Part shown: piece after piece, positions 1-64,000 of the stretch
Position numbering within the stretch: position 1 is the stretch's first letter
How the letters are laid out: the number at the start of each line of letters is the position of its first letter
Assembly: GCF_003334815.1 (NCBI RefSeq)
Contig: NZ_QOWO01000004.1
Reading direction: 5' to 3' (one strand)
Source: Escherichia coli
GTDB lineage: Bacteria > Pseudomonadota > Gammaproteobacteria > Enterobacterales > Enterobacteriaceae
Length of the DNA stretch: 64,000 bases
Translations under genes and position numbers: made by a program
The notes under the pieces: generated by a model
The model's database searches: none
Told to the model about the DNA's origin: nothing
What the model saw: the letters and a program-made list of their open reading frames with translations, nothing else

Positions 1-646
1 TGTGCATCATGACAATATCAGGTATAATATAAGATTGTAATCCCATCTTCTTCGCGCGTTCGCACCATTCGATATCAACGAAATCTATAAACAACTCCTC
101 ATCCATAAGCCCGATTTTTTGCAGTACCTCCATTCGAATCAAGCTCCCTGAAGAAATTAGAAAATCTGTTTCAAGTGGATGAACACTATGACACAGCTTG
201 ATTTTATAAAATGGTCTAATATGAATTGCACCTGTTATCTTTCCAGTTTTTTCATCCTTAAAGGCCGGACCTAAAACAGCAACTTGTTTTCCACTATTTA
301 GAAGTACACGCTCATTAATTAGCAATGTTTTAATCATTTCTTCCGGAACGATACTGTCTTGATCCAAAAATAAAATATGAGATGCTTTCGATTTTTTGGC
401 ATAATGAATTCCAATGTTCTGAGCTTTTGCAATGCCTAGATTGTAATTTAGTCGATAATGTTCAATTTTTTCTCCATACGACTCAAACTCAGAATCAGGT
501 ATTTTTAAATTAGACTCATCTGTGTTGTCGATAAGAATAACCTTGTCTACTTGCATAATTATACTTTTCAGTAATCCATGTATGCGTACAATTTCAGGTC
601 TGAAAAGGACCACTACTGCAATAATACATTTATCTTGTTCTGTCAT
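1..646 (-). CDS. Glycosyltransferase family 2, rhamnosyltransferase-like (O-antigen cluster); 3' end beyond window, ATG at 646..644
   Basis: Manual reverse-strand translation from the ATG at 646 gives MTEQDKCIIAVVVLFRPEIV...LIDNTDES...FLDQDSIVP, a GT2-type fold signature. GAGGT RBS directly upstream. Not in the ORF track because it runs off the window edge. Confidence 0.7.
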   Translation of the reverse strand, partial: MTEQDKCIIAVVVLFRPEIVRIHGLLKSIIMQVDKVILIDNTDESNLKIPDSEFESYGEKIEHYRLNYNLGIAKAQNIGIHYAKKSKASHILFLDQDSIVPEEMIKTLLINERVLLNSGKQVAVLGPAFKDEKTGKITGAIHIRPFYKIKLCHSVHPLETDFLISSGSLIRMEVLQKIGLMDEELFIDFVDIEWCERAKKMGLQSYIIPDIVMMH

Positions 647-651
647 GTTTT

Positions 652-1762
652 ACCTCAGGGCAAGGTTACTAAAGCCCGCGCCCCGCAAGGACTGACGCGA
701 GCTAGTCTCTGCCATAGATGTTCTTCTCATCTTACGTGTAAACTCTGTCTTAGATACTTTATGCTTCTTCAAAATATTAAGGCGATATGTCTTATGAATT
801 ATGCCTGGATATAATTCTTATGCATTTCCTCTTCTTATTTTGCTGTCATCTTCATTCATTGCCACATCCAGACACCAGTGCAACTTACTCTCTTGGTGCC
901 AGTGGTTTCGAATCGCTGATATAATATCTGACCGTCATTTCTGGCTCCTTCTTTTGTTCTGCTATTTTTTACCGAAAGTAGTCTGCCACGCAAAATTTTT
1001 TCAGTCCTTTTCATTCAAATGTGAAATCAATAATTTCATTAGGAATATCTAAACAATATGAAGACGGATTTTTTCTCTGTCGCGACTCTTTCAGTAATTA
1101 CGTAACTGTCATGCTTTGGATTACTTAATTCTTTCAGAAGAAAATTTACTCAAAGGCTTTATTAATCCGCCCCTGATTTCCTTTTACTGCGAATAAATAA
1201 TCGACTCCCTGTTTTTGTATCTTTTCTGCAAAATCATTCTGGCACCCCAGCGCATCAGTTGTAATAATTTTTTTTAATATCTAAATGTTAATTAGTTGAG
1301 GGATAGCTGTAATCTCAGTGGATTTCTCATCTGTCTTGATCTGTCAGAGAACAAGACTGAGCATTGTTGAGAACGCTCTAATGACATGAATCGCTTCTTT
1401 GCGGCGAGTTTTTTCATAAGAGTACCGGAGCGTTTTTCGAACTATAGCAATGACGTCTTTTTCATTTGACGAATGGAAATCCCTCATCCAGTTAATAATG
1501 CACTCGTGAAATTTTGCAGGAGTGATACATGATACAATTCTGGCAATGGTAACGAGAACAGGAATACCATTTTCTAAATCACTATATTACTTAAAAAAAC
1601 AAAATATGTCTCACCAAATCCTCTATATCTTCCGAACCTTCTGTACCAAAAATGACGACACAAATAGTCAACAGTAGTATATATGACAATTTATGTTTCC
1701 CTTTTCAGGCTTGTCTGTAATCGGGGATAATAGAAATATATTCCATCAATTTTTAGTACCAT
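652..1762 (-). mobile_element. ISAs1-family (H-repeat-associated) transposase pseudogene, about full length but with multiple stops and frameshifts
   Basis: Reverse-strand translation gives [61 protein letters not shown] and [29 protein letters not shown], matching remembered E. coli H-repeat proteins (YhhI/YdcC type: DTIARVVSCISPAKFHEC...DVIAIDGKTLR...). Reading frame is broken repeatedly; no minus-strand ORF of 60 aa or more in the track here. Confidence 0.7.
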
Positions 1763-1995
1763 TCTGCTCCCCTTATTTTAGCAAGAAGCATTTAAATATA
1801 TATAAGCTATGAAAAACAGTTTAAGTAATGAGGAACACCTCAATTATTGAGCATAAAATGCGAACTATTTACTACAAAAAAGCAGCGTTACGTGATCTTT
1901 CCCTGGGAGACGAACCATTATTTTTTCTATCGGAACTATAATCTTTAATATTTCAGAAAATAAGTTAATAGTCACAATAAGCCTTATATAATATA

Positions 1996-3069
1996 TCAAT
2001 TTTCAAATTCCGTATTGGCACCTTTAAAAATATTTATCAATATTACTTTGGATTCTTCGGTTTGAGATTGAAAATGTGCCAGCACTCTATAATTATTCTC
2101 AACTTTTGTGTATAATTCTTCCATTTTAAGAGGACTACAAAGCTCATCAACTTTAATAAATGAATAGCCTAACGAATTGAAATCACCTATATCAGGAGAT
2201 TTAACAACAGGAACAACACCACATTCAAGGTATTCAATTAATTTTGTCGGGCAGGCAACTCTATTTACAACTATGTCATCTCTTAAAACAAACCCCAAAT
2301 GACATTTAGCCATAACGTTAATTACATCCTCTTTTGGCAATGAATCAACTATTATATCAGTAGCATTAAAACAATTTGCAATTCTACTCTTGAATTCATA
2401 AGTTGAATTTTGTGGGAGAAAAAAATTGAATTTGATATTTTTATTATATGTCCGTTTACTTTCCTCTATCATCAAATCAATATTTTGCCAAGCTTGCATG
2501 CCGCCTGCATAAATGAATTCAAACATATTTGAATTCCATTTGTTCTGATCTACATGGATCTTGTTCTTTTCAAAAATCGGCAATACGATAGATCTTTTGT
2601 CCAAACAGATATGGTATTTATCTTCATAAAACTTTTTCATTGATGAAGTAACATGTATTAATTTAAAACACTTTTGTATTGACATCCTCTCGATTATGTT
2701 ATAAACGAATGCATTTGCTCTTTTACCAAGGAAAATCATTTCCTCAGGAACTACCCCGTGTATATCGAGAATGATCTTTTTATAATCACCAAAAGGAAAA
2801 ATTTTCAACATATTATATACTGAGTGAACATATATTATTGTAGCTTTCTTTAAATATTTAGTTATCGTTAGATTATGTAGAAAATAATTTAGGCTCTCTA
2901 CTTTGCAATTATCGTAAACAGAGATTTTTCTTTTTTTATTTTTTTTAAATGATATATTTAAATAAACCCTCTCCTCATTTTTTGTCAAAGAATCTATTGC
3001 AGCAATTCTTTGAAACATACCATCACGAACATTCTCTGCTGTCGGAAAATCTGCTATAAACAAAATCAT
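1996..3069 (-). CDS. Glycosyltransferase (GT4-like), O-antigen cluster
   Basis: 357 aa ORF; C-terminal CPTKLIEYLECGVVPVV resembles the GT1/GT4 donor-binding motif. Very AT-rich, located inside the rfb cluster. Confidence 0.65.
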   Translation of the reverse strand: MILFIADFPTAENVRDGMFQRIAAIDSLTKNEERVYLNISFKKNKKRKISVYDNCKVESLNYFLHNLTITKYLKKATIIYVHSVYNMLKIFPFGDYKKIILDIHGVVPEEMIFLGKRANAFVYNIIERMSIQKCFKLIHVTSSMKKFYEDKYHICLDKRSIVLPIFEKNKIHVDQNKWNSNMFEFIYAGGMQAWQNIDLMIEESKRTYNKNIKFNFFLPQNSTYEFKSRIANCFNATDIIVDSLPKEDVINVMAKCHLGFVLRDDIVVNRVACPTKLIEYLECGVVPVVKSPDIGDFNSLGYSFIKVDELCSPLKMEELYTKVENNYRVLAHFQSQTEESKVILINIFKGANTEFEN

Positions 3070-3134
3070 ATTACACCACTAATCATATTTCAATGCATTT
3101 ATTAAAATTGCTGATGATATTAATAATCAAAATA

Positions 3135-4271
3135 TTATTTGTTTAAATTATACCAATCAGCCATTATATCTATTATTCGTTTAGATGTTTGACCATCACC
3201 GTATGGATTAGAAGCAGTTGACATTTTTTCATATGCGCCTTTATCGGTCAGCAATAGGTCTAATTCATTAAATATTTTATTTTTATCAGTACCTACTAGT
3301 CTGACCGTACCAGCTGCAACAGCTTCCGGTCGCTCTGTAGTGTTTCTTGTAACTAGTACAGGTTTTCCTAAAGATGGTGCTTCTTCTTGTATACCACCGG
3401 AATCAGTCACAATGATATATGCCTTGTCCATTAAATAAACGAATTGCAAATACTCTAATGGTTCGATAAGGTAGATATTACTTATGCCGCTTAGTATGTC
3501 TTTTACCGGTTTCCGAACTGACGGATTAAGATGTACCGGATACACAAAATTATAATCTTTGAATTTCAATGCTGCGTCACGAATTGCGAAACATATATTA
3601 TCAAAACCAATCCCAAAGTTTTCTCTTCTATGACCTGTTATTAATACAATTCCATTAGCTTTGACATCGAATGGTAGAGTTTTCGCTATTTGTATCTGTA
3701 ATTCTGGCCGTGAACGGATTTTGCTAACAATTGCCATAAGTGCATCAATAACCGTATTACCGACAATATGAATATTTTGTTCAGCTACATTTTCTTTTAA
3801 CAAATTTAATTTTGAGGTCTCTGTTGGAGCAAAGTGCAAATCAGTGATAGCCGCCGTAAGTTTACGATTCCCTTCTTCTGGCCAAGGCGAGTATAAGTCT
3901 CCAGTACGGAGACCTGCTTCTACATGACCGATGCTTACTTGATTATAATATGCAGCAAGGGACGCAGCTAAAGTAGTTGTGGTATCCCCATGAACAAGAA
4001 TCATATCGGGTTTATCTGCTGAAAAGATCACATTTAGCTTGTATAAGATAATGCTAGTCAGCGATACAAGTGTTTGTCCCGGCTTCATTACATTTAAATC
4101 GTAGTCCGGTTTAATTTGGAAAAGTTCTAAAACTTGATCGAGCATTTCACGGTGCTGGCCCGTCACACAAACCTTGCAGCAAAATCTATTATCGCCCTTT
4201 AATTTTTCTATTAAGGGAGCCATTTTTATTGCTTCTGGTCGAGTACCAAATATTAAAAATATCTTTTTCAT
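3135..4271 (-). CDS. UDP-N-acetylglucosamine 2-epimerase (WecB/MnaA family)
   Basis: 378 aa; MKKIFLIFGTRPEAIKMAPLI N-terminus and overall length are typical of non-hydrolysing UDP-GlcNAc 2-epimerases. Confidence 0.9.
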   Translation of the reverse strand: MKKIFLIFGTRPEAIKMAPLIEKLKGDNRFCCKVCVTGQHREMLDQVLELFQIKPDYDLNVMKPGQTLVSLTSIILYKLNVIFSADKPDMILVHGDTTTTLAASLAAYYNQVSIGHVEAGLRTGDLYSPWPEEGNRKLTAAITDLHFAPTETSKLNLLKENVAEQNIHIVGNTVIDALMAIVSKIRSRPELQIQIAKTLPFDVKANGIVLITGHRRENFGIGFDNICFAIRDAALKFKDYNFVYPVHLNPSVRKPVKDILSGISNIYLIEPLEYLQFVYLMDKAYIIVTDSGGIQEEAPSLGKPVLVTRNTTERPEAVAAGTVRLVGTDKNKIFNELDLLLTDKGAYEKMSTASNPYGDGQTSKRIIDIMADWYNLNK

Positions 4272-4282
4272 GTTGAATTTCT

Positions 4283-5560
4283 TTAAATAAGATGTTGATT
4301 TTTGACTTTACTTATATTACTTAGCAACAGTATGCATAAAAGTAGTTCTCCACTTGATATTGCTACCGCTGCACCATAGCCATTATATAAACCGGCAAGT
4401 AATAAAAGAAAAATTACCGTAAAAATAGCAGAATAAATGATACTGCAACTATACATTTTGGCACAACCTGCAGCACTCAGGATTTGAATACCAAGAACAT
4501 TATTTAGAACGCCAAGACACATCCATGGAGCCAATAAGAAGGCAAAAGCCAGAGTTTCTTGTGGTAAATTTACTCTAGGATATATGATCCACCATGCAAG
4601 TATAAAAATCAAACTCACGATCAGACCTAATAGAACTAAGGGACGTCCAGTGCGGATAGCTGACGACATGCCGACATCAAATGATTCCTTAAACTTCCTA
4701 CAACTATGCGGATAAAGTGACTGCGTCAATGGCGAAAATAATGAAACTATAGCTTTAGCTATTCGCTCTACGACTGCATAAATACCTACAACAGATGGTG
4801 TATGGTATATACCAAGAATAAAAACAGCACTGTTTGTTAGCAGTGTTGAGGCAAGTGTTGCTAAAAAATAATCCCATCCTTCCTTAAGGGATACCATCAT
4901 AAATTTTATAGTAGGTAGCATAAAATTTATATATTTTTTTTGAATGATATATATATTAGCATAAACTCCACCAATAAGCACTGGAAACGCTTGGGATAAA
5001 ATAGCAGTACTAATATCACTTTCATTACGAACGAAATATAATACACAGATACATGAGATTATTCGAGATAATATATTAATGACAGCAACTATTTTTAGTT
5101 TTTCTATCCCCTGATAGAACCATAAAGGGTACATCGAATTAGAAAATGCCCATATGAAGGCACTTACAATTATCGTATAATAATTGCTATCATTAACAAA
5201 GACCCTGCATACAATATCTATAATACTAAATAGCAGAAATGTTAAAACAAATTTAACAAAATTAATTGCATAGTATATACGTGATATTTGACAAATATTA
5301 TCTCTACTTTGAGATATAGCTCGACTGGCACTGTAAGCAAATCCATAATCAATGACAACCTGGAAATACGCCATCAATACCAATGCAAATGCATATTTAC
5401 CAAAGCCATCAATGCCCAAGGTTGTTATAAGATGACCTAGCACGATAATTGGTGAAAGATACGCAACACCTTGTGTGCAAAGTAAATATCCAGCATTATA
5501 TATTACATTTTTGTATTCTTTATTTATCAACAAAGAAACCTCTTGCTTAATTTTACTCAC
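4283..5560 (-). CDS. wzx: O-antigen flippase Wzx
   Basis: 425 aa, highly hydrophobic polytopic membrane protein immediately downstream of rmlC; position and composition typical of Wzx. Confidence 0.85.
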   Translation of the reverse strand: MSKIKQEVSLLINKEYKNVIYNAGYLLCTQGVAYLSPIIVLGHLITTLGIDGFGKYAFALVLMAYFQVVIDYGFAYSASRAISQSRDNICQISRIYYAINFVKFVLTFLLFSIIDIVCRVFVNDSNYYTIIVSAFIWAFSNSMYPLWFYQGIEKLKIVAVINILSRIISCICVLYFVRNESDISTAILSQAFPVLIGGVYANIYIIQKKYINFMLPTIKFMMVSLKEGWDYFLATLASTLLTNSAVFILGIYHTPSVVGIYAVVERIAKAIVSLFSPLTQSLYPHSCRKFKESFDVGMSSAIRTGRPLVLLGLIVSLIFILAWWIIYPRVNLPQETLAFAFLLAPWMCLGVLNNVLGIQILSAAGCAKMYSCSIIYSAIFTVIFLLLLAGLYNGYGAAVAISSGELLLCILLLSNISKVKNQHLI

Positions 5561-6090
5561 CTGTAAAGAAATGGTTGCTTAGAGTCTTTCTCTGATACAA
5601 TAGGCTCATTAATTAGTGGCCAATCTATTTTTATATCTGGATCATGCCAGGCCAAACCACGATCACTGGTTGGAGCATAATAATTCGTCGTCTTATACAA
5701 AAACTCTGCCGTTTCACTCAGCACCAAAAACCCATGCGCAAATCCTTCTGGTATCCACAACTGGCGCTTATTCTCAGCAGATAAATTCACCCCAACCCAT
5801 TTGCCAAAAGTTGGTGACGATTTACGAATATCAACCGCTACGTCAAAAACTTCACCAACAACGCAGCGCACCAACTTTCCTTGTGCATAAGGTTCTAACT
5901 GATAATGCAGTCCGCGTAAAACACCTTTACAAGACTTCGAATGGTTATCCTGGACAAATTCAACTTTGCGGCCTACAGCTTCCTCAAAAACCTTCTGGTT
6001 AAAGCTCTCGAAAAAGAAACCGCGCTCGTCACCAAAAACTTTCGGTTCGAAAATTAATACGTCTGGAATCTCTGTTTTAATTACGTTCAT
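5557..6090 (-). CDS. rfbC: dTDP-4-dehydrorhamnose 3,5-epimerase
   Basis: 177 aa; MNVIKTEIPDVLIFEPKVFGDERGFF is the RmlC signature; 4-bp overlap with wzx. Confidence 0.95.
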   Translation of the reverse strand: MNVIKTEIPDVLIFEPKVFGDERGFFFESFNQKVFEEAVGRKVEFVQDNHSKSCKGVLRGLHYQLEPYAQGKLVRCVVGEVFDVAVDIRKSSPTFGKWVGVNLSAENKRQLWIPEGFAHGFLVLSETAEFLYKTTNYYAPTSDRGLAWHDPDIKIDWPLINEPIVSEKDSKQPFLYR

Positions 6091-6094
6091 TTTA

Positions 6095-6973
6095 TTAATA
6101 ACCTTTAATCATTTTTAGCAGGTACTGACCATAAGCATTTTTCTTCAACGGTTCAGCTAATATTTTCACCTGCTCAGCATTGATAAACCCTTTACGGTAA
6201 GCAATTTCTTCTGGACAGGAAACTTTCAACCCTTGACGCTCTTCAATTGTAGCAATGAAGTTGCTTGCCTCAATCAGGCTTTGATGTGTCCCCGTGTCTA
6301 ACCATGCATATCCACGTCCCATCATGGCAACAGATAAACGCCCTTGTTCCATGTAGATACGGTTAATATCGGTAATTTCCAGTTCACCGCGGGCAGAAGG
6401 CTTAAGATTTTTCGCCATTTCTACAACGTCGTTATCATAGAAATAAAGCCCAGTTACCGCATAATTACTTTTTGGCTGTAGCGGTTTTTCTTCCAGGCTA
6501 ATTGCCGTACCGTTTTTATCAAACTCAACGACACCATAGCGTTCAGGATCATTAACGTGATAGGCAAACACCGTTGCACCACTTTCTTTGTTAACAGCGG
6601 CATCCATTAACTTCGGCAGATCGTGACCGTAAAAAATATTATCACCAAGAACCAAAGCACAATCATCACCACCGATAAATTCTTCACCGATGATAAATGC
6701 TTGCGCAAGACCATCTGGACTTGGTTGCACTTTGTACTGAAGATTCAGGCCCCACTGGCTCCCGTCACCCAACAGTTGTTGAAAACGAGGAGTATCCTGT
6801 GGCGTACTTATAATTAGAATATCGCGAATACCCGCCAACATCAGTGTAGAGAGCGGATAATAGATCATCGGTTTATCATAAATAGGTAATAGCTGTTTAC
6901 TGACAGCCATAGTCACAGGATAAAGACGTGTACCAGAACCACCCGCTAAAATAATACCTTTACGCGTTTTCAT
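6095..6973 (-). CDS. rfbA: Glucose-1-phosphate thymidylyltransferase
   Basis: 292 aa; [16 protein letters not shown] nucleotidyltransferase motif; synteny rmlBDAC. Confidence 0.95.
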
Positions 6974-7030
6974 TCCATCATTCCTTTTAATTCATCTTGT
7001 TCCACCATCACGAACAAGATACAAAAACTA

Positions 7031-7930
7031 TTAAATTGCTGTAGTCGTAAATAATTCGTTGAGCATGCGTTTCACACCAACCTGCCAGTCAGGCAAAACA
7101 AGCGCAAAGTTCTGCTGAAATTTTTCTGTATTAAGGCGAGAGTTATGCGGACGACGAGCTGGTGTAGGATAGGCTGTTGTTGATACTGCGTTGAGCTTGT
7201 TGAGTGCAAGGGGAATGCCTGCTTTGCGCGCCTCTTCAAAAACCAGCGCAGCATAATCGTGCCAGGTTGTGGTACCACTGGCTACCAGATGGTACAAGCC
7301 TGCGACTTCTGGTTTATTCAGTGCCACACGAATTGCATGTGCCGTACAATCAGCCAGCAGTTCAGCACCTGTTGGCGCACCAAACTGATCATTAATAACG
7401 GCTAATTCTTCACGCTCTTTTGCCAGACGCAACATCGTTTTGGCGAAGTTATTTCCTTTACCTGCATAGACCCAGCTGGTACGGAAAATTAGGTGCTTCG
7501 CACAATGCTCTTGTAATGCTTTTTCTCCAGCTAACTTGGTTTCACCGTAAACATTTAGCGGTGCGGTTGCATCCGCCTCCTGCCATGGTATTTCACCGGT
7601 CCCCGGAAATACGTAGTCAGTTGAGTAATGAATTACCCAGGCCCCAACTTCATTAGCCGCTTTTGCAATTGATTCAACGCTGGTCGCATTGAGTAATTGT
7701 GCAAATTCGGGTTCTGACTCAGCCTTATCTACTGCGGTATGAGCCGCAGCATTAACAATAACATCAGGGCGAATTTTTTTGACGGTTTCAGCTACACCTT
7801 CAGGATTACTAAAATCACCACAATAATCAGTGGAGTGAACATCAAGAGCAATCAAATTACCCAAAGGTGCCAGAGCACGCTGTAGTTCCCAACCGACCTG
7901 CCCTGTTTTGCCGAAAAGGAGAATATTCAT
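7031..7930 (-). CDS. rfbD: dTDP-4-dehydrorhamnose reductase
   Basis: 299 aa; [21 protein letters not shown]-terminus typical of RmlD. Confidence 0.95.
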   Translation of the reverse strand: MNILLFGKTGQVGWELQRALAPLGNLIALDVHSTDYCGDFSNPEGVAETVKKIRPDVIVNAAAHTAVDKAESEPEFAQLLNATSVESIAKAANEVGAWVIHYSTDYVFPGTGEIPWQEADATAPLNVYGETKLAGEKALQEHCAKHLIFRTSWVYAGKGNNFAKTMLRLAKEREELAVINDQFGAPTGAELLADCTAHAIRVALNKPEVAGLYHLVASGTTTWHDYAALVFEEARKAGIPLALNKLNAVSTTAYPTPARRPHNSRLNTEKFQQNFALVLPDWQVGVKRMLNELFTTTAI

Positions 7931-9015
7931 TACTGGCGGCCCTCATAGTTCTGTTCAATCCACGATTGATAAGCACCACTTTTCACATTATCAACCCATT
8001 TTGTATTGGACAGGTACCATTCCACCGTTTTACGAATCCCGCTCTCAAACGTTTCCTGCGGTTTCCAGCCCAATTCGCGGCTAATCTTCTCTGCATCAAT
8101 CGCATAACGGCGATCGTGTCCCGGGCGATCGGCAACATAAGTAATTTGCTCACGGTAAGATTTCTCTTTCGGTACAATCTCATCCAACAAATCACAAATA
8201 GTGAGCACTACATCGATGTTTTTCTTTTCGTTGTGTCCACCAATGTTATAAGTTTCACCCGCTTTACCTTCGGTTACGACGATATATAACGCACGCGCAT
8301 GATCTTCAACATACAGCCAGTCACGAATTTGATCCCCTTTGCCATAAATAGGTAATGCCTTACCTTCCAGAGCATTAAGAATTACTAGTGGAATCAATTT
8401 TTCCGGAAAGTGATAAGGACCGTAGTTATTCGAACAGTTAGTCACAATGGTCGGTAAACCATAGGTACGTTTCCACGCACGGACTAAATGATCGCTGGAT
8501 GCTTTTGATGCGGAATAAGGACTACTAGGCGCGTAAGCTGTCGTCTCAGTAAAGAGGGGTAATTGTTCTTTATTATTTACTTCGTCAGGATGAGGCAGAT
8601 CGCCATAGACTTCGTCAGTAGAAATATGATGAAAACGGAAGCTATTTTTCTTGTCGCCATCAAGAGCAGACCAGTAATTGCGAGCCGCTTCCAAAAGGAC
8701 ATAAGTACCAACAATATTGGTTTCAATAAATGCCGCAGGGCCTGTAATTGAACGATCCACATGGCTTTCAGCAGCCAGGTGCATCACTGCATCCGGCTGA
8801 TGCTGAGCAAAAATCCGCGCCATTGCAGCAGCATCGCAAATATCCGCATGTTCAAAAACATAGCGTTCAGAATCAGAAACATCAGCAAGTGATTCCAGGT
8901 TTCCGGCGTACGTTAATTTATCGACATTAACAACACTATCCTGCGTATTATTTATAATGTGACGAACTACTGCAGAACCAATAAATCCTGCGCCACCAGT
9001 AACAAGTATCTTCAC
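7930..9015 (-). CDS. rfbB: dTDP-glucose 4,6-dehydratase
   Basis: 361 aa; [20 protein letters not shown]ossmann N-terminus; first gene of the rfb operon. Confidence 0.95.
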
Positions 9016-9083
9016 TTTTTTATTCCATATTACTTCAGAGCATGCTGTGAAATTAGCGGCTCTTAGTTTGATTAATAGAGGTA

Positions 9084-9125
9084 TTAATGCACGCTACCGC
9101 CCCTGGCTTTACAGCTACCAGAGCA
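9084..9125 (-). promoter_or_regulatory. JUMPstart element with ops (RfaH antitermination site) upstream of rfbB
   Basis: Forward cacgctaccgcc at 9090..9101 is the reverse complement of ops GGCGGTAGCGTG; the same 30-nt motif recurs upstream of wza at 33630. Confidence 0.8.
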
Positions 9126-9386
9126 CTGCATGCATGCCTACGATGTAGCGAGCGTTACCCACTCGCGCTTAACCCGAAAAATTCAAACGCTAATTGTCTT
9201 ACCAATTCGCCCTGGAAACAAGGAAAATCCTGGAAAACTTTGACTAAAATCCTATTGCTAACTCGTTGTTATTCTGATTGTTTATATAAAACAACGGCAG
9301 GAATATTCGCAACAAATTACTTTCGCCACGAATCTTCACTGCCGTTATAATTTTCTTATCAACCGTTACATCCGGTCAGATTTTCA

Positions 9387-10280
9387 TTATTCGCTTAACA
9401 GTTTCTCAATACCTTTACGGAACTTCGCCCCTTCTTTCAGGTTGCGTAGTCCATACTTCACAAATGCCTGCATATAGCCCATTTTTTTACCGCAGTCGTA
9501 GCTGTCACCAGTCATCAGCATTGCATCAACAGACTGTTTTTTCGCCAGTTCGGCAATGGCATCTGTCAGTTGGATACGTCCCCATGCACCTGGCTGAGTG
9601 CGTTCAAGTTCCGGCCAAATATCTGCAGAAAGCACATAGCGACCAACGGCCATGATGTCTGAGTCCAGCGTCTGCGGCTGATCCGGTTTTTCGATAAATT
9701 CAACAATGCGGCTGACTTTACCTTCACGATCCAGTGGTTCTTTGGTCTGAATAACGGAGTATTCAGAGAGGTCACCCGGCATACGTTTTGCCAGCACCTG
9801 GCTACGGCCCGTTTCATTGAAACGCGCAATCATGGCAGCAAGGTTGTAACGCAGCGGATCGGCACTGGCGTCGTCGATCACAACGTCTGGCAGCACCACG
9901 ACAAATGGGTTGTCACCAATGGCGGGTCGTGCACACAAAATGGAGTGACCTAAACCTAAAGGTTCGCCCTGACGTACGTTCATAATGGTCACGCCCGGCG
10001 GGCAGATGGACTGAACTTCCGCCAGTAGTTGACGCTTCACGCGCAGTTCAAGAAGAGATTCTAATTCATAAGAGGTGTCGAAGTGGTTTTCGACCGCGTT
10101 CTTGGACGCGTGAGTTACCAGGAGGATTTCTTTGATACCTGCAGCCACAATCTCGTCAACAATGTACTGAATCATTGGCTTGTCGACGATCGGTAGCATC
10201 TCTTTGGGAATCGCCTTAGTGGCAGGCAACATATGCATCCCAAGACCCGCTACAGGAATAACTGCTTTTAAATTCGTCAT
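9387..10280 (-). CDS. galF: UTP-glucose-1-phosphate uridylyltransferase subunit GalF
   Basis: ORF track gives 301 aa from 10292; conserved start [22 protein letters not shown] at 10280 gives 297 aa; GalU/GalF family. Confidence 0.95.
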
Positions 10281-10454
10281 TATTTCATCCACCTGTAAAA
10301 TGGTTGCTGAATTATAGCTTGTTCGATTTTTTTCGCCAGCATCAATTACCCTGAATTGATTACTGAATTACTTGTGATGTTACGCCGCTTCGTTGTGGAT
10401 TGCAGTAGCATTGTTCCTAAGTATGGCTCCATTTTTCCAGGAATGGTCGCAAAT

Positions 10455-11849
10455 CTACTCCCTCCGTTCCGGCAATCTAAAGTTAATCTTTTCCACATTA
10501 ACAATATGGTGATTAATCCTGTCGATATCGACGGAGCTTTGCCCTCTTTCATTCACCGCATGAACATTTGCAAGAGACAGCAGTGTTTCTTTTTTCGCCA
10601 TAAAGACGCCGCGAACGTCTTTGCGCATGTCGAAGTTCATGCTCAATGCGGGACCAACTGAGGATTCCTGCATCACTTTGATATTACGCATAAAAAGATG
10701 TTGCGGTTTATTGTGAAGCTCCAGCGAGGCACGCTTCATCTCAATGTTAGTCAGTGCCACAAAGGAGGCAGCATTCCCGGCGGAGATTTGGATGCCGCGC
10801 AATTTATAAGCAAGATGGGTGTTATCCAGTTGAATATTATTCACTCGGAAATTTTGCGGTATCGAGAGATATTTGCCTTTAATTACCCCATAGCCGATTA
10901 ACATCCCGGCGCTATTAATCATTTCAATATTATCAATCACGAAATTGTCACAACCATAAATAGCGACTGTGGCGTTATCTATGCCTGCTTTCTTACTGAA
11001 ATCCGGCGTGATATTGCGGGCTTTGATATTACGGATAACAAAATGTTTGCCATTTTCAACATGGATCAACTGCCGACAATCCGATCCCGTGATATTTGCC
11101 ACGACAAAGTTTTTCACTGCCTGGTCTTCCGGGTAGTTATTATCATAAGTACTCCCCGCAAGGCCTATGCCAATGCCCCAGTTGATTTTGCCATTAGTAC
11201 AGTTGATGCGCTCGATGACATGGTCGGAGATCAAAATATCACGGTCGTTAATCGCCACGTTCCATTCAATGGCGTCGCCCTGTAAATCACTAAATTTACA
11301 GTTGGTGATGTTGGCACCGATAATCTGGTTATGAAATCCCTGGCGTAAGATGGCGTAATTAGCGTGGCTGACAGTGAGGTTATCGATGGTCAGGTTGCGC
11401 ATGACCCGTTTGTTTTTGCCGCCGATATAAATCTGCGTTACCGGACCAAAGCCGCTCATCGCCAGCCCTTTGATGGTGCAGTCAGAACCACGCACATCCA
11501 GGGTGATGTTATGCATACTGCCGCCCTCCTCCCCTGTCACCTGGCTGCCGTCCTGTAAGACAAATCGCCCTCTGCCGTTGCCGCGCAGGCTTCCAAGGAT
11601 GTGTAACGTTTTACCTGCAGGAATGAAGATGCCGGTGTTGATATTGTCACAAACGAATCCGGCAGGCACGACGACCGTATGCCCTTCGCTGAAGGCTTGT
11701 TTAAATGAGGCGATCCAGTCGTGTGGGTTGTAGTCGTTAATGTTAACGCTTTGTCTGGCGCGAAGTGCGCGAGCGAAAGGGGTATGGAGGAAGGCAAGCG
11801 CGGAGCTTGCCGTCAGGAAGGTGCGTCGGGAGAGTTTTTTAAATGGCAT
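10455..11849 (-). CDS. wcaM: Colanic acid biosynthesis protein WcaM
   Basis: 464 aa with twin-arginine-like signal ([15 protein letters not shown]); last gene of the colanic-acid cluster by synteny. Confidence 0.85.
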
Positions 11850-11859
11850 GCGTTCTCCT

Positions 11860-13080
11860 CTATAAAGCCTGCAACAAGCTGGCGAGTTCCCGATTAATCA
11901 CCTGCTGGTTAAAATCGTGTTCGACTTTTTCGCGAGCACGTTTGACAACCGGAGCCAGTTCGTCGGTGTCCAGTTGGCTAAACGCCGCCAGTCGTTGCGC
12001 CAGTGCGCGAGCATCGTTCTCAGGCACCAGCCAGCCGGATTTATCGGCCTCCACCAGTTCCGGTATTCCGCTATGCAGAGTAGAAACCACCGGAATGCCG
12101 ACCGCCATCGCTTCCATCAGCGCCACCGGAATGCCTTCCATATCGCCATCCGCGCCCGTTACCGATGGCAACAGGAAGACATCCGCGTCGTCGAGCATCG
12201 CTTTCACTTCGTGGCTCGGTTTAAAGCCCGGCATCTCTACCACATCTTCCAGTTGATATTGTTCGATGAGGGTACGCAGGCGTCGTTCCCACGGGCCAAT
12301 GCCGAGGATGCGATAGCGAAATGCCACGCCCTGCTCTTTCAGCTGACGGCAGGCTTCAATCGCCACATGCAGGCCTTTTTTCTCGGTTAAGCGTGCGACA
12401 GATATGATTTCCAGCGGCGTTGCGGGCGCTTTCACCGGACGCGGGCTAAAGCGCGTCATGTCCACGCCCATGCGCGATACGGCGATTTTTTCCCTCGGGC
12501 AGCCCATTTTTTGCAGCCTTCCGGCCCACAGATCGCTTATCGGTAGCATCAGGTCGCCACGGCGAAACAGTTGTTGATATTCGGGGGTGTAGTGGTTGAG
12601 CACTTCCCGACTGGAGATATCAATGCCGTGGAAAATGGTGGCAATTTTGCCGCGAATGACACCCAGTTCCCGTAGTTTTGCTGCGGTTACCCCCGCAGGG
12701 CCAAAATGAGCGATGAACACATCGGCATGAAACGGTGTTGCGACCTGGCCGCAAATGGCAGACAAAATCAGGTTCCGCGACTCGGCACCATAGCGTTTGA
12801 GGTTGAGCGCCTGCCAAGTATTTTTACGATGAATGCCGCGTAACGTCTGGCTGGCGCGGTGGCGCAGCTTCGCCACTTTGCCCGTAGGTTCGTCCTGTAA
12901 CCAATGGGTTCTGGCGGCAAGGTTATATTTCGTCCATGCCGCGTGGGTGTTTTGTGTGTCGCCTTTTTGCAGCGCGACAATCTCTACCTCAAATCCCATA
13001 TCAATAAACGCGGTAATTTGGTTGAGAACGAAGGTTTCCGACGACAGCGGAAATTTCAGTAAAAAGAAGCCGACCTTCAT
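11860..13080 (-). CDS. wcaL: Colanic acid glycosyltransferase WcaL
   Basis: 406 aa GT4-like protein; synteny. Confidence 0.9.
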
Positions 13081-14357
13081 TTCGCCTCCCCGATGCGCTC
13101 AAGCACAGACTGCACCATCTGCATTCCCGTCTGACGCTCACGACTGACGGCTTCACTAAGTCGCGCGTTCAGCGCCGGAAGCTGGCCCAAGGTATCCGCA
13201 ACCATCACTTGCAGGCTGCCGTCTAATAAATGACGGATATCAATCGCCATATCTGGTAGCCCCAACTGCTGCATAATTCCGGCGGATTTATGCTCATAGT
13301 TGATGGCAATTGCCGGAGTGGCAAAGTTCATTGAGATAATGGCGGAGTGCAGGCGCGTACCGACGGTGAGTTCACAGGCACCGAGAATTTTGCCCATTTC
13401 CAGATCGTTGAGTTCATCCATCACTACGTGGTAACGGGCAGGCTCGCTGATGTGCTGGCGCAGATTGAGCGCCACCATGCGGTCGTCTTTGTTATAGCTG
13501 TCGATACCCGTACAGGTGGAGAGCGCAATCACCTGATACCCTTCATCGAGAATGCGATTGACCACCCCGGCAAAGGCTTTTTCATACGCTTGTTGAGTGG
13601 TGCCGAGACGTTTGTCGAACGGTGCCAGTTCGCGCAGGGTAATGGCCACCGTTTTCTGTTGTGCGGCAACGTCCAGCCAGTGTTGAACGGCATAGCTGGC
13701 GGTGAAATCTTCGGTGTGGTGATCGACCAGCCACGCGGTATCGACGCCATGTTCCACTTTTGCGGTGGTGATATTGCTGTGTTTCATCAGATCAAGGCTG
13801 ACCGATTCGCGCAGGATCAGCGCGTCGCAGTGACCAAAAACGTAGTTCGCCAGTTGGTTAAATTGCTCATCCTGGAAGGGGCCAACACTGTGACCAATCA
13901 TAAACAGCGGCTTTTTCGCCATAAACGTGCAAAGCGCATGTTCAAACTGCGGCACGCCGTAGAGATCGACAAAAAACGATCCGCCGACCTGGATAATGGC
14001 GTCGTAACCTGACAGCAGGCGCACGAAGTCGGTGAATCCCTGGGCGATGGCGATATTACGCAGCTTGCCAGTGTCGGTGACGCGTGAGAGCAATACCTGA
14101 TGCTGGTAGCGGCGACGGAGGACTTTTTTAACGCGCCCGACAACGCCCGCCGCGCTGTTGTGTTGTTTCATTTGCAGGAACAGCGGATCGCCCATTACCG
14201 GGCGGTTGAGCAGCCAGGAAGAACTGACCGGATAGCGGCTCATGACGTCCACTTCGGCATGTGGATTGAGGATGTTGATGGCATCAAGTAAGCCGCGCAA
14301 GATGGCGCTGTCGCCGCGATTGCCGCAAGTGTGGTTGCCCAGAATAAGTAATTTCAT
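13077..14357 (-). CDS. wcaK: Colanic acid pyruvyl transferase WcaK
   Basis: 426 aa; synteny between wzxC and wcaL. Confidence 0.9.
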   Translation of the reverse strand: MKLLILGNHTCGNRGDSAILRGLLDAINILNPHAEVDVMSRYPVSSSWLLNRPVMGDPLFLQMKQHNSAAGVVGRVKKVLRRRYQHQVLLSRVTDTGKLRNIAIAQGFTDFVRLLSGYDAIIQVGGSFFVDLYGVPQFEHALCTFMAKKPLFMIGHSVGPFQDEQFNQLANYVFGHCDALILRESVSLDLMKHSNITTAKVEHGVDTAWLVDHHTEDFTASYAVQHWLDVAAQQKTVAITLRELAPFDKRLGTTQQAYEKAFAGVVNRILDEGYQVIALSTCTGIDSYNKDDRMVALNLRQHISEPARYHVVMDELNDLEMGKILGACELTVGTRLHSAIISMNFATPAIAINYEHKSAGIMQQLGLPDMAIDIRHLLDGSLQVMVADTLGQLPALNARLSEAVSRERQTGMQMVQSVLERIGEAK

Positions 14358-14417
14358 TTTTTCCTCATAAATTTGATGCCAGGTGAGGCTGTGTTTGTTG
14401 TGTTCATTGCCGTTTTT

Positions 14418-14612
14418 TGCCTGATGCGACGCTGGCGCGTCTTATCAGGCCTACAAGACCCGAGCACAGAACCGTAGACCGGATAAGGCGTTCACGCCGC
14501 ATCCGGCATTCAGTGCCTGATGCGACGCTGACGCGTCTTATCAGGCCTACAGGTCCCGAGCACAGAACCGTAGGATGGATAAGGCGTTTTACGCCGCATC
14601 CGGCAACCGTTG
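14418..14612. repeat. REP/BIME cluster (tandem palindromic units) between wcaK and wzxC
   Basis: Two copies of an approx 100-bp unit each containing gcctgatgcgacgctg(g/a)cgcgtcttatcaggcctac and ccggataaggcgtt(c/t)acgccgcatccgg. Confidence 0.85.
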
Positions 14613-14632
14613 TCGGAACCGAAAACAGCAAC

Positions 14633-16111
14633 TCACCCCGCCCGTAAAAGCATTTTCATTTTTTCGCTGCGACAAAACTGACGCTTCACTTCCACCACCA
14701 GCGGATGGCGCGACAGCACAATCATCACCACAAACGCCAGAACGCCCGCGGCTATTTGCACCGCCAGCAGCATCCCCAGCGCCAGTTGCCCTTTCAGCAC
14801 AATGCCCAGCGCATAACTGACCACCAGCGTCGGCAGCGAGAGATAAAACGGCAGCCATAAACTCAGGATGTACTGGCGATAACTGGAACCAAGAACCGGT
14901 TTAATCATCACGAAGTAACTCAGAATGGTGTTGATAATCTGTACCAACAGGAAGCCGAGCGTGACGCCAATTGCGCCCGCCATCTGCCCACCTATAACAA
15001 TCGCCGGAATAAACAGAAAGGTTTTGAATACGTTGAATTTAAAGCTGATATCGACCCGCGCTTTCGCCATCAGCAGCGAACCAATCGGGTTACCTACGGA
15101 ACGCAGCAGACCCACCACACACAGCAATTGCAGCACCGGAATAATGCTGTTCCACTTCTCACCAAAGACCAGCGGTACAAAGTTATTCGACACCACCATC
15201 AGCCCCAGCAGCGCCGGAAAGTTGATAATCCCAACTACCGACAGCAGCTTGTAGAAGTTAACGCGCAGCTTTTCGGTGTCGTCCTGAATTTTGGCAAACG
15301 CCGGAAACAACACGCGGGTGATGATCGGGTTCAGCTTCATCGGCGGCACAACGGCCACGTTGTAAGCCAGGTTGTAGCCCCCTGCCACGCCCGCGCCGAG
15401 AATACGCGCCAGCACCAGCGTTGAAAGGTTGGTATTGAGATAGTTGATGATGCTGTCCGCCGTCAGCCAGGCACCAAAGCGTAAGTTCGGTGCCACCGAC
15501 GCCAGCGAGAAATGCAGACCGGGGCGATAAATTTTGCGGCCAAAGTAGCCAAACAGCAGCGTTCTCACCGCACTATTGACCAGATAACCGAGGATCGCGG
15601 TCATCGCCAGCGGCCAGAAATGGGCGCTAACCACCGTAAAAGTGAAGCCCGCCAGTACCGCGCTGGTTTCGATCATGCCGATTTTGTTGAACTCCAGCTC
15701 CTTTTGCATCAACGCGCGGAACTGCTGCCCCTGGGGGATCACCACAAACGCCAGCGACAATGTTTTAATCAACGGTGCCAGGTCCGGGTTATTCAGCACG
15801 TCGCCGATGAGATCACTCAACAAAAACACCGCCAGACACACCACAAGCCCCAGCCCGACGTTCAGCCAGTACAGCGTGGTGAGTTCAAGGTGGCTGATTT
15901 CTTTTCGCTGAATAATCGAGTTAGCGATACCGAAGTCAGAAAGCGTATCTGCCAGCGCGATGATCACCAGCGACACGGTAAGCAAACCGAACTGGTGGTT
16001 GTCGATAATCCGCGCCAGCACGGTCATCTGCACCAGCCCGAGGCCGATGATGATCACCGTGGCAACCGCCGACCACTTCGCGCCGCTGATGGTTTTTTCA
16101 CGTAAGCTCAT
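14633..16111 (-). CDS. wzxC: Colanic acid flippase WzxC
   Basis: 492 aa polytopic membrane protein; synteny. Confidence 0.9.
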   Translation of the reverse strand: MSLREKTISGAKWSAVATVIIIGLGLVQMTVLARIIDNHQFGLLTVSLVIIALADTLSDFGIANSIIQRKEISHLELTTLYWLNVGLGLVVCLAVFLLSDLIGDVLNNPDLAPLIKTLSLAFVVIPQGQQFRALMQKELEFNKIGMIETSAVLAGFTFTVVSAHFWPLAMTAILGYLVNSAVRTLLFGYFGRKIYRPGLHFSLASVAPNLRFGAWLTADSIINYLNTNLSTLVLARILGAGVAGGYNLAYNVAVVPPMKLNPIITRVLFPAFAKIQDDTEKLRVNFYKLLSVVGIINFPALLGLMVVSNNFVPLVFGEKWNSIIPVLQLLCVVGLLRSVGNPIGSLLMAKARVDISFKFNVFKTFLFIPAIVIGGQMAGAIGVTLGFLLVQIINTILSYFVMIKPVLGSSYRQYILSLWLPFYLSLPTLVVSYALGIVLKGQLALGMLLAVQIAAGVLAFVVMIVLSRHPLVVEVKRQFCRSEKMKMLLRAG

Positions 16112-16112
16112 A

Positions 16113-17507
16113 TCAATATGCCGCTTTGTTAACGAAACCTTTGAACACCGTCAGGAAAACGATTTTGATATCGAACCAGACGCTCCATTCGCGGATGTAC
16201 TCAAGGTCGAACTCGACGCGTTTTTCCATTTTCTCCAGCGTGTCGGTTTCGCCGCGCCAGCCGTTAATCTGCGCCCAGCCGGTAATGCCCGGTTTCACTT
16301 TATGGCGCAGCATGTAGCCTTCAATGAGCTGGCGATACTGTTCGTTATGCGCTACTGCGTGCGGACGTGGACCGACAATCGACATCCCCCCGGTCAGCAC
16401 ATTGATAAACTGCGGTAATTCGTCCAGCGAGGTGCGGCGCAGAAAGTTCCCCACTTTAGTGACGCGCGGATCGTTCTGCGTCGCCTGGGTCACCACTTTG
16501 TCGTTCTCCATCACTTTCATGGAACGGAACTTCCACACTTTGATCGGCTTGCCATCCATGCCGTAGCGAGTCTGGCGGAAAATAACCGGCCCTGGTGAAC
16601 TGAGTTTTACCGCCAGCGCAATACAGCACAGCACCGGGGAGATCAGCAGCAAGATCAGCGTCGCCAGCACAATGTCTTCCGCACGTTTTAGCAGGCGGTT
16701 AACCCCGGAAAGCGGCGTGTCATACAGCGGCACCACCGGAACGCCGTTCATCTCTTCGAGACGTGAATGGAGAATATTGAAGGTAAAGACATCGGGGATC
16801 AGCAGCACCGAACAGGTGGTGTCCGCCAGTTGATGGACCAGTTTTTTCACTCGCGCGCCGTCGCACATTTGCATCGCGATATAGACGTTATGAATCTTGC
16901 CCGCTTTAGCATCCTCGACCAGCTGTTGCAGATTGCCCGCCCAGTCGTTAGAAACGCCGCCCGGTTTCGGGTCGTGGTAAACGCCCACCACTTCAAACCC
17001 TAACCACGGCTGATTACGGAAGCTCTCCATCAGCATTTGTCCGGCGGCTAAATCCCCCGCCACCGCGACCATGCGCTTGTTATAGCCATGATTACGCAGC
17101 CAGCCCGCCCCAATGCGAATACATGAACGGCAAACCACCAGTCCGATACTGGTCAGCCCATACCACGCCAGCCAGATTTTCAGTTGCGTGTCGAAATCAT
17201 TGTTGAACGCCACCAGTCCGGCGCTGAAAATCACGCTTAAGGTCCAGTTTTGTAGCAACAGGGCAAATTCTGTCGCTGCCCGAACACCGCGCCATGAGCG
17301 ATAAAAATCGGTGATGCCGCCCAGCATCTGGAACACCACCAGCGTAATCAACGCCACCAACAGGTGCATGTAGAGGAATGACAGTCCGCTCACTTCGCAA
17401 ACCAGCCATAGTCCGGCAAACATGATGGTGATATCTGAAAAGCGTTGCACCATAGAGATTAACGATGCATTGGTTTTCGCTCGCTCGCGCTTTTTTAGAT
17501 TTGTCAT
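16113..17507 (-). CDS. wcaJ: UDP-glucose:undecaprenyl-phosphate glucose-1-phosphate transferase WcaJ
   Basis: 464 aa; C-terminal sugar transferase domain (PRPHAVAHNEQY...); synteny. Confidence 0.9.
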   Translation of the reverse strand: MTNLKKRERAKTNASLISMVQRFSDITIMFAGLWLVCEVSGLSFLYMHLLVALITLVVFQMLGGITDFYRSWRGVRAATEFALLLQNWTLSVIFSAGLVAFNNDFDTQLKIWLAWYGLTSIGLVVCRSCIRIGAGWLRNHGYNKRMVAVAGDLAAGQMLMESFRNQPWLGFEVVGVYHDPKPGGVSNDWAGNLQQLVEDAKAGKIHNVYIAMQMCDGARVKKLVHQLADTTCSVLLIPDVFTFNILHSRLEEMNGVPVVPLYDTPLSGVNRLLKRAEDIVLATLILLLISPVLCCIALAVKLSSPGPVIFRQTRYGMDGKPIKVWKFRSMKVMENDKVVTQATQNDPRVTKVGNFLRRTSLDELPQFINVLTGGMSIVGPRPHAVAHNEQYRQLIEGYMLRHKVKPGITGWAQINGWRGETDTLEKMEKRVEFDLEYIREWSVWFDIKIVFLTVFKGFVNKAAY

Positions 17508-17529
17508 CGTTGTTCCTGTTCTATTGTCG

Positions 17530-17632
17530 CCTCGCCCCTCACCCCGGCCCTCTCCCCAAAGGGGCGAGGGGGAGAAGAAAGTTCCGTGCTCACTTCTCTC
17601 CGCAGGCAGTAGAGCGTCAGGGTGAGGGGGAA
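17530..17632. repeat. GC-rich palindromic intergenic element between wcaJ and cpsG
   Basis: ctcgcccctcaccc ... ggggcgaggggg inverted repeat, plus a further ggtgaggggg copy; resembles E. coli intergenic GC-rich repeats, family not assigned. Confidence 0.35.
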
Positions 17633-17642
17633 AGTAATGACA

Positions 17643-19013
17643 TTACTCGTTCAGCAACGTCAGCAGAGTTCGCGTTCGCGCTTCCATCAGCGGTACATCA
17701 CCGCGCGATTCCACATTCAACCGCACCACCGGTTCGGTGTTGGAGGAGCGCAGGTTAAAGCGCCAGTCGGCAAAGGTCATGCTGATACCATCGGTGCGAT
17801 CCACCGCCAGCGCCTCACGGCTAAAGTGCTGTTCCACGCGGTTAATCGCCTCAACGGGTTGCGCCAGTTTGCTGTTGATCTCACCGCTTGCCGGAAACGC
17901 CGCCATCCGGTCGCGCACCAGTTCGCCCAGCGTTTTTCCTTTCAGGCACACCAGTTCGGCGACCAGCAGCCATGGGATCATGCCGCTGTCGCAGTAAGCG
18001 AAATCACGGAAGTAATGGTGGGCGCTCATTTCGCCACCGTAGATGGCGTCTTCCTTGCGCATACGTTCTTTAATAAAGGCGTGTCCGGTTTTCGACATTA
18101 CCGGGGTGCCGCCTGCGGCAGTCACCACATCAACGGTATTCCAGGAGAGACGAGGATCGTGGATGATCTTCGCGCCGGGATTTTTTTCGAGGAACGCTTC
18201 TGCCAGCAGGCCGACAATGTAGTAGCCCTCAATAAACTGCCCTTTTTCGTCAAACAGGAAGCAGCGGTCAAAATCGCCATCAAAGGCAATGCCCATATCC
18301 GCGCCGTGTTTGATGACCGCATTGCGGGTGTCGTCGCGGCATTCCGGCAGTAGTGGGTTAGGAATACCGTTGGGGAAATTGCCGTCCGGCGTGTTGTGCA
18401 CTTTGATTAATTCCACGGGTGCGCCGAGGGCTTTAAAGCGGGCTTCAATGGCGTCCACCACCGGACCCGCTGCGCCGTTCCCGGAGTTGATCACCAGCTT
18501 GAGCGGCGTGAGGTTTTTGACGTTGATATAACCGAACAGGTGATCAACGTAAGCGTCACGCAGGTTGATTTGCTGATAGCGACCGCGTTTGGTTTCATCG
18601 ACGGGAGGAAAGTCGTTGGCTTCAGCCAGACGCTGGACGTCGCGCAGTCCGGTATCTCCGCTGATCGGGCGAGCCCCCTCGCGAACCAGCTTCATGCCGT
18701 TATAATCCATCGGATTATGGCTGGCGGTAACTTCAATGCCGCCATCCACGCCGAGATGGAACGTGGCGAAATAGATCTCTTCGGTGCCGGACATACCAAT
18801 ATCCAGCACGTCAACGCCCGCATCCTGTAAACCTTTTGCCAGCGCCAGTTTTAAGGTTTCGCTGGTGAGACGGACATCACCGCCTAACACAATGGTTTTC
18901 GGTTTGAGAAATTCGCCATAAGCGCGACCAATGCGCCAGGCAATATCTTCATTCAATTCTTCGCCTAATTTCCCGCGAATATCATAGGCTTTAAAGCAGG
19001 TTAATTTTTTCAT
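17643..19013 (-). CDS. cpsG: Phosphomannomutase
   Basis: ORF track 472 aa; conserved start [15 protein letters not shown] at 19013 gives 456 aa; TASHNP active-site motif present. Confidence 0.95.
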
Positions 19014-19102
19014 ATCGTTACCCTTTTTCAGGCAATAGTTGGCCCTGACCGAAGCGGCCAATTTTATTTTTGTCGTTATTTACACCGCGGTTTCGCATTC
19101 AT

Positions 19103-19204
<102 letters not shown>

Positions 19205-19205
19205 T

Positions 19206-20642
19206 TTACACTCGTCCGTAGCGATCCGCGAAGCGCACCACATCATCCTCTTCGAGATAAGAGCCGGAGCGCACTTCAATTAAATCGAGCGGAATTTTCC
19301 CCGGGTTTTCCAGGCAGTGCGTCGCCCCCAGCGGAATATAAATGGACTCGTTTTCACCAAGCAGTTTGATATCACCGTCAATGGTGACTTTTGCCGTTCC
19401 CGCAACCACCACCCAGTGTTCCGCGCGGTGATGGTGCATCTGTACCGACAAGCCCTCGCCCGGTTTCACGGTGATGCGTTTCACCTGGTAGCGGTCGCCC
19501 GCGTCGATAGAGTCATATTTGCCCCACGGACGATACACTTCGCGATGCACCCGATGCTCATGGCGACCATCGGCTTTGATCTGCTCGACCACTTTTTTCA
19601 CATCCTGCACCGCGTTACGGTCGGCAATCAGCACCGCATCTTTGGTCTGCACCACTACCAGATCTTTCACCCCGACGGTGGTGACCAGGCCAGATTCGGC
19701 GTACACATAGCTGTTTTCAGTTTTGTGATTAATCACATCTCCGTGGCAAACGTTGCCCTCGGCGGTGTGGGCGCTAATTTCCCATAATGAGGACCAGGAG
19801 CCGACATCGCTCCAGCCCGCATCCATCGGTACCACAACGGCATCTGCCGTACGTTCCATGACCGCGTAATCCACCGACTCTTCCGGGCAGGCGAGAAACG
19901 CTTCTTCATCCACACGAATAAAATCAAGATCCGGATCGACGGAGCTCATCGCTTTTTCACAGGCATCGAGAATATCCGGGCGATATTTTTTCAGTTCTTC
20001 GAGATAGCGTCCGGCGCGGAACAGGAACATGCCGCTGTTCCAGTAATATTCGCCGCTTGCCACATAGGCCTGAGCGGTTTCAAGATTCGGTTTTTCGACA
20101 AACTGCGCCACTTCAAAGGCCACCGTATCCTGCTCACCCGCAGACACTTCACCGCGACGAATATAGCCATAACCGGTTTCTGGTAGATCCGGCACAATGC
20201 CAAAGGTCACCAGCTTGCCCGCTTCGGCATATGGCATGGCATTACGCACGGCGGCACGGAACGCGTCTTCATCGGCAATCACATGATCCGCCGCCAATAC
20301 CAGCATTAACGGGTCGCTCTCCGGGCTATGACGTTTTGCCGCCAGCGCCGCCAACGCAATGGCAGGTGCAGTGTTACGCCCTGCAGGTTCGAGAATAATG
20401 TTCTCGGTGAGTTTGTTCAGTTGACGCAGCTGTTCCGCGACAATAAAGCGGTGCTGCTCATTGCAAATCACCACCGGGCTTTCGCACTCCACGCCGTTTA
20501 GGCGGCAGATGGTGGTTTGCAGCATGGTGAGATCGCCTTTCAGGCATAAAAACTGCTTGGGATAAAGTACGCGGGAAAGCGGCCATAAGCGGCTACCGGA
20601 GCCACCTGCCATCACAACTGGATAGAGTTTCGACTGCGCCAT
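19206..20642 (-). CDS. cpsB: Mannose-1-phosphate guanylyltransferase
   Basis: 478 aa; [24 protein letters not shown] nucleotidyltransferase N-terminus and C-terminal cupin region. Confidence 0.95.
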
Positions 20643-20644
20643 AA

Positions 20645-21868
20645 TTATCCCCGAATATCATTTATAAATTGACGTAACACGTTCTCTTTATCGAGCGTGC
20701 GTTCGGCATATTCACGTGCCACCGTGTTGTGTTTGGGCAGCAGGAGCGCCTGACGGATCCCCGCCACCAGCGCCTCGACCGATTCCGGTTCTACGCAAAC
20801 CGCAATGCCCGGAAAGGTTTCGCAAAGCTGCCCCAGTTCTGTGTGGGCTTCTGCGGTAATCACCGCGTTACCGCCTACCGCCAGAATATTGGTCAGTTTC
20901 GACGGCAATACGGCATCTGCCGCGCCGCGTTTTTGCACCACCAGATGGCAATCGCCCATCTTCAGCAGTGCGGGTAAAGCGTCATACGATTGCAGCGGGA
21001 AAAATTGCATGTTGCGCAGTCCACGCTGCTGCGCCATTTTTTCCAGCCGCGCTTTGCCGCCGCCTTGCCCGACAATGGCAAAAATCAGCGGTTCATCGCG
21101 CAGGCGATCGGCAGCTTCAATAACGTTTTCCAGCCCCTGCTTTTCACCAATATTGCCGGAGTAAAGAATGATTTTTTTGTTATCCGGCAGGCCAAGCTGG
21201 TTACGAAGGGCATCAACATCGGCATCTGCAACATGCTGAAAACGGGCAATTTCCGACCAGTTGGGGAAGAAAATGACGTTTTCCGCCGCCACGCCTTTTT
21301 CGATGGCTTTATTCATCATCGAACGCGAAATCGTGGAGACGTTATCGACGTTATGCAATCCGCTACGTTCGAACGCCGTTGCCAGCTGTGCCACTTTGCC
21401 GCCTTTGCCTTTTCCGGCAAGGCCCAGCCCCAGCATGGCGTCCACTTCGTAATCCTGAATATGCAGCACGGTACGCGCACCAGAGAGTTTCGCCAGCAGG
21501 CGCATTCCCGGCGTGCAAAACAGCGTTGGCACCACGCCGATAATGCGATCCGGCTTCCAGCGACGTTGCGCCATCAGAGGAAAGAAACTGCTGACGGCAA
21601 AACTGCTGAGATGTAACAGGCGTTTCAGGGTGCTCGGCTGTTTTGGCACGTACAGCGGGCAGCGCCACACCGTGGCGGCCCCCTCTTCTCGTTTGTAGCG
21701 CCAGGCGGAATAGTTCTCGCCCACCTGCCACTGCGGGTAGTAAGGCGGTGCGGTAATAACCCGCACCTCATGACCTTGTGCCGCCAGCCATTCCACCATC
21801 TCGCCGGTGTATTTGCCGATACCGGTTAACTCCGGCGAGTAGTTAATGCCGTAGACCAGTATTTTCAT
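20645..21868 (-). CDS. wcaI: Colanic acid glycosyltransferase WcaI
   Basis: 407 aa GT4-like; synteny. Confidence 0.9.
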
Positions 21869-22347
21869 AATCCGGGTACTCCGGCACGCTTCTCAGCGAG
21901 AAAATAGGCGCGGCTGTTAGCGTGAACATCGTTACTGGCGAGCAGCGCGTCCGGCGTCAGCCAGCGGTAATCGTCATGCTGCTCATCCGGCAGTATCAGA
22001 TCTTCTTCAGCGACTCTGAAGCGAAAACCGAGCACCACATAGTGAGTGGTGAAATCCGTGCCGGAGAAGTTATCGTCATAAAAGTGCTGCCAGACACCGT
22101 AAAACTGGCCTGCTGTTATCGGCAGACGCAGCCCCAGTTCCGCCATCGTCAGCCGCTCGAATGCGGCTTCCAGCGTTTCGTCTTTCTGCACGCGCCCTCC
22201 CGGCACAAACCAGTAACCCTGCGCCGGGCGGTTGGTTCTTTTGCCAAGCAGAAACTCGCCGCGACTGTTCTCGACAATAAAGTCGAGAGAGACAAGCGGG
22301 GTGGAGCGCACTACCGTGGCAAAGTCTTCCTGACGTAAAAACATCAT
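21865..22347 (-). CDS. gmm: GDP-mannose mannosyl hydrolase (Nudix)
   Basis: 160 aa (alternative start one codon downstream at 22344); Nudix box region; synteny. Confidence 0.9.
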
Positions 22348-23312
22348 TACCCCCGAAAGCGGTCTTGATTCTCAAGGAACCACTGGTAAGTGCTGGCAAG
22401 GCCCGCTTCCAGTGAGATTTCGTGATACCAGCCAAGCTGATGCAGGCGCGTCACATCCAGCAGTTTGCGCGGCGTACCATCCGGTTTGCTGGCATCAAAA
22501 ACCACCCGACCTTTGTAACCCACCACTTTGGCGATGGTTTGCGCCAGCTCGCGGATAGTGCAGTCAACGCCCGTGCCGACGTTAATGTGCGACAGCATCG
22601 GCTGGGTGTTCTCCAGCCAGACTTCGTGCGCCAGCTCCATGACATGAATGCTCGCCGCCGCCATATCATCGACGTGCAGGAATTCACGCATCGGTGTACC
22701 GCTGCCCCATACCACCACGTCCGGTGCATTCTGTGCCGTCGCCTCGTGGAAGCGACGCAGCAATGCAGGGATCACATGCGAATTACTCGGGTGGAAGTTG
22801 TCATGCGGGCCATACAGGTTGGTCGGCATGACTGAGCGGTAATCGCGTCCGTACTGGCGGTTGTATGATTCGCACAGTTTGATCCCGGCGATTTTGGCAA
22901 TGGCGTAAGGCTCGTTGGTCGGCTCCAGCGTGCCCTGCAATAACTCGCTTTCTGCCATCGGCTGTTTTGCCAGTTTCGGGTAGATACAGGACGATCCAAG
23001 AAACAGCAGTTTGTTCACGTCGTTCTGATGCGCGGCGTGAATGATGTTGCTCTCAATCATCATGTTCTGGTAGATGAAATCCGCCGGATAGGTGTTGTTG
23101 GCAACAATGCCGCCCACTTTCGCCGCCGCCAGATAGACCTGGTCAATGCGTTCGCTGGCAAAGAAATCATGCACCGCGCGGCTGTCCAGCAGGTTCAGCT
23201 CGTCGCGGGTGCGTAATACCAGTTCCACATCACCGCGCTGTTCGAGCTGCCGCCTGATGGCAGAACCGACCATCCCACGATGGCCAGCGATAAAAATGCG
23301 TTGTTTACTCAT
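22347..23312 (-). CDS. fcl: GDP-L-fucose synthase
   Basis: 321 aa; [21 protein letters not shown]; synteny. Confidence 0.95.
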
Positions 23313-23314
23313 GC

Positions 23315-24436
23315 TTATGACTCCAGCGCGATCGCCACGTCGTAGCCGTGAGATTTCAGCAGAGAGTGTTTTTTCGCCGCTTCGAGGTCATTAGCCACCA
23401 TTTCAGACACCATCTCTCTGAGGGTGATTTCCGGTTTCCAGCCCAGTTTTTCGTGCGCTTTGGTCGGGTCGCCGAGCAGCGTTTCAACTTCTGCCGGACG
23501 GAAGTAACGCGGGTCAACGGCGATAATCACATCGCCCGGTTTAACGCCCGGCGCGTCATGCCCGGTGACGGAAACCACAATGCCCTTCTCTTCAACGCCC
23601 GTGCCTTCAAAGCGCAGTTTGATGCCCAGCTGTGCTGCCGCCATTTCCACGAACTGACGCACGGAGTACTGAACGCCGGTCGCGATAACGAAATCTTCCG
23701 GCTGTTCCTGTTGCAGCATCATCCACTGCATTTTTACGTAGTCTTTGGCATGGCCCCAGTCACGCAGGGAATCCATATTGCCGAGGTACAGGCACGACTC
23801 CAGCCCCTGGGCGATATTGGCGATTGCGCGGGTGATTTTGCGGGTAACGAAGGTTTCGCCGCGGCGCGGGGATTCATGGTTGAAGAGAATACCGTTACAG
23901 GCGTACATGCCGTAGGATTCGCGGTAGTTAACGGTGATCCAGTAGGCGTACAGTTTGGCGACAGCATACGGAGAGCGTGGGTAGAACGGCGTGGTTTCTT
24001 TCTGCGGAATTTCCTGCACCAGACCATACAGTTCAGAGGTGGAAGCCTGATAGAAACGGGTTTTCTTTTCCAGACCGAGGAAGCGGATCGCCTCGAGCAG
24101 GCGCAGCGTACCCATCGCATCGACGTCTGCGGTATATTCCGGTGACTCAAAAGAAACCGCAACGTGGCTCATTGCGCCCAGGTTGTAAACTTCATCCGGC
24201 TGCACTTCACGCAAAATGCGTGTCAGGTTGGAGGTATCACTCAGGTCGCCATAATGCAGATGGAATTTCGGGGTGCAGGTGTGCGGATCCTGATAAATGT
24301 GATCCACGCGCTCGGTGTTGAATGACGATGCACGACGCTTAATACCATGCACCTCGTAACCTTTTTCCAGCAGAAACTCTGCCAGGTAAGAACCGTCTTG
24401 TCCGGTTACACCGGTGATGAGAGCGACTTTTGACAT
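23315..24436 (-). CDS. gmd: GDP-mannose 4,6-dehydratase
   Basis: 373 aa; [23 protein letters not shown]. Confidence 0.95.
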
Positions 24437-24462
24437 GTCTTATTCCTCTGTATTTTTTGAAT

Positions 24463-25011
24463 TTATTCAGTTTCAACGCGTTCGCGTATCACCACTGCGG
24501 GATTCCCCCGGCAAACCACATTTGCCGGAAGCGTTTTAAAAACACTGCTTCGTGCACCCACGACAGTGCCGTCGCCAATCGTGACGCCAGGGGCAACAAA
24601 AACATCGGTTGCCAGCCAGCATTTCTCGCCAATCACAATAGGCGTAGCATTAATGGTGAAATGTTGACTTGCATGGTCGTGGCTACCGGTGCATAAATAA
24701 CTTTTTTGCGATATCACCGAATGTGCGCCAATGGTTATTTCACCGAGGGTATATAAATTGACGTCATCGCCGACCCACGCGTAATCACCTAAGGTTAATT
24801 TCCACGGATAGGTAATTTTTACTGACGGACGAATAACTACGTTTTTTCCTATTTTTGCGCCGAATAAACGTAATAAAAATGCCCGCCAGCGATACAATAC
24901 TTGTGGCGACCAGGCAAATATTGTTGCCTGTACTGCCCACCATAATTGCACTTTAATAGCGTTGCCGCCCCGGAACCCTTTCGGCACCGAGAAACCGCTT
25001 AAATCTTGCAT
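24463..25011 (-). CDS. wcaF: Colanic acid acetyltransferase WcaF
   Basis: 182 aa hexapeptide-repeat acyltransferase. Confidence 0.9.
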   Translation of the reverse strand: MQDLSGFSVPKGFRGGNAIKVQLWWAVQATIFAWSPQVLYRWRAFLLRLFGAKIGKNVVIRPSVKITYPWKLTLGDYAWVGDDVNLYTLGEITIGAHSVISQKSYLCTGSHDHASQHFTINATPIVIGEKCWLATDVFVAPGVTIGDGTVVGARSSVFKTLPANVVCRGNPAVVIRERVETE

Positions 25012-25026
25012 CGTTTTCCCTTATAT

Positions 25027-25773
25027 TCAGCTTTTGTTATATAAGGCTTTCGTCTTTGAGGTAGTACGTTGGCGTAAATGCCAGGATAATTCTGCCCAGA
25101 AGCCAGGCACATGTAATATTTGCCGTTGGACTTTTTTGGCGTCAGCACACAATTCCATATTATTGGTGGTTGATACCCCACCCATGGAAAATTCAGACAC
25201 CAGGCCATTGAGTTTTTTAAATGCATAACCGGCTTTATACATTTTAGCCGCCAGCGCGTAATCGGAAGATACTTTATATTCCAGGTCATAACGCCATTTT
25301 TTCAAGCCGGATACCGGGAAAAATATCGCCTGATGGCTGGCGGGCAGGCTGTGATAAATATACCAGCCCGGTTTGGCGCTACGTTTAATTTTATGCCCGT
25401 CGCCAAAATCCAGCAGCGCATCGCCGGTGATCATCATGTTATCTTTTTGCATTTTTAACTTACGGACAAAATTTGCGGCATCCTGATGAAAAATATCGCC
25501 CGAATTGAGAAACAACGCGAACTTGCCTTGTGCCATCGTAATGCCTTTGTTCATGGCGTCGTAGATACCGTTATCTGGCTCGCTGACAAAGCGTAGGTTA
25601 TAGATACCATTGAGATTTTCCAGATACTCACGGGTGCCGTCATTGGAACCGCCATCGACAACAATCCATTCGAAGCTGATATCGTCCGCCTGCGCCAGAT
25701 GCGCCAGCGAGGCATGTGTTTTGACTATCCCTTCGAGGTTACGAAACGCGACAGTGATTATGCTAAGCAACAT
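25027..25773 (-). CDS. wcaE: Colanic acid glycosyltransferase WcaE (GT2)
   Basis: 248 aa; [13 protein letters not shown]2 motif. Confidence 0.9.
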
Positions 25774-25783
25774 GTTCTTATTC

Positions 25784-27001
25784 TTACCTCGTAATATTTA
25801 ACGCTTTTCGCAAAATAAACGGACAGACGATTAAAAATGCATATTCCGGGCTAAATATCGAACCGGTAAAAAACAGCGATACCGGAGTAAAAAGATATAA
25901 TTGCACGCGAAAATTGCGGTTATCACCAAAAGCGTTGATCATCATTTTTATCACTTTCCCCATGTACCACAGCGATAAAAACACTGCGAACCAGGAAAAA
26001 TAAATAATCAGCAGATACAAACCATTGTCTATGGTTTTTCCGACATCCGCACCGTTAAATATTCCGAATGATGCGACGTATTCATAAAGTGAGCCAAATC
26101 TGACTACACCGTCAATATGGGTCAAAGAATAACCGACCATCACCAGCGGACCGACAATACGATAATACGATGACGATCCTTCCGTACCTAAATCGCCCAG
26201 ACGGGTGGAAATATAAGGAAACGCGATTACCACACCAACCAGGAATACAGCCAGAGAAATCAATGCCAACGGTAACTTTTTCTTAATCGCCTCTTTATTC
26301 AGATATTGAAATGCCCACTCCAGCAAATAAAACAGGATAAAGGTCATAACCCCTGAAAACGATCCGGATAATATTATCCCTGCGAGAATCATAGCATCGG
26401 TTTTAGGCGTTTTGATACCAAACTGTTTGATGCTGAGCCAAATTGAGATTAATGCCAGAGCGAAAAATGCCGGTTCGAAATAAAGTGCTGTCGTGCGCTT
26501 GCCGCCGAATTTAATGAAATTCAGTACATAGCTGTTGCTGTAAATCAGATATTTCGAAATCGACTCCATAATACTGCTGCCACCGGTGAGGATAATTTGC
26601 GCCATCTCCACCGCCGCCAGCGCCACCACCAGCCCGACCACCAGATAAAAGAAACGTAATATCTTGCGATGGTTGTGTGGCGAAATCGTTTTAAAGCGAA
26701 TACTCCACACCATGCCAATAATGATCACAATATAGACAAACAGCATGGTTGATGTGACGTATTTACTGGCATCCAACGACTGACCAAACAGATAGTTGAA
26801 CGCCGTGAGTCCCGCACCAATCCCTAAGGCAATCATCAATTTTTTAACGCTGATGCGTTCTAAAAACAGCAGTAACAAGACAGGTAAAAAAGTGACGATA
26901 GTGATGGGGAAACTTTCACCAAGCTGGGCGATTTTGACGTTAACCAGCAGGTAGATCAGCGGCAGCAGCAGGTAGCTACAGATTCTGATAGAAGTTGACA
27001 T
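25784..27001 (-). CDS. wcaD: Colanic acid polymerase WcaD
   Basis: ORF track 429 aa; likely start MSTSIR at 27001 (GGAGGAG RBS) gives 405 aa; polytopic membrane protein. Confidence 0.85.
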
Positions 27002-28193
27002 ACTCCTCCAGCATCTGTTGTCCACTGTAGGCGGCGCGGCTGCGTTGGCTGAACTCAGCCAGCGTGGTACCAAATATCGCCTGCGCGATTTCCGGTTTGC
27101 TTAACTGGACCAGTTGCAGCACGTCTTCTTCGCTGACAGTTTTACCTCCGGATTTTTGCAGCACTTCCCGCGCCGCATCGCTATGGGTGGCGATCACCGG
27201 CACACCAATCGATAGCGCCTCACACAAAATCAGCGGGTAGTTATCGACACGAGAACTGAACACCAGCGCATCCATCTGATTGAGCGCGCTCATCAACTTG
27301 CGCTTGTCAGTTTCAAAGCCGTGATTAACCACGTTGCCAGCGGTGAACGGCGAGAACTTACCAAAGGTATGCAGTTCGATTTTGTCGCCCAGCGCCATCA
27401 TCTCACGCACCAGTTGCTGGTTAGTTTTGCCGTCGTAACGCAGGTCATGCGCCACCACCGCGATTTTCGGCTTGCCCTGGGTTTCGCGCACCGGAGGCAG
27501 ATCCGCCAGAATCGCTTCGGTTGCCATATCAATGCCATTATTGATAATCCGGCAACGCCCTGGACCGTACAGGCTATTGAAAGCATCAGCCACATGCTGG
27601 CTGGGGGAAATAAACTGACAGCCCAGCGCCAGCATCTCACGAAATAACTGGCGTTTGCCCGCCACCAGCTGGTGCGCGCGATCAATCTTCACCGGCGGAT
27701 AGTTATTTAAGGTCGGGCATTTCTGGCAACCCGTTTTCCAGCCTTCGCAACCGTCGGTAAAGGCGCAGCGCCCGGTTACACTCCAGTGATCGTGCAGCGT
27801 CCAGACCACAGTGACGTCCGGTTTATGGTTTTTCACTTTTTCGCAAAAGCGCACCACGCTCTTAAGATTTAGCCAGTAGCTGTGCAGCACATGAAAATGC
27901 AGGACCACCGGACCCGGTGTGCGAGTAATGGTGCGATATAACTCATTGAAATTGCCAAACAGATCGCGATTAAACAGACGAAACAGTGCAATGTTCGCCA
28001 TCGCGGTCATCCGCGGCGTATGTTTGATTACCTGCGGATAGTTTTGATGGCTGACGCTCTCTTTGCCGCCTTTGCCGTAACCGTAGACAAAATGTGACGC
28101 CAGCCCCTGTTGCAGCGCACGCTGATGGAGATCTAACGCCACACCTGCTGCCCCGCCTTCCGCCAGTCGCACATTAAATTGCAAAATATTCAT
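26976..28193 (-). CDS. wcaC: Colanic acid glycosyltransferase WcaC
   Basis: 405 aa GT4-like; synteny. Confidence 0.9.
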   Translation of the reverse strand: MNILQFNVRLAEGGAAGVALDLHQRALQQGLASHFVYGYGKGGKESVSHQNYPQVIKHTPRMTAMANIALFRLFNRDLFGNFNELYRTITRTPGPVVLHFHVLHSYWLNLKSVVRFCEKVKNHKPDVTVVWTLHDHWSVTGRCAFTDGCEGWKTGCQKCPTLNNYPPVKIDRAHQLVAGKRQLFREMLALGCQFISPSQHVADAFNSLYGPGRCRIINNGIDMATEAILADLPPVRETQGKPKIAVVAHDLRYDGKTNQQLVREMMALGDKIELHTFGKFSPFTAGNVVNHGFETDKRKLMSALNQMDALVFSSRVDNYPLILCEALSIGVPVIATHSDAAREVLQKSGGKTVSEEDVLQLVQLSKPEIAQAIFGTTLAEFSQRSRAAYSGQQMLEEYVNFYQNL

Positions 28194-28678
28194 TTAATTA
28201 CCTTCACTCGCGCTTTTTCTCCCACCACCAGCGCGTTGTCCGGGACAGAGTCGAGCACCACGCTGCCCGCACCCACGGTGACGTTGTTACCAAGCGTGAT
28301 ATCACCAAGAATAATGACGTTGGCACCGAGTTCGACGCCGTTGCCAATGTGTGGACATGCCATGTTATCGGCACCACGATTGCCGATAGTGACGCCGTGG
28401 CGAATGGTGAAATCATCCCCCGCCACCACGTTTTTATTGATCACTACGGCGTAACCGTGATGGATAGTAAAGCGGCGGCCAATGGTCGCGGCGGCCTGGA
28501 TTTCATAACCGAAAAAGCATTCGGTGATAATGCGATACAGCACCAGCAGCGGGGCCGCCCACAGATTGTTGAGGACGTTCTTTTTGCGCCACACCGAACA
28601 AAAATGAGCGACGCGATAGGCAAGTACCATGCAGCACGGGCGTAAACTCCAGCTGTTGGCGCGCAGATCTTCCAGCAT
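28190..28678 (-). CDS. wcaB: Colanic acid acetyltransferase WcaB
   Basis: 162 aa hexapeptide-repeat (serine acetyltransferase-like). Confidence 0.9.
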   Translation of the reverse strand: MLEDLRANSWSLRPCCMVLAYRVAHFCSVWRKKNVLNNLWAAPLLVLYRIITECFFGYEIQAAATIGRRFTIHHGYAVVINKNVVAGDDFTIRHGVTIGNRGADNMACPHIGNGVELGANVIILGDITLGNNVTVGAGSVVLDSVPDNALVVGEKARVKVIK

Positions 28679-28680
28679 CT

Positions 28681-29520
28681 TTAGCGCCCCCGAATACCAT
28701 CAGCCAGACGTTTGCCGTTACGCACCGACAGCAGCGTCAACAAGGTGCGCCAGGTCATACGTTTATTGCGGATCTGGTAGAGGGTAAACAGCTGATATTT
28801 TTTACTGGCGCGGTCGAATTTGTCTTTGTGCTTGCGGTAAAAGTGGAAGTACCCGGAGAATTTTTTCGGTGACGAGGTGATCTGCATTTCACCGTGATTG
28901 ATATGCAGGATCTGCGTCGCCTCTTCCACTTTCCACGGTTCGCCATACTCCACCACCATCCGCAGGAAGATGTCGTAATCCTGTGCCGCTTTCAGTTCGG
29001 TATCGAACAAACACTCTTTGAAACGCCACGCCCAGGTAAAGACCTGATTGCCAATGATATTGCGTTTATAGAACAGGCGGCGTGAATACGGCGATTTGGG
29101 ATACAGCGGCAAACTTGCTGGTTGGGAATAGACTTCGCCCTGGCAAACGTAGTCGTTAGCGTACAAAAAGGCGTGAGTGACCAGTTGCTGTTTATGGGCG
29201 AGGAAGACGCTCAGACGGTTGGGTGTCCATTCATCATCATCATCGATCCCGGTGATGTATTCCCCTTGCGCCAGCATAATCGCCTGGTTACGTACCGCGC
29301 ACGCCCCGCTGTTAATATCGTTGTGAATGTAGGTAATACGCGGATCGTTGAGGGCGGTGACGTACTGTTGCAGTTGTTCCCAGGAGGTGGAGCAATCATC
29401 CACGATGATCATCTCCCAGTTGCTGTAGTCCTGGCGCAGGACCGATTTTATCGCCCGAATCGCCAGTTGTTGGCGGTTCCAGGTTGGCATATAGATTGAG
29501 ATCAGCGGATTATCTTTCAT
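28681..29520 (-). CDS. wcaA: Colanic acid glycosyltransferase WcaA (GT2)
   Basis: 279 aa; IIVDDCS GT2 motif. Confidence 0.9.
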   Translation of the reverse strand: MKDNPLISIYMPTWNRQQLAIRAIKSVLRQDYSNWEMIIVDDCSTSWEQLQQYVTALNDPRITYIHNDINSGACAVRNQAIMLAQGEYITGIDDDDEWTPNRLSVFLAHKQQLVTHAFLYANDYVCQGEVYSQPASLPLYPKSPYSRRLFYKRNIIGNQVFTWAWRFKECLFDTELKAAQDYDIFLRMVVEYGEPWKVEEATQILHINHGEMQITSSPKKFSGYFHFYRKHKDKFDRASKKYQLFTLYQIRNKRMTWRTLLTLLSVRNGKRLADGIRGR

Positions 29521-29582
29521 AGGTTGTTCTCCCGGAGTGTCGAGATGTTCTGCCGGTTTATAAGCTTGTTTACGGGTTCTGT

Positions 29583-29690
29583 TGCCGGATGCGGCGTGAG
29601 CGCCTTATCCGGCCTACGGAGCTGGTTTGCTTGCCGGATGCGGCGTGAAGGTAGGTCGGATAAGATGCGTCAGCATCGCATCCGACAGCG
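29583..29690. repeat. REP/BIME element between wcaA and wzc
   Basis: gccggatgcggcgtgagcgccttatccggcctac and ggtcggataagatgcgtcagcatcgcatccgac palindromic units. Confidence 0.8.
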
Positions 29691-29697
29691 GATGTCG

Positions 29698-31860
29698 TTA
29701 TTTCGCATCCGACTTATATTCGTATTCGTAATAGCCATAATCCTGATACGCGCTGGCGCGGCGGAAGATGGAGTTCAGAATCACCCCTTTCACCGGAATA
29801 CCGTTTTGCTCAAAGCGGCTCAGACTGGTTTCCACTTCTTTCAAGGTGTTGACCGCATAACGCGCCACCATTAACGTGGTTCCGACATGACGACCAACAA
29901 TTGCCGCATCGGTCACTGCCAGAATCGGCGGCGTATCAATCAACACCAGGTCATAGTTTTTACTCGCCCAGTTCACCAGTTCGGCAAAGCGTTCGCTCAT
30001 CAACAGTTCAGAAGGATTTGGCGGCACCTGACCGCGCGGGATCAGGTCAAATTTGGCAATAGAGGTCGGTTTAGCAGCGGTAGTAATATCGCCCTGACCA
30101 ATCAGAATTTCCGACAGGCCATTAACGTTATTAGTGCCCAGCAGCTCGTGGGTGTAGCCTTTGCGCATATCGCAGTCGATCAACAACACCCGTTTATTGG
30201 TCTGGCTGATCACCGCCGCCAGGTTGGCGCAGACAAAGGTTTTACCGATTGACGGGCTAACCCCGGTCATCATCAACACATTGTTCTGTGCCTGCATCAT
30301 CGCGAAGTGCAAACTGGTACGCAGACTGCGGATGGCTTCAATCGCCAGATCGGTTGGATTCCCCATCGCCAGTAGCTGGCTCTGTTTATAGCGTTTAATC
30401 CCTTTGATGGTTTTGACGCTATCGCGCGCTTTCTGCCATTCCGACAGCGGGATGCTGGCATAGACGCTGATACCGTGTTCTTCCAGCACCTGCGGGCTTT
30501 CGATGCCGCGATTAAACAACGAGCGCAGCAGCACACCCACGATAGAAAGCATCAGGCCAAGGATAATCGCGCCGAGGATAATCAGCCCTTTCTTCGGTTT
30601 CAGCACGCCAGGCTGGGTGATTGCCGGGTCAACAATGCGCACATCGCCGACGGTGCTGGCTTCGGTGATTTTCAGCTCCTGCTCTTTATTCAGCAGTTGC
30701 ATATAGACCTGCTGACCAGACTCGACATCGCGGGTCAGGCGCACAATCTCCTGCTGGGTTTTCGGCATCGCCGTTACGCGACCGTTAAGTTTGGCTTTCT
30801 CTTCTTCCAGCGCCTGACGTTTCTCCAGCAGCGTGCGGTACGCCGGGTGAACTTTGGTGTACAGCTTGGAGATTTCCGCCTCTTTAAAGGTCAGTTCGTT
30901 CAACTGCGCGTCGATGTTCACCATCGAATCGAGCACCGCTTTCGCTTCCAGCGGCAGATCAACAGAATCTTTATCCTGACGGAAGGCATTCAGTTTGTTT
31001 TCGGCAACATCGAGGCGGCTACGTACTTCCGGTAACTGTTGCGCGAGGAAAGCGAGGCTTTTCGACGCTTCCGCCGATTTGCGCTCAATATTTTGTTCCT
31101 GATAGTTACGGGCGATGCTGTTAAGAATGTCGCGGATCTGTTCGCGATCTTCACCGGTATAAGTCAGGCTCAGTACGCCTGCGTCTTTGCCGTTCTCCGT
31201 TACCGTCAGGCTGTTTTGCAGTTGGTTGATCATCCCCAACGTGGAGTATTTGGTGACGGTAAACTCACTGCCCGGGCGGGCGTGAATGGCTTCAACCATC
31301 AGCGTGACGCCTTCTTTTTTCAGCATCTGGCCCGCTTGCCCACGGGCGCTAAAGCCGCCATCACTGCTCAGGGTGTAGTTTTTATTGTCCAGCACATTAA
31401 GCGTAAACACCTGGTCCGCCATCTCTTTCGGGCGGTTAAAGGTGGTCACTTTCACCGTCTCGTTCTGACGTCCCATCAAACGATCCCAGCCCGCACCGAA
31501 AATCGGGAACGTGTTTTTGCTCACCGCAATATCGAGGTCGAGATCGTCCACCGTTTTACCAAGCACCAGGCGCGAACGAATCAACTGGATCTCGGCGTCC
31601 GATGCAGGCGGTTTGTTGGCTAATGCCGAACCAATGTCCTGCACTAACGAATTGCCGCTGTTTTGCTCGATTTGTACCAGTGCGTCGGCACTATAAATCG
31701 GCGTGGCGAAGAAGGTGTAAACCACGGCACAGAGGGCAAATACAGCGGTGATGCCAATCACCCACCAGCGCGCTTCAATGACGGTGCCGACCAGGCGACC
31801 AATATCGATTTCATCACTGCCCGTTACCGGAGCGGCATGTTGTTTTACTTTTTCTGTCAT
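29698..31860 (-). CDS. wzc: Tyrosine-protein kinase Wzc (BY-kinase)
   Basis: ORF track 732 aa; likely start MTEKVKQ at 31860 gives 720 aa; Walker A GVSPSIGKT and C-terminal Tyr cluster YQDYGYYEYEY. Confidence 0.95.
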   Translation of the reverse strand: MTEKVKQHAAPVTGSDEIDIGRLVGTVIEARWWVIGITAVFALCAVVYTFFATPIYSADALVQIEQNSGNSLVQDIGSALANKPPASDAEIQLIRSRLVLGKTVDDLDLDIAVSKNTFPIFGAGWDRLMGRQNETVKVTTFNRPKEMADQVFTLNVLDNKNYTLSSDGGFSARGQAGQMLKKEGVTLMVEAIHARPGSEFTVTKYSTLGMINQLQNSLTVTENGKDAGVLSLTYTGEDREQIRDILNSIARNYQEQNIERKSAEASKSLAFLAQQLPEVRSRLDVAENKLNAFRQDKDSVDLPLEAKAVLDSMVNIDAQLNELTFKEAEISKLYTKVHPAYRTLLEKRQALEEEKAKLNGRVTAMPKTQQEIVRLTRDVESGQQVYMQLLNKEQELKITEASTVGDVRIVDPAITQPGVLKPKKGLIILGAIILGLMLSIVGVLLRSLFNRGIESPQVLEEHGISVYASIPLSEWQKARDSVKTIKGIKRYKQSQLLAMGNPTDLAIEAIRSLRTSLHFAMMQAQNNVLMMTGVSPSIGKTFVCANLAAVISQTNKRVLLIDCDMRKGYTHELLGTNNVNGLSEILIGQGDITTAAKPTSIAKFDLIPRGQVPPNPSELLMSERFAELVNWASKNYDLVLIDTPPILAVTDAAIVGRHVGTTLMVARYAVNTLKEVETSLSRFEQNGIPVKGVILNSIFRRASAYQDYGYYEYEYKSDAK

Positions 31861-31862
31861 TC

Positions 31863-32306
31863 TTATACCTGCTCTGCGTTCAATGCCTGCGCCCACTGGC
31901 GGGCAGACCGTTCAAGTAATGTGTACACCGCTGCAAACGTTTCCCGGCTTTTGCGATACGGATCGGGGATTTCACATTCGTTATCCCAGTGACCAAACAG
32001 CATCACTTTGCCGCGCATCTCAGGTGCCATCTCGCATAAGCGTTCGATATGGCGCTTTTCCATGGTCAAAATCAGGTCGTAGTTGCGACACAGACGGCGG
32101 CTGATTTGACGGGCACAGTGACCTTCCAGAGACAGTTGATGTTCTGCGGCGACGCTGATAGCGGTAGGATCAGCGCCCTTACCGACCAGCGCGCCGAGTC
32201 CAGCGGACTCCACTTTCAGCTCCGGGTGATAACGTTGCAGTAAGCGTTCCGCCGTCGGGGAACGGCAAATATTGCCGACACAGACAACTAAGATGTTGTT
32301 AAACAT
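31863..32306 (-). CDS. wzb: Low-molecular-weight protein-tyrosine phosphatase Wzb
   Basis: 147 aa; CVGNICRSP P-loop motif. Confidence 0.95.
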   Translation of the reverse strand: MFNNILVVCVGNICRSPTAERLLQRYHPELKVESAGLGALVGKGADPTAISVAAEHQLSLEGHCARQISRRLCRNYDLILTMEKRHIERLCEMAPEMRGKVMLFGHWDNECEIPDPYRKSRETFAAVYTLLERSARQWAQALNAEQV

Positions 32307-32311
32307 GACGA

Positions 32312-33451
32312 TTACCAGTTATGAATGTCGCTGGCTGTATCCGTCATGTAACGGACACCGCTAATAGTTGGCAGCAACTGATTGATCAGACGGTTCCAGC
32401 GGGAAACCGGGGCGGTGGTGACATACACCACGTCATAAGGTTGCAGGCGGAATTCTGTCGCCATCACCAGCGACGTGGCATCGGACATATCCAGCTGGTA
32501 GATATTGGCAATCTTGCCGTTACGCCCGCCCTCGCCTTTCAGCGGACGAATGACAAAGATGCCGCTGGCGTTGGAGGTGGTCATGTCGATGCCTTCAGCA
32601 TTGCCCAGGGCTTCGGTCAGGGTCATGCCGCTAAAGTCCATTTTCAGGGTGCTCTGTTTCTTCACTTCACCCATCACAAATACTTTCAGATCATCATTAC
32701 GTGGCACGTAGAGAATATCGCCGGGGTAAAGCAGGCGATTCTGGTTGAGGTCGCCGTTTTGCATCAGCGCCTGCAAAGAAATGCGTTCTTCACGACCATT
32801 GTGTGTTAACACCACGTTGCGCCAGTCAGCGGTGTCGGTCAGGCCACCTGCGGCGTTGATGGCGTCGAGAATAGTCAGTGGCACGTTGGTGATCGCCTGT
32901 TGACCGGATTTATTCACCTGACCGGAGATATAGGCCTTTTGTGAGCGGAAGGCGGCGATATTAACGTCCACCTGCGGGTCAGCGATGTACGTCGCTAAGC
33001 GCCCGGTAATATCACTGCGGATTTCAGCGAGCGTTTTCCCGACTACGTGAACCTTGCCGATATACGGGTAGAACATAGTGCCGTCAGGCTGTACCCAGTT
33101 GCCGGTGTCGCTGGAGCTGCGGTACTGACCAGCTGGCGTGGTGAGTTCCGGGTGATCCCAGACGGTGACATTAAGAACGTCGCCCGGCCCGACGCGATAC
33201 TGGTAATTCGCGATCTCACTTTCCAGCGTCATATTGGGGCGCGCTACATTCGGGCGTGGGCGTAATTGGTCAATCAGGCGCGGGGTCAACGGATAAACAT
33301 TCACCATTTTGTCGAGATCGAAATCAGCGTCCTGCTGTTTGATGACGTCTTTGCCCATCGTCGACATATTGCTGCCCGGAAGTACTGTGCAACCGCTTAT
33401 CAAGGTTACTGACACCAATAATGGCATCAATTTCATTTTGGATTTCATCAT
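32312..33451 (-). CDS. wza: Outer-membrane polysaccharide export lipoprotein Wza
   Basis: 379 aa; lipoprotein signal ending LISGC. Confidence 0.95.
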
Positions 33452-33626
33452 TGTTTATTTATCACTTTGGCAGAGTAATTATCCTGTGCACTATTAATAG
33501 CAATGTCGCCATGCACATTTACCTTGCAGTTAATTGAATAAAAATTTAACTGGCATCAGTCCTAAAAAAATTGATTTCATCCGCAGGCTATTGACAGAAT
33601 AATTCAGACTGGTCTTTCAGGCATCC

Positions 33627-33662
33627 AGACACGCTACCGCCCCTGGCTTTTTAGCTACCAAT
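33627..33662 (-). promoter_or_regulatory. JUMPstart/ops element in the wza leader
   Basis: cacgctaccgcccctggcttt..agctacca, near-identical to the element at 9090; ops = reverse complement of 33630..33641. Confidence 0.8.
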
Positions 33663-33934
33663 ACACTGATTTAGCTTAATTTTTCAAACCCTCTCTGCAT
33701 ACAATCGTTGATGAGAAAGGGTTATTGCGGAAATTAACTTCCGAATATAAGGTGACATTATGGTAATTGAATATTGGCTCTCCAATAATGCAGGAGGAAG
33801 TGTTACAGCTAACGGAATAGCAGGCAAGGTAACAATTCGGCAATTGGCTATTTTTAAGAATTATATTAAGTGTCATTCAATATGGTTTTTAGGAGTTTCT
33901 TTAGGTTGACAATATTTAATATTGCGTCTCCACA

Positions 33935-33948
33935 TGCGATATTTCTTA
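33935..33948 (-). promoter_or_regulatory. Putative RcsAB box upstream of the colanic-acid operon
   Basis: Reverse complement is TAAGAAATATCGCA, close to the remembered consensus TaAGaatatTCctA; placement upstream of wza is plausible. Consensus match by eye only. Confidence 0.4.
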
Positions 33949-34109
33949 AATAATGTTTTATTATTACCACTTTTAATTCAGGGATAATGTGAGGTTATTA
34001 CCCTCAAATAATATGAGATAAATAGTGCTGCAACATTGCATTTTTGCCCCGATTTATCCATGATCGAATTGTGACATTTGTCATACAACGAATAGGTTTT
34101 GTACTTACT

Positions 34110-64000: not shown

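Follow-up and report, generated by a model that had tools for sequence, protein, structure and literature searches.

An Escherichia coli O-antigen gene cluster that fits the A47-type O1 'non-A' variant, a mosaic of O1-like and O10-like genes

The O1 'non-A' variant of interest here was first sequenced from E. coli A47, an O1:[H21] strain from pig faeces (GenBank KY115226). The cluster, of 'about 16 kb', has 12 ORFs and was described as having three modules, each with its own donor: O1, O10, and O2 (Delannoy et al. 2017, Front Cell Infect Microbiol 7:30). The same work found A47 positive in the wzxO1non-A qPCR assay. The strain was typed O1 by its agglutination with the corresponding antiserum. 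The O1 epitope consists of beta-ManNAc linked to Rha, in the form beta-ManNAc-(1->2)-Rha (PMC5293828). A second O1non-A type, OgN10, is that of strains CB11070, CB13533, and CB14293 (Iguchi et al. 2016). It also belongs to serogroup O1, as does the classical O1A cluster, Og1, of reference strain G1632/U5-41. The structures of the O1A, O1B, and O1C antigens have been tabulated (PMC11148006, Table 1).

The DNA analysed here is a stretch of 64,000 nucleotides from E. coli (GCF_003334815.1, NZ_QOWO01000004.1), referred to throughout as the window. With a probability of about 0.92, we consider positions 1-9015 to be the 5' two-thirds of a Wzx/Wzy-dependent O-antigen cluster fitting the A47-type O1 'non-A' variant. 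The A47-type cluster is rare, has been published already, and is a known mosaic of O1-like and O10-like genes. An initial annotation had called the region a non-K-12 cluster, and indeed neither glf nor the wbbH-L set of O16 is present.

All genes of the galF-gnd locus are on the same strand, the minus strand of the window, and are transcribed from galF (9387-10292) towards gnd, which lies 5.9 kb past the window edge in a 100%-identical genome. The galF-rmlB spacer contains an exact match to the ops element, GGCGGTAG (9094..9101, minus strand), 79 bp upstream of the rmlB start codon. From the JUMPStart/ops arrangement of rfb operons, we take this to be the RfaH-dependent read-through signal of the operon. 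Four genes for dTDP-L-Rha synthesis follow, each scoring above its curated NCBIfam cut-off. These are rmlB (rfbB, dTDP-glucose 4,6-dehydratase; 7930..9015; NF007490, 797 bits, cut-off 649; also the PGAP name in the 100%-identical genome), rmlD (rfbD, dTDP-4-dehydrorhamnose reductase; 7031..7930; NF007440, 657 bits, cut-off 308), rmlA (rfbA, glucose-1-phosphate thymidylyltransferase; 6095..6973; NF012024, 678 bits, cut-off 588), and rmlC (rfbC, dTDP-4-dehydrorhamnose 3,5-epimerase; 5557..6090; TIGR01221, 292 bits, cut-off 156). Next is the flippase gene wzx, of the O1 non-A type (4283..5560; Pfam Polysacc_synt, 8.7e-39; about 10 hydrophobic segments). Within it, the forward primer of the wzxO1non-A qPCR assay matches exactly (4665-4686) and the probe has two mismatches (4640-4663). 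The gene mnaA, a wecB paralogue (3135..4271; TIGR00236 wecB, 503 bits, cut-off 210), encodes a UDP-GlcNAc 2-epimerase making UDP-ManNAc. Profile matches and coordinates thus bear out the rmlBDAC, wzx, and epimerase genes listed initially.

Beyond mnaA is a gene for a 357-aa glycosyltransferase, assigned to the GT-B class from its predicted fold and homologues (1996..3069). A decayed but full-length ISAs1-family element follows (656..1906), with both termini present and annotated by PGAP as 'frameshifted; internal stop'. The last feature, at 1..646, is cut by the window edge. It comprises the first 215 of 306 codons of an O10-like GT2 rhamnosyltransferase gene. The complete gene, taken from a 100%-identical genome (L001:13726-14646), matches TIGR01556 with 231 bits (cut-off 201), in agreement with the 'GT2 rhamnosyltransferase-like' label it had been given. 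The AT-richness remarked upon for 1-5560 is also real: GC content is 33.7% in this segment, 0.42-0.47 in the rml genes, and about 53% in the flanking wca and core genes. Low GC content is typical of O-antigen clusters (PMC7685785).

The likeness to A47 extends to gene order and to sequence divergence from other serogroups. Both clusters read rmlBDAC, wzx, mnaA, glycosyltransferase, four O10-like genes including wzy, and wekS. There are 12 ORFs here also, and the galF-to-gnd interval is 15.3 kb. Nucleotide identity of wzx to O1 non-A is 89.3% (measured against OgN10 locus L002), compared with a published 89.1-89.2% for A47. For wzy, identity to O10 is 89.2% (published, 89%), and for the glycosyltransferases neighbouring wzy it is 90.6-93.5% (published, 90-94%). 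For the last ORF, comparison with wekS of O2, using O2:K1:H4 locus L004, gives 91.1% (published, 91%). Furthermore, the wzx, wzy, and glycosyltransferase proteins are identical to three adjacent UniProt entries from 2017, A0A1S6PTH9, A0A1S6PTG4, and A0A1S6PTF9, which we infer to derive from KY115226/A47. The wzx entry, A0A1S6PTH9, is named generically as a 'Putative O-antigen transporter', and the UniProt cluster of wzy includes a member labelled 'Escherichia coli O1'. The cluster hence appears to fit A47, on the basis of reproduced percentages and three exact protein matches rather than an alignment with KY115226 itself. The initial suggestion of an O1-like unit containing Rha and ManNAc sits well with this match, given that A47 is O1-agglutinating and that the epitope is beta-ManNAc on Rha.

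The window contains no wzy gene. A six-frame scan of 1-4282 found no stop-free stretch of at least 60 aa with two or more hydrophobic segments, so that the interval between wzx and the edge is as empty of wzy as had been reported. Two fates had been proposed for the gene: a position beyond the window, or loss to an IS event. We turned to other genomes. Among 5,426 complete E. coli genomes, nine carry 1-9015 at an identity of 99.1-100%. One of these, LR-21-1, is 100% identical over the whole interval, and was the genome in which the annotated continuation was read. Past the edge, it encodes a GT2, wzy, a second GT2, a GT4, a wekS-like gene of the LTA-synthase family, and gnd. The wzy gene, of the EpsG family, lies 353-1396 bp past position 1 and encodes a polytopic protein (Pfam EpsG, 1.5e-34). 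The other eight genomes, compared by sequence match, are at least 99.1% identical to the LR-21-1 continuation up to gnd. Note that, outside the O-antigen cluster, the window and LR-21-1 are only 97-99% identical. Judging from these genomes, the absence of wzy is an effect of the window edge, which cuts the first O10-like gene and so places wzy 353 bp outside; the window's own genome would, by extrapolation, carry it too. The first proposed fate is therefore the one that holds in LR-21-1, and the second fails, since the IS relic lies between two intact genes. The 'IS event', which had been given no position, corresponds to the relic at 656-1906. From galF to gnd, the full order is rmlBDAC, wzx, mnaA, the 357-aa glycosyltransferase gene, the ISAs1 relic, GT2, wzy, GT2, GT4, a 149-bp ISAs1 fragment, and the wekS-like gene.

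The cluster divides into two modules. The first, resembling O1 non-A/OgN10, consists of rmlBDAC, wzx, mnaA, and the 357-aa glycosyltransferase gene, and is about 89% identical to OgN10 at the nucleotide level. Sliding identities place the start of serogroup-specific sequence within rmlC, which is 88% identical to OgN10 and 72% identical to O10. The second module is O10-like. Its genes are in the same order as in O10 (Og10), with nucleotide identities of 90.6% for the GT2 rhamnosyltransferase, 89.2% for wzy, 92.9% for the second GT2, and 93.5% for the GT4; only the first GT2 is partly in the window and the other genes were taken from L001. Adjacent to gnd, the wekS-like gene shares 92.4% identity with wekS of O10 strain LD39-1. 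That the 3' half is O10-like, and not O1-like, had been missed in the initial annotation. Where the present cluster has wzx, mnaA, and the 357-aa glycosyltransferase gene, O10 has rffA (dTDP-Fuc4N transaminase), its own wzx (25% aa identical), and a gene for a 303-aa protein of unknown family. A hexapeptide acetyltransferase gene of O10 is deleted here. This gene set of O10 fits a Fuc4NAc side branch.

The ISAs1 relic coincides precisely with the boundary between O1-like and O10-like genes. Homology to O10 stops at 655, the IS occupies 656-1906, and homology to OgN10 resumes from 1915. The relic is 1.25 kb long, has CAGGG at both termini and a broken transposase frame, and is 82% identical to intact ISAs1 copies over 1299 columns. 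No target-site duplication was found, and the flanks, TTTTACCT and GAGACGAA, are unlike each other. The A47 paper does not mention ISAs1 relics and invokes a third donor, O2 (Delannoy et al. 2017). In the present cluster, an ISAs1 relic is found at each module border, and gene order around wekS follows that of O10 clusters, which read GT4, acetyltransferase, ISAs1, wekS, gnd. With the whole O10-like part, wekS included, colinear in this way, two parents are enough. We conclude that the mosaic is best explained by one O10-like and one OgN10-like parent. There would have been two crossovers, one in the rml genes common to both parents and one at an ISAs1 copy, with the O10 acetyltransferase gene and most of a second ISAs1 lost later. 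In this arrangement wzx moves with the side-branch genes and wzy with the backbone transferases.

The window might instead contain the cluster of OgN10, the O1 variant common among Shiga-toxin-producing strains (O1:H20 and relatives). For comparison we used L002, a verified OgN10 locus with the exact wzxO1non-A probe and both OgN10 wzy primers, giving the published 892-bp amplicon. From rmlB to the 357-aa glycosyltransferase gene, the window is 88-96% identical to L002 at the nucleotide level (88-89% for rmlC, wzx, mnaA, and the glycosyltransferase gene), the wzxO1non-A forward primer matches exactly, and a ManNAc branch is presumably common to both. The likeness ends at the IS relic. Past it, the genes are O10-like in LR-21-1, and are matched at 99.1% or better by the other eight genomes. 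The wzy protein is 27% identical to that of OgN10, compared with 85% for O10, and the wzy, GT2, and GT4 proteins of the OgN10 3' half are 26-34% identical to those here. OgN10 has three glycosyltransferases in total, whereas the present cluster, with GT2, wzy, GT2, GT4, and wekS in its 3' half, has four. Primers OgN10_PCR_F and OgN10_PCR_R match L002 only and are absent from L001. Within the window itself, the partial GT2 gene is 90.6% identical to O10 at the nucleotide level and the protein only 34% identical to that of OgN10; OgN10 is refuted for the in-window part by this O10-like segment at 1-646. An OgN10 assignment is thus very improbable. The chance that the window is the classical Og1 cluster of extraintestinal and avian pathogenic O1:K1 strains is smaller still, and practically nil. 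Og1 shares the serogroup, the 5' order of rmlBDAC, wzx, mnaA, and glycosyltransferase, and the pairing of mnaA with a homologous transferase gene. However, compared with Og1 locus L008, protein identities are 42% for wzx (61% at the nucleotide level), 60% for mnaA, 48% for the glycosyltransferase, and 29% for wzy, and the exact wzyO1A probe is found in L008 only. Og1 also carries a DUF1972-type glycosyltransferase, suiting a Rha3 backbone without Gal. These identities set the cluster apart from O1A and refute an Og1 assignment.

A degraded cluster in a rough or semi-rough strain, in which the ISAs1 insertion deleted or silenced wzy along with the transferase genes downstream, is hardly better placed than OgN10. 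The operon is certainly interrupted by 1.35 kb of non-coding DNA (647-1995), mostly IS relic, and single carriers have secondary damage: an IS5 insertion in genome G5 and, in another genome, a glycosyltransferase shortened to 271 aa. Against this, the genes flanking the relic are all intact in LR-21-1, with eight more genomes matching at no less than 99.1%, and the IS has both ends and sits between genes. No convincing terminator was found in the relic, where terminator-like sites number 7 compared with 6.3 expected by chance, and an ops element stands ahead of the operon. By agglutination, type strain A47 is O1. Proteins identical to these wzx and wzy products are present on 139 and 127 contigs, respectively, suggesting that both halves are kept together. 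With damaged copies in some carriers, expression in any given strain is not guaranteed. The reading we retain is an A47-type cluster with its polymerase gene probably beyond the edge.

The 357-aa glycosyltransferase had been listed simply as a GT4. Direct Pfam matches to GT4 and GT1 profiles were not significant (E values of 0.03 and 0.29), there was no NCBIfam match, and no PDB sequence match with a family profile was found. The GT4 label is instead upheld by homologues and fold. GT4 and GT1 domains occur among the homologues, 16 of 37 of which match Glyco_transf_4 (PF13439). The AlphaFold model (pLDDT 92.7) has a GT-B fold with two Rossmann domains, closest to GT4 enzymes. Foldseek aligns it with BshA, MshA, and WaaG at E values of 1e-13 to 1e-9 and TM scores of 0.6-0.69. 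A homologue adjoins mnaA in all three O1-type clusters: Og1, OgN10, and the one described here. We infer that the enzyme is the ManNAc side-branch transferase, and the gene pair would lend genetic support to a serogroup O1 phenotype. The enzyme resembles retaining GT4 transferases, while formation of beta-ManNAc from UDP-alpha-ManNAc needs inversion, which counts against such a role.

A scheme for O-unit synthesis can be proposed in which protein families are those detected here and each biochemical step follows established family knowledge. WecA, encoded elsewhere, would start the unit on Und-PP-GlcNAc. The O10-like GT4 and two GT2 enzymes would then assemble a Gal-Rha-Rha backbone, using UDP-Gal and the dTDP-L-Rha supplied by RmlBDAC. 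The structure of the O10 backbone is reportedly that of Kenne et al. 1986. MnaA would provide UDP-ManNAc, from which the 357-aa enzyme may attach the beta-ManNAc side branch, the O1 epitope. The O1-type Wzx would flip the unit and the O10-type Wzy polymerise it, with WzzB and WaaL finishing the process. The sugars assigned to individual glycosyltransferases are deduced rather than observed. In composition, the predicted product would match O1B/O1C, with Rha2, Gal, GlcNAc, and ManNAc; four glycosyltransferases plus WecA fit this five-sugar unit. Our search of the literature found no gene-cluster assignment for the chemically defined O1C structure. A more specific proposal is that a side-branch cassette, comprising a branch-sugar synthesis gene, a branch transferase gene, and the matched wzx, was swapped into an O10-like chassis of backbone genes and wzy, with crossovers in rml and at ISAs1. 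This would convert O10, with its Fuc4NAc branch, to an O1 subtype with a ManNAc branch, most likely O1C, and would make the 357-aa enzyme the representative of an unrecognised family of inverting beta-ManNAc transferases with a GT4 fold. We regard this combined proposal as tentative, and rather less probable than its negation.

The practical value of the cluster is in typing, where an O1 non-A wzx accompanies an O10-like wzy. Typing by wzy will likely miss the cluster or call it O10-like, typing by wzx would call O1 non-A, and serology O1. In other respects this is a tidy, already published case in which recombination between clusters has diversified the O antigen, and it settles no open question. 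Modest refinements are the position of the IS relic, precisely at the junction, and the way in which wzx and wzy each travel with their partner genes. The carrier genomes come from humans, cattle, and wastewater.

All genes in positions 1-9015 are on the minus strand. Four of them, rmlB (7930-9015), rmlD (7031-7930), rmlA (6095-6973), and rmlC (5557-6090), score above their curated NCBIfam cut-offs. These are followed by wzx (4283-5560), with a Pfam Polysacc_synt match (8.7e-39) and ~10 hydrophobic segments, and by mnaA (3135-4271), encoding a UDP-GlcNAc 2-epimerase (TIGR00236, 503 bits, cut-off 210). The remaining genes are an ORF for a 357-aa protein (1996-3069) and codons 1-215 of a GT2 gene, cut by the window edge (1-646). 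From 647 to 1995, ORFs longer than 83 aa are absent. GC content is 0.337 across 1-5560, 0.42-0.47 in the rml genes, and 0.53 in the adjoining colanic-acid and core genes. A six-frame scan of 1-4282 detected no stop-free stretch of at least 60 aa with two or more hydrophobic segments. Hence, the initial annotation was correct on every factual point concerning gene content, AT-richness, and the absence of wzy from the window. An ops motif, GGCGGTAG, is located at 9094-9101 (minus strand), 79 bp upstream of rmlB. Note that this 8-mer occurs nine times in the window (at 9094, 20875, 33634, 34221, 45217, 52686, 53196, 58496, and 63547), compared to 1.5 copies expected by shuffling. Of the nine, the copy assigned to a gene context is that at 9094-9101, 5' of rmlB.

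We used 1-9015 as a megablast query against 5,426 complete E. coli genomes. The cluster is rare; the whole query is covered, at 99.1-100%, in nine genomes, of human, cattle, and wastewater origin. The same nine match the 3' part of the cluster at 99.1% or above. Annotation of the sequence past position 1 was taken from LR-21-1 alone among these, using its locus L001 (window position equals L001 position minus 14000). Beyond the edge lie, in order, the rest of the GT2 gene, genes for an EpsG-family protein, a second GT2, and a GT4, a short pseudogene, an LTA-synthase-family gene, and gnd. The GT2 spanning the edge has a full length of 306 aa and matches the TIGR01556 rhamnosyltransferase model (231 bits, cut-off 201). 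The second GT2, past the EpsG-family gene, is 311 aa and the GT4 that follows it is 376 aa. The EpsG-family protein (L001:12604-13647, 347 aa) has a Pfam EpsG match of 1.5e-34 and about 10-12 hydrophobic segments. It is the wzy polymerase, and its gene starts 353 bp outside the window. Since wzy lies just past the edge in LR-21-1, in a stretch that the other eight genomes match, its absence is an effect of the window cut. It had been proposed that wzy may lie beyond the window, as is the case in LR-21-1, or have been lost to an IS event, which is unsupported. LR-21-1 is not the source of the window, as identity outside the cluster is 97-99%. Therefore, wzy in the window's own genome is an extrapolation, albeit a strong one, from LR-21-1 and eight others. 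In a large protein collection, the exact wzx and wzy proteins are encoded by 139 and 127 contigs, respectively.

From sequence comparison, we conclude that the window very probably holds the O1 variant cluster typified by strain A47. This O1:[H21] isolate, from pig faeces, is an O1 non-A reference strain (GenBank KY115226, PMC5293828). The A47 cluster has 12 ORFs in about 16 kb (Delannoy et al. 2017, PMC5293828). Module 1, of seven genes including wzx, is from an O1 variant, module 2, of four genes including wzy, is O10-related, and the final gene is related to O2 wekS (PMC5293828). The published nucleotide identities match ours. Briefly, wzx is 89.3% identical to O1 non-A (89.1-89.2% published), wzy is 89.2% identical to O10 (89% published), the flanking glycosyltransferase genes are 90.6-93.5% identical to O10 (90-94% published), and the last ORF is 91.1% identical to O2 wekS (91% published). 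Furthermore, the adjacent UniProt entries A0A1S6PTH9 (named 'Putative O-antigen transporter'), A0A1S6PTG4, and A0A1S6PTF9 have exactly the sequences of the wzx, wzy, and 357-aa proteins. We infer KY115226 to be their source. The cluster fits a variant already known from 2017. What our analysis adds is limited to IS relics at the borders between modules, a proposed origin from two parents, and a tentative link to O1C. In the literature searched, we found no Og designation for the A47 type. A47 is positive by the wzxO1non-A qPCR assay (PMC5293828); the window contains the forward primer without mismatch, and the probe with two. The 'reverse' primer, as printed (PMC5293828), maps to 4581-4610 (minus strand) with 3 mismatches. 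This is the forward primer's strand, so the sequence is printed in sense orientation.

We also considered K-12 O16, Og1 (O1A), OgN10, and O10 as the identity of the cluster. Window positions 1915-9400, the 5' part, are 91% identical to clusters such as locus L002. The latter has the wzxO1non-A probe sequence of Delannoy et al. without mismatch, and the two OgN10 wzy primers published by Iguchi et al., at the reported spacing of 892 bp; hence, L002 is OgN10 ('O1 non-A'). For the 3' part (L001:10208-14655, window -3792 to 655), identity to O10 clusters is 89.7%; the wzy of those clusters is annotated by PGAP as 'O10 family O-antigen polymerase'. The Og1 locus was verified as classical O1A by the exact wzyO1A probe, and amino acid identity to Og1 is 42% for wzx and 29% for wzy. 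Per-gene identities, together with published diagnostic primers and probes, exclude all four. The earlier view of a non-K-12, O1-like cluster is supported.

The four O10-type loci that we read comprise three intact O10 clusters and a truncated, O10-like one. In each, GT4 is followed by a hexapeptide acetyltransferase gene, ISAs1, the wekS-like gene, and gnd. The wekS-like gene of the present cluster is 92.4% identical to that of O10 strain LD39-1, slightly closer than O2 (91.1%). Given this closeness, and the shared order, the stretch from gnd to the start of GT2 is colinear with O10, except that the acetyltransferase gene and most of ISAs1 are deleted. Two parents, one O10-like and one OgN10-like, suffice to account for the mosaic, with O2 unneeded as a third donor. 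It is notable that wzx arrived with branch-sugar genes and wzy with backbone transferases. Serogroup-specific sequence starts within rmlC, at about 5800-6000. By sliding-window identity, rmlBDA are 92-98% identical to all candidates, so that no parent is assignable, and are themselves mosaic. Hence, the second crossover is placed no more finely. One 200-bp bin in rmlC, 5800-5999, is 95% identical to Og1 (O1A) and 84% to OgN10, while neighbouring bins have the reverse preference. This suggests another small patch of mosaicism.

The wekS-like gene itself is at L001:8233-9741 (5.3-5.8 kb past the window edge), with counterparts at L003:6656-8236 (O10 cluster), L004:14132-15760 (O2:K1:H4), and L006:9131-10750. 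The product is an LTA-synthase/sulfatase-family membrane protein. In A47-type, O10, and O2 clusters, the gene adjoins gnd, always beside ISAs1 copies. PGAP assigns the LR-21-1 product 502 aa, but its reading frame is already open at the MNFM start shared by the 539-542-aa versions.

The O1-like and O10-like modules are separated by an ISAs1 relic (656-1906) that keeps both CAGGG termini but has a broken transposase frame. Over its full length, it is 82% identical (1071/1299 columns) to intact ISAs1 copies. Homology to O10 ends at 655, abutting the relic, and homology to OgN10 begins at 1915, eight bases past the other end. Elements of the ISAs1 family (ISfinder) typically generate 8-10 bp duplications. 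At the relic, no target-site duplication is present, as the flanking eight bases, TTTTACCT and GAGACGAA, differ. The site looks like a recombination joint rather than a simple insertion. Had O10 clusters carried the relic at this position too, the insertion would have dated to the O10-like parent, but the four O10-type loci carry ISAs1 solely between GT4/acetyltransferase and wekS. Between the GT4 and wekS-like genes (L001:10057-10205), there is another ISAs1 fragment, 149 bp long. The relic is absent from the text of Delannoy et al. 2017 (PMC5293828).

A route for O-unit synthesis can be proposed from protein families, assigned by sequence, and general knowledge of Wzx/Wzy chemistry. RmlBDAC would supply dTDP-L-rhamnose, MnaA would supply UDP-ManNAc, and WecA, encoded outside the cluster, would prime Und-PP-GlcNAc. 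Besides a GT4 and the 357-aa protein, the cluster encodes two GT2 enzymes, one belonging to the rhamnosyltransferase family. Together with WecA, these four transferases fit a five-sugar unit. The structure [beta-ManNAc-(1->2)]-Rha-Rha-alpha-Gal-(1->3)-beta-GlcNAc is published for both O1B and O1C, which have a different linkage to Gal (PMC11148006, Table 1). Gal is 3-substituted in O1C and 2-substituted in O1B. The suggestion of a Rha- and ManNAc-containing unit is supported. Alpha-Gal addition would suit a retaining GT4, and both alpha-L-Rha steps would suit inverting GT2 enzymes. By elimination, this would leave the 357-aa protein for the ManNAc branch. Such a role would be consistent with gene order: each of the three O1-type clusters has a homologue beside mnaA, with aa identities of 87% for OgN10 and 48% for Og1. 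In O1B, one enzyme could make both of the identical alpha-1,2 rhamnosyl linkages, whereas O1C needs two different ones. Cattle strains described as 'O1B type' are OgN10 (Iguchi et al.). OgN10 has three transferases only, compared to four in the A47-type cluster. Kenne et al. reportedly found, in 1986, that the O10 backbone has Rha-(1->3)-Gal-(1->3)-GlcNAc, like O1C; our literature search retrieved no O10 repeat-unit structure. Since an O10-like backbone would have Rha-(1->3)-Gal, as in O1C, we favour the O1C structure as the product, at slightly better than even odds.

The 357-aa protein had been labelled GT4, which is borne out by fold but weak in sequence. Direct Pfam matches are insignificant (E 0.03 and 0.29), there is no NCBIfam match, and a profile from 37 homologues found nothing among PDB sequences; 16 of the 37 match Glyco_transf_4. 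The AlphaFold model (pLDDT 92.7, pTM 0.89) has a GT-B fold, with BshA, MshA, GlgM, and WaaG, all retaining GT4 enzymes, as best matches (E 4e-13 to 1e-9). Note a small tension: making beta-ManNAc from UDP-alpha-ManNAc would need inversion, while the modelled likeness is to retaining GT4 enzymes. In the GT4 EX7E motif, E279 is invariant and there is no E eight residues earlier; the first glutamate appears to be missing. The equivalent slot in the O10 cluster, between wzx and a GT2 gene, is filled by a 303-aa protein (L003:15266-16177) without an NCBIfam match. By position, this is a candidate Fuc4NAc branch transferase.

Elsewhere in the window, two segments of ~780 bp, 47260-48044 and 61552-62331, have no megablast alignment to LR-21-1, while their flanks are 97-98% identical. 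Insertions are disfavoured, because the segments are dissimilar, and neither recurs elsewhere in the window. Instead, they appear to be locally divergent sequence. By LR-21-1 coordinates, the former is in the pphC/yegI region and the latter is between yegP and yegQ.

Follow-up and report, generated by a model that had tools for sequence, protein, structure and literature searches.

The classical example of an H-repeat lying at a junction between O-antigen gene clusters comes from Salmonella enterica group D2, where a remnant H-repeat is found at the D1/E junction (Xiang et al. 1994, reviewed in PMC3715488); according to the model outlined in the review's treatment of this group, H-repeat-mediated replicative transposition was followed by homologous resolution. 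In E. coli, Iguchi et al. (2015) reported, for groups Gp14-16, O-antigen clusters whose right-hand part had been replaced in association with an IS. A further point of comparison is strain A47, the O1 “non-A” reference strain, which agglutinates as O1 and whose cluster was published as a mosaic of seven 5' genes akin to those of an O1 variant, four O10-related genes (wzy among them), and a wekS related to O2 (Delannoy et al. 2017, PMC5293828); an IS appears neither in the text nor in the annotation table of that article.

We describe here a dead ISAs1 element sitting at the junction of an O1-nonA-like and an O10-like module in a cluster of the A47 type. In our reading, the two modules were probably joined by the IS, as modelled for Salmonella D2, after which the IS decayed and came to be read through. 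RefSeq annotation covers the relic already, and the mosaic has been published; our additions are modest, namely a base-level placement of both breakpoints at the IS termini, a second relic, and the contiguity of wekS with an IS fragment in O10.

An A47-Type O-Antigen Cluster

The window, i.e., the whole stretch of 64,000 nucleotides of E. coli DNA analysed here, starts inside a GT2 gene; all the genes of the region are on the minus strand (galF-to-gnd direction), and what follows GT2 in the window comprises rmlBDAC, galF, and the colanic-acid cluster, on to yegS. The first 17.5 kb are 99.7% identical to E. coli LR-21-1 (NZ_AP027487), window position x corresponding to position x + 11401 of the LR-21-1 sequence. 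The cluster is that of strain A47: gene order, gene sizes, and an unannotated gap of 1,349 bp between a 921-bp GT2 gene (orf6 of A47) and a 1,074-bp gene (orf7) match exactly. The published account of A47 (PMC5293828) differs from ours in that it describes neither a relic in this gap nor a second ISAs1 fragment before wekS. The coordinates of the features discussed below are collected in Table 1.

The gene on the upstream side of the gap, which codes for a putative glycosyltransferase of 357 aa, shares 87.1% amino-acid identity with its O1-nonA homologue. Its Pfam matches are marginal (Glycos_transf_1, E = 0.03; Glyco_transf_4, E = 0.29), and no NCBIfam family was found for it; RefSeq labels it “hypothetical”, the A47 table “Glycosyl transferase family 2”. 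On the downstream side, the part of GT2 present in the window (215 aa) matches the rhamnosyltransferase profile TIGR01556 with E = 6e-55, and the full 306-aa protein of LR-21-1 is 90.8% identical to its O10 homologue. An initial annotation of this DNA had placed the relic between a GT4 gene and a terminal GT2 gene; the position is correct, while the “GT4” label is weak given the Pfam E-values above, and GT2 is terminal within the window but not in the full cluster, where wzy, two glycosyltransferase genes, an ISAs1 fragment, and wekS precede gnd.

Table 1. Coordinates of the features of the window.
Feature	Coordinates	Strand	Remarks
GT2 gene, 5' part (rhamnosyltransferase-like)	1..646	-	Opens the O10-like module; runs past the window edge
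GT2 translation start	644..656	-	SD GAGGT 656..652, 5-nt spacer, ATG 646..644; IS ends on the initial G of the SD
Residual 40-aa ORF	650..772	-	TAA 652..650, 3 nt before the GT2 ATG
ISAs1-family IS	656..1905	-	
Right terminal inverted repeat (...TTAGTAACCTTGCCCTG)	656..673	-	Final IS base G at 656, then O10-homologous DNA
Transposase frame remnant	666..1762	-	ATG 1762..1760; ancestral TAA 668..666, TAG 671..669 now ahead of it
Left terminal inverted repeat (CAGGGAAAGATCACGTAA...)	1888..1905	-	Against the reverse complement of the right end: 5/5 terminal bases, ~12-13 of the first 18
Intergenic region, 357-aa gene to IS	1906..1995	-	1915..1971 homologous to the O1-nonA intergenic region
357-aa putative glycosyltransferase gene	1996..3069	-	Last gene of the O1-nonA-like module; A47 orf7
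JUMPstart with ops (GGCGGTAGCGTG), O-antigen operon	9090..9128	-	Upstream of rfbB; Rfam RF01707, 60 bits for a gathering score of 35
algC motif	19018..19067	-	Rfam, gathering score
naRNA4	14477..14547	+	Rfam, gathering score
JUMPstart, colanic-acid operon	33630..33668	-	Rfam, gathering score
SIB RNA beside ibs toxins	49600..49748	+	Rfam, gathering score
CyaR	63867..63952	+	Rfam, gathering score

The Gap Holds a Full-Length but Decayed ISAs1 Element

Positions 656..1905, on the minus strand, form a full-length IS of the ISAs1 family (H-repeat/ISEc1-like) of 1,250 bp, in the orientation of the O-antigen genes. Its blastn alignment with the yhhI copy of ISEc1 (1,281 bp) covers the whole length, ISEc1 positions 1-1281 pairing with window positions 1906..655 (1063/1288 identities, E = 0); this amounts to 82.5% identity with gaps counted and to 85-86% over the aligned columns, for a length within the size range of ~1.2-1.3 kb. 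The frame-corrected translation matches the NCBIfam profile NF033564, “ISAs1 family transposase”, from end to end (positions 1-314 of 314) with 270.8 bits for a cut-off of 70, and three intact transposases align to the relic by tblastn with E-values of 1e-85 to 1e-87. The element is the single ISAs1 copy of the window. In eight near-identical genomes, PGAP labels it “ISAs1 family transposase; frameshifted; internal stop”, the annotated pseudogene being equivalent to window positions 669..1746. The range first proposed for the relic, 652..1762, is adequate for the transposase frame but not for the element, of which it omits the 143-bp untranslated 5' end.

The termini, placed from three intact copies, are CAGGG...CCCTG and are present at both ends of the relic; the terminal inverted repeats that the initial annotation had suggested looking for do exist, although imperfect, and are of the same pattern as those of ISEc1. 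The flanking direct repeats, also suggested, were not found at the relic: its flanks show no target-site duplication (TTCGTCTCC vs. AGGTAAAAC), and the three intact copies, equally uninformative in this respect, have no obvious one either. The missing duplication thus carries little diagnostic weight, while it fits a chimeric junction. Compared with ISEc1/H-rpt (yhhI, ydcC), a member of the ISAs1 family, the relic is collinear, has the same termini, and derives from a single transposase frame matching the ISAs1 profile; it differs by a divergence of 14-17%, by the absence of a functional ORF, and by belonging, at least partly, to an older sub-lineage common to other relics in O10 clusters.

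We scored the decay against an intact transposase of 378 aa. The relic contains seven premature stops (third bases at 1705, 1587, 1344, 1011, 969, 818, and 702), to which is added the last transposase codon, now TAG, as well as at least 12 frameshifting indels of 1-2 bp, a 35-bp deletion near 919, and a 7-8-bp insertion near 803. After frame correction, amino-acid identity to the intact transposase is 265/379, and no gene-strand ORF longer than 52 aa is left within the relic, between the 357-aa gene and the GT2 start. Substitutions at codon positions 1, 2, and 3 are in the ratio 43:39:65, with 89 nonsynonymous vs. 40 synonymous codon changes, a pattern close to neutral; GC-to-AT changes outnumber AT-to-GC changes 2:1, and the GC content is 36% in the relic vs. 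40% in intact copies.

One has to ask whether such damage could simply reflect sequencing or assembly error in an intact transposase, as might be suspected from a related assembly, that of strain G5, in which frameshifts extend across the whole cluster. The probability of this is negligible: the same relic is present, at 99.6-99.9% identity, in eight other, independent complete genomes from different hosts and countries and in one metagenome contig, which excludes a sequencing artefact, and read error cannot account for damage that includes a 35-bp deletion besides seven stops and at least 12 indels. Judged from its sequence, the element is an inactive relic, predicted to have no transposition function today. 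The blastn alignment, the NF033564 match, and the counts of stops and indels all agree with what had been read from the letters, a near full-length and heavily decayed ISAs1/H-repeat in the O-antigen cluster; the similarity to ISAs1 transposases is strong, and there is no uninterrupted transposase ORF.

As for strain G5 itself (NZ_CP060065), its A47-type cluster is 98.8-99% identical, with nearly all genes annotated as frameshifted and an IS5 in rfbD. These frameshifts are probably for the most part assembly error rather than biology, and the strain was excluded from the analysis over assembly quality.

Both Homology Breakpoints Fall at the Termini of the Element

On the rml side, positions 13316-22000 of LR-21-1 are 91.5% identical to the O1-nonA cluster of CFSAN018748. 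This similarity extends from galF through the 357-aa gene and for a further 81 nt after its stop codon, ending at window position 1915, 9-10 nt from the left end of the IS; the nine nucleotides at the left junction, 1906..1914 (TTCGTCTCC), match neither parent. On the other side, similarity to the O10 clusters of strains TL20 and CX21 (~90%) extends from 7609 to 12056 of LR-21-1, the latter being window position 655, the first base beyond the IS. O10 homology therefore begins 0 nt from the right end of the IS and 9 nt ahead of the GT2 ATG; the junction reads ...CCCTG/AGGTAAAACATG in the window and ...AAAAT/AGGTAAAACATG at the empty site of O10.

The left and right modules have different nearest relatives, O1-nonA for the former and O10 for the latter, with no cross-similarity. 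No ISAs1 sequence was found anywhere in the O1-nonA cluster, and the O10 clusters have at the junction site an uninterrupted intergenic region of 122 bp, without IS. As the breakpoints coincide with the IS termini and the relatives have no IS there, the relic marks a recombination junction; the old rearrangement proposed in the initial annotation is thereby borne out by the very comparison with rfb clusters that it had recommended.

Two side observations concern the O10 clusters. Their matches to the IS part of our query do not reflect an IS upstream of GT2 but come from a separate, intact ISAs1 located downstream of GT4. In CX21, moreover, the intergenic region upstream of GT2 contains the 10-mer GGTAAAACAT twice, at 14467..14458 and 14367..14358 of that locus, ~100 bp apart; the second copy overlaps the GT2 start, which is the exact point of the IS in the A47-type cluster, but this may be chance in AT-rich DNA.

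The arrangement is close to that of Salmonella D2 as summarized in PMC3715488: in that account too, an ISAs1-family remnant lies between a 5' segment and a 3' segment (wzy and glycosyltransferase) from different serogroups, and the parents are described without an IS at the junction. The parents themselves differ, E. coli O1-nonA and O10 here, other species and clusters in D2. So does the divergence, as our modules are 9-10% diverged from their sampled relatives, whereas the summary has D2 almost identical to its parents; hence either the event took place earlier here, or the true donors are unsampled. In Gp14-16 (Iguchi et al. 2015), the IS is likewise at the boundary of the replaced 3' glycosyltransferase block, in other serogroups.

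Origin and Age of the Junction

The joining of the two modules by the IS, which we infer from this arrangement, would have proceeded as follows. An active ISAs1 copy would have joined DNA from two parent clusters, for example by replicative transposition/cointegrate formation or by recombination between IS copies, so as to place an O1-nonA-like upstream module (rmlBDAC-wzx-mnaA-357-aa glycosyltransferase gene) next to an O10-like one (GT2-wzy-GT-GT4, and onward to gnd); the far side would have been resolved via homologous recombination near gnd, and the IS would afterwards have decayed neutrally. A search of 5,426 complete E. coli genomes, of one genome per species, and of JGI metagenomes yielded no parent in which an IS occupies either junction, so that the joining mechanism stays a model. 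The junction 20-mer TTGCCCTGAGGTAAAACATG, searched in one genome per species, gave one chance match of 20 nt, in Flavobacterium succinicans, with dissimilar flanks; in metagenome contigs, it gave one contig, which is simply the A47-type cluster at 99.6%.

It could be argued that the IS had no role in the joining, having either inserted in the ordinary way into an existing mosaic or sat near the crossover by coincidence. Indeed, ISAs1 is very common in E. coli, as elements matching window positions 600-2000 were detected by blastn in 5,072 of the 5,426 complete genomes, at a median of 4 places per genome; it is also recurrent in O-antigen clusters, with copies beside wekS in O10 and O2/O50, and, as intact copies have no obvious target duplication either, the absence of one here is no proof of chimerism. 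We still hold this explanation to be unlikely: both breakpoints are within 0-10 nt of the IS termini, the site has no IS in the O1-nonA or O10 relatives, and a later chance insertion falling exactly on the breakpoint in a cluster of ~15 kb is improbable.

The decay of the relic, calculated from codon positions 1+2, is ~0.12 substitutions/site, and divergence from the relatives at four-fold sites is K4 = 0.385 for module 1 and K4 = 0.238 for module 2; on this rough estimate, the decay is comparable in magnitude to half the K4 of the modules, which suggests that the scar is old and not recent. Derived bases are common to the relic and other old relics more often than expected by chance, and part of the 14-17% divergence from ISEc1 is thus a matter of sub-lineage and not of decay, which keeps the age rough.

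A Second ISAs1 Fragment Upstream of wekS

A second ISAs1 fragment, truncated at its 5' end and in the same orientation, is located ~3.8 kb beyond the window start, at 7324..7606 of LR-21-1 (NZ_AP027487), where PGAP names it a “hypothetical protein” pseudogene. It is made of IS positions 843-991 and 1143-1277 and lies 2 nt from the downstream end of the O10-like block, just upstream of wekS, a gene of the LTA-synthase family. The fragment and wekS correspond, as one contiguous stretch, to an old IS fragment followed by wekS in O10, with 90.9-92.9% identity; wekS is 91.6% identical to that of O10:H32 vs. 90.3% for the large O2/O50-type group. While wekS is tied to O2 in PMC5293828, wekS and the IS fragment are here at least as close to O10 (90.9-91.6%) as to the O2 type (90.3%). 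As both are contiguous in O10, deriving the cluster from two parents (O1-nonA x O10-like) is no less parsimonious than deriving it from three, and two may be sufficient for the A47-type mosaic.

ISAs1 copies, intact ones as well as older fragments, are also present directly upstream of wekS in other loci, at 8345..10002 in TL20, 7677..9253 in CX21, and 7771..10202 in a further locus (L011). “ISAs1 + wekS” looks like a recurrent 3'-terminal unit of a number of O-antigen clusters, O10 and O2/O50 among them.

The two relics of the cluster have 11 identical derived bases, for ~5 doubly derived columns expected, and the comparison points to a common old IS sub-lineage for these relics and the old O10 fragments. 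With an ISAs1 scar at each end, the O10-type cassette (GT2-wzy-GT-GT4) might be thought to have entered the O1-nonA cluster within a composite transposon, flanked on both sides by ISAs1 in direct orientation: the second fragment has the same orientation as the first and is separated by 2 nt from the opposite end of the cassette, and the derived bases common to both relics exceed chance. However, the wekS-gnd flank is not target-like, since in O10 and O2/O50 it adjoins that same old IS fragment; wekS is absent from O1-nonA; there is no flanking duplication; and the downstream copy has no 5' end. Since the DNA on the outer side of the downstream relic is of the donor type, this copy would have pre-existed in the donor arrangement, and we rejected the composite transposon on this ground, as very improbable. 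Joining at the upstream relic remains our preferred reading. It is possible, although we propose it tentatively, that both module boundaries of the A47 type are ISAs1 scars of one old sub-lineage, “ISAs1 + wekS” being a portable 3' unit common to O2/O50, O10, and A47.

Expression across the Relic

JUMPstart/ops recruits RfaH, which results in less termination and less polarity in long LPS operons. A single JUMPstart/ops was found for the O-antigen operon, the ops pattern itself matching at 9090..9101, and positions 1..9000 contain no Rfam family. Across the relic, promoter-like and terminator-like sites are not in excess over shuffled sequences; no promoter-like site was detected on the gene strand in the ~600 nt upstream of GT2, and a weak terminator-like hairpin is present on the gene strand at 1378..1359. 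With regard to Rho sites, the untranslated stretch of 1,349 nt has a C/G ratio of 0.79 and is not C-rich beside the neighbouring genes. The downstream genes are all intact, and their divergence at codon positions 1+2 is far below that at four-fold sites; by this measure they are under purifying selection. Strains that carry the cluster are, moreover, of serotype O1. The lack of a promoter signal, the single JUMPstart, and the constrained downstream genes argue together for read-through: the relic would be an untranslated spacer of 1.25 kb (1.35 kb for the whole gap), passively read through in an RfaH-dependent operon, and it is plausible that the downstream genes, GT2 included, depend on transcription coming from the JUMPstart region.

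At the GT2 start, the initial annotation had the stop codon of the transposase abutting the start and ribosome-binding site of GT2. A stop codon does lie a few bases before the ATG, but it is not that of the transposase, whose ancestral stop is ~20 nt upstream; it belongs to the residual 40-aa ORF, which a 1-bp deletion near 712-714 throws out of the ancestral frame and which ends outside the IS, in O10-derived DNA. The feature that abuts the SD of GT2 is the IS terminus.

Such proximity raises the question of whether the relic was co-opted, supplying a promoter, a better SD, or translational coupling through the 40-aa ORF that the O10-derived GT2-wzy genes would need. The IS-terminal G converts the TAGGT of O10 to GAGGT, the TAA of the residual ORF is only 3 nt from the GT2 ATG, and the relic is conserved at 99.6-99.9% in eight strains. 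This conservation, however, equals that of the flanking genes, which argues for the recent spread of one cluster and not for selection on the relic. The residual ORF begins with TTG, the promoter-like counts equal those of shuffles with no gene-strand site in the ~600 nt before GT2, and in O10 strains these genes are expressed although no IS is present. Co-option is therefore improbable in our view; GT2 keeps its native AGGT SD, the G added by the IS being a minor extension, probably incidental, and passive read-through is the reading that we retain.

Other Observations in the Window

Two segments of the window are absent from LR-21-1. The one at 47260..48044 (~785 bp) would code for a secreted-looking protein of ~150 aa (MKKILLMLSLLFFTTAGFS...), probably yegJ-like, and looks like ordinary strain-to-strain variation. 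The other, at 61552..62331 (~780 bp), has two small adjacent ORFs that, by eye, look like an antitoxin of the ParD type and a toxin of the ParE/RelE type.

Significance for O-Antigen Diversity and O-Typing

The scar is of an ordinary, well-known kind and implies no new mechanism or family. What it offers is a base-pair view of the assembly of one published mosaic O-antigen cluster, that of an O1 variant which matters for serotyping and for O-genotyping PCR, and an E. coli counterpart to the classical Salmonella D2 H-repeat junction; the 1.35-kb annotation “gap” of A47 is accounted for at the same time. O-typing schemes should expect, in a cluster of the A47 type, a wzx like that of the O1-nonA variant together with a wzy like that of O10. 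If the tentative proposal of one old sub-lineage at both boundaries were true, ISAs1 elements would be general module linkers in new E. coli O-antigen clusters, and the parents of A47 (O1 variant, O10, and O2) would be reduced from three to two.

Follow-up and report, generated by a model that had tools for sequence, protein, structure and literature searches.

In a 64,000-nucleotide stretch of Escherichia coli DNA (the window), two long surface-polysaccharide operons, those for O-antigen (rfb) and colanic acid (wza to wcaM), are preceded by the same short motif. The questions raised by this arrangement are what the motif is, how it would act on operons of this kind, and what is contributed by the part of it that lies outside the RfaH recognition sequence. 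A preliminary description had taken the plus-strand motif for the reverse complement of ops, the site used by RfaH for antitermination of long polysaccharide operons, and had regarded it as expected biology. This was the right assessment, since JUMPstart, the ops/RfaH system and ChIP at both loci have already been published, and the two sites are known features of E. coli. With a probability of roughly 0.93, both are JUMPstart/ops sites, one of the O-antigen (rfb) and one of the colanic-acid (wza-wcaM) operon, lying in what would be transcribed, untranslated leaders on the non-template strand, where they would load RfaH. The sole point that could reach beyond annotation concerns the non-ops half of the element, whose structure keeps a constant spacing to the ops pause site in many Gammaproteobacteria.

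A Block of 39 bp Shared by Two Leaders

On the plus strand the 21-mer CACGCTACCGCCCCTGGCTTT occupies positions 9090-9110 and 33630-33650, beginning at the two places where the motif had first been noticed. These are the only exact copies in the 64-kb window, in which none would be expected by chance; allowing up to three mismatches revealed no further copy in the window, and none was found in 100 dinucleotide-preserving shuffles. At both sites the 21-mer is followed by two variable bases and then by AGCTACCA. Local alignment of the two complete intergenic regions, from the galF stop to the rfbB start and from the yegH start to the wza start (both read on the minus strand), returned one ungapped block of 39 bp running from 9128 to 9090 and from 33668 to 33630. 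This block holds 34 identities in 39 positions and scores 53, compared with 20.6 ± 2.3 in shuffles. Similarity between the two leaders is confined to it, and its edges are sharp.

Read on the minus strand, the block ends 3' in a perfect ops 12-mer, GGCGGTAGCGTG, in both copies, so the original reading of the plus-strand motif as the reverse complement of ops is upheld. When up to one mismatch is allowed, the 12-mer still occurs at these two sites only, both on the minus strand (0.26 sites expected in the window). The only correction to the original observation is that its coordinates were a few bases off: the interval 9084-9125 contains most of the element, but 9084-9089 lie outside it and 9126-9128 belong to it, the true block being 9090-9128 (Table 1).

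Table 1. Features of the two leaders and their flanking genes, in window coordinates.
Feature	Position	Strand	Basis or remark
JUMPstart, rfb leader: CAGTGCTCTGGTAGCTGTAAAGCCAGGGGCGGTAGCGTG	9090..9128	-	Rfam RF01707; block common with wza leader
ops 12-mer GGCGGTAGCGTG, rfb copy; predicted pause U11 = 9091	9090..9101	-	exact match
5-bp stem-loop, rfb copy: CTGGT 9121-9117 / GCCAG 9107-9103, 9-nt loop	9103..9121	-	Rfam consensus structure; covariation
Candidate second helix S1 (hypothetical): CAGT 9128-9125 / GCTG 9115-9112	9112..9128	-	moderate covariation; outside Rfam model
Probable rfb promoter: TTGTTT (9221-9216), 17 nt, GACAAT (9198-9193)	9193..9221	-	phylogenetic footprint
rfbB, dTDP-glucose 4,6-dehydratase, first O-antigen operon gene	7930..9015	-	GTG start at 9015
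galF, upstream neighbour of rfb leader	9387..10280	-	stop codon 258 nt before JUMPstart
JUMPstart, wza (colanic-acid) leader: CAGTGTATTGGTAGCTAAAAAGCCAGGGGCGGTAGCGTG	33630..33668	-	Rfam RF01707; shared block
ops 12-mer GGCGGTAGCGTG, wza copy; predicted pause U11 = 33631	33630..33641	-	exact match
5-bp stem-loop, wza copy: TTGGT 33661-33657 / GCCAG 33647-33643	33643..33661	-	Rfam alignment
Weak promoter-like site (tentative) upstream of wza JUMPstart: TGGAGA-16-CATAAT	33757..33784	-	9/12 match; chance-level for region
wza, first colanic-acid operon gene	32312..33451	-	ATG at 33451
yegH, divergent neighbour bounding wza leader/promoter region	34110..35693	+	RefSeq annotation transfer

Identity of the Element

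Both copies match the JUMPstart family of Rfam (RF01707) over the full length of its model (positions 1-38 of 38), with 60.0 bits for the rfb copy and 57.3 bits for the wza copy. The gathering threshold is 35, so the alignment to the JUMPstart consensus that the preliminary description had proposed gave full-length matches at nearly twice the gathering score. The JUMPstart element is reportedly due to Hobbs and Reeves in 1994, and the Rfam family is said to go back to Weinberg and colleagues in 2010. The two copies share with it the 5-bp stem-loop immediately 5' of ops, the ops sequence at the 3' end and the place before polysaccharide clusters, here those for O-antigen and colanic acid, a context that is repeated in other genera. 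They depart from it in that 5 of 39 positions are not the same in the two copies, in that the wza stem is weaker, owing to two G-U pairs, and in that the candidate second helix (S1) seen here is absent from the Rfam model.

The 12-nt ops consensus GGCGGTAGnnTG is matched by both copies, and C3, G4, G5, T6, A7 and G8, which are needed for RfaH contact, and the T11-G12 pause dinucleotide are all in place in each. Since rfbB and wza are minus-strand genes, both ops copies are carried on the non-template (coding) strand. Compared with the ops/RfaH system of E. coli as known from the rfb, waaQ, hly, kps, tra and wza leaders, the window has the identical 12-mer on the same strand ahead of long surface-structure operons, with rfaH present, and there is no difference of substance; the strain is another one, with another O-antigen gene set. 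Gene coordinates were transferred from the RefSeq annotation of E. coli 52F4 (NZ_CM147848.1), whose chromosome and the window are 100% identical in the two segments of 2.6-2.7 kb that were compared (8000-10600 and 32300-35000). In 52F4 an intact rfaH (WP_001192396.1; 489 bp, 162 codons) lies between ubiD and tatD at 3366198-3366686 of NZ_CM147848.1.

Operon Context and Promoters

The rfb copy is situated between galF and rfbB, with 74 nt from the last ops base to the rfbB GTG. The wza copy is situated between the divergent genes yegH and wza, its ops ending 178 nt upstream of the wza ATG, and the colanic-acid genes from wcaM to wza are on the minus strand. Both elements are intergenic and on the sense strand of minus-strand operons (galF/JUMPstart/rfbB and yegH/JUMPstart/wza), and thus mark the 5' leader and the direction of transcription of each cluster, as the preliminary description had proposed.

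Approximately 58 nt upstream of the rfb JUMPstart there is a conserved -35/-10 pair, TTGTTT-N17-GACAAT, in which the hexamers and the 17-nt spacing are kept and the spacer sequence varies among E. coli, E. albertii, E. cloacae, Enterobacter sp. Bisph1 and Superficieibacter. This pair is probably the rfb promoter. The transcript would then be predicted to begin near 9186 and to have a leader of about 171 nt, in which JUMPstart would start some 58 nt from the 5' end. A mapping of the O7 rfb promoter and leader by Marolda and Valvano in 1998 reportedly arrived at a leader of 173 nt, which agrees with this prediction. A scan of the rfb leader with consensus promoters returned no sense-strand site, the TTGTTT-N17-GACAAT pair falling below the scan threshold; for the wza leader the scan gave a single weak site, at chance level (Table 1). 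A terminator scan of both leaders likewise found no terminator-like site on the sense strand.

Conservation Across Genomes

Matches to the 39-mer (blastn, at least 80% coverage) are present in 5,426 of 5,426 complete E. coli genomes, at 17,858 places with a median of three per genome and up to six; the third copy is presumably that of the waaQ leader. A scan with GGGGCGGTAGCGTG of one genome per GTDB species gave at least 120 loci, a small sample in which about half are chance matches in high-GC genomes. Orthologous leaders were located by tblastn with the Wza, RfbB, GalF, YegH and WcaM proteins of the window. The order yegH/element/wza is found in at least five other taxa (Citrobacter werkmanii, three Enterobacter species and Superficieibacter), and the order galF/element/O-antigen in at least seven (E. 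albertii, E. cloacae, two other Enterobacter species, an Enterobacter MAG, Superficieibacter and Rahnella). The window's distance of 74 nt between ops and rfbB recurs in Enterobacter sp. Bisph1, as judged from the start of the rfbB match, and in aligned orthologous leaders JUMPstart forms the main island of invariant columns. The preliminary description was to be given up if the motif failed to match ops on alignment or was absent from orthologous leaders; the motif fits the consensus, and the element is present throughout the complete E. coli genomes and in the leaders of Citrobacter, Enterobacter, Superficieibacter, Rahnella and E. albertii, so that neither ground for doubting it was found.

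Several variants were noted in these comparisons. A perfect ops without the canonical 5' half of JUMPstart occurs at five loci from E. albertii, Enterobacter, Acerihabitans and Pantoea. In a locus from a Lachnospiraceae MAG (L113, approximately 480-540), an ops-like 14-mer lies within a short tandem repeat, AGGGCGGTAGCGTGAATTGTAATTGCGAGGGGGCGGTAGCGTGAATTGTAATTGC, and is probably unrelated to RfaH. Among the matches listed, the five nucleotides that follow ops in gammaproteobacterial sites are biased to YCTG(A), with C at position 13 in 32/61, C at position 14 in 37/61, T at position 15 in 43/61 and G at position 16 in 33/61, and this bias is missing in the listed chance matches from other phyla. 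It allows a possible hairpin, GGGCG[GUAGCG]YGYCU, which among the same matches corresponds to a second hairpin peak at offset +16; the wza copy fits this hairpin (TCTGG at 33625-33629) and the rfb copy does not (CATTA at 9085-9089). The bias could instead be part of a pause or escape signal.

Predicted Recruitment of RfaH

The action of ops on transcription has been described in detail. It is a consensus pause signal with pauses at C9 and U11, in which bases 3-8 are needed for RfaH recruitment (G4, G5, A7 and G8 being essential, and C3 and T6 partly so) and T11-G12 for the pause; in reporters the 12-mer is active by itself (PMC5995543). T6 flips into a pocket of the RfaH N-terminal domain, relieving autoinhibition, and the bound protein suppresses backtracked and hairpin-stabilised pauses as well as Rho-dependent termination; the C-terminal domain binds ribosomal protein S10, and recruitment of the 30S subunit has been proposed (PMC6391919; bioRxiv 324400). 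In E. coli CFT073, ChIP gave an RfaH signal at eight leader ops sites, including those of wzx (rfb) and wza, which was lost in an rfaH deletion strain (PMC9765446).

For the two sites in the window, binding, pausing and antitermination are taken from this literature, and the sequences, their strand, position and conservation and the presence of rfaH come from the present analysis. RNA polymerase would pause at ops (C9, U11), and the exposed non-template strand would adopt a very small hairpin (C3:G8, G4:A7) from which T6 is flipped out. Recognition of this hairpin by autoinhibited RfaH would be followed by separation of the RfaH domains. The N-terminal domain would lock onto the polymerase, excluding NusG and suppressing pausing and Rho-dependent termination, and the refolded C-terminal domain would recruit the ribosome to genes with poor Shine-Dalgarno sites, allowing the RfaH-modified polymerase to read through the long operons. 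The translation starts seen here appear to fit the last of these functions, as wza has no recognisable Shine-Dalgarno sequence and the rfbB GTG has at best a weak GGA upstream.

No finding of the analysis speaks against the JUMPstart/ops explanation. The wza operon of CFT073 is silenced by H-NS in rich medium, where RfaH was found at it only in an hns stpA double mutant (PMC9765446), so the wza copy may rarely be used in the laboratory. As annotation, the two elements fix the start and direction of two large surface-polysaccharide operons and predict RfaH dependence of both, which is useful for serotype or virulence work and is not new.

A Hairpin in the Non-ops Half

The Rfam stem pairs C8-U12 of the 39-mer with G22-G26, placing its 3' base, G26, 1 nt before ops G1 and 12 nt behind U38 (ops U11). 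Among the matches listed together with the window, 55 of 123 have a hairpin of 5 bp or more that ends 3' precisely on the G 1 nt ahead of ops G1, compared with 13% in shuffles. The position is sharply defined: for gammaproteobacterial ops sites among the matches listed, a hairpin is present in 72% at the 1-nt offset, and no other offset between -25 and +6 exceeds 18%. The frequency at the 1-nt offset is 16% for the listed non-gammaproteobacterial matches, which are mostly due to chance. In a hold-out sample of metagenomes (pattern GGGGCGGTAGCGTGCCTG, 94 unique sites), 68% of sites carry a hairpin at the same offset. Different lineages place different stems there, including CTGGT/GCCAG, TTGGT/GCCAG, CAGGT/GCCTG, TTGGA/TCCAG, CAGGA/TCCTG, CAAGA/TCTTG, CACTGG/TCGGTG, CGGGG/CCTCG and others.

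Covariation was assessed in an alignment of 28 taxonomy-selected enterobacterial, Aeromonas and Idiomarina sites, five of them without JUMPstart. In the stem, 89.3% of cells are paired and two-sided changes occur at four of the five pairs, giving a covariation score of 0.376; shuffles gave 0.167, with none of 500 reaching the observed value, and partners slid along the sequence gave at most 0.121. One stem position is mostly U-G, indicating that the structure belongs to the sense strand. Folding energies of the isolated 39-mers, computed for RNA and for DNA, do not differ from those of shuffles (z about 0), and for the wza 39-mer alone the fold of lowest energy is one other than the Rfam stem. 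Evidence for the hairpin is therefore comparative and not energetic. In both samples, the gammaproteobacterial matches listed and the metagenomes, about 30% of ops sites are without the hairpin and, together with the activity of the bare 12-mer in reporters, this suggests that the structure is at most accessory.

A Possible Pseudoknot

RNAalifold applied to wza leaders paired CAGU (positions 1-4) with the loop sequence (G/A)CUG (positions 14-17). Combined with the Rfam stem, this candidate helix S1 would make a possible H-type pseudoknot, with 4 bp in S1, 3 nt in L1, 5 bp in S2, 1 nt in L2 and about 4 nt in L3. Across the 28 aligned sites S1 is 80% paired, with two-sided changes at three of its four pairs and a covariation score of 0.245 (0.152 in shuffles, reached by 0 of 500; at most 0.134 for slid partners). 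Examples of such changes are A1-U17 in Rahnella, G2-C16 in Superficieibacter and the wholly different CGCA/UGCG in Pantoea. Elements of a Pseudomonas-like class show this topology too, formed by different sequences (CGUU/AACG, AGUC/GACU, GCGUC/GACGC) with linkers of constant length; the core pairs of S1 rarely vary within this class, which is therefore uninformative on the point.

An algorithmic test for S1 was only moderately significant, with 29 of 54 positive among the matches listed and 19.1 ± 3.4 in shuffles. The hold-out sample gave 25 of 64, with 18.5 ± 3.2 or 15.7 ± 3.0 in shuffles, and in both tests the sequences are related to one another. No S1 helix was found in the abundant Marinobacter-type elements. 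In the window, four to six S1 pairs are possible in the rfb copy and three in the wza copy.

Structured RNA, Operator or Repeat

Given these structures, the element could work mainly as a structured leader RNA, in which a protein or ligand would bind the hairpin or pseudoknot and contact with ops DNA would be of secondary importance. Such a reading would account for the compensatory changes in the non-ops hairpin (89% paired over the 28 sites, four of five pairs changed on both sides), for the quite different stems in the same place in other Gammaproteobacteria, for a position dominated by G-U pairs, which is specific to the sense strand, and for a possible second helix. It sits poorly with the observation that the invariant part of the element is ops, which is recognised in the form of non-template DNA and is enough for RfaH to act in reporters (PMC6391919; PMC5995543), and with the ops sites, about 30%, that dispense with the hairpin and the isolated 39-mers that fold at z about 0. 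Considered as a rival it is unlikely, though it deserves to be kept in mind; the structured-RNA reading adds to the JUMPstart/ops explanation and does not replace it.

A duplex-DNA operator for a regulator of initiation such as RcsAB, or an intrinsic terminator or attenuator, is very improbable. The regulatory intergenic location and the inverted repeat within the element would suit either of these, but no T-run follows the stem and the sense strand has no terminator-like site, the stem accepts G-U pairs, which in a duplex palindrome would be mispaired, and the sequence is unlike the published RcsAB box TAAGATTATTCTCA; titles of papers cited in the literature also put JUMPstart action after initiation. 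That the shared 39 bp are a generic dispersed repeat (REP/BIME-like or the remnant of a mobile element) with no operon-specific role can be dismissed almost outright, for although the element is short and present in several copies per genome (median three, up to six), its orientation to the operon that follows and its intergenic location do not change from genus to genus, it is better conserved than any other part of these otherwise diverged leaders, and it matches a curated cis-regulatory family and not a repeat family, the true REP-type element of the window (14477-14547) being recognised separately. The dispersed repeat, operator and terminator readings were accordingly rejected on conserved position and orientation, G-U tolerance and the lack of a T-run.

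A Composite Pause Signal?

Within the JUMPstart/ops explanation, the base of the stem lies 12 nt behind U11, which is the distance of pause hairpins and pseudoknots and suggests, as a hypothesis, a role in the ops pause. The distance between a pause hairpin and the RNA 3' end is 11-12 nt (PMC4227799), and it is the same for the preQ1 pseudoknot in the 'class III' pause of que (bioRxiv 350447). The 26-27 nt before ops may thus fold in the nascent RNA as a hairpin, or possibly as an H-type pseudoknot in the enterobacterial and Pseudomonas-like elements, which 12 nt behind U11 would hold the polymerase or limit its backtracking for RfaH loading; judged from sequence comparison, this proposal is tentative and has appreciably less than an even chance of being correct. 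JUMPstart would then act as a composite pause signal, the RNA structure keeping polymerase at ops, or preventing it from backtracking, for long enough that scarce RfaH can load. As a suppressor of hairpin-stabilised pausing, RfaH would subsequently release the polymerase held by the structure.

The element shares with class I (his) and class III (que) pauses a pause sequence that follows a nascent-RNA structure with its base 11-12 nt from the 3' end. The ops pause, in contrast, has been described as class II (backtracked and hairpin-independent), so that a resemblance is noted here and membership of either class is not claimed. A literature search found no paper testing a role of the JUMPstart stem in ops pausing. 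A further parallel is offered by the EAR/epsC RNA of Bacillus eps operons, which is likewise a leader element of a long exopolysaccharide operon that acts in processive antitermination (PMC2864571). EAR differs in that its sequence and structure are unrelated and in that it reportedly acts on the elongation complex in the form of RNA, without ops or RfaH. If the proposal is true, a stem that tunes the ops pause would account for the conservation of 39 bp and not just of 12, and it would link the 'class II' ops pause to structure-stabilised pausing.

Other Features of the Window

Apart from JUMPstart, the wza leader (33449-33620, minus strand) contains three blocks that are nearly invariant across six genera: CCTGAATTATTCTGTCAATAGCCTGCGGATGAA, TTTTTTAGGACTGATGCCAGTT and GCACAGGATAATTACTCTGCCAAAGTGATAAATAAnCAATG. 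The last of these covers about 50 nt directly before the wza ATG and lacks a Shine-Dalgarno sequence. When the whole wza leader from the six genera, including the three invariant blocks, was folded with RNAalifold, no covariation support was obtained (covariation term +2.09), and no leader-wide structure is therefore claimed for wza. The same leader includes a candidate upstream ORF of 16 codons, MKSIFLGLMPVKFLFN (33530-33580, minus strand), which is without RefSeq annotation. An inner ATG of this ORF at 33556 would give MPVKFLFN and lies 73 nt after ops, compared with 74 nt for the rfbB GTG. Its frame is kept in five of the six genera, and the difference between E. coli and Citrobacter is synonymous (TTT TTA to TTC CTT); conservation at the nucleotide level is also high here, so the coding status is that of a candidate only.

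According to the 52F4 annotation, the O-antigen operon contains a frameshifted ISAs1-family transposase pseudogene (669-1746, minus strand) between two glycosyltransferase genes. It lies downstream of the rfb ops, so that an RfaH-modified polymerase would have to read through it. Within the colanic-acid operon, Rfam recognises an algC RNA motif (76.6 bits; 19018-19067, minus strand) immediately upstream of the phosphomannomutase gene cpsG, and a naRNA4 (REP/BIME-type) element (14477-14547, plus strand) in the wcaK-wzxC intergenic region. Two further Rfam matches, a Sib antitoxin RNA (142 bits; 49600-49748, plus strand) and the CyaR sRNA (101 bits; 63867-63952, plus strand), are unrelated to JUMPstart.

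On the opposite strand of the wza promoter region, RefSeq annotates a hypothetical protein of 49 aa (33760-33909, plus strand). Inside this ORF, TAAGAATTATATTA (33857-33870, plus strand) resembles an RcsAB box, with 9 of 14 matches to the Klebsiella box TAAGATTATTCTCA, and lies about 110 nt upstream of the weak wza promoter-like site.

Follow-up and report, generated by a model that had tools for sequence, protein, structure and literature searches.

The window analysed here is a stretch of 64,000 nucleotides of Escherichia coli DNA that contains the genes of the colanic-acid (wca) operon. Four of them, all located on the minus strand, surround the feature under study: cpsB (19206-20642), cpsG (17643-19013), encoding a phosphomannomutase, wcaJ (16113-17507), encoding an undecaprenyl-phosphate glucose phosphotransferase, and wzxC (14633-16111). 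The genes were named after RefSeq loci whose sequence is identical or nearly so. The upstream cistron cpsG and the downstream cistron wcaJ are separated by an intercistronic spacer (17508-17642, minus strand) bounded by the TAA of cpsG (17645-17643) and the ATG of wcaJ (17507-17505). It is 135 nt long, exactly the length given in an earlier note on this DNA, and corresponds to the longer of two alleles found in E. coli. A 135-bp spacer of identical sequence separates the annotated wcaJ and cpsG genes of E. coli E2865 and of strain O26:H11 11368, in which it occupies positions 2875079-2875213. A Shine-Dalgarno-like AGGA is located 6 nt upstream of the wcaJ ATG (17514-17517, minus strand), within a ACAGGAACAACG block. 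The operon that contains the spacer is headed by a JUMPstart element (33630-33668), and the wca operon is under RfaH/JUMPstart anti-termination. Within the 64-kb window, both other sizeable spacers nearby (cpsB-cpsG and wzxC-wcaK) are filled by REP/BIME. Two antisense open reading frames (17422-17625 and 17465-17758) overlap the cpsG-wcaJ spacer and were taken as mechanical.

The earlier note had pointed to GC-rich inverted repeats in this spacer, and these repeats are real. The strings that it quoted, ctcgcccctcaccc (17531-17544), ggggcgaggggg (17561-17572) and ggtgaggggg (17621-17630), are all found on the plus strand, and a repeat search recovered inverted repeats above the level expected by chance. 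These include a perfect inverted repeat of 10 nt (17530-17539 with 17560-17569), a second one of 11 nt with 91% complementarity and an outer one of 19 nt with 84% complementarity (17535-17553 with 17611-17629). Furthermore, the spacer contains the only two copies of the motif GGGGYGAGGGG in the 64-kb window, for 0.06 copies expected from shuffles.

Three options had been left open for these repeats: (i) an intra-operon attenuator, (ii) a processing site or (iii) a member of a GC-rich intergenic repeat family resembling BoxC. The third is correct, as indicated by an exact match to the family consensus, by the dispersion of the sequence in E. coli genomes and by the presence of the same locus in a published catalogue. 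It is practically certain that the spacer carries an inverted pair of units of BoxC, a GC-rich repeat dispersed between the genes of E. coli and other proteobacteria. BoxC/PIT elements are reportedly also covered in descriptions from the early 1990s and by Hoyne and Maher in 2000. The element formerly called BoxC, and later PIT (potential intrastrand triplex), is the triplex motif TMECO of Holder et al. (2015, PMC4666352). The core consensus given by these authors is 5'-CCCTCNCCC N3-6 GGGNGAGGG N3 GGGNGAGGG[G/T/C/-]-3'. Used as a regular expression, it matches positions 17536-17570 of the minus strand with 0 mismatches, and it detects no second TMECO in the 64-kb window, even when 4 mismatches are allowed. 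The intact TMECO, which is the BoxC core, reads CCCTCGCCCC TTT GGGGAGAGGG CCG GGGTGAGGGG (17535-17570, minus strand) and belongs to type B mm, the mm class being defined in Holder et al. (2015, PMC4666352). This 36-mer is, letter for letter, TMECO no. 3 of K-12, also of type B mm (Table 1 of PMC4666352). Moreover, the orthologous copy of O26:H11 11368 has the same sequence and is TMECO no. 391 (2875141-2875106, Table S8 of PMC4666352). Therefore, the locus is already part of the published catalogue, in which the genes flanking TMECO no. 391 are not named. As a feature, the element is thus a BoxC copy that is already known and catalogued.

The full unit extends beyond the core. BLAST matches to dispersed copies cover positions 27-82 of the spacer used as query, i.e. 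17534-17589 (minus strand) or exactly 56 nt, with 85-91% identity. The unit consists of the TMECO preceded by a 5' extension of ~20 nt (GAGCACGGAACTTTCTTCTCC). Judged against nine K-12 TMECO loci, this extension (GCAC..G..TTTC[TC]) is common to the type-B copies of K-12, and 48 columns are identical between the unit and no. 3. The whole unit is intergenic, inside the cpsG-wcaJ spacer. Among the 5426 complete E. coli genomes that were used as BLAST target, the 56-bp core was found at 28083 places in 4611 genomes (E <= 1e-3), with 1-15 places per genome and a median of 6. The genome-wide copy number, which had been proposed as a check of the repeat-family option, thus shows that the motif is not unique. 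For comparison, the published TMECO counts are 29 in O26:H11 11368 and 23 in K-12 (Holder et al. 2015, PMC4666352). BoxC features are absent from the repeat annotation of NC_000913.3 in the copy examined. Annotators can label the element as BoxC/PIT/TMECO instead of leaving it as an unexplained structure: its exact sequence, 56-bp unit, typical 5' extension, intergenic location and multicopy state are those of this family, with nothing different in kind.

Of the two units, the one next to wcaJ is the intact 56-bp BoxC, with its TMECO core of type B mm, and the one next to cpsG is decayed and lies in the opposite orientation. This decayed TMECO (17593-17630, plus strand) reads CCCCCTCACCC TGA CGCTCTACTGCC TGCG GAGAGAAG on the mRNA. 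It includes the ggtgaggggg string that the earlier note had described as an additional copy; the string is indeed present at the position given above, but it is a remnant of the inverted partner unit and not a mere extra copy. Compared with a reverse-complemented type A unit, the partner is identical at 27 of the 36 consensus positions and carries a 2-nt insertion. The loop of the partner reads TGA in the mRNA and TCA on the strand of the unit itself, vs TAA/TTA in type A. Furthermore, it aligns column by column with the intact partners found in the same spacer in Enterobacter, Kluyvera, Lelliottia and Buttiauxella. According to Holder et al. (2015, PMC4666352), TMECO pairs always associate a type A with a type B. 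The spacer shows the same association of the two types in inverted orientation, type A being characterised by a TTA loop and type B by a CCG loop, and the same succession of a reverse-complemented type A, a linker and a type B is found at K-12 loci 17/18 and 3. Taken together, the two units form a BoxC pair of the standard kind. Among the 5426 E. coli genomes, the decayed half (17590-17642) was found only at the cpsG-wcaJ locus. Therefore, the pair was not recently copied from elsewhere in E. coli.

Two alleles of the spacer coexist in E. coli. The long one is found in ~510 of the 5426 genomes, including O26 and O145 strains and a mouse isolate, and a 54-bp allele is found in ~4130 of them, including K-12 and O157:H7. 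The 54-bp allele carries a simple hairpin, CCCTTACCCC ACTGC GGGTAAGGGG, which lies where the long allele has its outer stem. This short hairpin was also considered as a dispersed repeat of its own, which was rejected since it is single-copy in the 4130 genomes. The difference between the long allele and the short allele of K-12 is confined to positions 17521-17638, and the flanks are uniformly ~2% divergent. A simple insertion with target-site duplication was rejected because the alignment with K-12 shows a replacement (118 bp vs 37 bp) without duplication. The 118-bp and 37-bp segments have only the outer arms in common. Horizontal acquisition on a divergent tract was likewise rejected, given the uniform divergence of the flanks from K-12. 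At other paired loci, the polymorphism between a pair and a simple hairpin has been described as the 'palindrome effect' (Holder et al. 2015, PMC4666352), and the spacer locus, which is polymorphic in the same way, resembles BoxC/PIT/TMECO elements in this respect also.

The element could also act at the level of the DNA. The G-rich strand might form an intrastrand purine-motif triplex, or the pair might be extruded as a cruciform, during replication or transcription, and the spacer would then be a hotspot of local instability or recombination next to the O-antigen locus. Such an explanation appears improbable to us, although several observations are in its favour. Oligonucleotides of type B mm TMECOs form stable triplexes in vitro, with a Tm of ~70 C, as established by CD, NMR and melting, and TMECO loci are more variable than control loci among 56 E. 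coli genomes (PMC4666352). The cpsG-wcaJ spacer itself is polymorphic in E. coli and highly variable among genera, and its G-rich strand is the non-template strand of the operon. However, the duplex gave no triplex signal in vitro, and DMS footprinting in vivo revealed no protection (PMC4666352). Moreover, the ~2% divergence of the flanks shows no peak around the spacer; the uniform flanks therefore give no sign of a cluster of recombination breakpoints or of extended instability. Finally, a DNA-level explanation accounts for the variability of the spacer but not for the conserved position and structure of its occupant, which are described below.

As RNA, the spacer has a predicted folding energy of -60.3 kcal/mol, with z = -3.2 vs dinucleotide shuffles. 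Folded as DNA, it has a z of ~ -2.5 on either strand, and a lone BoxC unit folds no better than shuffles (z ~ -0.3 to -0.5), so that only the pair stands out. In the predicted mRNA fold, an outer stem of 12 bp, formed by the outermost C and G blocks, encloses two inner hairpins. The 5' arm of this stem in the mRNA (CCCCUCACCCUG, 17618-17629, minus strand) pairs with a 3' arm (CGGGGUGAGGGG, 17535-17546, minus strand) that is the third G block of the intact unit, in both the minimum free energy and the centroid structures. The inner hairpin of the intact unit (CCCUCGCCCC UUU GGGGAGAGGG, 17548-17570, minus strand) contains one G.A mismatch. The first GC-rich stem begins 13 nt past the cpsG TAA and the last stem ends 27 nt before the wcaJ ATG, the AGGA of wcaJ being outside every predicted stem of the repeat. 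In a consensus computed with RNAalifold from 11 long alleles, an outer stem of 11 bp and the two inner hairpins are retained. Only 1 of its 27 pairs is changed on both sides, and long alleles show almost no covariation because the sequence of the BoxC family is itself conserved. In Rfam searches of positions 16000-19500 (cmscan, E <= 10), the sole overlap with the spacer was a human lncRNA model (15.7 bits, E = 3.1), considered as noise. At the gathering thresholds of Rfam 15, applied to the whole window, no family was found at the spacer.

Such a very stable RNA structure (-60 kcal/mol) between two cistrons could evoke an intra-operon attenuator or terminator, which would lower the transcription of wcaJ and of the genes downstream. 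Stem-loop attenuators have moreover been described in related capsule clusters. Nevertheless, this option of the earlier note is not supported by the analysis, and we consider it extremely improbable. The stem of an intrinsic terminator is followed by a run of U within 0-2 nt. No hairpin of the spacer is followed by a U-tract, the sequence past the last stem being CGAGGCGACAAUAGAACAGG / CGAGGCGACAATAG, and a scan found no terminator-like site inside 17508-17642. The nearest such site is weak, with a stem of 3 GC pairs over the cpsG stop codon (17662-17638), and the operon is, in addition, subject to JUMPstart/RfaH anti-termination. No promoter-like site (sigma-70, -35/-10 with 16-18 nt spacing) was detected in 17200-17950 on either strand. 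Earlier tests, as far as they are related in PMC4666352, found PIT elements to be without promoter or terminator activity and without effect on RNA polymerase. The spacer resembles the Rho-independent terminators and attenuators of capsule operons in having a GC-rich stem-loop between functional blocks of a JUMPstart/RfaH operon, but differs from them in its lack of a U-tract or terminator-like site and, according to the account of PIT elements given in that paper, in being termination-negative. This is a caution against calling GC-rich intercistronic palindromes of polysaccharide operons attenuators.

Purine-motif triplexes cannot form in RNA, as stated in the introduction of Holder et al. 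(2015, PMC4666352). Therefore, the alternatives at the RNA level are a hairpin or a G-quadruplex. A regular expression identified a run of four G-tracts (GGGGAGAGGGCCGGGGTGAGGGG, 17557-17535, minus strand and thus mRNA sense) that is a formal, canonical G-quadruplex motif (G3+N1-7 x4) located 27 nt before the wcaJ ATG. An RNA G-quadruplex formed there, upstream of the ribosome-binding site of wcaJ, might modulate translation. This appears very unlikely: C-rich complementary blocks are directly adjacent to the G-tracts and the hairpin fold is very stable. Furthermore, the short alleles and many other species do not have four G-tracts but keep the hairpin. For the DNA oligonucleotide, a G-quadruplex was considered and was excluded by NMR (PMC4666352).

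The position of the structure is conserved well beyond E. coli. In a scan of one genome per species, 80 wcaJ loci were retrieved and the cpsG-wcaJ spacer could be delimited in 73 of them, with lengths of 46-357 nt. Nearly all of the Enterobacteriaceae examined have either a simple GC-rich hairpin or a BoxC pair in this slot. A TMECO with at most 3 mismatches is found in 27 of the 73 spacers, 18 having a pair on both strands and 16 an exact match. Another 33 spacers do not exceed 70 nt and all consist of simple GC-rich hairpins with the C-rich arm first; by subtraction, the remaining 13 carry other structures. Compared with shuffles, 61 of the 73 spacers (84%) fold at z < -2, with a median z of -3.1. 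Whatever the length of the spacer, the structure begins at a median of 10 nt past the stop codon (within 15 nt in 60 of 73). Its end precedes the ATG by a median of 21 nt (interquartile range 18-25) and falls immediately before the ACAGGAACAACG ribosome-binding block, which is conserved in the 73 species. In 51 spacers vs 20, the sense RNA folds more stably than the antisense RNA, the difference being small (median 1.65 kcal/mol; Wilcoxon p = 3e-4, ignoring phylogeny).

The short hairpins of Escherichia, Citrobacter and Salmonella also retain their complementarity, with 97.6% of cells paired. Three of their pairs are changed on both sides (C-G/U-A, U-A/C-G and G-C/A-U) and slid-register controls come nowhere near this result, which is based on 13 sequences and perhaps 3-4 independent events. 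Furthermore, the occupant of the slot tracks the genome-wide abundance of BoxC. Citrobacter and Salmonella have short hairpins in the slot and Enterobacter often has pairs. Among the genomes listed with TMECOs in Table S1 of PMC4666352, none is from Citrobacter or Salmonella, and those of Enterobacter have 12-143 each.

This relation to BoxC abundance is in line with the main rival explanation, according to which the BoxC pair would be functionless, i.e. a neutral or selfish element tolerated at a safe site. The hairpins of other species would then be leftovers of BoxC pairs after palindrome-mediated internal deletions, and their complementarity would be kept by slippage or template switching in quasi-palindromes and not by selection. 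We regard this explanation as possible but doubtful. Several features of the locus agree with it. In E. coli, the spacer is polymorphic, with ~510 long vs ~4130 short alleles, both evidently viable. One unit of the pair is decayed and some alleles, for instance that of E69, are further deleted. The state of the slot also varies inside Enterobacter, Lelliottia and Buttiauxella. In addition, Holder et al. (2015, PMC4666352) document other loci at which a pair has collapsed to a hairpin and, in the account given by the same paper, earlier experiments revealed no function of PIT elements. However, a hairpin persists in 84% of the 73 species despite flanking spacer sequence that has freely diverged, both-sided changes preserve the pairing in short hairpins, and the structure, whatever its size, stays at fixed distances from the stop codon and the ATG. 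Moreover, the deletion bias of bacteria would be expected to purge a useless insert of 20-120 nt over such a time.

Taken as a whole, the observations are explained best, with a probability that we would place near the middle of the scale, by a BoxC pair that acts as an intercistronic RNA structure in the manner of REP elements. The RNA-level role, taken separately, is proposed more tentatively: by analogy with REP, the pair may be an mRNA structure that serves as a decay barrier or a translational insulator and not as an attenuator. The BoxC pair would be transcribed within the RfaH/JUMPstart-controlled wca operon, and the mRNA would fold into a very stable branched hairpin made of the 12-bp outer stem and the two inner hairpins. 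As it has no U-tract, this structure is proposed not to terminate transcription and would act like REP/BIME elements, as an intercistronic RNA structure. It might protect the upstream cpsB-cpsG segment against decay by 3'->5' exonucleases. It might also impede the ribosome that terminates at cpsG and insulate the initiation of wcaJ from the translation of cpsG, because it starts ~10-13 nt past the cpsG stop codon and ends ~21-27 nt before the wcaJ ATG. In both cases, the structure would determine how abundant the sugar-nucleotide enzymes are relative to the initiating transferase, which is membrane-bound. On this view, a single structural slot would be filled interchangeably by the short K-12 hairpin or by the BoxC pair.

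Published data on related elements bear on this proposal. According to Liang et al. (2015), as cited in PMC12306157, REPs reduce the translation of the upstream gene only if they are located less than 16 nt from its stop codon. TMECO no. 19 of K-12 is found in the middle of an operon, 19 nt past pstA (Holder et al. 2015, PMC4666352). In our analysis of Table S2, the BoxC units of K-12 show no preference of orientation or distance relative to genes, in agreement with the authors of PMC4666352, and this argues against one general RNA function of BoxC. A search of the literature for a cpsG-wcaJ stem-loop returned nothing relevant.

REP/BIME and the BoxC pair have several properties in common: both are dispersed, GC-rich, palindromic intergenic repeats, often intercistronic, that give stable RNA hairpins devoid of U-tracts. 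Both the barrier to 3' exonucleases and the effect close to the stop codon (within 15 nt) that are proposed here are borrowed from REP. However, BoxC is a distinct sequence family that does not have the REP consensus of the GCCGGATG/CGGATAAGGCG type, and its role at the RNA level is a proposed one. In the window, naRNA4, an Rfam model built on REP325, matches the true REPs at 14477-14547 (a BIME, 73.7 bits) and at 19072-19227, and not the spacer. Furthermore, we know of no RAYT transposase that accompanies BoxC.

A broader reading of the same data is that the stretch from the cpsG stop codon to the ribosome-binding site of wcaJ might be a conserved slot for post-transcriptional control of the colanic-acid operon throughout the Enterobacteriaceae, in which simple hairpins, fused BoxC units and BoxC pairs would be functionally equivalent, much as REP/BIME and BoxC pairs replace each other in the wzxC-wcaK slot. 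We consider it rather unlikely. If it held, BoxC would be an RNA module comparable to REP and not merely a DNA curiosity prone to instability, and BoxC-rich genomes would recruit it, through gene conversion or template switching, to sites where a hairpin already exists. A family that has been without assigned function for three decades would also gain a concrete and testable role at a naturally variant locus.

Compared with the BoxC literature available to us, the points that go further are the cpsG-wcaJ gene context, the decay of the partner unit and the slot occupied by either a hairpin or a pair in ~70 species of Enterobacteriaceae. The new point is a modest one: the hairpin slot is conserved, and BoxC pairs, simple hairpins or REPs are alternatives for filling it. 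E. coli offers two natural alleles of it, one with the BoxC pair and one with the minimal hairpin, in genomes that are otherwise nearly identical. Together with the conservation of the slot and the alternation of REP and BoxC, these alleles constitute a natural experiment on whether BoxC influences mRNA decay or translation at the RNA level. The alternation itself is seen in the wzxC-wcaK spacer, which holds BoxC pairs in 12 loci of other genera and a REP/BIME array in this window; since it can hold either, BoxC and REP fill the same kind of niche.

The 135-bp cpsG-wcaJ spacer (17508-17642), which carries a BoxC pair, is not the only repeat-bearing spacer of the colanic-acid operon. The wzxC-wcaK spacer (14358-14632) contains a tandem REP/BIME array that matches naRNA4, the Rfam model built on REP325, at 14477-14547 (73.7 bits). 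In 12 loci from other genera (L017, L020, L021, L027, L051, L058, L067-L069, L072, L074 and L079), the orthologous spacer carries BoxC/TMECO units in place of REP/BIME, mostly paired and located at about 5355-5541 in locus coordinates. Therefore, the wzxC-wcaK slot alternates between REP and BoxC. Furthermore, the cpsB-cpsG spacer (19014-19205) shows REP-like naRNA4 matches on both strands (19072-19227), albeit below threshold, and is about 88 bp longer in the window than in K-12 MG1655. Hence, this is a second repeat-associated length polymorphism of the operon.

The cpsG-wcaJ slot itself also exists in variant states. For instance, the long allele, the one with the BoxC pair, is present in E. 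coli E69 (2374-2500 in its locus), but there its intact unit has lost its 3'-terminal part to a deletion (GGGGTGAGG|CGAC). In some Enterobacter species (spacers L017, L025 and L028), the slot is occupied by a 'fused' single long hairpin in which the C- and G-rich blocks follow the order C3-C2-loop-G2-G3, one central hairpin being common to both TMECO orientations. Within E. coli, the long allele is common to the window and to O26:H11 strain 11368. Identity with this strain is 97.8% over the wca segment 14557-26430 and only 94.8% over the rfb/galF/wcaM-K segment (5677-14429), so that the window does not derive from 11368 despite the common allele. The top 375-bp match, with 100% identity, is from the mouse isolate S1 (NZ_CP010226.1).

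Two records of the locus sample bear unexpected names. The one titled Chryseobacterium sp. 18061 and the one titled uncultured Raoultella sp. both display a typical Enterobacteriaceae wca locus, with WcaJ 81% and 88% identical, respectively, and the spacer of the latter is Citrobacter-like. Both records are probably contaminated or mislabelled.

The start codon of cpsG (19013) is directly preceded by an algC RNA motif (Rfam RF02929; 19018-19067, minus strand; 76.6 bits for a gathering score of 33.8), a candidate cis-regulatory RNA. Therefore, cpsG is bracketed by this candidate on its 5' side and by the BoxC structure on its 3' side. A weak terminator-like hairpin (17638-17662, minus strand; 10 pairs including three G-C, then TTACTTTCCC) also spans the cpsG stop codon. 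Since the terminator scan returned two such sites versus 0.8 in shuffled sequences, this one is probably a chance call.

Two ops-containing JUMPstart elements are found on the minus strand (33630-33668 and 9090-9128). Judging from their positions, the wca operon would begin with one of them, and the O-antigen cluster that follows galF with the other. If so, the cpsG-wcaJ spacer would sit inside an RfaH-type anti-terminated transcript. Elsewhere in the window, a SIB antitoxin RNA (49600-49748, plus strand, 142 bits) and the CyaR sRNA (63867-63952, plus strand, 101 bits) are usual E. coli features, unrelated to the BoxC finding.
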